From contig JAZGQO010000011.1 in the NCBI GenBank assembly GCA_036850965.1, positions 61,815,281 through 61,879,280 of the forward strand: a stretch of 64,000 nucleotides of DNA, in the 5' to 3' direction. Position 1 is the stretch's first letter; each line of letters opens with the position of its first letter. This DNA comes from Patella caerulea (taxonomy: Eukaryota). The notes under the pieces were generated by a model that searched no databases, had not been told where the DNA came from, and saw nothing but the letters and a program-made list of their open reading frames with translations. Positions 1-64,000 of the stretch are shown here, piece by piece. The translations under genes and the position numbers were made by a program.

Positions 1-257
1 GTCATATGTAAACAATGCAAGCGAAATTGAGCCATTGATTGAAGCTGCATGATGTGACGGCATGTGTTAATGACAGACATCTTTAACAGAGATAATAGAA
101 GACTTTAGTAATCCTCTGTAAAACAGATTGAGCTGGAGTAGCTTCAACTAAAATGGGAAACTAATATATGGAGTTCAGATTCTGATGTCAACAAACAAAT
201 TCTTTGCAGAATATTATTTAAATGACATTCTCAAATTTGAAAATAAATTTATTCCAG

Positions 258-340
258 GAGTTTGAGAGTTGGCTTGTAGAAGAAACTGGACAACGACCAA
301 GTGAATTCTTTGTTCATGGACAGGAATTATTATTGATGAA
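258..340 (+). CDS. FBXO31: FBXO31-like internal exon (phase-0 start; encodes EFESWLVEETGQRPSEFFVHGQELLLMK), weak GAA|GTTTTT donor
   Basis: Acceptor ttattccag at 251-257. Open frame matches the [30 protein letters not shown] region of FBXO31 as I recall it. Phase links to the next exon through a split codon aa+a = K. Confidence 0.5.
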
Positions 341-639
341 GTTTTTAGTTACAACTCAATTAGGGTAAATAATATTGTTTGGCTTTAAACTAAAATAAAG
401 GCCTTCACCTATAGCAGCCAGTATATGAGAGTGATTTCCTTTTGGCGTCTCTCTCAGAGTAAACCAAAAATATCTGGACTTATCCGTCAAATGAAGTTCA
501 AAAATGATCTTGAAATGAGTTCTATCCGTCCATCTCATTCTTACTTTTGTCTTTATGTCTGTAGGGGTTTTGTTTCTGGAGCTATACTGTTTAAGATGTT
601 GTGTTTCCATGGAAACAAAATTTCACCTAGATTTTAGTG

Positions 640-770
640 TGAAAGGAAATGGGGTTTAACGTCTTACTGTTCTGCTCGAAATGGGCTAATGAAAACAGAC
701 GGCATACTCCATGATGAAAATTTTGCACCGGCAGCAGCGCTGCAGCCTACTCTTATATTTGAACTATTTG
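640..770 (-). mobile_element. SINE-B fragment (3' part) in the FBXO31 intron
   Basis: Contains gaaatggggtttaacgtcttactgttctgc...ctactcttatatt, as in other SINE-B copies. Confidence 0.6.
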
Positions 771-778
771 TATTTTAG

Positions 779-938
779 ATGTACATATGATTTGACGAGA
801 GTTCACCTGCCTCCACCTGAAGTTGATGTAGTGATTCAACCAGGTTTATTTAAAGGTAATTATGGTGGTCATGGTATAGAACTCATCATGTTAGAATATC
901 TACCCAATAAAACAGAAGCCCGTGGCAAGAAAATTACA
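779..938 (+). CDS. FBXO31: FBXO31-like exon (CTYDLTRVHLPPPEVDVVIQPGLFKGNYGGHGIELIMLEYLPNKTEARGKKIT)
   Basis: Acceptor tattttag at 771-778 and consensus donor ACA|GTAAGT at 939. Matches the [47 protein letters not shown] region of human FBXO31 as recalled. Confidence 0.8.
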
Positions 939-1064
939 GTAAGTATATACTTTTTTTAATCTACATTTTTTAAAATTATGTGATCTTCAATAAAAAAAGT
1001 TCTCCAGACAACTAAAATATAAAAAAAATTGACGCAGATGATTACTAAAACCATCTCTGTAAGG

Positions 1065-1435
1065 TATGGGTTCTGACCAGATGTTACTGATTGAGTAAGA
1101 CGTTGGCTCGCTAACCTTGGAGGTCCTGTGTTTGATCCCAGTGTTGGCCCAGAAAGTGCATCGGAAATTTTCAGCATGGTTCCCCCTTGTCAGTGGTGTT
1201 GGACAGAGGGCTGGCAAGGGACAATGTATAGTCAGCTGGATGGGATACAAAATCAAAGTCCTGTGTTCACATTGGTGTGCTTGTAAAATTAACCTTTAAA
1301 GTTGGAATTTGAAATAAGAGCACCCTGCATACCATATGCCCGTCTTCATTATCCCAGTTCGTGCAGAGAAGTAGGACAATGAAGCTCATTTCGTTTCATG
1401 ACGAGGAGTGTTTCGAGAATTTCTCACCAGCAGTT
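1065..1435 (+). mobile_element. SINE-B, near full length (tRNA-like head ...ggctcgctaaccttggaggtcctgtgtttgatccc; tail ...aagtaggacaatgaagctcatttcgtttca)
   Basis: Head, body and tail are shared with the copies at 12138, 14235 and 20762. Confidence 0.7.
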
Positions 1436-2259
1436 GGGGGGAAGCAAGGATGGCAATAAGTGAATAAGTGAATCTATTCCTAATTTAATTTAATGTCGTT
1501 CAACAAGCTATGGGTGTAACTTTATTTCATTGCCCCGATCATAGAGCTGTAAGCATTTCTCGATATAGTCATTTATCACGATATGGTATTTACAGACCCA
1601 AATACAATATCATGTGGCCAAAAATCGTCGATATAGTGGTTTATCGAATATGGCCTAAAACTTCAAATATCATCAAAAAAAAAATATCATAAAAATAGAT
1701 AATGAATACACTATCTAGCAGTGAGAATCTTTAATATATGTTGAAAACACTTGTGCAGTGCATGTCCGCAGCCGTTTTTCACTGCATCGTGTATATGTTA
1801 CTTTTACTTTGTTTTTAGTCGACAATAAATTGTCAGTTGTAACTACGAGTAAAGCTTAGGCCTACTAAATGCCTGAAAGTTCCTACTAACGCGGCTACTA
1901 ACCAGGCTATAAACAGGTTGTCATATTTTTAAAAAACAAATTTTAGAAAACTCTACGTAACTTAATTTCTGAAAGCAAGAATAAAACGATCTATAAATAG
2001 ATTACTGTCACTGTTAGGCCGGGAATACCGCAGCCAATAGAATACTTGAATGAAAGATAGTCCGGATCATTAATTTAGTGTTTGAACTTACTTGAAGACT
2101 GCATCTACTTATTTCCACTGCACATCATGATATTTGAGAATTTTCTTACAAAAGGTCATCACAAGCAGACGCTTTTTAAAAGTTTTATGTATTTTCATAA
2201 GTTAATTAAAAGTTTTATTGTTTTTTTTTATGTGAACTAATTATTTAATTTGTTTCCAG

Positions 2260-2483
2260 GGTGATCCAAATGTTCCAGCCAATAAAATTAGTTTATACAT
2301 TGACCTGACTCGACCAATGGTATTATCGATTGAACAGCAACGAACGATTGACCTTTTACAACAGATAGATATACCTGACCTCCCACCCGACACCTATCCC
2401 AATAATCTACAGCAACAGTCATTCCGTGTTCCTGATGATTGCTTTGAAAGATTTAATCGTACCCCAACAACTTGTATAGCCAG
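2260..2483 (+). CDS. FBXO31: FBXO31-like exon (GDPNVPANKISLYIDL...TPTTCIA-)
   Basis: Acceptor tttgtttccag and donor CAG|GTACGG. 224 nt with no stops. Begins GDPN, matching FBXO31 GDPNIPAGQQTVEIDL. Confidence 0.85.
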
Positions 2484-2639
2484 GTACGGGAAATAATTTT
2501 TCAAACTAAAATAGTCTTTTCATTGGTTAAAGTCTTAGTACAAATTTCAACTCTTAGCCAATGAAGACGCAACAATTTGTTGAAAATGCAGATCAATATT
2601 TCATTTCGTTTTTTTATACCTTTGATGGCCTCCACTATA

Positions 2640-2880
2640 TGGAGATCTGACCGGTTGTAGTGGAAGGTGGTGTCAGGTGGCATACAAGCAGTTTTTGACC
2701 TTATTGCATCAGACATTTGATCAACCAATTAGCATTCATGTGTCTAGTGGATTACACACAGTTCCATGTATCTCATGCCAAAAACTTGCCATAACAGGTA
2801 ACAGACCACTTCATTGGCTAATTCTTCACACCATCCAATATGGGTTATATAACAACTCTTCCAGATCCTGTTGTAGTAAA
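2640..2880 (+). repeat. Dispersed repeat family C (shared core ...tctagtgg-ttac-c-c-gttcc-tg-atc...aacagacc--ttcattggctaat...)
   Basis: Homologous segments at 22845-23015 (+) and 56125-56345 (-), with a fragment at 57525-57590. Confidence 0.5.
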
Positions 2881-3284
2881 TACAAGTGAAACAAAATTTT
2901 GAAAAAAAAAACAAAATGAAATAGGATCTGTTTTTTAATCAGATTGTAAAGGCGTATTTCCTCAATCATTTGAATAATATAACTGTAAATATTAAATGTA
3001 AATGGTACATGTAAAAGAATTCACTGTCACTGTTCCCTTGAATAAAGGGCATCGTGTGAGTCACAGAAGTAGTAAAAGGATCCCAAAATAATTCACAGCT
3101 ATAGTATTAGATTCTAGAAAAATCAAAATTTTCAAGCTGTTTTAATTTAGCAGTCCAAGTATCAAAAGGTTTAATAAGTTTAAAACATCATACAGTTGTG
3201 AAGCTTGTGAAATGCCAAAATTATTTTGATGATAGATTAGATACAACTTTAGGCCGCTAAGACTATAATCAAAGACAGTATTCT

Positions 3285-3430
3285 CAAGACAGTTGGGATT
3301 TGAAATGAGTGTTAGTTGTATTGCGGCTGTCCGGACAAAATTTCATTCATAGCACACTTCTTCATTAACCTTGTCTGTCAGTACAAAGCAGTAGGATGGT
3401 AAACCTCATTTTATTTCACGACAGCCTTAT
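3285..3430 (+). mobile_element. SINE-B 3' portion
   Basis: ...gcggctgtccggacaaaatttcattcatagcacac...cagtaggatggtaaacctcattttatttca. Confidence 0.6.
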
Positions 3431-3437
3431 ACTGTAC

Positions 3438-4468
3438 TAGAGCTGGGCGATATTTCGGTATTTCGATATAAAACTGTCACGGAAATAAAAACCGTGAAAA
3501 ATACCGTCTTCAGAAAAATATCGAAAAACCGAACATACCGCGATATATCACGGTTTTGATTTTTTTGGATATTTTACATAAATATTGAACAAAATGTTTT
3601 CTTTTTTATGTTATTTACGATATTTTATTGCTTAATGATGAAAAAATACTGCTATAAACTCCCGATTATTCATTCCACAAACTTTGCAAATGCCGATGCA
3701 GAGCTTTATTTACGTCACGTGACTTATCGTCCACCTTTCCACCAGTTAGAATTATCCCTGTTTCGGTTCAATTTTTACACATCGTGACGAATGGTGAACA
3801 CCGATACTTTGATTTTCGAAAGAAATCATTGATTTTAAGATTGAATTAAATTTTAATAAAGCAGAAATATAATGGCCATCGTGATCGGGGAAAAATATTT
3901 GACGAAAACAATGGGCGCTTTTTGACATTGTACTTATGTTTTATAGTTTAATTTAGTATCCCTGTATTGAATAATACATTTTCAAGAAGGTATAAGCTTA
4001 CTCTTGAATGGGAAAGAATGAGTTTGCAAGGGTAAACAAAGTCCACTCTTGCACGTAGCTATAAAAATATGCACCTCCGAAAGAACAAAAACTTTTTTAT
4101 GTTGTTTGGGCTTCCTTCATTCGAAATACATGTATTTTTTATTTGAATAAAATATTATAATTAATATTTTGAATATTAAAATTGTAATAAAAAAACAACT
4201 TTAGCAAGTTTTCATGGCTATAGATCTGTGTTTGAACCAGCTTGAATTAATGTTTTGTTAATTTTGAACTGTGTATTTTAAAAATAATATTGACTAGAAA
4301 TAATAATATTGAGGGGTATTTCCAACTTTTTATGCATGTTTATTTACATTTAAAAAGTGATAAACTGAAAGTATTGACCTTTTATAAGATATCGCGATAT
4401 AGTGATTATATCACGATATTTTTTGAAAATATCGCGATATCTGTTTCTAGGTATATCGCCCAGCTCTA
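3438..4468. mobile_element. non-autonomous hAT-like MITE, 1031 bp, 16-bp perfect TIR tagagctgggcgatat, 8-bp TSD tactgtac
   Basis: TIR at 3438-3453 and its reverse complement at 4453-4468. Direct repeat tactgtac at 3430-3437 and 4469-4476. TIR start TAGAG fits the hAT YARNG pattern. Internal atatcgcgatat/cacgatat subterminal repeats. Confidence 0.7.
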
Positions 4469-4493
4469 TACTGTACCATTTGTTTTCTTTCAG

Positions 4494-4650
4494 GTTCCAC
4501 GCTAATGGTCAGATTGCAGGACATGATTACAGTAACCCGTCACAAACTCCAGGCCATTGGGTGGTTTTTAATGAGAATACGTTCGGTTTTCTGTGGCTGG
4601 AACTCAAATCATTCAGTCTTTATTCTAGAGTAACAGAGGAATTTGATTGA
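4494..4650 (+). CDS. FBXO31: FBXO31-like terminal exon (R)[51 protein letters not shown]
   Basis: Acceptor gttttctttcag at 4482-4493; split codon ag+g keeps the frame; stop TGA at 4648-4650. Matches [46 protein letters not shown]. Confidence 0.85.
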
Positions 4651-4827
4651 CGATATATTTTATATTACATGTAGTTTATAATATCACTTTCTTCACATCA
4701 CCATGGTTACCATATGGTCCATATTCGCCAGTGGATCATTATTTTCTTTTGTAAAATGTAAAATGCTTTTGATTTAATTTGAAGTGATTAGATTATACAA
4801 TTGCGTCTGATATATAATTAGACTGTA

Positions 4828-4833
4828 ATTAAA
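4828..4833 (+). promoter_or_regulatory. candidate ATTAAA poly(A) signal about 180 nt after the FBXO31 stop
   Basis: First hexamer variant downstream of the stop, immediately before the SINE-A insertion. Confidence 0.2.
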
Positions 4834-4847
4834 ATTTGATGTGAATC

Positions 4848-5088
4848 TGGGGAATTGGATGGCTGAATGGTTAGAATGTGCGCGCTGTATCCTAAGGTCA
4901 ACTGGCGCGGTTTTGATTCCCCGGTTGTACGTGACAAGGAGTAGAGTCGCCTGTCCAGCCTCGTGGGTTTTCTCCAGGTCCTCCAGTTTCCTCCCACTCC
5001 TCTATGTGCAAGCAAATTATTGGAATAAAATTGAACCATATGTTAGTCCCAAACTGACCTAGTTTGTGTCGCTTGGACGTTAAACTCC
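4848..5088 (+). mobile_element. SINE-A (head type 1: ...gttgtacgtgacaaggagtagagtcgcctgtcc...; conserved 3' domain)
   Basis: tRNA-like head, then cgtgggttttctcc..gtttcctcccac, then the conserved tail aaattgaaccatatgttagtcccaaactgacctagtttgtgtcgcttggacgttaaactc. Confidence 0.75.
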
Positions 5089-5929
5089 ATTTCTCTTTTT
5101 GATATGAATCTGCAGTGATGTCGATATGTGTGAAATGTGGTTTAATGAATTGGGCATAAGCCATGCAGTTTGCCAGAAAGGGAAAGTAGTTATGACGTTC
5201 ATCCATAGTTGAAAATTCTTTTTTCAGCTCATTTCTTGCCACGCCTTCAACACTGAAATCTAACACCTGTTTTTATTTTTCCACACAATTATTTTGTTGG
5301 CATTTTCCTTGTTTTGTTTCAATTATATTTACTGGCTTTAGAATTTAAGTGTCTGTCAATTTATGCCATAAGATAAGAATATTTAATATTATGTTTTTAA
5401 AAACATTGTGATAATGTTAAAAAATGTGGTATTCTTTTGGTAAAATATATCTTTTTAACCCAAATTAAACAAAATCCATTGAAATTCGACTTACTGACAG
5501 AACTTGAAATGAAAAACCTGGCAGGGAAACTGAACCTATATACTAAACTAATCTACAAATTTATGGGACAAAATTAAGCCAATTGATCACATTTAGCCCT
5601 ATGATTTAATTTTTCTGTTCAGAAAATAATATTTCAGTTAGCTATATGGTTTGGGCTTGAATGATCTTGAAGAAATATATTTTTAAAGATTTAAAGTGTG
5701 CAGTTGCAAGAAAATTTTATTTTGTAAAATGTGTGAATGAAAAAACCCACTTGGCTGTTCAGATATTGATTCTAATCTTGTGATATGCTTGGATGCCATG
5801 GTGTTAATAGATGATTTGATGTTGCTATGGTTACAGCTAAATGTATTGGTGTCAATGTGTTTATTTATTTTGTAATGTAAAAAAATATTTTTCTAGTACA
5901 AGACTGAAAACTACCAGATTTACTGAAAC

Positions 5930-6700
5930 AGGATTTTCTTCACTAGATTTTTCATACTTTATAATTGGTTACTATAGAAACGGATTATGATTCATTTATT
6001 ATAGAGCAGGATTATAATGATTTAGTTACTATATATTGAAACTGGATTATAGAATTTAGATATTATAGAAACAGGATTATATGATTAGTAACTATAGAAA
6101 CATGATGGCTTGGTTTAGTTACTATAGCTATAGGATGGTATGATTTAGTAACTAAGAAACATGATGATTTGATTTGGTTACTATAGAAACGTAATGATTT
6201 AATGTAGTTACTATGGAATCTGGATGGTATAATATTATAGTTACTATAGAAACTTAATGATTTGAATTAATTACTATAGTAACAGGCTGGTATATGATGT
6301 ACTATAAAAACATGATTATATGATGTAGTTACTGTGTAACACTAATCATGTGGACTACCGTTTAGTTACTAGAAACATGATGATTTAATTTAGTTACTGT
6401 AGTAACATAATGGTATGGTTTAGTTACTATAGAAACTGGGCGGTATGATTTAGTTACTATAGAAACATGATTATATGATTTACTTATTATTGAACCATGT
6501 TTATTATGATTTAGAAATATGAAATAATTACTATTGAAACATGATGGCATGATTTTGTTACTATTGAAACATGATTATATGATATACCTACTATAGAAAC
6601 ATGATAATATGATTAAGTTACTATAGAAACAGGATTTAGTTACTACAGACATAGGATGGTACGATTTAGTTACTATAGAAACAGGATGGAATGTTTGGGT
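5930..6700. repeat. minisatellite, about 34-bp unit (tagttactatagaaacatgat-atgattt), about 22 copies
   Basis: Visible tandem periodicity with degenerate units. Confidence 0.7.
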
Positions 6701-7729
6701 TGTTATATTATTGATAATCTGTGATATGATTTATATGTTTTACTGATGACAAGATCTCCATTTTTAGGTCTTTCCTACTTTATAACACATTTATTTCTTG
6801 CTAGCATGAATTTCTTATTTTATTGTTCCTGTGTATGATAGTGATAAAACAGATTTGACGATAATGTGGATTCTTTTAAATGTTCTGCAATTTAAACTAG
6901 AGTAAATACTTAAAGAGTCCTTTTCAAAATCAGATGTCACAAATTTATATTTTTGGGACAACATTATGAAAAGTAGATTGTAAATCTCAGTAGAATGGTT
7001 TCGAATAAAAAAAAATTTGAATGATATCTCATTTCCAAAAGAACAGAACAACTTTATCACTGCGGTGAATTTAGTCATATGGACACAGGTCACCAATTAT
7101 TCCTACAATGTTGCCCAAGAAATTGCAGGTTTCAGTGGACATTCATCATTTTGTGGCTGAAGTATGCGATAGTTAACTGGTTGGTTAGGTTGAAATGTAG
7201 GACTGACAGTTGCGTTGTTTTTGTATGCTACTGCAAGTTTCCCATGCCTTTTAGAAAGAGGTTGCCACATGTTGCTCTATCTGTAGTAGAACCCCACAGA
7301 AAACTTTAAAACAATATTTAGTCGGTCTAAGAGACAAGAATTAACATTTTTACAGTTAGTGGGGAAATAATTGGTGATCTGTGGCCATACTTGGGATAGG
7401 ATGGTCTCCCTTCGTCAATTTTATGGAGTCAGACTACAAAAAAATCTTCTAATGATAAAATGTTTATTTACATATGTGGTTTACTTTAAGTGGAAGGCCA
7501 TTAGGTACGAAAACATTTCTATCGGACAAAATTAACCAATTAAGAATTTTAAATATTGTGCCCATCCATCCTCCATTCTGATATCCAACAGAGATAAATG
7601 GGTGTAAGACTGACACAGGAGGATCCCAGAAATGATAAACCATTTAGATTAAATGGGGTCTATTTGATTCCAGAATTGAGCTCTTTATTTTAGTGTATAT
7701 AGGCTACTAACCATGTGATATTTCCTTTA

Positions 7730-7925
7730 TATTGTAATAATATACTGTTTTGTATTAAATAATATACTATTTATACCAGTCTGTATAAAATAATATACTG
7801 TTTATACTGTTCTGTATTAAATAATATACTGTTTACACTAGTCTGTATTAAATAATATACTTTTATACTGTTCTGTATAAAATAATGTACTCTTTATACT
7901 GTTCTGTATAAAATAATATTATACT
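7730..7925. repeat. minisatellite, about 35-bp unit (ctgttctgtattaaataatatactgtttata), about 5.5 copies
   Basis: Direct tandem repetition. Confidence 0.65.
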
Positions 7926-8580
7926 GTTTATTAAAATCTGAATAAATTTAGTTGCATTTATCCAAGGACAATTTCTTTAATTGGGTGGGGATATGTATCT
8001 GGATGATACACAGGCTTAAAGTAACAGGCTGTATGGCACGTATTAGAAAAAAACGATATTTCGTTCGTTTTGAGAGATAAACATACTGTAGGTGTGTTCA
8101 ATGGGAGGAGGTGGAATTTTGCCTCGATAGCAGTGTTTCTGTCCCTTTTCCTTGATTTCCATCTGCTAGGGGTTCTTTTACGTCAACACTCAATTATAGC
8201 ATATTGCTGTATGTAATAAATAAACCATGCAGCTTACAATTGAATAGTGCAAACCCATCACTTGATCAGCACATCAAAGCAAACCAAAAGGAAAATCAAC
8301 TATGTCACACTGGGGCTGACGGCCCCCTGGATCCGCGCCTGAGAAAGACTCCCAGATGACAATGCTCCAAAGTAAATCAGTGCACACAAAACAGTAAGTT
8401 TTATTTAAAATAATTTATTCTCCATAAAAATAGAAAATACTCTAAATTATACCAATAATATATTTACATATTTATCATATATCACTAGTATATCGCTATA
8501 TTTACTATTATTCATACTAAACAATCACTCTTGTCATCCAAATAAACTTCAACAAAACAAATATTTAGTCTCAATATTAA

Positions 8581-8977
8581 AGATAAATTATGTGAAATCA
8601 GATGAATAGTTACCTGCTCTGGCTATAACAATTAAAAAAATAGAGAATGTAAATAGAATACGTTGAAAATTTCAGTCAAATTACAACACTCTGAACCGAG
8701 ATATTAGCTTTTGAATTTTAAGCCTAGCCTTGATCGACATTACTAAAGTTGGTACAATTATAGTCTCGATTATCCATTTTTGTATTTATTCATCAATGCA
8801 CATTGAGCAACAGATTGGATTCAAGTCCAATAAAAATCTGACACATAAGATGACATCGGTAGTTGATTATGGTTTGGATAAGTTAATTAAAGTCTAATTA
8901 ATAGTTTATACTGTATACAATTTCAAGCCTTAAGAAAGACCTGCAATAGGCAGATTTAACGCTTGCATAATGTATGT
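8581..8977 (+). mobile_element. TTAA-flanked MITE family (diverged copy)
   Basis: ttaa|agataaattatg... at 8577; internal gaaaatttcagtcaaatt and atagtctcgattatccattt; ends ...gcataatgtatg|tttaaa. Confidence 0.6.
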
Positions 8978-9004
8978 TTAAATAAATATTTTTAAGCTAC
9001 CTGC

Positions 9005-9190
9005 TGAAGTCGGATGGGGGTTGTATCATTAGGTCTGTCATGGAGTCAACTGGTGTGGTTTAGATTCACCAGCTGTATGTGACAAGGCGTAGAGTCACCT
9101 GTCCAACGTTTCAGGGTTTTTCAGGGTCCCCTGGTTTCCTCCCATTGCTACGAGCAAATTTGAAATAAAACTTGAACCATATGTAAGTCT
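9005..9190 (+). mobile_element. SINE-A (head type 1), slightly truncated tail
   Basis: ...gtcaactggtgtggtttagattcaccagctgtatgtgacaaggcgtagagtcacctgtcc...aaacttgaaccatatgtaagtc. Confidence 0.7.
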
Positions 9191-9707
9191 CATTTTTCTT
9201 TTCTACTATGTAGACAGAAAAGAGGTGGACGATCCTTGTACATTTTTTCTATTTATAACCACCAATCATTGCATCTTTATTTTTAGATCCTGTGACGTCA
9301 TGTCCATTATTCCTATATAAAGCCGTCGCAGGATCATTTAAATTATCACTTGAAAAAGGGTACTGCCACCCGAAACGTTGTTCTATTAAACAATCTTTAC
9401 TACCTACAGTCTATTTGTCTTGCTGTTGCTCGGGGATCTTTAAATTTATTTTTCTATTATGTCTGAAATTTATGAGTAGAATATTGCCTGAACAGTGGCA
9501 TTTCTGATAACCTTTAAAATCCATCAACACTATTGGTATTTAGTACAACTATATACAGATGGTACATAAATATATACACAGAATATACCATCCACATATT
9601 TGTATAATTTGCTTGATAAAGACGAGATATCCTCGTTGAAACATCACAGAAATATAAATTCATTAATTGTGCATCCACAAATATTGTACTTTGTGTTACG
9701 ATTGTGA

Positions 9708-10138
9708 TTATGTATCATTTTCTGTAGATACTTTAGAGTTATCTTCACTTGATCTTTGATTAATATTTTCATCACAACTTTCAATATTTTTTGTTTCACT
9801 ATTACTGGAAGAATCTGACTGCACCACAGAATCGCTTTTATTTAATAGGCTGGATTGTCGAGTATTATCGTCTGATTGGCTGCCATCTTGGGTATCATGA
9901 TTAATGTTGGAATTGGAACGATTGTCATTGGTTGTTATCACATGGTCCTCTTCAGTACTTCCTGTGTCGAATGTCGTACGATATGAACTGTCTTCTTGGT
10001 CGAATTTAATTTTTAAATTCTCTAAGTCCTCTTCTAATTTACCTTCATTGTTTCTGTAATCTTTTGTATAATCGTCTTCAAAAAACATCTCTTCTTCCTC
10101 CCCAAGCTCTGCTCCCTTATCCTCTGCGTCTGCTACTT
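9708..10138 (-). CDS. terminal exon 7 of the minus-strand gene: acidic Ser/Asn-rich tail (K)VADAEDKGAELGEEEEMFFEDDY...SEDNSKVSTENDT*
   Basis: Acceptor (minus strand) ctgtctgttttag|aa. 143 codons open to TAA at 9708. Phase 1 matches the exon 6 leftover nucleotide. Confidence 0.6.
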
Positions 10139-10854
10139 CTAAAACAGACAGAAAAAAATTAAAATATACATTAAAATAAATTAGCAAATTAACGATTTTA
10201 AATGATTTTCTAAGCAGAACAAAGATTTTGTAATAAAAAAACCCCAACAAAATTATTTAGCATCTTGTCAAAACCTATTTAAATTATTTGGAGACTAACA
10301 ATGTTTATATTTGTTCTATACCATCACCAGGGAAAAGACTTTTGCCCAAACAATGTTGTTTCTGCCTTTCCTTGAATTCCAATTGTCAAAGGATCATTTT
10401 TACACCTAATGTTTTTTCATTCGCTGTTGCAACAAAATTTTTAAGCCACTTTTGGGGGCTCCCATAAAGTGATATCACAAAAAAATTGACGTCCAAACCA
10501 GACTCGGTTTCTGACGAGACATTTAAAAATTCCAATATTGTCGATTAAAATCTTATCCATGCTCAAAATAGATATCAGGAAAAACTATAAATCTGACTTC
10601 ACATCAAACAATGAATCAATCTCAGCCACAAACCTGGTTTTATATCCGTTATGGGTGTGGTAGTCTGTGATGCAAGGAAATCATCTAAAGCTCCATCATC
10701 CTGCTCAATATTGATATCACTTAAACTACTAACTTTAGATATTTCTGGTAAACTTAATTCTAAAATATAATTAAATAAATTAGACCATATAAAACTCTGG
10801 TTCTTAGATAGTGCCCGGATGACTTAAAGATATATTCCTTTTATTTTCGGTGGT

Positions 10855-11105
10855 TGGGTGGCCAAATGATTAGCGTGCGTGTGCTGTATCATACGGCCTG
10901 CCATTGAGTCAACAGGCGTGGTTTCAAATACCCGATTGTGGTTGTACGTGGCAAGGAGTAGGGGTGCCTGTCAAACCTCCTGGGTTTTCTTCGGTACTCT
11001 GGCTTCATCCCATTGCTAAAGACCTCTACATACAAGTGAATAAGTGAAATAAAATTAAACCATATGTTAGTCCCGAAATGACCTAGTTTGTGTCAAGTGA
11101 AGGTT

Positions 11106-11146
<41 letters not shown>
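10855..11146 (+). mobile_element. SINE-A (head type 1) with (CT)19 tail at 11109-11146
   Basis: Head ...gtcaacaggcgtggtttcaaatacccgattgtggttgtacgtggcaaggagtagg...; conserved tail aaccatatgttagtcccgaaatgacctagtttgtgtcaagtgaaggttaaactc, then (CT)n. Confidence 0.75.
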
Positions 11147-11150
<4 letters not shown>

Positions 11151-11429
11151 GCCTTTCTCTCTCAACCCGATGTCAAAACTTAACAGTGTTTCTAAAACTA
11201 AACAGTAGCACAAACCGGCATTATTTGATGAATCTTGATGGTATTTAACACTTTCTGGACAGCAATCTATTAACTGAATATATGTATTAGATTCTTGATC
11301 GTAAGCTCAGTTTCTTTCCTTTTTTCATCAAATCTGAATGATACCCGTTCCCTAGTGAATTTTGAGGCACTTGGCACCATCTTTTTCAAGAGGCAAAAGT
11401 CCATAAAAAGTTATTTATTGTAATCTTAC

Positions 11430-11570
11430 TTTCAGTTCTGCCGTGTTGTTTATAAAATGATAAATCACTGGAAAAGGCCTCGTCAAATGCTTCGTGTCGT
11501 TCTTGTAATTTCTCATTGCGATTTTTCTCCAGTTCCTGCATTCTTCTAGCATGATTCCTGGCCAGTTCAA
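11430..11570 (-). CDS. exon 6 of the minus-strand gene (V)ELARNHARRMQELEKNRNEKLQERHEAFDEAFSSDLSFYKQHGRTE
   Basis: Acceptor tttatttcag|ttgaac and donor CTGAAA|GTAAGA. Two frames are open; the frame chosen is the one whose phases close with exons 5 and 7. Confidence 0.6.
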
Positions 11571-12137
11571 CTGAAATAAATAAAATGCATTCTAATTTAT
11601 CTTCAGTTTAAGAAGATCAAAGACTGTCCATGACATTGCAAATCATATGACTTGAATGATCCCTGAGATGGTAGATTGTGGTCACAAACAAACTTAACAG
11701 TGAGTTTCGTCATGTTGTGGTCATAAATGGTAGATTGTGGTCACAAACAAACGTTACAGCGAGCTTTGTCAAGATGCGGTCATGAACGGTAGATTGTGGT
11801 CATAAACTGTCTAGAAAAAGAGAAGGCAAACAGCACTGATGAATTCATGTGAACACTTATTTAACAGCATCAGAAGTATGAGAAACTACATGTCCATGTT
11901 GCACCTAAATTGTCTGCCTTGATTTATCGCTAGAGGACCTTATCTGCTGGAAACAGTCAGCCAGCCTCTGGGTTTAAGCAGCTAATCTAGATCTTTTACT
12001 GATGCTCTTGTGCTCTCCCCAAATAAATAGGATTATCCTAAGGTTCTTTGGAGCCAAGGCCATGATTCAAACCAAGGTTATTTTAGCTCAGACTCTACTG
12101 ATGGACAATCAATGTTTCCCTGTGTTATAGTGAAGAT

Positions 12138-12468
12138 TGGGGATCGAGTGGCTTAGTGGGTAAGGCGCAGGCTCGCTACCCTGGAGGCTGGTGTTCGTTC
12201 CCTGCATTGGCCGAGAAAATTCATTTCGATTTTCCGGCGTGGTTTACCCATGTCAGTGATGCAGAATGGAGAGTCTGACAAGGACAGCTGCCTAGTCTTT
12301 AGGATGGGATGAAAAACCGAGGCAGTGGGAATTTGATATAAGAATAGGTCGTAGCGCCGCTGCCCGGGCAAAATTTCCCTCATAGCACACTGTATGATGT
12401 ATCACTGTCTTCCATTAGCCCAGGTTGGGTACAGAAGAGTAGGACGTTAAACCCCATTTTATTTCATT
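12138..12468 (+). mobile_element. SINE-B, full length, with 12-bp TSD tatagtgaagat
   Basis: Direct repeat tatagtgaagat at 12126-12137 and 12469-12480. tRNA-like head ggcttagtgggtaaggcgcaggctcgctaccctggaggctggtgttcgttccc; tail ...cattagcccaggttgggtacagaagagtaggacgttaaaccccattttatttcattt. Confidence 0.8.
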
Positions 12469-12515
12469 TATAGTGAAGATCTTTGTTTATTTGTCCAAAT
12501 CTGAGATGGAAAAAG

Positions 12516-12655
12516 GGGGGGTTGGGATGGCCTAATGGACTAGAGTGCCGCACTTCGACCTCTAGCTGGCCGGTCACCTCTGGCTTGCGGCTGTGGTTTC
12601 GAGCCCTGGTGTGAGCGTATGTGGCATGGAGATAGGGGCGCCTTCTCAACCTCGT

Positions 12656-12686
<31 letters not shown>

Positions 12687-12809
12687 ACTGCTAAAGACCC
12701 CTACGCGCAAGCGAATTATTGAAATAAAATTAAACCATATGTTAGTCCCGAAATGACCCAGTTTGTGTCGAGTGGACGTTAAACCCTATTTCTCTCTCTC
12801 TCTCTCTCT
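12516..12809 (+). mobile_element. SINE-A (head type 2: gcctaatggactagagtgccgcacttcgacctctagctggccggtcacc...) with (CT)n tail and about 14-bp TSD tgagatggaaaaag
   Basis: Direct repeat ctgagatggaaaaag at 12502-12516 and 12808-12822. A different tRNA-like head from type 1 but the same 3' domain ...ctaaagacccctacgcgcaagcgaattattgaaataaaattaaaccatatgttagtcccgaaatgacccagtttgtgtcgagtggacgttaaacc. Confidence 0.8.
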
Positions 12810-12850
12810 GAGATGGAAAAAGGAAAACAAAAAAAGCAGCTGATAATGAC

Positions 12851-13006
12851 CTTTAACCCTTTCAGCATCTTGTTGTTTTTGTTGTTTATATTGCAATAGT
12901 TGTTTATTATGAAGAGTTATCTGTTTCTGTATCTCCTCTTCGTCACAAACATCTTCTAATCTCTCCATCGCTTCTTCAACACGCGTAAAATCATTCTTTA
13001 ATACGA
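12851..13006 (-). CDS. exon 5 of the minus-strand gene (V)VLKNDFTRVEEAMERLEDVCDEEEIQKQITLHNKQLLQYKQQKQQDAERVK
   Basis: Acceptor ttttttttatcctgttttattctag|tc. The donor chosen is AAAG|GTCATT (weak) because it closes phase with exon 6; an alternative AGG|GTTAAA donor at 12858 does not. Confidence 0.6.
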
Positions 13007-13049
13007 CTAGAATAAAACAGGATAAAAAAAAAACCTTTAATTTAAACAC

Positions 13050-13580
13050 TACATTATTTGTACCTGGTGTTGGCAAACAAATTTTCTCTGGAATTTGCAG
13101 GATGGTTTACCCTGGAGGACAAGGCATTGTCTAAGTACCATGGACACATTGATGAGCAAATAAAACACAAAATTTTTTGTACCTAGTGTTGGAAGAGAAA
13201 TTTTCTCTGGAATTTCCCGTTTGGTTTACCCTGGAGGGAGAGGCAGTATCTAGTCATTTGGTTTGGTCGAAAAATGGAGGTACCATGTACACATTGGTGA
13301 GCACGTAAAACACTAAATTTTTGGTACCTGGTGTTGGCAGAGAAATTTCCTCTTGAATCTCCAGTGTTGTTTACCCTGAAGGGCAAGGCAGTGTCTAATC
13401 ATTTGGATTGGTCGAAAAGCAGAGTTACCATGTACCCATTGGTGAGAACGTAAAAGAACACTTGAAATTTGTAATTTAGGCCATAGTGCCGCTGTCTGGG
13501 TACAATTTAATTCTGCATGGCTCTAGTCGTCTTCATTAGCCCAATCAGTGCAGAAAATGAAGACATAAAACCCAATGACC
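13050..13580 (+). repeat. SINE-B-derived tandem array: internal SINE-B segment (about 120-147 bp) repeated 3 times, then a normal SINE-B tail
   Basis: Units begin tttgtacctggtgttggca.agaaattt.ctct.gaat at about 13052, 13172 and 13319. The last unit runs into ...ccatagtgccgctgtctgggtac...cattagcccaatcagtgcagaaaatgaagacataaaaccc. Confidence 0.6.
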
Positions 13581-13697
13581 TTGAAATTCAATACAAATGA
13601 ATACATTGTTTGTTATCATTCGGATGGGATAAAATAATATGAGGTCATGTGTACATGCACGTTTAAGAACCCCTCACAGTTTGAATTTGAGATTTAC

Positions 13698-13830
13698 CTA
13701 GTTTTTCTGTCAGCTGTTCTATAACTTGTAACAACTCAGGTAATTCTTTTATAGAATCTTCTAAATTTCTCATCACTTCTGCCTCTTTCTCCCATTTTTT
13801 AAACACTGTAAATATTTCTTTATCTATAAT
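13698..13830 (-). CDS. exon 4 of the minus-strand gene IIDKEIFTVFKKWEKEAEVMRNLEDSIKELPELLQVIEQLTEKL
   Basis: Acceptor ttattattgttacag|att and donor CTAG|GTAAAT. 44 codons plus 1 nt, with no stop. Confidence 0.7.
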
Positions 13831-14234
13831 CTGTAACAATAATAACAGGATTATTATATATTATATAAAGGGTATTTATACCCGAAACGTTGTCTGAATC
13901 TTCACTTCTACCAAGTCTGTTTGTGATACTGTTTGACAGGGATTTTTAAATTTTATTTTACTCTACTCTCCGCCCAGCCTGCATCATTTTTTGATTCAGT
14001 ATCCACGCAGATGTCTAAGTCAGTCCAGCTTTAATCTACCACCAAGAGAGTGTTGCCATTCCCTTTGTCTTTTCTAATAATAACATAACAAAACACTGTA
14101 TTGGGAGCAAGAGAGAGAAAGGAGCTGAACATTCACTGTGGACAAACTAGGTTATTTTGGGACTAACATGGCTTAATTTGTGTTTCAATAATTTGCTGAT
14201 GTGTACTTGTTTTGAGCAGTTGGAGTAAACGAGA

Positions 14235-14600
14235 GAATCTAGAGATCTGACAGACATACACATTTATCGACAACAGGGTTGGGTGAATGGTTTAACACAT
14301 ATATATGTACTAGAGTCATGGAGTCATGTGGTTTCCCCCTTGCTAGTGGTACAAGATGGAGGCCTGGCAAGGAAAAGCATCTAGTTATTGGGATAGATCG
14401 AAAAAACCTGGGGCCTGTGTATACCTTTAGCAGTATGTGCAAGATTTTCTGACAGTTACAGATCAAAATAAAAATAGTTCTAGAGCTGCCATTAGAGGCC
14501 AAATTTACTTCCTAGCACATTGCATGGCCGTCTTCATCATCCTATTTGGTACAGAAAAGTAAGAATTTAAACCCCATTTCATTTCTATTCTGGTGATAGG
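14235..14600 (+). mobile_element. SINE-B
   Basis: ...agctgccattagaggccaaatttacttcctagcacattgcatggccgtcttcatcatcctatttggtacagaaaagtaagaatttaaaccccatttcatttc. Confidence 0.7.
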
Positions 14601-14632
14601 TTAAATAAAAAGAAATCAACAAATAAAGTTAC

Positions 14633-14693
14633 CTCGGCTTTTTTGGCACTTTGTTTTGTAAATGAATCGATCTCTATCCATGACAAGTGATAC
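14633..14693 (-). CDS. exon 3 of the minus-strand gene (R)YHLSWIEIDSFTKQSAKKAE
   Basis: Acceptor gttttatattttttcag|gt and donor GAG|GTAACT. Phases close with exons 2 and 4. Confidence 0.55.
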
Positions 14694-15449
14694 CTGAAAA
14701 AATATAAAACAAAATGTAAGATGTTCCCCAATAACTGATGCATCTTTCTCGGTCACTGAATGTCTGACTGACAATTCCTATTTATATCATCTGCGGTTGA
14801 TGCCAAATGTTGTGAAATTTTTAATTCATTATATCTTTGTAAATACTGTATAATATAATAATAATAATAATAATCGTTTTCTATAGCGCTGAACATTCAG
14901 TCAGTCTGTCTGCTCTGTGGCCCTTACAATGTAGATATGTTATAAAAAAAACAACAAAACATACACATATATACAAATAAACAAAATAATACAAAGGAAT
15001 AGTTAAGTTACAATATACAAATGTAAAATGAAGCATTTAAATCATTGTTCAAAAGTTTGGGTAAAAAACAGGATTTTTAGGCATCGTTTTAATATAGCCA
15101 AGTTCTGACTATTTTGGACTTCCAGAGATAATTAGTTCCATTCTTTTGGTGCTGCGTAAGCAAAAGCTGTCTCACCAAATTTTGACTTTTGTACTGGACA
15201 CACAAGTTGGTTTTTATGAGATGAACGTAAGGAACGAAATTGAATAAGTTTTTTTTTATTTACATTCCATTTAGAGATGGAACTTTCACAATAAAGTAGT
15301 TGGCTAGGCATTCCTCACATGACATTGAGAGTCTTTAAAAGCAACATACAATGTGCAAGAAATTTCATGTACATGTATATAGTTCTATTCACAGACACAA
15401 AGAACTATTTCTGATTAAAATGCCTCTGATTAATGTATGATCAACAAAC

Positions 15450-15554
15450 CTCTGAAGAAGATCTGCTCCAGCATCGAGACAAATTCCATCTCCCCGTAGT
15501 CGTTTTAACGTCTCACTCTTAGGATGAGTTTCAAAACTTGTCAGTGCTTTTAAC
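15450..15554 (-). CDS. exon 2 of the minus-strand gene (G)LKALTSFETHPKSETLKRLRGDGICLDAGADLLQ
   Basis: Acceptor gtattaacag|gt and donor CAGAG|GTTTGT. 105 nt open. Confidence 0.6.
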
Positions 15555-15894
15555 CTGTTAATACATGTAAATCAAAGTAAAAGTTGATGCTAGTACCATA
15601 GAAACTACCAAAATGTAAATTTTGAGCAGTAAGAGTACTAAACGACGTTTTTTGAATCTTCAGTGAAATGAATTAAATAATCAAATTAAAAGACGTCATT
15701 GTTCTGTTGGCCAGCGCTATGAAAATTAGAATAAAGTACGACCAGAGTTAGAATCTGAAGTGGTCAATGTTATTGAAATGATGGCATCTCCAAGCTGCTT
15801 ATATGCATTAACTCTTCATTTCTCAAATATATCTTCTGAAAACTCTCATTGATATGCAACCAATATAAAGTGTGATGTACAGTAAGGTCATTTT

Positions 15895-16130
15895 GGATCT
15901 AACATTCAATTTTATTCCAATAATTTGTGTGCCTGTAGGGGTCTTTAGCAGTGGGAGGAAACCGGAGGACCTGGAGAAAGCCAATGATATACTAGCAGGG
16001 AGTCAAAATCACACCACTTGACTCAATTGACTAACTTGTGACGCAAGCACACACCTTAACCATTCGGCCACCCAACATCCACTAATAGGAAGATAAACAA
16101 CGGACTTTATTTAAATAAGAGTTTAAACTC
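15895..16130 (-). mobile_element. SINE-A fragment (reverse orientation)
   Basis: ttattccaataatttgtgtgcctgtaggggtctttagcagtgggaggaaaccggaggacctggag... is the reverse complement of the SINE-A conserved domain. Confidence 0.6.
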
Positions 16131-16165
16131 TTCAATAGCCTATCACTAAACAAATTATATCCGCC

Positions 16166-18199
16166 TTGCCAGCTTTTTATGACCTTATTCTTACTGTACT
16201 AAATAAACATGCCCCTATTAAAACCAGACGTGTAAAGTACCATACTCAACCCCCATGGTTTAATGATGAAATTAAAGATGCAAGAAAGAAGCGTGACTAT
16301 TATAAAATGATTGGAAATGACACTTTATATAAACAATGGCGTAATAAAACCAAAAAATTAATTGAGCAGGCTAAAACTGACCATGTTAAAGATATCATCA
16401 TAAATAAAAAAGACAATAAAACCATTTGGCAATATCTAAACTCTCTACAAGGAAAATCGTCATTAGGCCCAAATTACCCGCAAACTATCGAATATCATGA
16501 CTTTAAAACATCTGACCCTACTCAAATTACTGAATTTATGAATGAATATTTTACCAATATAACAGACTCTATAAAGCCTCCTTATAAACCGATCCAACAA
16601 CCACATATTATTCAAAATTATATAAATAACAAAGTCCCCCCAAATTTTCTATATGACTTACCTCCTATATCATTTCCAGAAGTACTGAAATATCTTAAAA
16701 ACCTACAACCAAAAAAGGCAACTGGTTTAGACAATCTTGGACCAAAAATTTTAAAAATGTCAGCTGAGGTGATTGCGAATCCACTAACTCATATTATTAA
16801 TTTATGTTTAACAAATTGTATTTTTCCTGATCAAATGAAAGAAGCAAAAATAGTGCCAATTTTTAAAAAAGGATCCAAAGAAATCATTTCCAATTATAGA
16901 CCAATTTCAATTTTACCAACCATTTCTAAAATTTTTGAGAAACATATATCTATCAATATTAAGTCCTACTTTGATAGTTTCAATTTATTTTATGTAAATC
17001 AGTCAGGTTTTAGAAAGTATCATTCATGTTCTACAGCACTAGTTCGAATTACTGATCACTGGCTTGAAGCTTTAGATCAAGGTAAACTAACAGGTGTTGT
17101 CTACCTGGATTTTAGTAAGGCTTTTGACCTTATTGATCACAAGCTCCTCCTTGACAAACTTGTATTATATAAATTTCATCCTAATCTGCTATATTTGATA
17201 AAATCTTATCTATCAAACCGAAATCAAAAAGTCTGTCTTGGTAATTTCCAATCAATACAAAGGAAACTAAAATGTGGTATTCCTCAGGGATCTATCCTTG
17301 GACCACTTTTATTTCTGATTTTCATAAATGATCTTCCACTTTTTACTAAAAATGTCATTCCCGAAATATTTGCTGATGATACTACCATTCATTTTTCTGA
17401 CAAGAATCTTGACTGCGTTCAAAGTTGTCTTCAAGAAGATTTAGACATTATCAGCCAATGGTGCAATGATAATGGTATGGTTATTAATATAAATAAAACT
17501 AAAAGTATGTTAATAAAAAACGTAAGAGACAGTGGAAAATGTATTTCCCTGTCCATTGGAAACCAGAAATTGGAGAATGTAACGGAAGCTGTCCTACTCG
17601 GAATTACAATAGATGATCACTTAGACTGGGGAAAACATATAATGAAGCTTCACTCTCTTGTTGGGTCAAAAATATATCTTCTAAATAGAATTAAAATAAA
17701 TCTACCTATAGAAACCCGAATTTTGTTTTATAATGCCTATATATTGTCTCATTTAGACTTTTGTAATATTGTTTGGGGTAATGCTTTCCAGAATAAAATT
17801 GACTTCCTATCTAAGCTTCAAAAACGTGCAGCGCGGAGTATCCTCGACGCGAAATATGACGCAAGATCGGCAGACTTGTTCTCTCAATTAAATTGGCTAA
17901 CTCTTGAACAACGAATTAAATATAACACTGGGATACTGACTTATAAAATTATGAATGGAAAATGTCCACATTACTTTCAAAATTATTTTTGCTTACAATC
18001 TTCTATGTCCACTACAATTCTCTGTCTACGTTCGGAAACAAAAAACTCATTACATCTTCCAAAATGTCGTATTGAGGCCATGAAAAGAACTTTTAAATAC
18101 AAGGCTAGCTTACTCTGGAATTCATTACCTCAGGTACTCAAACAATCTAACGATATATTGAGTTTTAAGACGGGACTGAAAAGGGAACTAAAATCTTAA
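16166..18199 (+). CDS. LINE reverse transcriptase ORF (677 aa; frame is open upstream to about 16121 without an ATG)
   Basis: Motifs PWFNDEI, YRPISILPTISKIFEKHI, FRKYHSCSTAL, GVVYLDFSKAFDLIDH, GIPQGSILGPLLFLIFINDL, FADDTTI. Confidence 0.85.
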   Translation: MPAFYDLILTVLNKHAPIKTRRVKYHTQPPWFNDEIKDARKKRDYYKMIGNDTLYKQWRNKTKKLIEQAKTDHVKDIIINKKDNKTIWQYLNSLQGKSSLGPNYPQTIEYHDFKTSDPTQITEFMNEYFTNITDSIKPPYKPIQQPHIIQNYINNKVPPNFLYDLPPISFPEVLKYLKNLQPKKATGLDNLGPKILKMSAEVIANPLTHIINLCLTNCIFPDQMKEAKIVPIFKKGSKEIISNYRPISILPTISKIFEKHISINIKSYFDSFNLFYVNQSGFRKYHSCSTALVRITDHWLEALDQGKLTGVVYLDFSKAFDLIDHKLLLDKLVLYKFHPNLLYLIKSYLSNRNQKVCLGNFQSIQRKLKCGIPQGSILGPLLFLIFINDLPLFTKNVIPEIFADDTTIHFSDKNLDCVQSCLQEDLDIISQWCNDNGMVININKTKSMLIKNVRDSGKCISLSIGNQKLENVTEAVLLGITIDDHLDWGKHIMKLHSLVGSKIYLLNRIKINLPIETRILFYNAYILSHLDFCNIVWGNAFQNKIDFLSKLQKRAARSILDAKYDARSADLFSQLNWLTLEQRIKYNTGILTYKIMNGKCPHYFQNYFCLQSSMSTTILCLRSETKNSLHLPKCRIEAMKRTFKYKASLLWNSLPQVLKQSNDILSFKTGLKRELKS

Positions 18200-18453
18200 T
18201 ATGCAATTATTTTCCTAGTTTTATACTCCCTTTTCATCTTTAATATATATATGTAAATATTAGCTTTAGTTCATTTTATTTTAATGTGTCAATCACATTA
18301 TTCTATATCCATGTTACCTTTTAATATATTGATTTACATCATAATATTCTTATTTTCATTTTCTCACATTATCATTTTGTAAATATGTTATTGTAGTTTT
18401 ATGTAGACAGATCCCAGGGAAGATTGCCTTGTGCAACTGGGTCTCTAATAAAG

Positions 18454-18479
18454 TTATTATTATTATTATTATTATTATT
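18454..18479. repeat. (TTA)n microsatellite forming the LINE 3' terminus
   Basis: ttattattattattattattattatt. Confidence 0.85.
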
Positions 18480-18948
18480 CTGGAATATATTCATTGCTAC
18501 TTTCAATCAACTTGTGCTTATTTCTATTATTGCAGCCATTGAAATTAGTCTATAAATCATAATTTGATTTTTGCATTGTAATTGAATTATCATACCGTCA
18601 GATAACTGCGATTGAACAGGCTTCATACATATAAACTCTGGTACTAATTGCAATATATGTGGATAATTCCCATTATTTATCTCTTTATAATGTAAATTCG
18701 GATGCCGATTAGAGTTTAAGGAAAGCTGTAGCCTAGTTTGGAAACAGTGGAAGTGTCAGTCACTCAGTGTGTGCAGTTCATTCAAATCAAAGTTTCTTCT
18801 GATGTAGCTATTCTAACCAACTACTATAGCCTACTGGTACCACTTTTTAACCACTTTGGGGTCATCTGATCAACCGCTGCACTATAATAATATTGCTCTT
18901 TTTTTTGGCAAACTATATTATAAAGCCATTTTGATGTTGTTGACTTAC

Positions 18949-19010
18949 CCATCAACAATATCCTGTTGAACGCCTTTAATAGTTCCTTTCAGCCCCTTTA
19001 AAACACTCAT
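18949..19010 (-). CDS. candidate first coding exon of the minus-strand gene: MSVLKGLKGTIKGVQQDIVD(G)
   Basis: ATG at 19010-19008 (minus strand) and perfect donor GG|GTAAGT. Phase 2 matches exon 2. Upstream exons cannot be excluded. Confidence 0.45.
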
Positions 19011-19330
19011 CTTGACTTGAGGTGGGAGTATCAATTCGCCATATTGTTCTCTGTTCTAATTATCTTCGATTTATCACTCATAAAAAATCGGATATCTATA
19101 CAGATAAAATAAAAATGGGAATATCTTTTTTTATCACCTAGTTTCAACTACCCTGTAGTCAGCGCCATATTCATATCATGTGATAATCACATGACTACGT
19201 ATAAATAAAAGGGAGATCATTTCAGCTTTTTGTTTTAAGGATGCAGACCACAATTTGTTGTGCGTGTCCTTTCCCCCCACTTTGCTAGGGCCAGTTGTTT
19301 AAGCTTGCGTGGGGCACCTGGCTGAAAATG
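19011..19330 (-). promoter_or_regulatory. possible promoter/5'UTR region of the minus-strand gene
   Basis: Short unique segment between the candidate ATG and an upstream SINE-B. TATTTATA-like motif about 190 nt upstream on the minus strand. Speculative. Confidence 0.2.
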
Positions 19331-19334
19331 TCAA

Positions 19335-19600
19335 CGGCGTCGCCCCCTCCTAGTCACTGGTGGAAGACAAACGACCTGGAAAGGGACAACCTATACTCGT
19401 TCGGATAAGACGAAAATCGGAGGTCCCATGTACTACACACAATGACGTGTACGTAAAAGACTCCATGGCAGATGACATTCGATATAAGAGTAGGCCGTAG
19501 CACCTCTATCCTTGCATAGTTCCATAATACACTGTTTGGCGCATGGCTGTTTTCATTAGCCCAGTCGGAGCAGAACATGGAACCAACCCCATTCATGTAG
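19335..19600 (+). mobile_element. SINE-B
   Basis: ...gtaggccgtagcacctctatccttgcatagttccataatacactgtttggcgcatggctgttttcattagcccagtcggagcagaacatggaaccaaccccattcatg. Confidence 0.65.
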
Positions 19601-19987
19601 GCTACTATTTACTTGATGTCAAGGTTAGTGTCACTTCTACCGAGCAAATCGTGAACTATTTCAACCACGACCTAGCCACTGCGACATTTTATTGGCAAAT
19701 ATATATAAGAAAGCGCGATCCGATCAGTAGATATAAATGGAATGTCGTAAAACAATAATCGAACGATCTACCAGGAATTTACAGGAATTAAAACGATTTA
19801 TGACTAACCTGGAGGCGGTGTGATTAAATGGATTATTGGAATTAAGGGATAATGACCACGTGTTTGATGGCGTTAATCCCGTTATTGGTAATTTCTATTT
19901 TTAGAATGATTGACGTCTGTGGCTGCTTTAATTAGTTTTTTTTATTTTCCGGGTTTATTCAGTGAATATAATATTTCAATATTTATA

Positions 19988-20006
19988 AGAGAGAGAGAGA
20001 GAGAGG

Positions 20007-20045
<39 letters not shown>

Positions 20046-20300
20046 TGTGTGTTTAAAGTCCGATCGACACAAAATAGATCATACTAACGTGGTTGCATTT
20101 TATTTCAATAATTCGCTTGCCCGTAGGGGTCTTTACCAATAGAAAAAAAAATCGACCCGAAAAAAACCCTACCAGATTGGACAGGCGACCCCATTCCTTG
20201 TTAGGTACATCCGGGGAATGGAAACCACACCAGCTGACTCAATGACAGACCTTATGATACAGCGTGCGCGTGCTAACCATTCGGCCATCCACCCCACCCC
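19988..20300 (-). mobile_element. SINE-A (reverse orientation) with (GA)n at 19988-20043
   Basis: (GA)n ...ttttatttcaataattcgcttgcccgtaggggtctttacc...ggacaggcgacccc... is the reverse complement of SINE-A. Confidence 0.7.
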
Positions 20301-20761
20301 CTCTCCACGAGTAAGGCGCTGCCAAACTAAACAGTAGGCCCATTGTTTGATCCCGATGTTGATTATTTTTTTCCGAATTTCCACCAATGATTTACAATGG
20401 ATCCAATTTTAAGTTTATACAATTAATTTTTTGTAAATTTTCGATATTAGTGCGCTGTAAGGCCACAGCCGCCACCCCGTGACCTACTGTGATAAAATTA
20501 CACTGGCAAGGTCCCATTCTGAAATCTGTGCTCCACGCTCCATAATCTCAATATAATTTCGCTGCCTACTGTTGAGGGGCCCGTTCCACAAAATATAGTA
20601 ATTTGATTGGATAATATGTGATTGATTTTAGTGCTTAGCCAATCAAAATTGAAGAATCTACTAAAATTTGGATTTTATCTTTAGTTAAAATTTCGTGAAA
20701 CTGGCCCCAAAACCGGACAAACCCAGCCCTGCAAAAATTCCTGTATCCGCCCCTGGAATGT

Positions 20762-21045
20762 GAAATGAAACGGGGTTTAACGTCCTACTCTTCTGCACCT
20801 AACCTGGGCTAATGGAAGACGGGCATAGCGGAGTTTTCCCGGGCAGTGGCGCTACGGCCTACTCTTATATCGAATTCCAACGCCAATGTGTACACGGGAC
20901 CTCGGTTTTTCGCACTATCGGAATGACTAGACAGCTGTCATTGTCAGGCCCTCCGTTCTGCATCGGTGACCAATCCAGGGATCGAACACGCGACCCCCAG
21001 GCTAGCGAGCCAGCGCCTTACCCACTTAGCCACGTGACCCCCCCC
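20762..21045 (-). mobile_element. SINE-B, full length, reverse orientation
   Basis: gaaacggggtttaacgtcctactcttctgcacctaacctgggctaatggaagac...gatcgaacacgcgacccccaggctagcgagccagcgccttacccacttagccacgtgacc. Confidence 0.75.
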
Positions 21046-22184
21046 CCCAATGTTATCATTTTTTAAATGATTCAACTTTAACAATATTGCAAGAGATTAA
21101 CAATTCTTAAAATGATGTTCATTGACATTTAGTAAGTGTTTTGTTAATTTTTCGTTCAGCTATTTAAATTATTTAGTCGATTTAACTGTTTTCCCCTGAT
21201 TGATTGAAGTTGTGTTCGCTTTTTCTCTTCGGGTCAACGAAATTTGGGACAACATTGGATAATAAGCAACTGTAAATAATGGAAATTCCAAGTAATTTGG
21301 CCAATTATCGATCGCCACAATATTATCCTTGAAAACCTCCCCCATTATTTATCTCTGGTTTTAAACGAAGGTAATAATATATGGAATAGGCCACTGATTT
21401 CAGATTTGTTTTTTTTTTATTATTTCGAAACAACAAATGAAAGAAATGAAACCGAGATTAACGTCCGCTCGACATTAACTACTTCATTTCGAAACTAATA
21501 TTTGGTTCATTTTTATTCAATAATTCGCGCGTTTTTACGGTCTTGCAATGGGGGGAGACTGGAGCGCCTGGCTTGTGTGATTTAACGCAAATTACAAGGC
21601 GGAAGATGGAATGTGGTCTAACTTAAGACGAAATTATCACCAACAAGCTAAAGTCTGGGTCTAAACCCACCCGAAAAGTATTAATTGAAAGCCTAGAATT
21701 CCAACCACCCCTTCCACTGCCTAATATGTAACGATGGAGATATGGCGGTCTGTACCCCCCCCCCCCCCCGCACAAAAAAAAGATGATTTACCCTGCTTTT
21801 CCGTATAGAACCCGTAGAAATATTACGCTGTTTCAATTAACTATACGTTAATTAAAATCCCCAAGATATATGTAGAGGGCGTTCACTTGCCACGTCCCCT
21901 GCTGTTAATCATGCTATTACACTGACTAATATATAACGCTCCATAACAAATCGCTATATGAAGGTTGTTTTTGTTTTTCTTTCACGATGATTAAAACACC
22001 CTCTCTCTTCATTAGCCCTGGACGTTAACCCCCATTTGATTTCATTCCAAAACATCCTTTAATGCCACATGCAATGTATCTTTATTTAATTTTCAAGGAA
22101 AACTGATTGAGGAAGACATAGGTTTATTGAACCTTTCTACTTCTTTAATTAGTGGTACATGTTTTATGTGTTACTACCAGTTAA

Positions 22185-22581
22185 AGTTACATTATGGATG
22201 ATCAGATAAAGAGATGGCAGTTCTCACTATAATAGTTAAAAACTAGATAGTGTAAAGGTAATTTGCTGAAAATTTCAGTCAAATTGGTCCACTATTAGCC
22301 GAGAAAAAAGCGTTTGAAATATTCACATAGCCTCGGTCATCATTACTCAAATCATTAATATAAACAGCATAGTCTCGATTGTGCACTTGTTTGATTTAAT
22401 TATCAACGGCTATTAAGCGGCATATATGAATTCTATCCGCCAACATCGAAGGCTAGCGTTGACTTTAAGAGTTTATTATGGCCTGGATATGTTAATTAAT
22501 GTCTAATTGATTATTTAGATAACATCTCAGGTCTAAAGAAAGACCTGTTATAAGCAGATTTTGCTCTTGCATAATGCTATT
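22185..22581 (+). mobile_element. TTAA-flanked MITE family copy
   Basis: ttaa|agttacattatgg at 22181 ... gcataatgctat|tttaaa. Shared internal core ...ggcagttctcactataatagtt...gaaaatttcagtcaaatt...agcctcggtcatcattact...atagtctcgatt.... Confidence 0.65.
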
Positions 22582-22689
22582 TTAAACGACGTAATTTACT
22601 TACATGTAGACTGTCATGCATGCCACCTGATTGAAATATATATCTTTATTTCGTTTCGTTTTTTTTTTTTTTTTTTTTGATGATCTACA

Positions 22690-22822
22690 CTACATCACTG
22701 CTAAAGACCCCTACGCGCAAGCGAATTATTGAAATACAATTAAACCATATGTTAGTCCCGAAATGACCTAGTTTGTGTTGAGTGAACGTTAAACCCCATT
22801 TCTTTCTCTCTCTCTCTCTCCC
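22690..22822 (+). mobile_element. SINE-A 3' fragment with (CT)n tail, preceded by (T)25
   Basis: ctaaagacccctacgcgcaagcgaattattgaaatacaattaaaccatatgttagtcccgaaatgacctagtttgtgttgagtgaacgttaaacc, then ctctctc. Confidence 0.65.
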
Positions 22823-22844
22823 CTACAAGTTGTACTGGAAGGTC

Positions 22845-23015
22845 GCGTCAGAGGATATGGTGAGATTTTTTACCCTATGACGTCAGACATTGATTAATCA
22901 ATCAGCGTTGACGTTTCTAGTGGTTTACCCACGGTTCCGTGCATCAAAAGGTCAAGAACTCGCCGTAACAGACCGTTTCATTGGCTAATCCCTCACATAA
23001 TCCAGATCCTAGTGT
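22845..23015 (+). repeat. Repeat family C copy
   Basis: Homologous to 2640-2880: ...gacgtttctagtggtttacccacggttccgtgcatc...aacagaccgtttcattggctaatccctcacataatccagatcctagtgtagtaaaa. Confidence 0.5.
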
Positions 23016-23034
23016 AGTAAAATCAGGTAAAACG

Positions 23035-23450
23035 GCTTACTCTTATATCGAATTCCAATGGTCAAGGGATCTTTTACGTGCAGAAAATTACATAATATAG
23101 GGTGTAACGCCCTACCTTTCTGCAGCAACCAGGTTACGTCAAATGTTACCCGGGCAACGACCTTTCTGTCGAAATCTTGATGTTCCCACCATCATATGGA
23201 ACCCTGTTTATTGTCCCATCCGAATAACTAGACATTGTTTCTTGCCATCTGCTTGTTATCCATTATTCTTGATTCCAAGTCTAAAACACACTCTGAAATG
23301 AAATGGGGAATAACATCCTACTGTTCTGCACCAACTGGGAACACGCCAAATTTTGCCCGGACTGCTGAGGGGTCTTTTACTTTTCCCCCAACGTGCGCCT
23401 GTAGATGGACCCTAGTTATTCATTATACGGGATCCCGAGTCTAAAACACG
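23035..23450 (-). mobile_element. two adjacent SINE-B partial copies (reverse orientation)
   Basis: ctactcttatatcgaattccaatgg...cccatccgaataactagacattgtttcttgcc, and gaaatgaaatggggaataacatcctactgttctgcacc... Confidence 0.55.
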
Positions 23451-26405
23451 CCCTTTAGTTCTACCGAGTGACCCATTACCAACTTACATAATATAATCGT
23501 CATAATAAAAAACCGGGATTTTATCAGCTAGATCATAAAACAAGATGAATTATATTTTATATCTGAAACAGAAAAGGCGTAGGTTTATTTCACCAAACCA
23601 AATATCACAGATAGGTTTATTTCTACATTTAACAAAAGTCAGGGTTGAAACAATAAATATGAATTATTATCTACTTCGTTTAGTCGTTACATGTTACGGG
23701 TTAATTTCAAAAACTTGACCTTTATCAAGGTGTATTAATAGGCCTTAAGGCAAAAATTTTGCCACCACTTGGCAGATTATGGCGATAACTTGCAACTAAA
23801 ATTGTTTATGTTGAATATGTAATTAAATATGAACTTATTAAAATCTGATATATTTTCATATTATTTTGTTTTTTTGTATTTTATCTTTTGAAAACTTTTT
23901 AAGAACATGTAAAATGTTGACGATATGATTTTGATGACTCATTAGGTCATTTTGGGAATAAAATGTCGTGTGTCTTTGTTTTCTATAATTTCCATTGCCC
24001 CCCAGTTGTGTTTTGTTGAGGTACGAAACCGCACGAAAAACCATAAAAATCCCACAATATGAGGCCACCATTGCAGATTCGTTAGTCTATATAATATTTA
24101 AGTTTTACTTTTCTTAAACTAATTTCGGAAATGTTGGCTGCTCAGTGCCGCTACGGCCTTATCTTAGTTATATCTCCAACAGTGGATCTTTAACGTGCTG
24201 GTCAATAATACATCGGGGTCGGAGGTTTCCCTGCTCCATCCCCATCCTGCCCCATCCCCAGCCTCTGACAGTGACAAGGGGGAAACTAGACTGAAAAGAC
24301 CCGAAGAAACTTGCTCAACCAACCCCAGGAACGAGCCCAGGAATACCTTACTAAGCGAACCACCGCGCACAGACGGAAAAAATAAAATTTTCCAAACTTT
24401 ATTTGTTGATTCAGAAGATTAAAATTTCCGGTTTCCATTTGTTTTATCTGGGAAATGATTTAACACTTTTGACGTTTGAAGATATTTATCTTAAAAAATG
24501 TTATAGTGGCCATAACTGGAGATATCTCGACATAAAATAATTAATTAAAAATATTTCAAATTTTCACATACAAAGATTTGATAAGTCTGAAGCCTGATGG
24601 TCATCACCCACTGTTATCGCTTTGTGTCCCTTTAAACATTCGTATACAACATTCATCCCACACAATATGAATTATCTGTTTGATGTGGATTACTTGTGAT
24701 CGATCTATCGATTAAATGATAAATATTTATTGACCTATAGCTGTATATTTGTAACAAGTTTAATATCAAACATTTAGTCTCGATGCTCGATATAGAAATA
24801 CGATAAATATCACCGATAACTTATCGCTTCATTCTATAATCGATTCGTATCACGACATGATCAAATTTATATTTATATATTATTCATAATCAAGCCTGAG
24901 TTACACAGTTATGGTTGGTGTTCATTCGAACAATACTAACATGAAAAAAAAGACCCCCCCCCCCTCCCCCCCCCCAAAAAAAAATAAAATAAAATAAAAT
25001 AAAATAAAACGAAATGGGGTTTATAATGTCGGTCTACACAGAAAGGAAATACAACTCCCGCACTAATATTCTCGATTAGAATGATGAGAGATACATAAAA
25101 GTCGACCTTGTACTCGTAATAATAACTTATCTCCTGTATTAGTCTATATCATCCATACATATATTCGATTTGTCTGGATGGGTCCTCAAAATTTGACGGA
25201 AAATAGGTCATTGTCTGGATTATCCAGTCTTTCAAGTTACCACGTACTGAATCTATCAAAACAGCACGCTTGTCAACGATGACACTCTTTCAAATTTTGT
25301 TTGTAAAGGTTTCAATTGAAATGGTAATTTCCTCTCGTCATGAATCAGACGTATGGCTTCTCACAATCTTCTTAATTCTTCATCGCGATCCATGCTTATT
25401 CCTCGTCTCTATTTTTGTTTCTAATAATAGATGTGCCAAGTGAATTGTGGGATATATTACAACCACGCTTTATAGAATCTAGCAAAATCGGCCCGGCTTC
25501 ATAAGATCTATCACTTACCGATACTTTAGCCAAAAGGTTCCATTGCCCATGCGTAACCAAATGTTTGGTTTTTTATGTGGTAGATCATCCAGTAATTTCG
25601 TCAAAAATTGAGAACCGACCCAGACCCTCCGTGCGTTGAAGACTGGGGGTTCTGGATGACCGAGACTACTTCTGTATTTGCGTCATATCCGGAACATGCG
25701 TACTGGCGTTGCGAATCAGCCATGGACACTGTTGTTACGGTATTCTAAATGAGTAAAATGGTGGATGGCCTGTACCATGTCTTTTCTTTCACTGTTTGGT
25801 CTCTTTTCAATATAAATTTTACTTCATTTTTAAAGATAAAAAAGTATTGTACGTCATAATGCGCGGATATGGTTATTTTTTTTTTTCATTTTGAAAAATT
25901 CAATAATAGGTCTAGTCCATAATAGGCCATAGGACAACAAGATTAGAGGAGTGGGTAGGGTGGGGTCGCCGAGATCAAGCTGGCAGACAATAGCTAGCAG
26001 ACATTAAGACCTTTTACCAGACAATTAGGGACAATCAACTCAGCATACAATAAGGAATTTGCTGGATGACCATGACTTCAGTGAAATCACGTGCTCTGTT
26101 TGGGCTAATCCGAGCCTTCGATAAATAAAATAAATTGAAAGTAGTCTATTTTTAGTAACTATGTTATTGTCTGATGGCGACGAATTTTTAGATCAAAATA
26201 AAAAGGCTATTTATCTCTTCTAAAGTGTGTTATTATGAATGTGCCAGAAAATAACAAGTACATTTAAAGAGCCATTGAAACTTACTTTCCGGTGATGTAT
26301 GACACGATAACTGGAATTTCGTATTAAGATCCTTATTTTGACATTAAACACTCGCCTCGCCTCGCCCCACCCCACCACACCGCTCGAATTCAGTTAGTGC
26401 AAGAG

Positions 26406-26407
<2 letters not shown>

Positions 26408-26438
<31 letters not shown>
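26408..26438. repeat. (T)31 homopolymer inside the left terminal flank, mirrored by (A)36 at 37970-38005
   Basis: Direct read. Confidence 0.9.
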
Positions 26439-26547
26439 CTATTTTAATAAAATATACATGCATTCCGCCTTAAGGTAAACTAAATAAAAGATTGACTTTA
26501 ATTTTGGAGCAAGTCTCCCATTCTTACTCCCCCCCCCGACTCCCTTC

Positions 26548-29437
26548 GCTTATTAAGATAAGTAAATATGAATGTGCCAGAAAATTATTTATATATTTGA
26601 AGAGAGCGTTCAATGTGCTTTTCAGTGATATATAACACCATGGCTGGAATTTCGTATTAAGAACCGTATTTTGGCATTGAATGCCCCCTCCCCCCTCACT
26701 ATAGAGTTAAAAGTACCACCCAACTTTGATCGCTTATTAAGGTAAGTAAATATGAATGTGCCAGAAAATTATTTATATATTTGAAAAGAGCATTTAACGA
26801 GCTTTTCAGCGATATATAACATCATGGCTGGAATTTCGTACTAAGAACCGTATTTTGGCATTGAATACCCCCCCCCTCCTTCACAATAGAGTTAAAAGTA
26901 CCACCCAACTTTGATCGCTTATTAAGGTAAGTAAATATGAATGTGCCAGAAAATTATTTATATATTTGAAGAGAGCATTCAACGTGCTTTTCAGTGATAT
27001 ATAACACAATGGCTGGAATTTCGTACTAAGATCCGTATTTTGGTATTGAATACCCCCCCCCCATCTTAGAGTTAAGTATCACCAAACTTTGATCGCTTAT
27101 TAAGGTAAGTAAATATGAATGTGCCAGAAAATTATGTATATATTTGAAGAGAACATTCAATGAGCTTTTCAGTGATATATAACATCATGGCTGGAATTTC
27201 GTACTAAGAACCGTATTTTGGCATTGAATACCCCCCCCCCCACTTCACTATAGAGTTAAAAGTACCACCCAACTTTGATCGCTTATTAAGGTAAGTAAAT
27301 ATGAATGTGCCAGAAAATTATGTATATATTTGAAGAGAAGATTCAATGAGCTTTTCAGTGATATATAACATCATGGCTGGAATTTCGTACTAAGAACCGT
27401 ATTTTGGCATTGAATACCCCCGCCCCTTACTATAGAGTTAAAAGTACCACCGAACTTTGATCTCTTATTAAGGTTAGTAAATATGAATGTGCCAGAAAAT
27501 TATTTATATATTTGAAGAGAGCATTAAACGTGCTTTTCAGTGATATATAACATCATGGCTGGAATTTCGTACTAAGAACCGTATTTTGGCATTGAATACC
27601 CCCGCCCCCTCCACTATAGAGTTAAAAGTACAACCCAATTTTGATCGCTTATTAACGTAAGTAAATATGAATGTGCCAGAAAATTATTTATATATTTGAA
27701 GAGACCATTCAACGTTCTTCTCAGCGATATATAACATCATGGCTGGAATTTCGTACTAAGAACCGTATTTTGGCATTGAATACCCCCGCCCCTTACTATA
27801 GAGTTAAAAGTACCACCCAACTTTGATCGCTTATTAAGGTAAGTAGATATGAATGTGCCAGAAAATTATTTATATATTTGAAGAGACCATTCAACGTGCT
27901 TTTCAGCGATATATAACATCATGGCTGGAATTTCGTACTAAGAACCGTATTTTGGCATTGAATACCCCCACCCCCACCTTCACTATAGAGTTAAAAGTAC
28001 CACCCAACTTTGATCGCTTATTAAGGTAAGTAAATATGAATGTGCCAGAAAATTATGTATATATTTGAAGAGAACATTCAATGGGCTTTTCATTGATATA
28101 TAACATCATGGCTGGAATTTCGTACTAAGAACCGTATTTTGGCTTTGAATACCCCCCCCTTCACTATAGAGTTAAAAGTACCCCCAACTTTGATCGCTTA
28201 TTAAGGTAAGTAAATATGAATGTGCCAGAAAATTATTTATATATTTGAAGAGAGCATTAAACACGCGTTTCAGTGATATATAACACAATGGCTGGAATTT
28301 CGTACTAAGATCCGTATTTTGGCATTGAATACCCCCCCCCATCTTAGGGTTAAGTATCACCCAACTTTGATCGCTTATTAAGGTAAGTAAATATGAATGT
28401 GCCAGAAAATTATTTATATATTTGAAGAGAGCATTAAACACGCGTTTCACTGATATATAACATAATGGCTGGAATTTCGTACTAAGATCCGTATTTTGGC
28501 ATTGAATACCCCCCCCCCCCCCCACATCTTAGAGTTAAGTATCACCCAACTTTGATCGCTTATTAAGGTAAGTAAATATGAATGTGCCAGAAAATTATGT
28601 ATATATTTGAAGAGAACATTCAATGAGCTTTTCAGTGATATATAACATCATGGCTGGAATTTCGTACTAAGAACCGTATTTTGACATTGAATCCCCCCCC
28701 TTCACTATAGAGTTAAAAGTACCACCCAACTTTGATGGCTTATTAAGGTAAGTAAATATGAATGTGCCAGAAAATTATTTATATATTTGAAGAGAACATT
28801 CAATGAGCTTTTCAGTGATATATAACATCTTGACTGAAATTTCGTACTAAGAACCGTATTTTGGCATTGAATCCCCCTCCCCTTCACTATAGAGTTAAAA
28901 GTACAACCCAACTTTGATCGCTTATTAAGGTAAGTAAATATAAATGTGCCAGAAAATTATTTATATATTTGAAGAGAGCATTCAACGGGCTTTTCAGTGA
29001 TATACATCATCATGGCTGGAATTTCGTACTAAGAATCGTATTTTGGCATTGAATACCCCCCCCCCACCTTCACTATAGAGTTAAAAGTACCACCCAGCTG
29101 TGATCGCTTATTAAAGTAAGTAGATATGAATGTGCCAGAAAATTATTTATATATTTGAAGAGAGCATTAAACACGCGTTTCAGTGATATATAACATCATG
29201 GCTTGAATTTCGTACTAAGAACCGTATTTTGACATTGGATTCCCCCCCCCCCTTCACTATAGAGTTAAAAGTACCACCCAACTTTGATCGCTTATTAAAG
29301 TAAGTAAATATGAATGTGCCAGAAAATTATTTATATATTTGAAGAGACCATTCAACGTGCTTTTCAGTGATATAGAACATCATGGCTGGAATTTCGTACT
29401 AAGGACCGTATTTTGGCATTGAATCATATCTACTTAC
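26548..29437 (+). repeat. satellite array, about 178-185-bp monomer, about 16 copies, forward orientation
   Basis: Monomer cttattaaggtaagtaaatatgaatgtgccagaaaattatttatatatttgaagaga.cattcaa.g.gcttttcagtgatatataacatcatggctggaatttcgtactaagaaccgtattttggcattgaata(C)n..ttcactatagagttaaaagtaccacccaactttgatcg. The poly-C tract length varies between monomers. Confidence 0.9.
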
Positions 29438-30179
29438 CTTAATAAGCTATAGTGAAGGGGAGGGGTTATTCAATGCCAAAATACGATTCTTAATAGGAAA
29501 TTATATATCACTGAAAAGCTCATTGAATGTTCTCTTCGAATATATAAATAATCTTCTGGCACATTCATATTTACTTACCTTAATAAGCGATCAAAGTTGG
29601 GTGGTACTTTTAACTCTATAGTGAAGGGGGGGGGGTATTCAATGCCAAAATACGGTTCTTAGTACGAAATTCCAGCTATGATGTTATATGTCGCTGAAAA
29701 GCTCATTGAATGTTCTCTTCAAATTTTCTGGCACATTCATATTTACTTACCTTAATAAGCGATCAAAGTTGGGTGGTACTTTTAACTCTATAGTGAAGGG
29801 GGGGTATTAATGCCAAAATACGGTTCTAAGCACGAAATTCCAGCCAAGATGTTATATATCACTGAAAAGCTCATTGGATGTTCTCTTCAAATATATAAAT
29901 AATTTTCTGGCACATTCATATCTACTTACTTTAATAAGCGATCAAAGTTGGGTGGTACTTTTAACTCTATAGTGAAGGGGAGGGGTTATTCAATGCCAAA
30001 ATACGATTCTTAGTACGAAATTCCAGCCATGATGTTATATATCACTGAAAAGCACGTTTACTTACCTTAATAAGCGATCAAAGTTGGGTTGTACTTTTAA
30101 CTCTATAGGGAAGGGGGGTTGGTATTAATGCCAAAGTACGGTTCTAAGCACGAAATTCCAGCCAAGATGTTATATATCA
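29438..30179 (-). repeat. the same satellite in reverse orientation, about 4 copies, head-to-head with the forward array
   Basis: Orientation switches at about 29437. The first reverse copy lacks the 28-bp segment gatcaaagttgggtggtacttttaactc. Confidence 0.85.
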
Positions 30180-31257
30180 TAGACTGTCGTCTGTCAGTAG
30201 CTATCGTTTCAAAAAATTTCTATAAAATGGGTTTAGTTGTAAAGTCACACATTAGTAAAATGTGAATTTTTATGGATAAAAAGCCGCCTTCCCGCTTCTA
30301 GAATGTCCCAGTTTTTAGAAACGAGTCGTCGCAAGTTTCTGTTCGCGCCATGAAGTTTATCAACCATTATTTACACCTGATGCATATCATTAAAACAACC
30401 AACCAATCAAAAACACTCTAGAGCCAATTTGACCTCAAGTTCACAGGTCAAAAGGTGAGTCTGAGTTAGCGTGTTTACTTTAAGACGACGAAGTGCCTCA
30501 TCCACCTCGTAGACAAAGATTGTGGAAACCTGTTTGAATTTACAGATACCAGTTGGAATAAGGTTGTTTTAAGTTTTAAAGAATGGACAAATCTTGATGG
30601 CAACGAGCTAAAAGTGTGCCAACAATATAAAGATGTATTAATGGTAAGTTTATCAACTAAATCAAACTAAAATTGAAAGTAGAGTCGCCATTTTATTTTT
30701 CAGCGAAACACAGAATGATAGGCGGATTAAATTTTATAGACACCTGTACTTATCACAAATGATCGGGACTGTACAACGCAACGAGAGCTTACGTCCGTAT
30801 ATAATATTTCTTGTTTGTTGTCATTGCTGTGTGCAAGTTGAAGTTACGATAAATAATAATAATGTTTGTTGACATTCACATTGTATAGTCTCGTTATATA
30901 GTTCATAGATAGGTTTGTTTTAAAATCGATAGCATTCACGTGCTAGCCTTTGGTTATATTTTATTAACCCCAGATTGTCTAAGTGTCTTTTCACAAATCA
31001 AGTGCAGACAGGTGGCAGTGTCTTATTGTTTTTCATAAAAGAAAAGTAATTTTTATTATGGATATTTGTTGCCACCTAAATTCTTCTCTCAGGTTCTAAT
31101 TTGCTTATTTTGTTTATGTGTGCAATAAAATTAGGAGTCAGTATGTTTGTATTTATAGGGAATAAAGATGATGCACTATGTGACTATGGGTTTATGGCTA
31201 TCATTCCAAGTGTTATTCGAGATTCACAGACAGAACAAAGATTGAACGAGCTACTAA

Positions 31258-31492
31258 AAGAGTTGCATTAGGCGACAGTCTGGTGAGAAGCAAACAAGTG
31301 ATGAGAGTCAATCCACCTCTAGAGAAGGTTTGCGATCAGCCTCCACTAAATCATCAACCACCCAAGCTGTCCACCTGCGAGGACATGTCTTTCCTCCTCT
31401 GGGCATTATCTGCAAGAAAATACCTTTGTTCTACAGGTGTCAGAATAAGAATGTCTCTGATAAGCTGGTTTTAGCAGAAATTAAAGATGGGG
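31258..31492 (+). CDS. candidate coding exon inside the nested TIR element (...STKSSTTQAVHLRGHVFPPLGIICKKIPLFYRCQNKNVSDKLVLAEIKDG)
   Basis: Open frame from a stop at 31255 to donor GG|GTAAGT at 31493. The phase-1 leftover joins the next candidate exon in frame. Confidence 0.3.
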
Positions 31493-31974
31493 GTAAGTTT
31501 TTATTATTTGTTCAACCGTTGTGATTTAGTATTGTCCCCCCCACCCTCCTTTCCCTTTCCTGGCTATGCCCAGTGTTACCTAGTGGAATAGGCCCATCGA
31601 CCCTCCTCAGCGTGTCGTAAAAGGCATTTATTGGGGAGAGTGGTCGGGTGGCCGATAGGTGTTATCTATCAGTCTGTCATCAATAGTCGAGGGTATGAGT
31701 CTCATTCTCTGCGATCTCAATGAAAACGTGTGGGAGTAGCCTATCCAAACACGCAGGGTTATGTACATGTATTTACCAGGTCTGCCAAAAGTTGTCTAGT
31801 TCATTGTTAAAAGTAGGCTGCTACATACAAAGCCTATTATACACATAAAACTGTTGCATAAAGAATTTTATGGGTTTTTTTATTTATGCATATGTAACCA
31901 GAAAACGAATATGCATTCTACTGCTAGTTGGTTTATGATATCCATGATATTTACAATTTTCCATATTTTTTTAG

Positions 31975-32135
31975 GGCGACTTAGAGAAGTAGCAATTAAG
32001 AAAGAAGATGAAACCATTCTCAGGCACATCAGAGATAAAGACTGTGTTGCTGTTGAAGTTAGGTACCATCTACGATGCTACAAGAATTATGTTCGATTCC
32101 TAACAAGAAAACCCACAGTTCAGTCTTCTGGGTAA
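31975..32135 (+). CDS. candidate second exon (G)RLREVAIKKEDETILRHIRDKDCVAVEVRYHLRCYKNYVRFLTRKPTVQSSG*
   Basis: Acceptor ccatatttttttag|gg. Frame is continuous with 31258-31492. Ends at TAA 32133-32135, or at alternative donor TGG|GTAAAT. Confidence 0.3.
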
Positions 32136-32429
32136 ATTTATTTCATACTTGTAGTAATTGTTGTGTCCTTGTGGCTTGTTGTTATATCTATTTTATATCA
32201 TAGGCCTACATAGGCAACTAGTGGGTGGGAAGGGATTTATATAGCCAAGTGGTTACAAAAAGGTCTGTCATCAATGGACTTAAATTTGAATCCCACTATC
32301 AGCGACCTCAATGACAAGGTGTGGGAGTAGCCGATTTATTCTATACTCTATAGTATAAGTAGTGCTGGTATATTTGATGGCAAGGGAATTGGCACAAAAT
32401 GACTAGATTGTGGTGTCCAAATGCACTAA

Positions 32430-33110
32430 AACATCCGTTCTAAGAATGTGTCAACATTTTTTACTAGCACTTGTACTAGTTTTGAAATGTTTTAAATTAC
32501 AATACACAGACATGATTTATATCTATTTTAACCTTTAAAAAAATATATCACTAGATAAAGATGAATAAATATGTACATACTTTTCCATCTTTTGATTTTA
32601 GTATTTTGTTTAACTGTTTGTTTTACCTGTATTTTACATACTAACTACATGTATAATATTCAACTACTTTATGTCCAGATTTAATTGAATTATTATTTTA
32701 ACAAAACAAAGGGTTTTCTTTATTTTAAAATTAGTTTTGAAATGTTGTTTTTAATTATAATACACAGGCATGATTCATATCTTTAAAAGATAACCAAACA
32801 ATATATCGAAAGATAAATAAATGTGTAAATACTTTTCCATTTGTTGATATTAGTACTTTGTTTAACTGTTTTTATATTTTCTTATATTTTATATTTTAAC
32901 TATTTAAGCATTAATTATTGCACAACTGTTACAGCAACATTTATAAAAATTATTGATATAACAGTTATTAAAAATGAAAAAAATGTATTCTGTATTTTAA
33001 AAAAATATTGATATTGAAATGTTGTTGTAAATTGCAATACAAAGGCCTAATTTATATTTATTTAAACCTTTAATACTAGTCATTACATAAAAGATTAATG
33101 TTTTAAATTT
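32430..33110. repeat. AT-rich tandem repeat, about 300-bp unit, about 2.5 copies, inside the nested element
   Basis: Units start near 32430, 32730 and 33005 (...gttttgaaatgtt.t.taaattacaatacacag.catgatttatatct...ttttccat.tt.tgat.ttagta.tttgtttaactgtt...). Confidence 0.5.
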
Positions 33111-33757
33111 GTTTTCATTCTTTGTTTGGTGATAGGGTGGGTTGCCAAGGAGAAATTTAGTCTTTGTTCAATATTTATAGGTCATTTATGATACGAGTTA
33201 TCTCCCCTTATACCTTTTTACCTGGGACCTGTCTTTGAAATATCACGTTTATGTATTGTTTTTTGGTTGAAATCAAATATTTCTATGCAATTATCAAATT
33301 TATGTATGATTTCTGATAATAAATTAAATTCAATATCAATACAATGACGCTGTATTTTCATAAAAAGACAAAAACATGCTACGATGTGCAACATTACTGC
33401 TTTGTGGGCGCTTATAATTGGTCCTGTGCATATACAAATTGAGATATTTCCATAATTTTTTTTTTCAAATGTTGCTGTGCACTTTGGCAGTACACACGAA
33501 AAAAATTATTCACCTGCAGTTATTTTATCATCCAAAATCACAACGTCAAAGTCATGTTAGACAAGCATGATAAAGTGACCGAGACCCTGGGTAAATGGGT
33601 AATATTTTAAAAACTGGCAATATCTGAAGGTGGGAATATGGATTTTCCATCACTAGAAACCTTGTATTATAAGAAAATGGCAACATTTTTTAGACCCAGG
33701 GGGGGTGCAACAAAAATTAATTTTTAAGCACATTTTCCCTATACAGACGACAGTCTA

Positions 33758-36700
33758 TCACTGAAAAGCTCATTGAATGTTCTCTTCAAATATATAAATA
33801 ATTTTCTGGCACATTCATATTTACTTACCTTAATAAGCGATCAAAGTTGGGTGGTACTTTTAACTCTATAGTGAAGGGGGGAGGATTCAATGTCAAAATA
33901 CGGTTCTTAGTACGAAATTCCAGTCAAGATGTTATATATCACTGAAAAGCTCATTGGATGTTCTCCTCAAATATATAAATAATTTTCTGGCACATTTATA
34001 TTTACTTACCTTAATAAGCGATCAAAGTTGGGTGGTACTTTTAACTCTATAGTGAAGGGGAGGGGGATTCAATGTCAAAATACGGTTCTTAGTACGAAAT
34101 TCCAGCCATGATGTTATATATCACTGAAAAGTACGCTGAATGCTCTTTTCAAATATATACATAATTTTCTAGCACATTCATATTTACTTACCTTAATAAG
34201 CGATCAAAGTTGGGTGATACTTAACTCTAAGATGGGGGGGGGTATTCAATGCCAAAATACGGATCTTAGTACGAAATTCCAGCCATTATGTTATATATCA
34301 CTGAAACGCGTGTTTAATGCTCTCTTCAAATATATAAATAATTTTCTGGCACATTCATATCTACTTACTTTAATAAGCGATCAAAGTTGGGTGGTACTTT
34401 TAACTCTATAGTGAAGGGGGGGGGGTATTCAATGCCAAAATACGGTTCTTAGTACGAAATTCCAGCCAAGATGTTATATATCACTGAAAAGTGCATTGAA
34501 TGTTCTCTTCAAATATATAAATAATTTTCTGGCACATTCATATCTACTTACCTTAATAAGCGATCAAAGTTGGGTGGTACTTTTAACTCTATAGTGAAGG
34601 TGGGGGTGGGGGTATTCAATGCCAAAATACGGTTCTTAGTACGAAATTCCAGCCATGATGTTATATATCGCTGAAAAGCACGTTGAATGGTTTCTTCAAA
34701 TATATAAATAATTTTCTGGCACATTCATATTTACTTACCTTAATAAGCGATCAAAGTTGGGTGGTACTTTTAACTCTATAGTAAGGGGCGGGGGTATTCA
34801 ATGCCAAAATACGGTTCTTAGTACGAAATTCCAGCCATGATGTTATATATCGCTGAAAAGCACGTTGAATGGTCTCTTCAAATATATAAATAATTTTCTG
34901 GCACATTCATATTTACTTACCTTAATAAGCGATCAAAGTTGGGTGGTACTTTTAACTCTATAGTGAAGGGGGCGGGGGTATTCAATGCCAAAATACGGTT
35001 CTTAGTACGAAATTCCAGCCATGATGTTATATATCACTGAAAAGCACGTTGAATGGTCTCTTCAAATATATAAATAATTTTCTGGCACATTCATATTTAC
35101 TAACCTTAATAAGAGATCAAAGTTCGGTGGTACTTTTAACTCTATAGTAAGGGGCGGGGGTATTCAATGCCAAAATACGGTTCTTAGTACGAAATTCCAG
35201 CCATGATGTTATATATCACTGAAAAGCTCATTGAATCTTCTCTTCAAATATATAAATAATTTTCTGGCACATTCATATCTACTTACTTTAATAAGCGATC
35301 AAAGTTGGGTGGTACTTTTAACTCTATAGTGAAGGGGGGGGGGTATTCAATGCCAAAATACGGTTCTTAGTACGAAATTCCAGCCAAGATGTTATATATC
35401 ACTGAAAAGCGCATTGAATGTTCTCTTCAAATATATAAATAATTTTCTGGCACATTCATATCTACTTACCTTAATAAGCGATCAAAGTTGGGTGGTACTT
35501 TTAACTCTATAGTGAAGGTGGGGGGTGGGGGTATTCAATGCCAAAATACGGTTTTTAGTACGAAATTCCAGCCATGATATTATATATCGCTGAAAAGCAC
35601 GTTGAATGGTCTCTTCAAATATATAAATAATTTTCTGGCACATTCATATTTACTTACCTTAATAAGCGATCAAAGTTGGGTGGTACTTTTAACTCTATAG
35701 TGAAGGTGGGGGGGTATTCAATGTCAAAATATGGTTCTTAGTGCGAAATTCCAGCCATGATAATATATATCACTGAAAAGCACGTTGAATGCTCTCTTCA
35801 AATATATAAATAATTTTCTGGCACATTCATATTTACTTACCTTAATAAGCGATCAAAGTTGGGTGGTTCTTTTAACTCTATAGTGAAGGGAGGGGGGTAT
35901 TCAATGCCAAAATACGGTTCTTAGTACGAAATTCCAGCTATGATGTTATATATCGCTGAAAAGCTCGTTAAATGTTCTTTTCAAATATATAAATAATTTT
36001 CTGGCACATTCATATTTACTTACGTCAAAAAGCGATCAAAGTTGGGTGGTACTTTTAACTCTGTAGTGAAGGGGAGGGGTTATTCAATGTCAAAATACGG
36101 TTCTTAGTACGAAATTCCAGCCATGATGATATATATCACTGAAAAGCCCGTTGAATGCTCTCTTCAAATATATAAATAACTTTCTGGCACATTCTTATTT
36201 ACTTACCTTAATAAGCGATCAAAGTTGGGTGGTACTTTTAACTCTATAGTGAAGGGGGGGGGGTATTCAATGCCAAAATACTGTTCTTAGTACGAAATTC
36301 CAGCCATGATGTTATATATCACTGAAAAGCACGTTGAATGCTCTTTTCAAATATATAAATAATTTTCTGGCACATTCATATTTACTTACCTTAATAAGCG
36401 ATCAACGTTGGGTGGTACTTATAACTCTATAGTGAAGGTTGGGGGGGAGGTTTATTCAATGCCAAAATACGGTTCTTAGTACGAAATTCCAGCCATGATG
36501 TTATATATCACTGAAAAGCTCATTGAATGTTCTCTTCAAATATATACATACTTTTCTGGCACATTCATATTTACTTACCTTAATAAGCGATCAAAGTTGG
36601 GTGATACTTAACTCTAAGATGGGGGGGGGGTATTCAATGCCAAAATACGGATCTTAGTACGAAATTCCAGCCATTATGTTATATATCACTGAAACGCGTG

Positions 36701-36944
36701 TTTAATGCTCTCTTCAAATATATAAATAATTTTCTGGCACATTCATATCTACTTACTTTAATAAGCGATCAAAGTTGGGTGGTACTTTTAACTCTATAGT
36801 GAAGGGGAGGGGTTATTCAATGCCAAAATACGATTCTTAGTACGAAATTCCAGCCATGATGTTATATATCACTGAAAAGCACGTTGAATGCTCTTTTCAA
36901 ATATATAAATAATTTTCTGGCACATTCATATTTACTTACCTTAA
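33758..36944 (-). repeat. satellite array, reverse orientation, about 18 copies
   Basis: Same monomer as 26548-29437 in reverse complement. Confidence 0.9.
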
Positions 36945-37482
36945 ACATACATTATGGGAGAGCAAAAACTGACTTTAGTCGGTCTTCCTTTGAGCCTCAG
37001 ATGTCATAGAAATTATAAATTAGATCTTTATTTAAACAATAAGCCCAAAATGAACACTGTAGACCCCCGGATGGCTTGGATTGGGCTCGGATTAAAACAG
37101 GATTTCGTCGACTGATTTAATCACTATGGCGTCGTGGGTGGGGTTTCTCCGTGACGTTGACGTCATCTTCCGGAAATTATTCATAAAAGACAGTGATGAC
37201 CGAGGCTATACACAAGCTTCACTAGATACCGTTTAATCATTACTTGATGATCGAGACTATGTAGGTGGAGTTAACGCCTGTCAATCAACAATCGGCCATA
37301 GTGGGAAAAGGGTGTCGATGATTTTAACTACCATTTCTAGTAAAAAATTATAGTGGTAACAACTTTGTTCAGGATAAAGTTATTTGACTGAAATTTTCAA
37401 TATATTCATGTTTCAACATCTATTTTTGAACTTTTATAGCAAGAATGGCTAACTCCTTGTCAAAATCTCCCATAATGTATCT
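36945..37482 (-). mobile_element. TTAA-flanked MITE (538 bp) nested in a satellite monomer, TSD TTAA
   Basis: ccttaa|acatacattatgggagag... ...ctcccataatgtatct|ttaataagc. Uninterrupted monomer reads ccttaataagc. Internal gactgaaattttcaa is the reverse complement of the family core. Confidence 0.7.
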
Positions 37483-37870
37483 TTAATAAGCGATCAAAGT
37501 TGGGTGGTACTTTTAACTCTGTAGTGAAGGGGAGGGGGTATTCAATGCCAAAATACGGTTCTTAGTACGAAATTCCAGCCATGATGTTATATATCGCTGA
37601 AAGGCTCGTTAAATGCTCTTTTCAAATATATAGATAATTTTCTGGCACATTCATATTTACTTACCTTAATAAGCGATCAGAGTTGGGTGGTACTTTTAAC
37701 TCTAAAGTGAGGGGGGGGGGGGGGGGGCATTCAATGCCAAAATACGGTTCTTAATACGAAATTCCAGCCATGATGTTATATATCACTGAAAAGCACATTG
37801 AACGCTCTCTTCAAATATATAAATAATTTTCTGGCACATTCATATTTACTTACCTTAATAAGCGAAGGGA
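37483..37870 (-). repeat. satellite, reverse orientation, about 2 copies, adjoining the right terminal flank
   Basis: Direct read. Confidence 0.85.
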
Positions 37871-37965
37871 GTCGGGGGGGGGGGGGTGTAAGAATGGGAG
37901 ACTTGCTCCAAAATTAAAGTCAATCTTTTATTTAGTTTACCTTAAGGCAGAATGCATGTATATTT

Positions 37966-38008
<43 letters not shown>

Positions 38009-38729
38009 CTCTTGGACAAACTGAATTCGAGCGGTGTGGTGGGGTGGGGCGAAGCGAGGCGAGTGTTTAATGTCAAAATAAGGATCTTAATACGAAATTC
38101 CAGTTATCGTGTCATACATCACCGGAAAGTAAGTTGCAATGGCTCTTTAAATGTACTTGTTATTTTCTGGCACATTCATAATAACACACTTTAGAAGAGA
38201 TAAATAGCCCTTTTATTTTGATTTAAAAATTCGTCGCCATCAGACAATAACATAGTTACTAAAAATAGACTACTTTCAATTTATTTTATTTATCGAAGGC
38301 TCGGATTAGCCCAAACAGAGCACGTGATTTCACTGAAGTCATGGTCATCCAGCAAATTCCTTATTGTATGCTGAGTTGATTTTCCCTAATTGTCTGGTAA
38401 AAGGTCTTAATGTCTGCTAGCTATTGTCTGCCAGCTTGATCTCGGCGGTGGGGTCGAAGCATTAAATTAATGGATTAAGTTATTTTTGGGGTATGTCATT
38501 TAAAAACACCTTTTTACACGGGCCAACCAATGCACCCTCCCTAAAGTCTTGATTCGTCCCGTTTATCAGGTGAATTACGGTAGATTGAATACTGATAGTG
38601 GTAACGTGATAAACACGATTCATACTTTATTGTTTTATTTAACATAGAATTCAACACCTGCCTTTCTCGTATGAAAAACATTATCATAAATATTTCACTA
38701 CAGTCTCGACGTCTTAATTAAAACCATAA

Positions 38730-39125
38730 ACAGACTGACGGACGGATGACTGACATTTTCAAAATGGAAGCTATGAATTGTTTAGGGCAAAGTCAGGCGA
38801 CTGTCAGAAATGAAACAATCGAACAGATAGACGGGCGTACGGTTGACATTTTCAGTTGATGCTACGAAATGTTTAGACGCCAGGCGACTTTCAGGAATGA
38901 AACAATCGAACTTTTGTCAAATAATCATCAAGACTTTCTGAATAGAACGCAACTAGGCCTTCCGAATTGAATTGACACGAAACTTTCCGAATAGAAGCCA
39001 CAAGACCCTCCGAATTGAAGTAACATAGGATTTTCCGAATAGAATCAACGAGGCTTTCCGGACAGAAGTAACACGAGTTTGTCAGAATAAAGCCATAACG
39101 AGACTTTGAGAATAGAAGCTATATG
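38730..39125. repeat. two adjacent tandem repeats: about 100-bp unit x2 (38730-38925) and about 35-bp unit x6 (38925-39125, ...ctttccgaatagaa.c.a.ga....)
   Basis: Direct repetition of cagactgacggacggatgactgacattttc... / cagatagacgggcgtacggttgacattttc..., and of the (ccgaat.gaa...) units. Confidence 0.6.
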
Positions 39126-39144
39126 AGGGGTGGGTGTGGTGAGT

Positions 39145-39360
39145 TATCATCCACTCGACACAAATCCGGTAATTTCGGAACTAACGTATGGTTCAAATTT
39201 CATTTCAATAATTCGATTGCGCGTAGAGATTCTAAGCAGAAGGCGGAAACTTGAGGACCCTGAGGGAACCCGGACGACCATACTCGTTCTTACGTATACA
39301 AGCGAGAAAGCTCAACTGCACACTTGACTCAATGAAAGATCTTATGATTTATACCGCGCT
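39145..39360 (-). mobile_element. SINE-A (diverged, reverse orientation)
   Basis: ...ccactcgacacaaatccggtaatttcggaactaacgtatggttcaaatttcatttcaataattcgattgcgcgtagag... Confidence 0.6.
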
Positions 39361-39433
39361 TCTCATCACCACCCCTCCTCTGAAATATATATGGAAGTAG
39401 ATACAAAGTTAGGTCATAGGTCCATTTTAAAGG

Positions 39434-39553
39434 GGAGAGAGAGAGAGAAATGGGATTTAGCGTCCACTCAACACAAACTAGGTCATTTCGGGACTAACGT
39501 ATGGTTTAATTTTTATTTCAATAATTCGCTTGCGCGTAGGGGTCTTTAGCAGT

Positions 39554-39584
<31 letters not shown>

Positions 39585-39713
39585 ATGAGGTTGAGAAGGC
39601 ACCCCTATCTCCATGCCACATACGCTCACACCGGGGATCGAAACCACCGCCGCAAGCCAGAGGTGACCGGCCAGCTAGAGGTCGAAGCGTGGCACTCTAG
39701 ACCACTAGGCGAC
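39434..39713 (-). mobile_element. SINE-A head type 2, full length, reverse orientation, (GA)n at 39434-39449
   Basis: Reverse complement of the 12516-12809 copy: ...cgaaaccaccgccgcaagccagaggtgaccggccagctagaggtcgaagcgtggcactctagaccactaggcgacc. Confidence 0.8.
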
Positions 39714-40231
39714 CCCCCCCCCATTTTAAAGGTAGCCTGTACACCCAATTGCGACCGGTCATAACGACTGTCGTCTGTTGTATGACAGATAACGGTACCT
39801 AGGTCCCACCTTTAAGAATGCATTTAAAGTTCCAATTTCATATTTTCTAAGAAAGTCAAAACATAATTATTTCTATGTCTTTTGCTCAAATGGTTGTCAA
39901 CTCACTATTATACGATCATGGGCAAAATTTTTTGGGCATTAGAAAGGCTGACACCGATTGATTGAGGAAATAGTTACTCAATTACCTCCCTTGTTTTCCC
40001 ATTCCTCTCCATGGACGGCCATCTTCAAACGTTTGAATTTGAAGTTGAAATTTCTCAACTGGCAATAGTGAATTATAGGATTAATAGGATTATTCTTTAA
40101 CATGGTAGGACTGTTTATAGGTACAATCTATTTTGGGGCTTTATTTTAATACATTTTAAAAATATAACTTTAAAAAATGCTATTGGAGCTTTAATTTACA
40201 TGGGCCTTATGCAAGAAAGAACTGGGATGAA

Positions 40232-40450
40232 ATGAAATGGGATTTGACGTTCACTATCCTGGGCTAATGAAGAGCGACATACGACATACAATGTGTCATG
40301 AAGGAAATGTTGCCCAGGCAGCGGTGCTACGGCCTACCGGTACTCTTTTAACGAATTCCAACTGCCATACACGCCAATGTGTACAAGGGGACTGCTTCTC
40401 GTTCCATCCGAGCAACTAGACATATGTCCTCCGCTCTGACTAACACCGAG
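40232..40450 (-). mobile_element. SINE-B (reverse orientation)
   Basis: gaaatgaaatgggatttgacgttcactatcctgggctaatgaagagcgacatacgac...ctaccggtactcttttaacgaattccaactgcc... Confidence 0.65.
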
Positions 40451-40929
40451 AGCGAACATGCGATCTTTTCTAGAAAGAAATAGTTATATGAATATGATAC
40501 CGAGTAGGTATGTTTTTCAAGAAGATCAATTGCATTGCAAAATTATCAAATAAATCTTACAAAGATACGAACCAACTGAAATTACAATTCAAGTAGAATA
40601 CATTACACAGCAATCTAATTAACTTTAGTGTTTATGCCTTTAAATTAATAATAAATCTAATATGTAATAAGACCGTTAATATATCCGTACAAGTTATTAA
40701 ACGCCGAACACACACGCACCATGATTTCAATTCCGTCTTTTATTCTCTCAAAATATACCAAATCTGGAAGAAAAAATCGCTTTCACAAAATTTTATGATC
40801 GGAGCACAAAAAACAAAAAACTCAAAAGGACGCACTTCCTGTTGTTATTTCAGCCATAATCCTAAAAACAAAATGAAGTGTTTGTTAGATAAATGAAAAT
40901 AAGTCTGAAGTTGATTTTCGACCTTACCA

Positions 40930-41240
40930 CACCAATTGAATACTGCTTTCAAAATATCAACTCTCGATATCATCAGTAGCGTGCGATATTTACTGGCTTA
41001 GGATCCGATTAGCTGCTCTACTTTCATTCATTATTAAATCGTGAAATGGATAATCGAGATTATGGTTTTTTTTTATCGTACCGACTTTACTAAAATGATG
41101 ATCGAGGCTAGGTTGAAAATTAAATCGCTAAATTCTCGGTTCAGAGTGAATCAATGTTACCGAAATTGTCAACAAATTGCCTAATATCTAGTTTTTTATA
41201 TATTATATTATATCGAGGACTGTCAGCTCTTTCAGGGGCG
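40930..41240 (-). mobile_element. TTAA-MITE family, partial copy, reverse orientation
   Basis: Reverse complement contains ...gttgacaatttcggtaacattg...agcctcgatcatcattttagtaaagtcggtacgataaaaaaaaaccataatctcgattatccatttcacgattt. Confidence 0.5.
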
Positions 41241-41282
41241 TAAATGTGCCCCCCCCCCACAAAAACATAGTCGGTCGCAAAA

Positions 41283-41350
41283 TCAGTGCAGTCGGTCGGG
41301 TCGCAAAATCAGTGCAGTCGGTCGCAAAATAAGAGCATTCGGTATCAAAA
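41283..41350. repeat. about 22-bp tandem repeat (tcggtcgcaaaatcagtgcag) x3-4
   Basis: Direct read. Confidence 0.5.
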
Positions 41351-42547
41351 TAAGTGCTCACTGTATACCTCAGGCTACTCACGCAAAACTTTAGTATAAA
41401 ATAATCTTGTCAACTTATCATGTTTGAAAAGATGTTGTGTTTCACTCTCATTTTGTTGTGAGTATGTTGGTCTATAACAACAAAATTTCACCCAAGAAGA
41501 ATATCCTCTCGTTAACGGGAATTTGGTTCCATTTGCCATGACATTGATTCAAATTTTCAAGCTTAGTGCCAAAAATTTAAAAGCTCTGTTACATATATGA
41601 AAATTTTTCGCGATTCCATTATAACATCATTCTTCTACTCGATTACATATCTGTTTTTTTTTTTGCGGAACTGCTCGATTCCATTTTAAAATGATTCTTC
41701 TACTCCTAAATTGTCTTATACTCCGCAATTAGTCTTCCTGCAACATTCTGCTATGCACTGGTTAATTGGACATAATAAAATCGCGAGCCATGACGTAACG
41801 TTATGTAATGAGCTAATTAAGGCGTAATCATTTTAGACATAAAAAATAGATTTCACAAAATTAAAACATTTGCAATGATAGGATAAACCTATTCCCCAGC
41901 CCAATTCAGTTATCCCAAGTAAAACATATTGTTTTTTAAAACATCTTCATACGCATGCTACCCAATCCCTTCCAAACATCCCGAATAAAAAAATATTGTT
42001 TAGAAAAGCATGCTACGTTTCGATACACATACAGATGTGTTTTAATTAAACTGGTTACTGACATACTAATAAACAGCACTTGTTACACGATTATTCAATT
42101 ACTTCAACTCAACGATTTTCCAGTTTAACCAAATATGCTAACATATTGAAGTTCCTTTTATAAATTTAATTATTGAAGCTAGGTCTGTTCAATATCACGT
42201 AATTTAATTATGTAAAACTAACACTAACCATCACTTACTCGGCTTCTCAAATCATCCACATCAAAAGACGATATGCACCGATGTACTTCTAGATTATATC
42301 AAAGTAAACCCCTAGCTTTGGATGTTCGTGGTTTGAATTTTGTAATCTTCACACAGAAAGTACTATACCGATTGACCAAATGCAGTCATATACTATTAAA
42401 TATTTAAAGAATGTTAACAAATTACATGTTAAGTTAATTTCGGAAATATGGCACCTTCCATACACCAATGGGCATCTCCTTATACCAGAACCCGTGGCCT
42501 CACGAATGCCCAGGGAGTGCTTCATAGAATAACGAAAATGAAAATGA

Positions 42548-42770
42548 AATGAAATGGGGTTTAACGTCCTACTGTTCTGCTCCGATTGAGCTAATTAAGG
42601 CGGACATACATCATACAGTGTCGAGGAACATTTTGCCAGGGCAGTGGCACTATGACCTACCCTTATATCCAATTCCATCTGTCAATGGATATGTTGCGTG
42701 CACGCAAATATATACACGAAATCTCGGTTTTACGTCCCATCCGAATGACTAGACAACTATCCTTGCCAGG
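42548..42770 (-). mobile_element. SINE-B (reverse orientation)
   Basis: gaaatgaaatggggtttaacgtcctactgttctgctccgattgagctaattaaggcggacatacatcatacagtgtc...ctacccttatatccaattcc... Confidence 0.65.
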
Positions 42771-44558
42771 CTCTTCTTTTTTAGACTAACGGAAGACGAA
42801 TAAATAATTTTGAAAATTGACTATAACGTAATAAAACAATGATTTTTTGCGTACCCACAGTATACCGGTAATTAGATGTAGCACGGTATAGATTGGGGTT
42901 TGGGAATTAAATGCTTTTCTGTCTGAACTTGGATAATGACCACAGGCATGTGCTTACTCGTATTTCAATTTTTATTTGTAAGGGATTCCAAACATTGTGA
43001 CAATATACAGGACGTAAGAACAACTAGACCTTTTATCTTTTCCAGTCTGAACCACTGACAAGGGGGAGACCTTCTCAGACAACACTTGGAATCGAACCCG
43101 TGTCGCACTGGATACAGATTCGTCACCATACTTGATGGACAGGTGTGGGTTATAAAGCGGCACTTTAGACCCAATCTGTACCAAGGTTTCTCACGTTTGG
43201 GAGGAATTTATACGAAATTAAATTACTAGACAAAGAAATCAAGCCCAACTGTACTAAGGTCCTCAAGTTGGGAAATGTAGTTGAATTAAAATTTTACTAA
43301 GTAAGGAAATATACTAATTGTTTCTATTCGTGTTAGGTGGCCATTTCAGTTCCATCAAGATGTTGTTTAAATATTTCTAATCTATTATTGATAGGTGAGA
43401 ATATAATCAGGTACATGTCATGTATCTAGATATGATGTTGTACAGGTGACGCATAGGTAGGTAGATACAGAGTCATTAGGAGCTAAGTGAGAGCGACGCA
43501 ATGGCAGGTTTTGCGTCATGGTTTTGCGTTTTTGCGCCTCTTTGAGTTTTGGCGCACCTTGCAAACGGTTAAAAGTCATACGGTTTAAATGCGGTTTTCA
43601 ACAATATAATCATAATTATAGACTCGAGCATGTTCCACACAGCCAAATATTACTCGACGACGGCGCTGGCTTTGGCTCAACCGCACACACATATAAATAT
43701 TGTTTTTGGGGGGCCCGGACGAAATCGTATTCCTCATGCAAAATCATGGTCCACCATGTCCCCGAGAGCCGTCGATTCGTTACCCCCGCGTAGTCAAAAT
43801 GGGACATTGATCGGATACTGGGGGCTCTGCGCGGCACGAATACAGGCCTTGTCGACATAATATGTTTTTAGATACATGTGGCACATTGTGGTTTTATCGG
43901 CCACAGGGACGATACACCGACCACACAACATATCATACGACACACCTGTGCTTGCCTACTCTATTCTTGAAGTAGGTACACATTATGTAATCGTATGACA
44001 ACATATCTTCCACACGTTGAGGTTAGATATTACAGGTTTACAGATTTAACGTAGATTGGACTACGGCGGTCCATGGATTGTATTCCCATTATCTTGATAT
44101 CCAAAGAAGAACTATTTCAAATTTAGCAGGAAGAGTAAACACCGGGGATAAATTTTGATAATAGAGTTATACGCCCTTTAACGCACAAATAGTCTAAGAC
44201 AATGTATTTAAATGACCTGGAAAAAAGTGATAAATGGTTGAGACTTTACTTATAAATTGCTACTTGAATAATAACAATTGTATCCAGGTGTCGATGTTTA
44301 TTTAAACAGATTAACATGTTTTTACCTGGTTATAATTCTCTTTTATCTTTTATTCTCTATTGTTGCAGCAAACAATTGAATGATTTTATTATTCATCTGT
44401 TGTAAACCAGGTACACCATGATGTGACATAGCGCGTATTAAAGGGCACATTTATCAAGGATCCAGGTGTTCACCGTTCACAATGTACAATTAACATCCTA
44501 GTTACGTCATGCAGATTCTAAGATAGTTTCAGGATCTGTATCTCATTGGCATACTTAA

Positions 44559-44903
44559 AGATACATTATGGGAGATTAGTTAAAGAGCTGGCAGTTCTCA
44601 CTATAATAGTTTTATAGATAATGTAAAGGGATTTTGCTTTTGATTTTCGGGTTAGCCTCGATCATCATTACTAAAGTCGGTACGCTAAAACAACATAGTC
44701 TCGATTGTCCATTTCACGATTCAATGAAAGTTGAGCAGCAAATCGGATCTTAATCCAATAAATATCGCAGGCTAGCAATGACATCGAGAGTTTATTATTT
44801 ATGATCTGGATAAGTTAACTAATGTCTAATTAATAATTTTGATAATATTTCAGGCCACAGAATGACCTGCAATAGACAGATTTTGCTCTTGTATAGTGTA
44901 TGT
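44559..44903 (+). mobile_element. TTAA-MITE family copy
   Basis: cttaa|agatacattatgggagattagttaaagagctggcagttctcactataatag... Confidence 0.6.
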
Positions 44904-44907
44904 AACC

Positions 44908-45287
44908 CAGGGGCGTTTTAAGGTTTATCATGGCGGAGGCTAAACTATTTTGAGGGCCCTCTTTCGCGGGGGTCCGGGGGTAGTCTTGATTGATGACTTT
45001 CATACCAGTGCAATGACTGCATTCTCATTCAGTAGTGGATTCGACAGTAACAGTGTAAAGAAAACGATTGACTCGGACTCGATGGTCCTTTCCCTTGGCC
45101 AGAGGGGCCCTTTTGTCAGAGGAGGGGCCCTTTTGTCTGCTTTTAGGGCCCTCCCTAACTAGTGTACATTTCATCTTTCTCATCGGTTTTAGCATTTTTC
45201 TCCCGTTTTATTTGTTCAATTTCTTTGATTTTTTTTGCGAGGAGGCTGGCGCCTCCAGCGCCTCAGCTATAAAACGCCTTTGATGTA
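44908..45287. mobile_element. about 380-bp MITE-like element with TIR ggcgttttaa... / ...ttataaaacgcc, GC-rich interior
   Basis: caggggcgttttaaggtttatcatggcggaggc ... gcgcctccagcgcctcagctataaaacgcctttg (reverse complement match). The ORFs inside are probably spurious. Confidence 0.45.
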
Positions 45288-45992
45288 ACCAATCAACTGA
45301 TGGGATTTGGGGTAAAACATCTTCCCAGCCGGGAAATCACAGCATCGACTAGCATTGCATAAGGCCTTGGATATTAAGGAAAATCCCTGAAAGTTACTGC
45401 GATAATCCTCCAGATTAGAATTACCTAGAACATTTGTGCTGGATTATTAGCCAGGAGGGCGACAATGTTTCGAATGACGATGCATGAATTACATTGAATA
45501 AATAAAAATATATGCTAGCCAGAAAAATAGCAGTGGTTTAATAGCTCAAGGTTAAAGCCATCATCTCTCTCGTAACGAAGTGTACGTCAATAATGTTCAT
45601 GTTACCAAGTTTCTTTGATGTAGAGTAAATACCCGACCGTTATATTGTTGTATATATACTTATCTCCTAGTACTTATATCATTCTTTAATACAAACAATG
45701 TCGTTAAATAAAAGGTAAATAGAAACTGAATCATCAAAGAAGTGTCATCACTCGAAGGACATCATACACGTAAATCTCGCATAGATAACAATTAAAATCA
45801 AATTAAACTCAAACACAGCATATAAAGCGGGTTTTTTGACTACCCACAAACTCAAGGCGAAATCGTATTGGGTTACGGTAAAATGGTGTCTACAGTTCGA
45901 CCTTTTTTGTACCGACGGGGCTAATGAAGACTGACACACGCGAATAAAGGTGCTATGGGGACATTTGGTGTCTGGAACATTCTGCCAGTGAT

Positions 45993-46137
45993 CAGGGGCG
46001 GATCAAGGAATCGTCTCTAAATTACATAGGCGTTGAGCTTTTTAAACAGTGATGTAATTTCATTAATGCAAGGCATTATTTTTTTATATGTAGCTGAGCA
46101 GGGGGGAGCGCCCCCCCCCCCCCTGGATCCGCCCCTG
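45993..46137. mobile_element. 145-bp hairpin MITE, TIR caggggcggatc / gatccgcccctg
   Basis: Perfect 12-bp terminal inverted repeat. A related copy at 60472-60598. Confidence 0.6.
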
Positions 46138-46589
46138 GTGATATATGTGGGATGTCGGGTTTTCGTGCCCTCCGAACGACTAGACACTTTTCGTTGCACC
46201 ACTACCTACCACCAGCTCATAAAATTGACTTTTTCGTTGCTTCGCCACCTACCACCAGGCTAGAAACAGGCTAGAAAATTCCGGAAATTTTTGAACGACT
46301 ATATGTTGTCCCTTGTCAGTCCTCTCCTCCACACAATGACATGGAAACTACGCCGACAAGCCTAAATGAACGTCCTCGTTCAATGCAGTGGTTAAACACG
46401 TTACTGCAGGCCAACAAACCACCTTCCTACTCACTGAACCACCGTGGCGTGAGGAAAAAAAGATATAACCTTGTAGACTTGACTAACCAGATGCAACCTT
46501 CCACACCCTTTGGTGTGACACTCCGGGGACCCAAAATTAAACATACTTATGCAAGAGCTAAATCTACCTTACTGCAATTCTTTATTTAG

Positions 46590-47055
46590 GCTTCAGATGT
46601 TATAGACATTATCAATCAGACCTTTATTTACACGATAAGCTCAAAATCAAATATGTAGACCCTCGGGCGGTTTTGATATAGGTTAGATCTAAAATTAAAT
46701 CAATAAATGTCTGACAAAGCTAACGTTTACCGTTAGTCGCTGACCTCACTACCAGAAACTGGCGATGAAAGGCCTGCCCAGCGGGGGTATACCATGGCCA
46801 TTGAGAATGTCACTTGATAATCGAGAATATGTGATTGGAGTTATCGTCTGTTAATCAAACGATCAGAAATTGTCGTAGACGGTGCAGACACAGTTGATGT
46901 ATATATAGCCATTTCTAATCCAAACTTCCAACAGTGACAACTGCGTTCATGATAAAGTAATTTGACTGAAATTTTCAATATTTTCTTTTTCTATCATCTA
47001 GTTTTGAAACCGTGGGTTTTCTTTTGGACTTTTCCAATCTGCTTCATCTCTTATT
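46590..47055 (-). mobile_element. TTAA-MITE family, long variant (same subtype as 36945-37482)
   Basis: ...cttcagatgttatagacattatcaatcagacctttatttacacgataagctcaaaatcaaatatgtagaccctcggg... parallels 36990-37080; ...gtaatttgactgaaattttcaatatttt.... Confidence 0.5.
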
Positions 47056-48774
47056 AAAGATCCCTGTGTACAGACATATTATTGAATCAACGACTCCATA
47101 TGTTAGTCCCGAAAACCTCAATTGTATCTTTAGTGGGTCATTTTTTTTTATAAACAATATCTTTAATGCAGTTGTCTGAATGTAATTAGGTAACAGTCCT
47201 AGCTTATGTAAAACCCCTCACTCTACGAAAAGTTTTAGTATAATTTTAGCAGGATGAAATAATTTAATAACATAACGTGCTGGGATAACTTGCAATTCAC
47301 AGTTCTTTAAATAGACCAGATTGTAATTAACATACCAGATAAAAACAGATTATATCTATCGCCTTGCTTATACATTAACTACTCTGGGTTTAATTCATCT
47401 GATGGAAAATTTGACTTTAATGTTGGAACCCTACCCGGTGTTCATTATAGCTGTTACAGGAACCCGCAGAGCAGGTAACACGCACGTGCCAATATTCTTA
47501 CCTGTTAATTATAATGAATTAAAACACGAAAAGAAAAGGCGGTAGAATTTCTTTTTGATTTTTTAAAAAGTATTTAGCTTGGTGCGAAACCTTTACGACT
47601 ACAAAGTTAGATGGGGATGAGACATTACCAATGCGATCGTTCGTTCTTACGACTTAAAGGGACAGTCCCGATTAGAACAGAGTCTCAGAAATAAAAGTCT
47701 GAGTACATATGAAATTTAAACGCCAAAATATAAAAGAATGGTGTATGGACCTTGTCTCAAAATTTCAGCTTAAAATAAATAGTCGTTTGGTCTTGAACGT
47801 CGAAACTGATTATCCGGACACGTAACCTTTTTTTAGATTTCAGGTTAATTTTTTCGTTGGTGACCTGATAATCGATTCCCGTTCCTTGAGATGTCTATAT
47901 GGTGAATGGCCCATAGTCTATATATTGAATGTGTTGTACTTGATAGGGAAAGGTATATTTCACCTACACATTATTTTTATTTCAAAGAAAGCCTGGTTTT
48001 ACGTTAACACCGCATCACACAGCTTGGAACACCGGTCTCAATTTCCAGAAAAAGACTGACGTGTTTAAGTTGTTTGAAAAGGTATCACAAATACTGAGTT
48101 AGTTGCTCGGCCCCTTGGAAGGTGATTTTTAGGGATTTTAACACATTATTTAGCAGTTATATTCTTCAAAAAATTATCGGGTGCAATTCCACCTTTGGTT
48201 CACATCATCGATAAGTGTTTCATCAGAGAAAATTGCCAAAAAATAGGCTTATTCAAAACCAGAACTATTGGTGACTAGAATCTAGATTTTAAGCTTGTCT
48301 GGAATTGTCTATATGCTCTTATAAATAATAAGAACCAAGGTAATAGTATTATTATACGCTCTTTCTTTAGAATGTAAGAGAAACAGCATTCAACTAAACA
48401 GTATTAAACAATCAAACTAGAGGCGTGTTTAAGCATCCTTTCCATGACTAAACATATAATAGCGGTCTTATAAATGAAATGACACAGTATTCGATGAACT
48501 ACTTAGATCTAGGTTTTCTCTGAGTCTACCGTAGCGATCCATTGCTAAAGACCTAGTCCCATTTCTTTTTCTCCCGACCTGGCAAGGCGTCGAATCCTTG
48601 AAAACTATGCACCATATTATAAACGTCCGAACATTAATAACATCTTCACATAATATGGTATTAACCTATTGTATATTCATCGAGAGAGAGAGAGAGAGGC
48701 AGGCAGGCAGACAGGCGGGCGGGCATATTGGATGGCTGCGATACAAGTAAATTTAAATATTTTTTGTGGTTGAT

Positions 48775-49030
48775 GCGGTTACCAAAAACATAGATAATCG
48801 AGACTTTGTATATTATCGTAACAAAGGTAGCAATGGCAGTCGATGCTAGGCTATAATTGTATCGTCGATATCTAGACTAGGGGTGAAATAATTTGACAGA
48901 AATTTTCAGCATTTTCTCTTTTCATTATCTAATGTTTAACTATTATAGCGAGAACTGTCAACTATTTATCTAATCTTGCCTAATACCTGCTGAGGTAGAG
49001 ATTAAATCTCGGTCGTTTCGTTTATTTTGA
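48775..49030 (-). mobile_element. TTAA-MITE family, partial copy
   Basis: ...aatttgacagaaattttcagcatttt...ataatcgagactttgtat... Confidence 0.45.
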
Positions 49031-50767
49031 TTCAGATGTAATATTTTTTTTTTTTTTTTTTTTGAAACTTTGCAAATCTATCGTGCGATTTTTTTATGCG
49101 ACGTCTAATCTTCCATAACCCTAAAAACTTACGATGCACCGGTAGAGTAAAGACCTGAGGCTACACGTGACACGTCGTTTTCATATATTGATATTAATTG
49201 TTTAGGTGTAATCAAAATTGTCAAAGTTGATACTTTATTGTTGTGATTTGTCAACCTATTATTGGTTTAATGTGTGAGACATTTTGTCTTAAGATGTTTT
49301 ATTTATAGGAAATGTACAAACGACTTTTTTTTTTTCTTTTTTTTTTTTTTAAAGCACCAACCATTTTAGGATGATCAAAACCGTCACGGATTTTAATTTA
49401 TTGTTGTGTTATACATGTAGCATGTTGGATGCAACGTTTTTTCTACTAAACTAATAGTGTTTATACAAAGGTTCCAGAAGCGAATATTAGATTGAAGAAC
49501 AAGGTGAATGTTGTGTCAAACCGCGACCACTACGTGTTTAAGATAACTCGTTTTACAGTTCATCAATTTCAAAGTTTCCAATAACTCATGTTGACAAATC
49601 TTGAACTGAATTACCATTTCAATATTTCAAGTAACTCTTTTTGACCAGCATTAAACCGACGGATTTTCTCAATTTCTATAAGCAACCAATTATGTTTGGT
49701 GTGTATTATGAATTTCTGGTTTTTAAGTACGCTGTTATTTACGAGTGAATAACTATCTAATATGAATGAAATTTGAATCAGCGACTATTTGGAGATAGTA
49801 AAGTAATATTTTACCGTTGGAATGTGCGACCATCGGCGCACTCTTGACGGAAATGGGAAATTTCAGGGTTTAATAATATCATGCTGCGGTCTGAACTAAT
49901 CCACTGAGTGTTCAGTTTTTGTTGATGTAGAATCTCATAACATTATTTTTAATTTGTTGTAACCACGAGGTGTTCCAAAAGGGGATTATTACTATTTTGA
50001 ATAATTGATGAAGTTGGAGGAGGATGTAAGACACACATAATGGGGTGGATTTATTTCTAAAACTAAAAACCAACCCTCCAGGCATTAATGAAGACTAATT
50101 TTTGACCGTTTTTGAGAGTTGGAAATACAATGAAATTAGTGGATTGACTTCACAAATTGTAATTCGTAATACTGAGATACCCGTATTACCGAGGAGAAGG
50201 GCTGTAGCAGAAAAAAAAAATCTTTTAAAATATGGTCGTATACGAGTTTGTAGTTAAATGGATATCATTGTACTGATATATTCGTGACCGCGAGAAATTC
50301 AGTGTGGCACCAGTTTGGCTAATCTGGCGACAACTTTGGATAATCTTGGACAACTTTGACTGGCGTGGAACAACTCGGGCTAATCCGGGACAACTTAGGA
50401 TATTTTGCAGACAGCTAAGGTAAATGCTTTACCTTATTGTTATTCATTTTATTCAACATAATTCCACGTCATATTATGATATTAACAAAAGATAAACTTA
50501 AAGAAAATTGTTGTATACAACGTATTAAAGGACAAAGTTGCTGTCAGCTATTATCACATTTCAAATATAATTTTAACACAGACAGGGATCATTACTACGG
50601 TAGATGCGGGAGAGAGGGAGAGGGTGGTTAGCACGTGTGTGCTGTATCATGAGGCCTGTCATTGAATCAACTGGCGTTGTTTCGAATCACCGGTTGCACG
50701 TGACAAGGAGTAGGGTCGCGATGGTACATACATGATCGAAATTCACTTCACTGATAATTCCGTCAAG

Positions 50768-50770
<3 letters not shown>

Positions 50771-50813
<43 letters not shown>

Positions 50814-51060
50814 AGTTTAACGTCCACTCCATTCAAAACAAACTAGCTCATTTCGGGACTAATACATGGTTCAATTTTATTTCAATAATTCGCTTGTGCG
50901 TAGGGGTCTTTGGCGTAGGTGTAAACCCGAGCACCAGGAGAAAACCCACGAGGTTGTAAGGCGACACTACTCTTTGCCACGTGCAACCAGGAAATCCTTT
51001 ACATGCATGTCAATGCACGGTACCTTGATGTTTTGTCCCACCCCAAGGCCCTACGTCCTG
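50771..51060 (-). mobile_element. SINE-A (reverse orientation) with (GA)20
   Basis: (GA)n ttgagtttaacgtccactccattcaaaacaaactagctcatttcgggactaatacatggttcaattttatttcaataattcgcttgtgcgtaggggtctttgg... Confidence 0.7.
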
Positions 51061-51994
51061 TACCACTGACAAAGGGAAGCCACGCCCATTCACGGGACCC
51101 TCAGGTTATCGATCCAACGTTTAACTCAATAAACCTTCTCGGCTGCGAAACTAATATAGAATAATGATATTGTTTTATACAAGATTATATTCAATATTTT
51201 ATGAATTTTATTACAAACATTATTTAATTATTGTAGGTTCAAGTTACCATATTAAATTCTATTTCAATATTAAAATGACCAAATTTGTGCTTTTCCTTTC
51301 ATTAATCAGAATTTTATTGGTTTTGTTCCGTTGACATGTCGCCATTATTCTCAAGCATTCTGGATATAATTGATTAAAGATACATTCTCGCGAAAGTATT
51401 TATAGGGTAGTTATTTCCAATAATAGAGTGACATATTTGGTATGGAAAGTAACCTACAGAACAAAAATGTAACAGATATAACAAATGAATCGTTCCAATG
51501 ACGTAAGGTGCGTTTCATATGTGTTCATCTAATGGCTGACAGGCTAACGGTAGTGAGAGCATTGGGATACTTAATATTTGTCGAAATTATTTGTAAAAGT
51601 GATGTAGGAGTGCATGTAAAAGAAACCATTGACATTTGGAATACGAGAGAGACGTAAAATGAAATGGGGTTTAACGTCCTACTCTTCTGCACCAAACCAG
51701 AATATGAGAGAGAGAAAGAGAGAGGGGCACATAATATGGTATTAACCTATCGAGAAAGAGAGGGAGAGAAAGAGAGAGAGAGAGAGATATAGATAGAGAG
51801 AGGGGTAACAAATGAAGCGTTCGAGCGACGTAAGGTGCGCTTTGTATGTGTTGATCTTATGGCTAACGGGCTTACGATTGTGGAAACATTGCGCGAAAAT
51901 ATTCATAAGAATTATTTCAGAGTTGTAGGATTAAGTTGGTGTGTGTGTGTGTGTGTGGGGGGCTGACAAGGAAAGGGCGTATATTCTTCGGATG

Positions 51995-52190
51995 GTATGG
52001 AGAACCCGAGGTCCACGTGTAGAGAGAGAAATGAGGTTTAAGGCTCACTGGAGACAAACTAGGTTATTTCGGGACTAACACATGACAGCCGACCTTCTCC
52101 CTGTCACGTACAAGCTGGGAATGGAAACGACGCCACTAATACGGACCTTTTGATTTAACAATCGCGCGTTGACCATTCGTCCCCTTCCCC
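51995..52190 (-). mobile_element. SINE-A fragment (reverse orientation), preceded by (GA)/(GT) microsatellites at 51700-51960
   Basis: ...ggtttaaggctcactggagacaaactaggttatttcgggactaacacatgacagccgacc... Confidence 0.55.
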
Positions 52191-52720
52191 CCGAAATATG
52201 AAGAAGAATAGGCGGAACATATATGTATTCACATTCATTTATTCATATGATTCAGACTACGCCTGTTCACCAACCCCTTTCTTTATAGAACAAATTAATT
52301 GTTTAAAAAACGACTCATCTTTTTTACAAATAAACGTCTGTATCGTTATATAAAAGGTAAAATTAGAATCAAAAACACGTCACAAATAATCTCCTAGATT
52401 GTCCCATATTATGGTCAACAATTGTGTCTAAATGCAGACCTAAACGCAATTATCGTGGCTTTAGAAATGCTTGTAATGATAATCGAGTCTATTGTTTCGA
52501 TTATCCTGTCCTAAAAGTCTGATTTATTGTTGTTGTCTTTGACTTGAGGCTCAGATTAAATAGATTAAACGTTGACGTATTTTTTCTATACGTAAATTGT
52601 CGTGTTAATTTCTAATGTATCAATGACAAATCTGTAACATCAGCATTTTCTAATCGTGTCTCTGATGTCAGATAAAATTGAAATTGGTCGACTCGATATG
52701 CATAAGGTCAAACATATAAA

Positions 52721-52960
52721 GAGAGAGAGAGAGAGAGAGAGAGATGGGGTCATTTTGGGACTAACAAATGGGTAATTTTAGTTTAATAATTGACTTGCGC
52801 GTAGGGGTCTTTAGGATGGAAACCGGAGTACCCGGGGAAAACCCACGAGGTTGGACAGGCGACCCTACTCCTTGCCACGTACAACCGGAGATTCGAAACC
52901 ACGCCAACTAAATCAATGGCAGGCCGAATGGTTAGCGTGCGTGGTTTAAAAAGGGGAGCC
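52721..52960 (-). mobile_element. SINE-A head type 1 (reverse orientation) with (GA)12
   Basis: ...ggacaggcgaccctactccttgccacgtacaaccggagattcgaaaccacgccaactaaatcaatggcaggccgaatggttagcgtgcgtgg. Confidence 0.7.
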
Positions 52961-53081
52961 GTAAGGGGTGGAGGGTGAGATAGATACAAGACCATAAACA
53001 CGTCCAATAAACCATTTGTAACCCCGAAGAGACAACACCATCCGTTTTCATCAGAATCAATAATCAATAAAATGTTCAATA

Positions 53082-53095
<14 letters not shown>

Positions 53096-53132
<37 letters not shown>

Positions 53133-53370
53133 GGGGTTTAACGTCCACTCGACACAAACCAGGTCATTTCGGGACTAACATATGGTTTATTTCTATTTCA
53201 ATAATTCGCTTGTGCGTTGGGGTCTTTAGCAGTGGGAGGAAACCGGAGTACCCGTAGGAAACCCACGAGGCGCCCCTATCTCCATGCCACATACGCCCAC
53301 ACCAGGGATCGAAACCACAGTCGCCAGCTAGAAGTGACCGGCGCGGCACTCTAGACCACTAGGCCACCCC
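53096..53370 (-). mobile_element. SINE-A head type 2 (reverse orientation) with (GA)17
   Basis: ...gatcgaaaccacagtcgccagctagaagtgaccggcgcggcactctagaccactaggccacccc. Confidence 0.8.
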
Positions 53371-53714
53371 CCACCCACACACCCACACCCATCCCTGTTA
53401 GGGGTGGGGTGGTCATGTGGTCTAACGCTTACGTTTTAGATCGTAAGGCATGTAACTGAGTTAGGTCGGGGAGCATGTAATGTCTCATGTGATTTCACCG
53501 TGTCTACCGTTTCATCAATCGTTTATAGAGCAATCGAATTCATTGAAATAAAATTGAACTATATTTTAGTCAGTGTTGATAGATGGAGGGCCGGGCAGAA
53601 CCAACATTTTCCGATAGTACGAAAAATCGGCGTCCTGTGTATTCTTAAAAGCACCTGGCATATAAAATTGGACGAAGAGGGAAGATTTTCAATCATAACA
53701 CATTGCATACGCGC

Positions 53715-53925
53715 TATATCATAAGGTCTGTCATTTAGTCAACTGGCGTGGTTTTTATTCCCCGGTTGTATGTGACAAGGAGTAGGGTCGCCTGTCCCAC
53801 CTCAGGGTACTCTGGTTTCCTCTCACTGCTAAATAACCCTACGCACAAGCGAATTATTGAAATAGAATTTAACCATGTGTTAGTCCCGAAATGACCTATA
53901 GTTTGTCTCGAATGGATGTTAAACT
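53715..53925 (+). mobile_element. SINE-A head type 1
   Basis: gtcaactggcgtggtttttattccccggttgtatgtgacaaggagtagggtcgcctgtcc...gaattattgaaatagaatttaaccatgtgttagtcccgaaatgacc. Confidence 0.7.
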
Positions 53926-54199
53926 CAATCTACGTAGAATGGCACAGACGTTAAACATATTTCATTTCATTTTTGCATGACCACTCTCAATTTCAAGTCT
54001 GATGTCAATGGGCTTTAATATTGTAGATTTTAAGACTTGCAAGACTTAGTCTGTTTTTTTTTTATTGTACCTAGTTTAATGTGTCGATAACTACCAGATT
54101 TAGTATTGGAGATCTTGCACGATTATGTCTGATTTTTTTTTTATTGTGCGTAGTTTATACTGCCGATAATAACAATGTTTCCTTATAAAGTCTGTTTAA

Positions 54200-54555
54200 A
54201 GATACATTATGGGAGATAAGATAACGAGCTGGCAGTTCTCACTATAATAGTGATCTAGATAGTGGAAAGCTAATCTGCTGAAAATTTCAGTCAAATTGAT
54301 CCACTATGATCCGAGAACGAAGCGGGTGAAATTTTCCTCTAGCCTCGGTCATCATTACTAAAATCAAAAATATAAACAGCATAGTCTCGATTATCCACTT
54401 CTTTAATTTAATTATCAATGGCCGTTAAGCGGCATAGAGGAATCTAATCCAGCCAACATCGAAGTTACTTAATGTCTAATTGATAATTTAGATAACACTT
54501 CAGGCCTAAAGAAAGACTTGTATTAGGCAGATTTTGCTCTTATCTTGCATATTGC
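54200..54555 (+). mobile_element. TTAA-MITE family copy
   Basis: tttaa|agatacattatgggagataagataacgagctggcagttctcactataatag... Confidence 0.65.
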
Positions 54556-55291
54556 AGGTTTAATTTATTTTCCAAAGCGGAGTTGGTATAGTTTGTAGAT
54601 TAACAGGCGATAGTTTAAATGGATTGGGATTACACGAGGCCATCACAATAAGAGATTAGTGTGCTAAATTTTAACCATCTTTAAATGTCTGGGATTTAAT
54701 CTTTCAATTGAAATAGCTGAACTTTGGGAGCTTTGTCGGCGTACGTCTGTCCATGCACGCACGGTGGGGACTGGAGAATTGCTCGTAATTTTATATTGTT
54801 GGAGGTTAGACGGGGGGGGGGGGGCAAGAGGGGGGCACCTTGGTCGTTGGCTTCGTATTACGTCCAGTGGAAAGGACACCAAAGGCATCCATTGGGGCAC
54901 CGATCCCCCCCCCCGCCCCCGGGCAAAGGCAGCGTCGAGTTCGCCGAGTTAATTCGGGTGCACCTAGTTTTTTTTTCCATGAGAGACGTTTATCTTGAAT
55001 TTTGACTCACCATTAACCCCCCCCCCCCCACCCCACTTAGTGTACCATCATTAATAAATTGTGTTAATCTGTTGTTTTCAACTGATTTGGCCAAATTTAG
55101 AAGGTTAGTTTTCCCCAGGTGGTATATGTCAACCAGTAAAGGCATTATCCCCCAGTTCTGAAAGACTCTCTACACATTTTATTTTTCTACGTAAATTGAA
55201 AGTAAGTTTTGAACATTTTATGTTTGGTTATTTTTCTGTGTTCAAGGCCGTGTTTAATAGTGTAATTGGTGACGTTAAATGAAATGAAATG

Positions 55292-55680
55292 GGGTTTAAC
55301 GTCCTACTCTTTTGCACTTAACCTAGGCTAATGGAAGACGAGCATATGCCATACAGTGTGCTATGGGGGAAATTTTGCCCGGGCAGCGGCGCTATGGCCT
55401 ACTGTTATATCGAATTCCAACTGCCAAGGGATCTTTTACGTGCACTCCAATGTGTACACGTGACCTCGGTTTTTCGCTCCATCTGAACGACTAGGCAGCT
55501 GTCCTTGTTGGTGACGTTAAACACCATTTCATTTCAAACACCATTTCAATTCCCGATCGTTCCTGGTGTTGGCCGAGAAAGATCACCGTGATTTTCCGAC
55601 GTGATTTACCCTTGTCGGTGGTGCACGATGGTCTTACAAGGATAGATGTCTAGTCGTTCAGATGGGACAAATAAATAGGT
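55292..55680. mobile_element. SINE-B (reverse, 55292-55505) plus inverted SINE-B fragment (forward, 55560-55680)
   Basis: gaaatgaaatggggtttaacgtcctactcttttgcacttaacctaggctaatggaagacgag..., then gttggccgagaaagatcaccgtgattttccgacgtgatttaccc... Confidence 0.6.
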
Positions 55681-55814
55681 ACCGTGTACAAATCGGTTTG
55701 ATCATTACACGAAGTAGCGCGATTTTGACGTGTACGTGACATTGACTAGGAATGCTTGTTTAACGTCACAGGTTTCCCCACGTTCATCCATTTCTACGCA
55801 TGTGTTAAAATAAA

Positions 55815-55852
<38 letters not shown>
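55815..55852. repeat. (CT)n microsatellite
   Basis: Direct read. Confidence 0.9.
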
Positions 55853-56124
55853 ATGGGCAAATTCTGAAACGTATTTAGTTAATTATTCTTGAGATAAGCA
55901 GAAATTCATTAAGATAATGTGAGTGGGGCGTGGTTATTGAGCAAATTAATCGTTTGTCTCCTAGGCATTAGATGAAATCAACGATGGTGACATTATTAAT
56001 ATTAAAACAAGGAAGTATCTGGGCACAGGGCACAATTAATTCCTACGCCGGTTATACAATCTGATTAAATTACAGATCCTATTTCGTTTATAGTTCAAAA
56101 TTTCCCTCTACTTGTTTTTAATAC

Positions 56125-56345
56125 ACTAGGATCTGGAACAGTTGTTATATAACCCGCGTTCTGGATGATGTGAGGAGCTACCCAAATAAAACGGTCTATT
56201 ACGGTTAGTTTTTTGCGTGACTTGACGGAACTGTGGCTTAATCAAATGTCTGACGTCAAATGTCTGGCGTAAAAGGGTCAAAAACCGCTCGTATGACCTC
56301 TGACGCGACCTCCCGCTACAACTGGTCAGATCTTCATGTAGTAGA
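56125..56345 (-). repeat. Repeat family C copy (reverse orientation)
   Basis: ...ggtcagatcttc / ...tgacgtcaaatgtctg... homologous to 2640-2880. Confidence 0.5.
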
Positions 56346-57194
56346 TGCAATCGAAAGTATAAAAAATATAAATCTGCAGTTTAATCAGATAGCTGGTTAT
56401 GAATCTAGCGCAAAAGTTAAATATACTATTTCTCCCCCCACCCCCAACCTTCTTGACTATTGCCTTGTGATTTTTGTTGACGATTTGTTGCAGAATCGAA
56501 GGTTTGAATATGCATTTTCTGTCAGGTTTTTGGTGAATATTCACACTTTTGGAGCGGTTGGATAACAGTGTTATGAGGGTGGTTCATGTCAAATTAATTG
56601 TAGGACGTATAGTTACATGTTTATACTTTGTGTATTTAAAGATTTTAATATTGGTGAACCTCGTACATCCTGGGGGTCGCCATGTTCCTTAAGCAACATC
56701 TAACCGTTGCTTCAATACTTAGCAATTCCCGAATTTTTGCGCCCGTTGCGTAGACACGTGACTAATTAGCTTGTCCAATCCGAGGTCGTGGCACATAACA
56801 CACTGTAAACAAACAAGTATACAGCCGTTGAGAGTTATTTTTTTTTAAATTAAGAAACTCACGGAAAACCAGTAACCTTGACATTGATCGATCTTTTAAC
56901 TTTGCAACTCGATTGTCACATGTAAACATTTTAGCTAGAAGCGCGAGTCTTGATATTCACGACGACCGATGAATCTGATATATAGGTTCCCAAACTGGGC
57001 TTGTTACCCAATCGAACTTAGTGGCGAAATATGCAGGGTATTACATGAAGGGCTTGATAAGATGTACGTAGTTAAGGCGAGATCAAGCCTTCTATTGAAG
57101 ATGGGGGGGGGGGGGGGTGAGTGGTTTCGTGATTTGATTTGAAAGTAAGAGTAAAAACGGACACGATGGAATATAAATCAGTTTATATATCATG

Positions 57195-57395
57195 TTAAAA
57201 TATTATTTGCGTTGCGACCTATTTGTGTCAATTTCTACTTCCCAAATATTACCGATATTACCGATTCGGTTCTTTTAATAGTAATTCACATTACATTATT
57301 ATTTGCGTTGCGACCCATTTGTGTCAATTTCTACTTCCCAAATATTATTGATTCGGTTCTTTTAATATTAATTCATACCGTTTCTTACTGAGGTT
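57195..57395. repeat. about 105-bp tandem duplication (attatttgcgttgcgacc.atttgtgtcaatttctacttcccaaatatta...)
   Basis: Two near-identical adjacent units. Confidence 0.6.
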
Positions 57396-57599
57396 CAATA
57401 TCCTTTTTTCAGCACCAACCGGGCTAATAAATACAGTGATTATTCCTACAATTCATCGATATGGGACAAAACGAAACACACGGTCCTGAGTAAACGTTAA
57501 TCTTATTAAAATGCAGGTCTATATACAAGTTATAGTGACCCTATGACGTCAGACATTGAGTCAATTAGTACTGACAGTTCCTTGCATCAAAATGCAGTA

Positions 57600-57800
57600 A
57601 AGAGAGAGAGAGAAATGGGGTTTAACGTCCGCTCGACACAAACTAGGTCATTTTGGGATTAACATATGGTTTAATTTTATTTCAATAATTCGCTTGCGCG
57701 TAGCGGTCTTTAGCAGTGGGAGGGAAGCGACCGGAGTTCCCGGAGAAAATCCACGAGGCTGGACAGGTGACCAAACTCCTTGCAACGTACAACCAGGGAT
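57600..57800 (-). mobile_element. SINE-A (reverse orientation) with short (GA)n
   Basis: gagagagagagaaatggggtttaacgtccgctcgacacaaactaggtcattttgggattaacatatggtttaattttatttcaataattcgcttgcgcgtagcggtctttagcagtgggagg... Confidence 0.7.
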
Positions 57801-58699
57801 TCGAAACCACCAAAATGCAAGTAAAACGAAATTTTGAACTATAAAAACGAAACGAAATAGTATTTTTGTTTTAATCAGTTTGGTGTACAAGACGTGAACG
57901 CCAAATAACTAAAGAATAAATCAAGTTATTTTACTCAGCCGAATTTTGTCTGGAGTCTTGCAAGAGTTTTCCGTTTACTTTTATAAATTTTGTAATCGGA
58001 AGTGCCGACAAAAAAACCACAGTGTAATAAATCAAGTATTCTATACCGCCATGTTTCTACAAGTGTACAAGATGTTGATAATGAGTAAAACATATGTTAA
58101 TATCAAGTTGAAATAACTTAAAGGCGCTAAATCGCTAATATTTGGGACCTTGAAATTTACCCAAATGGGTAGCAACGCTTAAAATAATCTTACATGAATG
58201 TATATAAACTGATTTACATTCAATCATTTCCGTTTTTACTCTAATCTCAAATCAGTTATGTTCGACGAAATAGGCCGGAAGTCTCAGTAGCATGCCAATC
58301 TCTAGTGTGTGGTTATTCCAGTCTACATTATTGCGTATGATTCCATGTCACCGTCTAGCCTCGTTCTTCAAGTCCCTTGGCTAAAAATGGGCCTTATTCG
58401 GAGTATGGTACACGATTCGTGTACCAATAATAGTTTTTGTATTTTGTCTTAAATATTGGATATCAAAAGCTGATATTTCCCGTTAAGATCACAACATTAA
58501 TGTTGAATTAAATTGACAAATAATTTGTGTTTTCATTGTGGAAGATTTTGGATGATATTGAGTTAGAGACTTAGCTACTTTAACTAACTTCTTCTACTCC
58601 GACTGTGTCATTAGTTTTACATAGAAAACAGACATCTAGGCCGTGTTTACTTTAATAACGGAACACCTTCTTAATGGTATTAATTCTTTAGAGTAAGCC

Positions 58700-58850
58700 C
58701 TAACTGGCTACGGAGAGAGAGGAGAGAGGCACCCGCGGAGGTAATCTACGGGGTTTGACAGGCGACATACGCATTTCGGAGTACAAGCAAGGACTCGAAA
58801 CCGCGCCAAACTTTGTCGTCATAAATGATCTGACTCAATGCGCGTTAACA
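58700..58850 (-). mobile_element. SINE-A head fragment
   Basis: ...ggtttgacaggcgacatacgcatttcggagtacaagcaaggactcgaaaccgcgccaaac... Confidence 0.5.
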
Positions 58851-59194
58851 ACCCCCCCCCCCTCCCCACACGACCTCCAGGCTAGGAACACTGCTGAATA
58901 ACAGTTTACCGGAGTTTTATTAGCTTATACCGAACACTGCCTGGTAAACCGATTCCTGTCGCACCACGTGTGAAGTAATTGAACCGGTTTTAACCAGTCG
59001 TTAAATAGGCGAACTTGTGACAGTTTTATTTCCAACGTTAATGGCGCAGGGTTAACTGCACTGCATCTTCAATTCTAAATTACTAATTGTTTCCTGTTTT
59101 GAACGGCTGGGGCCTGCCTCCTTTTTGAATGTGTTTAAATAGAGGGAGAATTTCTCGAGGTAACCAGGTTTACTGTCTGTATATGTTTCTCACA

Positions 59195-59580
59195 TTGAGT
59201 TAGCGCGTGCGCGTTGTATCACATGATCTGTCATTAAGTCAACTGACGTGTTTTCGATTCCCCGGTTGTACGTCACAAGGAGTGGCTTCTCCTGTCCAAG
59301 CTCGAGGGTTTTCTCCGGGTCCTCCGGTTTCCTTCCACTGCTAAAGACCACTACTCCAGATAATTGTTGAAATAAAATTGAACCATATGTTAGTCCCGAA
59401 ATGACGTGGTTTGTGTCAAATGGACGTTAAACCCCGTGTATCTCTCTCTGAATTAGAATTGCCACATGCGAATAACATTGAACCATATGTTAGTTCCGAA
59501 ATGATCTGGTTAGCGTCGAGTACACGTTAAACTCTCTCTCTCTCTTTCTGTCTCTCTCTCTGTCTCTCTCTCTCTCTCAT
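59195..59580 (+). mobile_element. SINE-A head type 1 with a duplicated tail segment (second tail 59480-59530) and interrupted (CT)n
   Basis: ...ccactgctaaagaccactactccagataattgttgaaataaaattgaaccatatgttagtcccgaaatgacgtggtttgtgtcaaatggacgttaaacc..., then gaaccatatgttagttccgaaatgatctggttagcgtcgagtacacgttaaactctctct. Confidence 0.7.
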
Positions 59581-59744
59581 ATTATTGAACACTTTATTGA
59601 TTCTGATGAAAACGGATGGTGTTGTCTCTTCGGGGTTATATACAAATGGTTTATTAGACATGTTTATGGTCTTGTATTATACAAGTTCTAATTGTCTCTT
59701 AGCCAAAACAACTGCGACTGGCTTATAAAATGAAATAGGGCTAA

Positions 59745-59905
59745 AGTAAACGGGCATACGCCATACCGTGTGCTATGGGGGAAATTTTCCCGGACAACCG
59801 CAGTACGGCATTACTCCTTTTTGTATTGTGTACATGGATCCCGGCTTTTCGTCACCTGCGAACGATGAACAATTGCTCCTTGCCAGACTCTTCATCCCGT
59901 GGAAC
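59745..59905 (-). mobile_element. SINE-B fragment (reverse orientation)
   Basis: gaaatagggctaaagtaaacgggcatacgccataccgtgtgctatgggggaaattttcccgg... Confidence 0.55.
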
Positions 59906-60194
59906 ATTCTCGACCACCACTGGAGGCGAACCCGAGGCGCGGTCTACCAGTTTATCTTGAATTGTTATTATTCAAGATGCATTATACAAGAGCTAGGCGT
60001 GCTTATTGTTGATCTTTTTATACCCCGAACAAATAACTATTCAGACAATTATTCACACGAAGGGCCCATAATCAACTCTCTAGAACATCGATTTCCAATC
60101 CTTCCGTCGCAGTCTCAGTAAATATGAATCCCATTTTATGTTCAAACGTACATGTAGGTATGATGGACATCGCATAATTTGTCCAATATCTAAA

Positions 60195-60440
60195 CCATCC
60201 AATGTTCTAGAGAGTTGATTATGTAATGTCAGAATAATAATCTATAGAACCTGTAAAGCCAGAAAATAACTTTAGCTCTTATATAATGACACCTGACTAC
60301 AAGAGCTAAATCTGCCTATGGTAGGCCTTTCTTTGGGCCTGAAATCTTATCTAAATTATTAATTAGACATTAATTAACTTATTTATGCAGGCAATAATCA
60401 ACTCTCGCTGTCATCGCTAGCCTACGTTATTTACTGGATT
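60195..60440 (-). mobile_element. TTAA-MITE family, partial copy, reverse orientation
   Basis: ...agagctaaatctgcctatggtaggcctttctttgggcctgaaatcttatctaaattattaattagacattaattaacttat... Confidence 0.5.
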
Positions 60441-60471
60441 AGAATCATATTTGCTGCTCAACAGGGGCGGA

Positions 60472-60598
60472 TCTAGGAATTTGAAAGGGGGGTGGGGGGC
60501 GCCGCAAAATGAGGGCACTTACTGCGGAGATGGGGCACGCCGCTGGACGGGGGTTGAGGAGGGACCCCCCCCCCATTGGATCCGCCTCTGTTTCTTAG
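60472..60598. mobile_element. 127-bp hairpin MITE, TIR caggggcggatc / gatccgcctctg
   Basis: Terminal inverted repeat with an internal poly-G/poly-C. Related to 45993-46137. Confidence 0.6.
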
Positions 60599-60824
60599 AC
60601 TTTTATGCGCAAACGAATGATTGAAATACAGAATTGTCATATGTCATTCCAAAAATGACCTAGTTTGTACCCTAGGGCCACCTGTGTAAACACCAGCATG
60701 TATGCTAAATAACCCTAGGTAGTTGGAATTAGTCGCTATCTGGGAAAGATTCGCACCCTTCGAATTGCATATTTAAAAAAAATGATCGTTGATCGTAGTT
60801 AATTTAGTCCCCCTCCTCTCTCCT

Positions 60825-60985
60825 TTAAACGATTCCCCGTTTATACGTGACATGGAGTAATGTCGCCTGTCCAACCTCGTGGGTTTAATTCCCCTACGCG
60901 CATGCGAATTAATGAAATGAAATTAAACCATATGTTAGTCCAGATTTGTGTCGAGTGGACGTTAAACCCCATTACTCCCTGAATT
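60825..60985 (+). mobile_element. SINE-A fragment
   Basis: ...tacgtgacatggagtaatgtcgcctgtccaacctcgtgggtttaattcccctacgcgcatgcgaattaatgaaatgaaattaaaccatatgttagtcc...tgtgtcgagtggacgttaaacc. Confidence 0.6.
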
Positions 60986-61394
60986 GGAATTATCGCCTGT
61001 TAGTGTCAAAATTATCTAATATCATTTCGTATACAGGGCCGTATCTAGCGGGGTGTAGGTGCACCCCCAGAAAAATAAGGCGCCCCGAGAAATTCCCACC
61101 CCCATCTAAAAAAAAAAAATAATTATATGACAATCTTTCAATTAATTGAAAGGTACTGATGAGCCGGTCGGTTTTAAAGGCGCCCTGATCCAAACTTTCT
61201 TATATCACTTACGTGTAGGCTATGGCGCCCCACCATTCTGCTGCACCCCCACTTTTAAAATCCTGTTCGTATACATGAGTTGGAGATAACTGCTGCTGTA
61301 TTTTATTGACGCTGTCGTTTATTGCCACCGTCTAAGAAAGTTTGAAAGTGAAATAGGAATGTAAAGAAGAATCATAGACATCAGACGGTCAACT

Positions 61395-61725
61395 GTAACC
61401 ATATGTATGGAAGTACCGCTGTCCGAGCAAAATTTCACTCATAGCACACTGAATGGCGCATCGCTGTCTTCATTAGCCCAGTTTAGGAGCAGGGGTCGGT
61501 TGCTCAAAGCTCTGTTAACTTTTAACGATCCGTTAATTAACATGGAGTAAACGGATCGTTAACGGAGAGAAAGGTTGTTGCTGGAAGTCCCTTTAACTTT
61601 AACGGATAATGAAATTGACTTTCCAGCAACAGAAATTTAACGGACCGTTAACAAACGACACATGAAAGATAGCAACCGGCCCCAGATCAGTAGGACATTA
61701 AACCACCGTTTCATTTCACTGCAAG
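61395..61725 (+). mobile_element. SINE-B 3' part interrupted by a 184-bp hairpin element (61493-61676; TIR gggtcggttgct / agcaaccggcccc)
   Basis: SINE-B tail ...cattagcccagtttaggagcag | insert | atcagtaggacattaaaccaccgtttcatttcac. The insert has 13-bp imperfect TIRs and internal gttaacgg repeats. Confidence 0.55.
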
Positions 61726-63444
61726 ATGTTACACACTCATAAACCCGTGTACAAAGTGGAACCGGTTTAATTATTAGTATAAATACAGTGTTTATATACA
61801 ATGTCTACAGATATCAATACTTCAAAATTATATATTTGTTTTCAACTGATATATGTGTTTCAAATGGAATCGTGTTGTTGCAGAATTCTGTATTTAACTT
61901 AGTTCCGCGTTTCAATAAGAATCGAGTTATTATTTCAGAATTCTGTTTATGTTTTTTGTAACTGAATTCCGTGTTTGTTGTAGAGGAGAGTTAGTAATAT
62001 ATAATGTATATAAGTCGTGTTGGCAGTAATAATGAAACGGTGGCTGACTGAGTGGAAGAATCGGGCAGAAGACAGATTGATGTGAAAAGTTCTGGCCGGT
62101 ATACAAGCACGTCGTTTATTAAACTTTTACACAGCGGACTGTATAGACGATATTGATAAACTATTTGTTACAGTCGATATCAGTATATAAAAAAAAACTA
62201 ACAACAGAACGCTTAAATCATCAGAAAATAACTTAACGAACTCTAGTTGATATTGGTTTGCAGGAATCGTGGAATTGTGATATATTTATAAGCACCAGAC
62301 TGTGTGTTGCAGGAGAAATCTAATAGTTACAAAAATTAATAGTTGTTTCTTAATCAATTTGTTTAAATACGCACCTTACAGAAATTGTAGATAACGTGGT
62401 GGAATTGGAGAAAAAGGAAGAGGTATCTGTGGAAACAGGAGATAACAAGTGAACAACAAACTACATCTTATGTTATAGTATTCAAACAAACTCTGTCTTC
62501 ATTTTAAAATTTTGAAGTCTTAGAAAGTTTGAAAGTGAAAAACGAATGAAAAGAAGAATTATAGTCATCAGACCGTCAACTGAAACCATATTATTTTGAA
62601 GTTATTTTAACTTGCAGTGGGCTTATTATAGAGTGAAATTCGAGCCATTTTGAACCGTGAATTATATTCGTAATCTGTTGGTTATCTGTCATTCACACTG
62701 TGTGCTATCTCTGCGGTTTTTGAAGAAGGCGGTTAACATATTTCTTGGTGGTTAGAATAATAAATGAAGAAAATTTCAGATTATCCACGCTATTGTTCGA
62801 GGATCGCGTGAACGCGGAAGCTTGTCGCAGTTCTTAACTTTCTCACCTTAATTATTATTGAAAGACATTGCACGTGTTGTCGGACCGAACAATTCCACAT
62901 TTGATTCTCCGTTCAAGACAAAATAACAACATCGTCTAAGCCACGAAGTTTCTCTAGATTTTGCCAGGCGTTGTTTAGACGTGAAAGAATTTCGCAATAT
63001 AAACTTTTAAAAACATCCATGATATATGGCAGCGATTGCCTTTTTTATTCTCAGAAAATTGCAGGTTGTCTAACGACCATTCCTCTTTTACCGCTCTCTC
63101 AGATAAATATAGATTTGTAAATTATCTTATCTCATACCAGATCGTGTGTTCAAGTGTCTACAGGTGTATTCACCATTAGATAGGACTTAGCAAAACGTAA
63201 TTCCGCGTTTCTTGTGGATACTGGGAACAAGGACAGTCGGCTTGGAAGCAGACCACTCTCTCAGGTATGTGTTTAAGATTATCATTTATATTTGTTGGCT
63301 TATTATTTACCGAATACGACTTATCTAAAATCTTTGGGGTCTTGTTCAAGAGAACTTAAAAAAAAAGACTAAATATTTTAAAAATATTAACGATTCATTG
63401 GCTTAGAACTAATATCATAGCACAACTTTTACGATATTTTGAGG

Positions 63445-63700
63445 GGTTTGGCCGAATGTTTAGCACGTGCGCGCTGTATCATAAAGCCCGTTATTGAGTC
63501 AACGGACGTGGTTTCGAATCCCCGGTTGTACTTGACAAGAAGTAGGTTCGCTTGCCCAACCTTGTGGGTTTTCCCCGGGTCCTTCGGTTTCTTCCCACGG
63601 GTAAAAACCCCTACGTGCAAGCGAATTCTTGCAATAAAATGGAACCATGTGTTAGTCCCCAAATGGCCTAGTTTAGTTCCGAGATTATTTAATTTGTGTC
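63445..63700 (+). mobile_element. SINE-A head type 1
   Basis: ggccgaatgtttagcacgtgcgcgctgtatcataaagcccgttattgagtcaacggacgtggtttcgaatccccggttgtacttgacaagaagtagg... Confidence 0.7.
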
Positions 63701-63784
63701 GAGTGGACTATCCCCCCCCCATCACACACACTCTCTTTCTCATTTGAAGGATTTATAATCTCTTTCTAACTTCAGCCACGCTGG

Positions 63785-64000
63785 CTAAGTGACTAAGACG
63801 CTGGCTTGCTAACCTGGAGGTCGCTGGCTCGCTCCCGGTGATGACGGGATTTGCCAGTGTAGTTTCAGTAGTGCAGGACGAAGAAGGCTTGACAAGTGCA
63901 CCTGTCTACCGAGGTTCCATGTACAAATTGGGATGCACGTAAAGATCTCTTGAAAGTACATGTAGGCCATAGTACCGCTGCCCGGGGAAAATTGTCCCCT
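63785..64000 (+). mobile_element. SINE-B (3' end cut by the window edge)
   Basis: ggctaagtgactaagacgctggcttgctaacctggaggtcgctggctcgctccc...ccatagtaccgctgcccggggaaaattgtcccct. Confidence 0.65.

What the first reader, a model, noticed from the sequence alone, without database searches (positions are those of the whole stretch)
25959..38455. 12.5-kb foldback-like element carrying inverted satellite arrays, flanked by an exact 9-bp direct repeat
The segment 25968-26545 is the reverse complement of 37870-38446 at about 98% identity. Between these terminal flanks lies an about 180-bp satellite in forward orientation (about 16 monomers) meeting the same satellite in reverse orientation (about 24 monomers). 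Immediately outside the inverted termini the 9-mer ggtggggtc occurs on both sides (25959-25967 and 38447-38455). An exact 9-bp TSD together with long TIRs built from tandem subrepeats and unique outer ends is the architecture of Foldback and Mutator-like elements, both of which make 9-bp TSDs. Each terminal flank also contains a degenerate satellite monomer (26200-26390) and a poly-T/poly-A tract, which suggests the internal array grew out of the terminus. A TIR element of this size carrying a satellite would be a mechanism for seeding satellite arrays at new loci. I cannot match it to any named family from the sequence alone.
Basis: partly seen in the sequence, partly recalled or inferred. 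Interest (0 to 1): 0.85.

Follow-up and report, generated by a model that had tools for sequence, protein, structure and literature searches.

The report
Foldback transposon with satellite-repeat arms
This is a real insertion of a non-coding "foldback" DNA transposon whose two mirror-image arms are built from a 183-bp satellite repeat; the type is already known from flies, nematodes and plants, so it is a clean new example and not a new kind of element.

Summary
The terminal domains 25968-26545 and 37866-38446 are inverted copies at 97.4% identity. GGTGGGGTC occurs only twice in the 64 kb, directly abutting the two ends. A 183-bp satellite runs forward (15.8 copies), then reversed (about 24 copies).

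One is 3.58 kb (30180-33757, 15-bp TIRs, TCA duplication). The other is a 538-bp TTAA-flanked MITE (36945-37482). Removing both restores intact monomers, leaving an 8.36-kb element with arms of 3.46 and 4.90 kb and almost no central loop.

The arms are true mirror copies. Their monomers match in mirror order at 96-99%, against a 93.5% background (0 of 2000 permutations reach this).

There is no ORF, so the element is non-autonomous. The best reading is a foldback-type cut-and-paste transposon moved in trans. The 9-bp duplication points to a Mutator/Phantom-like transposase, but nothing else does.

The architecture nearly duplicates Tetris of Drosophila virilis. No other copy or empty site could be found: the source genome, probably a mollusc, is absent from every searchable collection. 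Family membership, copy number and satellite seeding remain untested. It is a new member of a known kind, of moderate interest.

The parts
25959..25967 (+). Left copy of the 9-bp target-site duplication GGTGGGGTC
   Evidence: one of only two occurrences in the window, directly abutting the left terminus.
25968..26545 (+). Left terminal flanking domain (578 bp, non-satellite). It starts GCCGAGATCAAGCTGGCAGACAAT. It contains a 14-bp tandem subrepeat (25978-26005), CAGACAAT motifs (25984, 26018, and inverted at 26166), a proto-monomer (26205-26362) and a T31 tract (26408-26438).
   Evidence: It is 97.4% identical to the reverse complement of 37866-38446.
26546..29424 (+). Left-arm satellite array: 15.8 forward monomers of about 183 bp
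29425..29500 (.). Centre of the foldback. A forward monomer truncated at position 137 abuts short rearranged fragments of reverse monomers. There is no unique loop.
   Evidence: sequence; monomer coordinates.
29447..30179 (-). Right-arm satellite array, inner part (about 4.5 reverse monomers, some with deletions)
30180..33757 (.). Nested later insertion A, not part of the foldback element. It is 3,578 bp with perfect 15-bp TIRs TAGACTGTCGTCTGT and a TCA duplication (30177-30179 / 33758-33760). It carries exon-like fragments with no Pfam match.
   Evidence: Its removal restores a full monomer.
33758..36944 (-). Right-arm satellite array, main part (about 17.4 reverse monomers)
36945..37482 (.). 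Nested later insertion B, not part of the foldback element. It is a 538-bp MITE with TIR A[C/G]ATACATTATGGGAG and a TTAA duplication (36941-36944 / 37483-37486). It belongs to a multi-copy family in this window.
   Evidence: Its removal restores a full monomer.
37483..37865 (-). Right-arm satellite array, outer two monomers
   Evidence: They pair with left monomers L1-L2 at 97%.
37866..38446 (-). Right terminal flanking domain (581 bp), an inverted copy of 25968-26545. It includes a proto-monomer (38066-38180) and an A37 tract (37970-38006).
38447..38455 (+). Right copy of the 9-bp target-site duplication GGTGGGGTC

Best explanation
The segment is one intact insertion of a non-autonomous foldback-type class II (TIR, cut-and-paste) transposon.

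Each arm is a very long terminal inverted repeat. It has a 578-bp unique outer domain that presumably carries the transposase recognition sites. Candidates for these sites are the first 64 identical bases, a 14-bp tandem subrepeat and reiterated CAGACAAT motifs. Behind the outer domain lies an array of 183-bp tandem repeats. The two arms meet almost directly, with no coding middle domain.

A transposase supplied in trans bound the two ends and excised the element. It integrated the element at a 9-bp staggered cut in the target GGTGGGGTC, and repair of that cut produced the direct duplication. The 9-bp stagger makes a Mutator-superfamily (Phantom/MULE-like) enzyme the most likely one.

After integration, four changes followed:
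- The arms diverged by about 2.3%.
- The arms gained or lost whole monomers by unequal exchange.
- The palindrome centre was scrambled.
- Two unrelated transposons landed in the right arm.

Shown: the TIRs, the TSD, mirror colinearity of the arms, the lack of coding capacity, and the later nested insertions. Inferred: transposition in trans, the superfamily, and the role of the subterminal motifs.
For: - Sharp inverted termini at 97.4% identity.
- An exact 9-bp direct repeat directly outside both termini, found nowhere else in 64 kb. The per-site chance is 7e-7 to 4e-6.
- The flanks outside the repeat are unrelated to each other and single-copy in the window.
- Monomers of the two arms match in mirror order at 96-99% against a 93.5% background. 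Chain score is 22.3 versus 15.3 +/- 1.7 in permutations, reached by 0 of 2000.
- There are only three ORFs of at least 70 aa in 25000-39500. Two run through repeat sequence and the third lies in nested element A. The satellite ORF has no homologue among 5.8 billion proteins.
- Two nested TEs with their own TIRs and TSDs sit in one arm only. Deleting them restores complete monomers. This shows the inverted structure is old and genuine.
- Subterminal reiterated motifs are present.
- Literature gives the same architecture, with 8-10-bp TSDs and no ORF, for Tetris (PMC4079207). It gives 9-bp TSDs plus a Phantom/MULE transposase for foldback-like Tm1 (PMC3169594). MULE groups occur in Mollusca (PMC6446971).
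Against: - Only one copy is known. There is no other terminus or satellite monomer in the remaining 51.5 kb of the window.
- There are no real matches in the metagenome, prokaryote-genome or viral collections.
- No transposase lies in or near the element, so the superfamily rests on TSD length alone.
- A 10-bp or an asymmetric 8-bp parse of the duplication is formally possible.
- No empty site is available.
- The assembly cannot be checked against reads.
Confidence: 0.8

Rival explanations
1. It is the same kind of mobile element, but it belongs to another superfamily that makes 8-9-bp duplications (for example Merlin, or an atypical hAT/P foldback derivative such as Galileo) and not to Mutator/Phantom.
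For: The foldback architecture has evolved independently in several superfamilies (discussion in PMC4079207). The TSD could be parsed as 8 or 10 bp if one allows a 1-nt asymmetry at the ends. No transposase is available to decide.
Against: The only symmetric parse gives exactly 9 bp, the modal Mutator/Phantom/Tm1 value. From my own knowledge, hAT and P elements typically give 8 and 7-8 bp and have different terminal nucleotides.
Confidence: 0.12
2. It is not a transposon. It is a local inverted duplication (palindrome) of a satellite block, formed by fold-back priming or template switching during replication or repair, and the 9-mer is junction microhomology or chance.
For: Long palindromes with scrambled centres arise by such mechanisms, and the centre here is rearranged. 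Only one copy is known.
Against: A fold-back duplication would also invert the outer flank on one side. Here both arms stop at the same nucleotide of the same 578-bp domain, and the sequence outside is unrelated single-copy DNA bracketed by a direct 9-bp repeat. The chance of the 9-mer is below 1e-5.
Confidence: 0.04
3. It is an assembly artefact: a chimeric palindromic long read or a mis-join of two satellite-containing contigs created the inversion.
For: Satellite arrays and inverted repeats are classic sites of misassembly. No reads are available here.
Against: Artefactual palindromes have near-identical, symmetric arms. These arms differ by about 2.3% substitutions and by whole-monomer indels (3.46 versus 4.90 kb), and one arm carries two TE insertions with proper TSDs. 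A mis-join would not place matching 9-mers at both outer ends.
Confidence: 0.03
4. It is two independent head-to-head insertions of a unidirectional satellite-carrying element, such as a Helentron-type or pearl-like element of the kind that carries satellites in bivalves.
For: In oysters, dispersed satellite-like arrays are usually carried by Helentron-derived elements (PMC7492417, listed). The host appears mollusc-like.
Against: Two separate insertions cannot share one TSD bracketing the composite. Helentrons make no TSD and insert between T residues (my own knowledge), whereas the flanks here are C| and |G with a 9-bp duplication. The mirror colinearity of monomer variants indicates one ancestral inverted structure.
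Confidence: 0.01

Closest known systems
Tetris, foldback transposon of Drosophila virilis (Dias et al. 2014, PMC4079207)
   Same: Both have long TIRs made of an external flanking domain (up to 866 bp in Tetris, 578 bp here) followed by nucleosome-sized tandem repeats (about 220 bp in Tetris, 183 bp here). Both have 8-10-bp TSDs (9 here) and no ORF. In both, the flanking domain and the repeat share partial homology, which suggests a common origin. Tetris is linked to satellite DNA emergence.
   Different: The hosts are in different phyla, and no sequence relationship was tested. The arms here are 2-3 times longer (3.5-4.9 kb versus up to 1.7 kb), with 16-24 monomers each. There is no inner TIR domain and essentially no middle domain. 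The FD/repeat homology is much longer here (about 130-160 bp at 75%, versus 37 bp at 80%).
Drosophila melanogaster FB (Foldback) elements / Phantom subgroup of the Mutator superfamily
   Same: Both have a 9-bp TSD, arms built of tandem repeats that become regular inward from a unique terminus, arms of unequal length, and many copies without any central loop or coding sequence. These points about FB are from my own knowledge; the FB-MULE link is cited.
   Different: FB subrepeats are 10/20/31 bp, not 183 bp. No transposase is present here, so the Phantom link cannot be tested. There is no evidence of terminal sequence similarity.
Tm1, Mutator/Foldback family of root-knot nematodes (PMC3169594)
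   Same: Both have composite TIRs of variable length containing tandem repeats, mostly 9-bp TSDs, many non-coding derivatives, and TIR pairs within one element that are not identical (93% on average in Tm1, 97% here).
   Different: Tm1 repeats are about 14 bp and the elements are 1-2.6 kb. Tm1 has asymmetric 7-bp end motifs. An autonomous Tm1 copy with a Phantom-type transposase is known, but none is known here.
Satellite-carrying Helentron-derived and pearl-like elements of bivalves (PMC7492417, PMC5139131)
   Same: These are mobile elements that carry and disperse satellite-like tandem repeats of about 150-200 bp in mollusc genomes.
   Different: Those carry a few monomers in a single orientation, have no long TIRs and make no TSD. 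This element has inverted arrays, 578-bp inverted unique ends and a 9-bp TSD.

Membership tests
Foldback-type TIR transposons (structural class) | Very long terminal inverted repeats that make up most or all of the element | tested here: met
   After removal of the nested TEs, the arms of 3,457 and 4,899 bp make up the whole 8,356-bp element. Terminal domains are 97.4% identical. The arms are mirror-colinear.
Foldback-type TIR transposons (structural class) | TIRs are modular: a unique terminus plus internal tandem subrepeats, with variable repeat number between arms | tested here: met
   A 578-bp unique domain is followed by 15.8 versus about 24 monomers of 183 bp.
Foldback-type TIR transposons (structural class) | Flanked by a target-site duplication | tested here: met
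   Exact GGTGGGGTC on both sides, with only two occurrences in the window.
Foldback-type TIR transposons (structural class) | Repeated family: several copies at different loci with different TSDs | tested here: inconclusive
   There is no second copy in the window. Public collections that could be scanned do not contain the source genome.
Mutator superfamily (MULE / Phantom / Rehavkus) | TSD of 8-11 bp, modally 9 bp | tested here: met
   9 bp. Table 1 of PMC6446971 lists 9 bp for most groups.
Mutator superfamily (MULE / Phantom / Rehavkus) | Mobilised by a MULE-type DDE transposase that recognises the termini (an autonomous partner with the same TIRs) | not testable with these tools
   There is no transposase ORF in the element. 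No stop-free segment of 75 aa or more in the window resembles one by eye, and only eight selected peptides were scanned against Pfam.
Tetris-like elements | Sequence homology to Tetris/DAIBAM termini or TIR-220 repeats | not tested
The resemblance is architectural only.
Helentron / Helitron-derived satellite carriers | No TSD, insertion between T (or A/T) residues, asymmetric ends with a 3' hairpin | tested here: not met
   There is a 9-bp TSD, the flanking bases are C and G, and the 578-bp ends are symmetric and inverted.
Polinton/Maverick (long-TIR elements of 15-20 kb) | 6-bp TSD and coding capacity (pPolB, integrase, capsid genes) | tested here: not met
   The TSD is 9 bp and there are no ORFs beyond repeat-derived ones.

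The most novel reading that the evidence does not exclude
This element is one copy of a still-mobilisable foldback family that is both the birthplace and the vector of a 183-bp satellite in a mollusc-like genome. The proto-monomer in the terminal domain was amplified inside the TIRs, and transposition plus arm expansion then seeded arrays at many loci. That would be a foldback-to-satellite route outside insects, and an alternative to the Helentron route known in bivalves. The long inverted arrays could additionally act as hairpin-RNA/small-RNA sources or as fragile palindromes that drive rearrangements.
Probability: 0.25. Interest if true: 0.55.

Novelty: new member of a known kind. Interest (0 to 1): 0.35.

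Why it matters
The element is an unusually clean single-locus example of a transposon whose inverted arms are themselves satellite arrays of nucleosome-sized monomers. It has an intact target-site duplication and a proto-monomer preserved in the unique terminus. If the family proves multi-copy in its source genome, it would document a foldback-to-satellite route in a lophotrochozoan-type genome. So far that route is described mainly for Drosophila (Tetris), and mollusc satellite dispersal has been attributed to Helentron-like carriers. Practically, such 8-12-kb palindromic satellite elements are hotspots for misassembly, ectopic recombination and inversions, so annotating them matters for genome quality. 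On present evidence it adds a member to a known class and does not change the concept.

Tried and rejected
- **Published sequence:** an exact-string search of 8 million papers for pieces of the terminus and the monomer gave 0 hits.
- **Satellite ORF:** a search of the 117-aa satellite ORF against 5.8 billion proteins, meant to find satellite-bearing contigs, found nothing.
- **Exact-product look-ups:** look-ups of the RT ORF and of the ORF in the terminal domain found nothing on record.
- **Metagenome scan:** the terminal 21-mer gave 4 hits. All are 57-61% GC contigs that share only the 21-mer and diverge immediately on both sides, so they are chance matches.
- **Prokaryote-genome and viral scans:** a two-anchor satellite pattern and a 25-mer from the terminus both gave 0 hits.
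- **Host identification:** the LINE RT gave a best match of 56% to Patella caerulea, then about 45% to bivalves. FBXO31-like exons gave a best match of 57% to an unnamed sequence. The result is only 'mollusc-like, species not in the database'. A check against the mollusc SINE paper was uninformative.
- **RNA families:** Rfam gave 0 hits and tRNA scanning gave 0 hits.
- **Monomer folding:** the monomer as single-stranded DNA showed no excess structure, z = 0.04.
- **Nested element A:** Pfam scans of its exon-like pieces gave no family.
- **Literature:** a broad search for foldback elements in molluscs returned only irrelevant papers.
- **Considered and rejected:** nested element A as the 'middle domain' of the foldback. 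It has its own perfect TIRs and TSD, and excising it restores a monomer.
Full report
**Observation**

Reading both ends directly shows that 25968-26545 on the + strand and 38446-37866 on the - strand are the same 578-bp sequence. It begins GCCGAGATCAAGCTGGCAGACAATAGCTAGCAGAC. BLAST gives 97.4% identity over 578/582 bp, and the repeat finder gives a 485-nt gap-free core at 98%.

Directly outside both ends lies GGTGGGGTC, at 25959-25967 and 38447-38455, in direct orientation. These are the only two occurrences in the 64-kb window, where 0.13 would be expected. The probability of that 9-mer at one fixed position is 7e-7 given the base composition, or 4e-6 with uniform bases.

Inverted complementarity extends only one base beyond the termini, so the boundaries are sharp. 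The only symmetric parse gives a 9-bp duplication. A 10-bp parse or an asymmetric 8-bp parse needs a one-base asymmetry at the ends.

The flanks are not part of a local repeat. A reconstructed empty site matches nothing else in the window until a dispersed SINE-like repeat about 700 bp to the right.

**Internal anatomy**

TRF and BLAST with one monomer define the arrays:
- a forward array at 26546-29424, 15.8 copies of about 182 bp;
- reverse-orientation arrays at 29447-30179, 33758-36944 and 37483-37865.

The two gaps in the reverse array are later transposon insertions. The first-stage reader did not see them.

- **Element A (30180-33757, 3,578 bp).** It has perfect 15-bp TIRs, TAGACTGTCGTCTGT, and a TCA duplication.
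- **Element B (36945-37482, 538 bp).** It is a MITE with TIR A[C/G]ATACATTATGGGAG and a TTAA duplication. The same terminus preceded by TTAA recurs at 8577, 8981, 22181, 44555 and 54196, so it belongs to a multi-copy family.

Deleting each element together with one TSD copy restores uninterrupted 182-bp monomers. The foldback element proper is therefore 8,356 bp, with a left arm of 3,457 bp and a right arm of 4,899 bp.

At the centre (29425-29500), a forward monomer truncated at position 137 abuts short shuffled pieces of reverse monomers. There is no unique loop.

There are only three ORFs of at least 70 aa in 25000-39500. Two run through repeat sequence and the third lies in nested element A. 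The element has no coding capacity.

**Are the arms real mirror copies?**

I cut both arms into monomers and computed all pairwise identities. Mean identity is the same within the left arm (93.6%), within the right arm (93.3%) and between arms (93.5%).

Specific pairs stand out in mirror order: L1-R1 at 97%, L4 to L9 with R11 to R16 at 96-99%, and L11-R17 at 98%. A rare monomer variant (L3, L10, L11, L15 / R4, R17) also recurs in both arms.

An order-preserving chain scores 22.3. Permuting the right-arm order gives 15.3 +/- 1.7, and 0 of 2000 permutations reach the observed score. The opposite order scores 13.2.

The arms therefore descend from one inverted structure and have since gained or lost whole monomers. 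For example, R5-R10 have no left-arm partners.

Over the outer 950 bp the arms differ by 22 substitutions (about 2.3%) plus homopolymer-length changes. Only one difference falls in the outermost 223 bp. That deficit is marginal, with a Poisson P of about 0.04 by my own calculation.

**The terminal domain**

Positions 11-38 form a 14-bp tandem subrepeat, AGCTGGCAGACAAT / AGCTAGCAGACATT. CAGACAAT recurs at position 51 and, inverted, near position 199. Such reiterated subterminal motifs are what transposase-binding sites usually look like. This is an inference.

A weaker, more decayed partial copy may lie just upstream.

This region is followed by T31 (A37 in the other arm) and about 106 bp of unique sequence before the regular array begins.

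The direction of derivation cannot be decided from one copy. The proto-monomer may have been amplified into the satellite, or it may be a decayed edge monomer.

**Artefact and non-TE alternatives**

A chimeric-read palindrome would have near-identical symmetric arms. These arms differ in sequence and length, and one arm carries two TE insertions with their own TSDs.

A fold-back or template-switch duplication would also invert one flank. It would not end both arms at the same nucleotide bracketed by a direct repeat.

Two independent head-to-head insertions cannot share one TSD.

Helentron-type carriers are the usual satellite vectors in oysters (PMC7492417). From my own knowledge, they make no TSD and insert between T residues. 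That test is not met here.

**Search for relatives**

Nothing was found:
- no second terminus or monomer elsewhere in the window;
- no literature match to the sequences;
- no protein-space match to the satellite ORF;
- no exact-product records;
- four metagenome hits to the terminal 21-mer, all in 57-61% GC contigs that share only the 21-mer and so are chance matches;
- zero hits in the prokaryote-genome and viral collections.

The host is an animal. The window carries FBXO31-like exons at 693-4647, which hit Pfam PF12014. It also carries a 5'-truncated non-LTR RT whose best matches are molluscan: 56% to Patella caerulea, then about 45% to Pinctada and to lucinid-associated contigs.

The species itself is evidently absent from the databases. 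Copy number, alternative TSDs, an empty site and an autonomous partner could therefore not be tested.

**Comparison with known elements**

The architecture matches the foldback class. The closest described case is Tetris of Drosophila virilis. Tetris has an external flanking domain of up to 866 bp, then about 220-bp tandem repeats. It has 8-10-bp TSDs and no ORF. A stretch of homology between its flanking domain and its repeat was taken as the origin of the repeat, and the repeats also form free satellite arrays (PMC4079207).

Tm1 of root-knot nematodes links foldback-like composite TIRs and 9-bp TSDs to a Phantom/MULE transposase (PMC3169594). MULE groups, including molluscan ones, and the minisatellite-bearing Rehavkus group mostly make 9-bp TSDs (PMC6446971).

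The most likely mechanism is therefore trans-mobilisation by a Mutator-superfamily DDE transposase. This rests only on TSD length. From my own knowledge, Merlin makes 8-9-bp duplications and cannot be excluded.

The differences from Tetris and FB are quantitative:
- arms of 3.5-4.9 kb with 16-24 monomers each;
- virtually no middle domain;
- a much longer proto-monomer.

**Verdict**

The structural interpretation is right, but the stated size is inflated by two nested TEs. The family and superfamily assignment and the satellite-seeding idea are plausible but untested, and the concept is already published for Drosophila.

The element is a well-preserved new member of a known kind. Confidence is about 0.8 that it is a foldback-type transposon insertion, and roughly 0.5-0.6 that the transposase is MULE-like. 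Interest is 0.35.

Noticed in passing
window 30180-33757: A 3.58-kb TIR element is nested in the right arm, with perfect 15-bp TIRs TAGACTGTCGTCTGT and a 3-bp TCA duplication. It carries exon-like open segments with a repeated YHxxCYxxF motif (for example 31184-31240 and 31978-32132) and an internal duplication of about 300 bp (32477-32780 versus 32732-33057). It has no Pfam match and its superfamily is unknown. A similar terminus with 2 mismatches lies at 39764.
   Followed up: partly
window 36945-37482; also 8577-8981, 22181, 44555, 54196: A TTAA-targeting MITE family (terminus A[C/G]ATACATTATGGGAG, piggyBac- or Kolobok-like by TSD) has at least five termini in the window. 8577-8981 looks like a complete copy of about 400 bp flanked by TTAA.
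   Followed up: partly
window 693-956, 2236-2493, 4450-4647 (+): Three exons of an FBXO31-like gene (Pfam PF12014, cyclin D1 binding domain, E = 1e-37). The best database relative is only 57% identical, so the source species is not in the protein collection.
   Followed up: partly
window 16166-18199 (+): A 677-aa open reading frame of a 5'-truncated non-LTR retrotransposon (RVT_1; the endonuclease domain present in relatives is missing). The best hit is 56% to Patella caerulea, and many 40-45% hits are host contamination in bivalve-symbiont MAGs.
   Followed up: partly
window 12511-12804, 53116-53377, 57601-57811, 39141-39271, 39454-39584, 50795-50980, 22696-22814 and others: An abundant SINE-like repeat of about 290 bp, with at least 12 copies or fragments at 75-93% identity, adjoins a (GA)n/(TC)n microsatellite. 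ARAGORN finds no tRNA-like head. It was not classified.
   Followed up: no
window 26400-26545 and 37866-38010: Read on the minus strand, the innermost part of each terminal domain is about 106 bp of unique sequence ending in A31-A37. This resembles a short retroposed insert that predates the divergence of the two arms. No TSD for it was identified.
   Followed up: no
window 25968-26190 versus 38446-38224: The outermost 223 bp of the two termini differ at one position only, against about 2.9% further inward. The deficit is marginal (P about 0.04) and could be chance or arm-to-arm conversion.
   Followed up: partly
window 13135-13455; 6054-6636; 7741-7919: Other tandem repeats unrelated to the finding: a 145-bp repeat (2.2 copies), a degenerate 30-bp minisatellite (about 19 copies) and a 31-bp repeat (5.8 copies).
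   Followed up: no

Follow-up and report, generated by a model that had tools for sequence, protein, structure and literature searches.

Links between foldback transposons and satellite DNA have been described in insects, for Tetris, Galileo and Rehavkus. In Tetris, a foldback element of Drosophila virilis, the flanking domain measures up to 866 bp. The repeats behind it are ~220 bp long, have 37 bp in common with this domain and can act as satellite DNA. The arms of the element reach 1.7 kb and vary in repeat number; it contains no ORFs and is flanked by duplications of 8-10 bp (PMC4079207). Galileo, a member of the P superfamily in Drosophila, makes 7-bp duplications and carries tandem repeats of ~210 bp, the first of them a few hundred bp inside the end. 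Its termini contain 0-3 of these repeats and are up to ~1.25 kb long, the repeat numbers of the two arms differ independently, the longest termini occur in non-autonomous copies with two termini, and a transposase-coding relative is known (PMC3573991). In Tribolium, Rehavkus foldback transposons contain satellite repeats in their inverted termini, and macro-dyads with conserved inversion segments are recurrent units of megabase centromeric arrays (PMC12581902). The dispersal of satellites in molluscs has so far been credited mainly to Helentron-derived elements. In these mollusc HINEs, a left flank with a microsatellite precedes an array of 160-190-bp repeats, all in the same orientation and bordered by different modules on its two sides; subterminal inverted repeats and a 3' palindrome are present as well, and the rolling-circle insertion leaves no target duplication (PMC7492417).

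We analysed a window of 64 kb, in which a large inverted unit occupies positions 25967-38447 (12,481 bp). At either end, the homology between its two halves breaks off at a single base. The left arm comprises 3,458 bp, and the right arm 9,023 bp as it stands or 4,900 bp after excision of two nested transposons, which gives a cleaned unit of 8,358 bp. The monomers of the arrays are ~182 bp long, with 16 copies in the left arm and ~25 in the right. An earlier note on this DNA had described a near-perfect palindrome of 4 kb by 4 kb. A large inverted structure is indeed present, but the arms are 3,458 and 9,023 bp long, the central ~1 kb is not mirrored, and the right arm holds about seven extra monomers. 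We consider it probable that 25967-38447 represents a single foldback-type DNA transposon, old and non-autonomous, with satellite-array arms. In each arm a terminal flanking domain of 580 bp precedes the array of 182-bp monomers, and the two arms abut without a real middle segment.

The only long ORF of the window encodes a LINE reverse transcriptase, for which the best named relatives in a protein comparison are molluscan (Patella caerulea with 56% identity, followed by Pinctada); none of the hits is close, and the placement goes no further than the molluscs. Judged from its sequence, the window is eukaryotic and rich in transposable elements; the genome around the inverted unit appears mollusc-like, and the unit sits in euchromatin-like surroundings. 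Inside 25967-38447 there are no ORFs of at least 120 amino acids. Scans of the 64-kb window with Rfam and for tRNAs gave zero matches and thus no sign of a SINE or tRNA origin.

The left terminal flanking domain (25967-26545, forward strand) is a 579-bp stretch of non-satellite sequence with a sharp outer boundary, and its counterpart at the right end (37866-38447) lies on the reverse strand. The terminal flanks had been called identical in the earlier note; 25967-26545 and 37878-38447 are inverted copies with 98% identity. The first 25 bp of the left domain have no match in the whole window apart from the two ends of the unit. A pair of tandem 14-bp repeats, AGCTGGCAGACAAT and AGCTAGCAGACATT, begins 12 nt from the tip (25978-26005, forward strand) and is mirrored at 38389-38430. 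The motif CAGACAWT is present three times within the first 60 bp of each end; it has 19 matches in the window against 4.8 expected, and 8 of the 19 are located in the two terminal domains. The tandem repeats and the CAGACAWT motifs are candidate transposase-binding sites, a role proposed from their sequence and position. The termini, which start with CGCCGAG, have not been linked to a known superfamily. Further inward, a degenerate segment (26234-26345, forward strand; mirror copy at 38069-38180) is ~77% identical to positions 66-177 of the monomer, and a run of 31 T residues (26408-26438, forward strand) corresponds to a run of 37 A residues at 37970-38006.

Immediately outside both tips we found the heptamer GTGGGGT in direct orientation, at 25960-25966, where it abuts the end of the inverted homology, and at 38448-38454 (both on the forward strand). 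The repeat is exactly 7 bp long, with mismatches when it is extended to lengths of 8 and 9. Two random 7-mers from the window match with a probability of 1.7e-4, and GTGGGGT occurs nine times in 128 kb, both strands counted. The two copies are candidates for the two halves of a target-site duplication that directly flanks both termini. The anatomy of the unit and this one 7-bp repeat, in a single copy, suggest that the unit was mobile.

The simple-sequence run in the flank, followed by monomers of roughly the 160-190-bp class, the presence of a satellite as transposon cargo, and the mollusc host are reminiscent of the HINEs of bivalves. Two one-directional satellite-carrying elements of this type, for instance Helentron-derived HINEs as found in oysters, might have been brought into a head-to-head position, either through nested insertion or through recombination within their arrays. 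Each arm does contain a flank with a T31-37 run and then an array, which is the layout of a mollusc HINE with its microsatellite flank and repeats of 160-190 bp (PMC7492417). In contrast to HINEs, the arrays here are inverted, the same module is present at both ends, and there is a 7-bp direct repeat. We did not find a right-flank module or a 3' palindrome of the HINE type, nor any other palindrome or subterminal inverted-repeat pair, in the terminal flanking domain. Nor does the insertion lie between two T residues; it is accompanied by a 7-bp duplication. Moreover, the order of monomer variants is mirrored at 96-99.5% identity, which indicates that the arms are copies of one array. We consider a pair of such elements improbable.

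The foldback-type transposon that we favour matches the insect elements in several respects. Most of the unit consists of very long terminal inverted repeats, and tandem repeats lie within the inverted termini in unequal numbers (16 and ~25). As in Tetris, an outer flanking domain (580 bp here) precedes the tandem repeats (182 bp here) and is related to them in sequence (here through the 77%-identical degenerate monomer), there is no coding capacity, and the repeat number varies between the arms. The likeness is one of anatomy, and no sequence similarity is expected. Tetris differs in having an inner and a middle domain, whereas the arms of the present unit abut, with an unpaired centre of 45 nt and ~1 kb of non-mirrored monomers. 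The arms are also 2-3 times as long as those of Tetris, and the host belongs to a different phylum. The duplication of 7 bp deviates from the 8-10 bp of Tetris and from the Mutator-like range, and it is the length made by Galileo, so a Galileo- or P-like enzyme fits better. Galileo likewise has internal tandem repeats and independently unequal arms, but it carries 0-3 repeats in termini of ~1.25 kb, compared with 16 and ~25 monomers in arms of 3.5-4.9 kb here.

The right arm is interrupted by two unrelated transposons. The larger one (30180-33757, 3,578 bp; no strand assigned), a non-autonomous DNA transposon, starts 755 bp from the centre, has perfect 15-bp inverted ends, TAGACTGTCGTCTGT, and is flanked by a TCA duplication (30177-30179 and 33758-33760). 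The smaller one (36945-37482, 538 bp; no strand assigned) is a miniature transposon with 17-bp inverted ends that contain one mismatch, and with a TTAA duplication. No ORF in the 3,578-bp transposon reaches 100 amino acids, and the 538-bp one is likewise without coding capacity. Excision of either transposon restores the monomer consensus exactly; therefore both are later nested insertions. We also considered 30180-33757 as a middle domain of the foldback element, and rejected this assignment because the segment has perfect inverted ends and a TCA duplication of its own and a monomer is restored when it is taken out. Around the insertions, the reverse array is divided into an inner part (29425-30179), a middle part (33758-36944) and an outer part (37483-37865), all on the reverse strand and facing the forward array of 16 monomers at 26546-29424.

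Long-read libraries are known to generate palindromic chimeras, and a chimeric snap-back read, or a mis-join of two arrays during assembly, might in principle produce an inverted structure. The arms of such a read would match within read error, whereas the arms observed here differ by 2-4% and by ~7 monomers. The nested transposons, with a separate duplication for each, are confined to a single arm, and both outer flanks consist of unique sequence. We therefore regard an assembly artefact as highly improbable.

In an alignment of the cleaned arms, the mirror identity is 96-99.5% per 183-bp window from the outer ends inward to ~28894 on the left arm, a span that covers the outer ~2.9 kb of this arm. 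Over the ~530 bp nearest the junction, in either arm, it drops to 84-88%, the ordinary level between unrelated monomers, and the central ~1 kb is not mirror-orthologous between the arms (29425-30060 on the right). Clustering of the monomers gave the variant order ABCDEFGHEIIDJKLH for the left arm and ABNIDSKRQHEEFHHEIPOJKNMEJ for the right arm, both written from the outer end inward. The order is mirrored between the arms, as AB.D and then EF.HEI..JK. It is broken by an extra block of ~1.3 kb in the right arm only (about seven monomers without partners in the left arm, roughly at 35345-36446 and 36632-36812) and by the innermost monomers, two on the left and four on the right, which are not counterparts and are not each other's best matches. 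The symmetry centre of the outer flanks is located at ~32207, away from the junction. Certain pairs of monomers inside the right arm are 99.4% identical, which is closer than the identity between the arms, and this indicates that exchange within the arm went on after the arms had diverged.

These observations bear on the main rival explanation, a local inverted duplication of the flank and the satellite array. It could have arisen by template switching, by fold-back priming after a break, or by inversion within the array, and would have created a macro-dyad like those of Tribolium centromeres, with the 7-bp repeat being coincidental. Breakage-fusion or a template switch was also the origin suggested in the earlier note. 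A fold-back event at the junction predicts that the arms are equally similar at the centre and at the ends. This is not seen: the outer 2.9 kb are mirror copies and the innermost monomers are not, the opposite of the prediction, and an origin of the whole structure by such an event is consequently unsupported. Instead of an identity that is uniform up to the junction and a single new boundary, there are two sharp outer ends with the same flanking 7-mer. An inverted duplication creates only one novel outer junction, which leaves the direct 7-bp repeat at both ends unexplained; in addition, the terminal motifs resemble transposon ends, and the satellite is missing from the rest of the window. 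The unit has features in common with the Rehavkus elements and dyads of Tribolium, namely a satellite in inverted termini, multi-kb inverse subarrays and an asymmetric stem, and as in the dyads the orientation switches where an abruptly ended monomer is followed by a reversed one. Unlike the dyads, it is a single isolated unit, whose terminal domains are unique and which is flanked by a duplication. A local inverted duplication is in keeping with the microhomology of just 1 bp at the junction, with the short asymmetric centre, and with the lack of a second copy of the unit in the collections scanned. Exact matches to the terminal 25-26-mer and to the most conserved 23-mer of the satellite were absent (0) from the metagenome and prokaryote genome contig collections, and the 64-kb window contains neither a second copy of the terminus nor a paralogous empty site. 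Because no other copy was retrieved, local inverted duplication stays the main rival, although we consider it rather unlikely. The sharp ends, the direct 7-bp repeat, the subterminal motifs and the non-mirrored innermost monomers together argue for a foldback-type transposon that was inserted as a unit.

At the junction, 29424/29425, the forward array of 182-bp monomers meets the reverse array head to head. The forward array ends with CCGTATTTTGGCATTGAAT at 29424; from 29425 the reverse monomers begin with CATATCTACTTACCTTAATAAGC followed by TATAGTGAAGG, and every monomer rightward of this point is in the reverse orientation. The junction reported in the earlier note is thus real, and the sequence quoted there is exact. 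Alignment to the consensus shows that the reverse array begins mid-monomer, confirms that the first reverse monomer lacks 28 bp after 29447, as had been noted, and places a further 14-bp deletion near 29502. The unpaired centre of the structure is 45 nt long (29425-29469, reverse strand) and consists of the partial reverse monomer with the 28-bp deletion; the adjoining nucleotides, 29470-29487, pair with the final 18 nt of the forward array. The suspected capacity for hairpin formation is borne out by a DNA snap-back prediction for 466 nt around the junction, which yields a strong fold of -164 kcal/mol (z = -30).

Relative to the monomer consensus, the reverse array contains deletions of 28, 14, 11 and 47 bp. 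Of the 7.2 kb of array, only the 635 bp of the right arm that adjoin the junction (29425-30059) contain deletions of at least 8 bp, and all four lie there. If deletions were spread uniformly, such clustering would have a probability of (635/7197)^4, or ~6e-5, in a test that was formulated post hoc. There are zero deletions of at least 8 bp in the forward array (26546-29424). The centre thus looks scarred, in agreement with the earlier note, and on one arm. The divergence by substitutions from the consensus is ordinary in the deletion-rich stretch and not raised, indicating that this region is specifically prone to deletion and does not represent an older or decayed part of the array. In long palindromes, cleavage of hairpins or cruciforms and replication slippage lead to deletions close to the centre, which leave an asymmetric centre and stabilise the structure. 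The deletion cluster agrees with such instability at a palindrome centre, and to this extent the reading given in the earlier note stands.

We propose the following sequence of events for the foldback-type transposon. The unit, ~8.4 kb long before the later insertions, would have been inserted by a cut-and-paste transposase acting in trans, which would have used the terminal and subterminal motifs as recognition sites and cut the target with a 7-bp stagger. The pre-insertion (empty) site would be expected to read ...GGAGTGGGTAGG-GTGGGGT-CGAAGCATTAAATT..., with GTGGGGT present once. Afterwards, the arrays of the two arms may have gained and lost monomers independently through unequal exchange. 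Processing of a hairpin or cruciform, or replication slippage, at the symmetry centre may be responsible for the clustered small deletions and for the asymmetry of the 45-nt centre. The two unrelated transposons would have landed in the right arm later.

Should the unit prove to be a foldback transposon, the association of such elements with satellite DNA, known from insects, would reach into a mollusc-like genome, and the locus would offer a clean case of a satellite housed in the termini of a transposon. We speculate, tentatively, that it could belong to a family of mollusc foldback transposons with Galileo-like 7-bp duplications, in which the termini have grown into 3-5-kb arrays of the 182-bp satellite, creating and dispersing this satellite. 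This is possible but doubtful. The arms of such a family would be several times longer than those of Drosophila foldback elements, and the deletions clustered at the centre would record how a genome tames a multi-kb palindrome. The locus also represents a natural experiment on long palindromes, in that the outer arms have been kept 96-99.5% alike and small deletions have gathered only beside the centre. Long inverted arms can drive inversions by ectopic recombination, as with Galileo. To a specialist the unit is not surprising; the value of the analysis is descriptive, and it is helpful for annotation.

In the 64-kb window the satellite is present only between 26234 and 38180, and it behaves as cargo of the inverted unit rather than as a piece of a larger satellite block. 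The monomers are each ~96% identical to the array consensus, with no gradient along the arms. A literature search for strings of the monomer matched no paper. PcH-Sat of Patella, a HaeIII-defined satellite with a monomer of 179 bp and 58.7% AT, is not the same satellite, as the monomer described here is ~65% AT and contains no GGCC.

Within the right arm of the putative foldback-type transposon, on the side of the reverse satellite array, some monomers are more alike than the two arms are to each other. The monomers at 34244-34424 and 36632-36812 are 99.4% identical, as are those at 34427-34606 and 35345-35525. Because these pairs exceed the arm-to-arm identity, comparison of the monomer sequences indicates recent duplication or conversion within this arm.

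A non-autonomous DNA transposon of 3,578 bp (30180-33757) is nested in the reverse array, with perfect inverted ends of 15 bp (TAGACTGTCGTCTGT) and a 3-bp duplication, TCA. Inside it lies a direct repeat of approximately 140 bp whose two copies, 32477-32619 and 32732-32871, share 80% identity; the interval 32500-33000 is AT-rich, with 20% GC. The second nested insertion is a miniature inverted-repeat element of 538 bp (36945-37482) flanked by a TTAA duplication, a target that is piggyBac-like or Kolobok-like. A section of this element (37356-37479) is similar to 46934-47008, 8618-8681 and 22188-22284 in the window.

The heptamer GTGGGGT, the putative target duplication of the foldback unit, is also present within both of its non-satellite terminal domains (26369-26375 and 38039-38045), where it sits in a C/G-rich tract (GCCCCACCCCACCACACC). 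These internal copies may be a coincidence of G-rich sequence, or could hint at a target preference similar to the element's own sequence.

Elsewhere in the window, an interspersed repeat family of approximately 130 bp has at least 13 copies with 75-87% identity, among them 39137-39271, 39451-39584, 12656-12776, 53138-53264, 53800-53927, 22711-22784, 57622-57703, 59306-59424 and 5000-5087. Several copies begin immediately beside microsatellites of the (GA)n/(CT)n type, such as those at 19988-20043, 50771-50810, 52720-52744, 53086-53129 and 59532-59578. This arrangement suggests a short element ending in a dinucleotide repeat.

An open reading frame of 677 amino acids on the forward strand (16166-18199) encodes a reverse transcriptase of the LINE type that matches Pfam RVT_1 at E = 2.6e-31, and its top named match is from Patella caerulea (56%). 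Since its relatives span approximately 1000 amino acids with an N-terminal endonuclease domain, this copy is 5'-truncated or frameshifted.

Four further tandem repeats, none related to the 182-bp satellite, have units of 30 bp (a minisatellite, 6054-6689, approximately 20 copies, 66-88% matches), 31 bp (7741-7919, 5.8 copies), 145 bp (13135-13455, 2.2 copies) and 59 bp (11668-11807, 2.4 copies).
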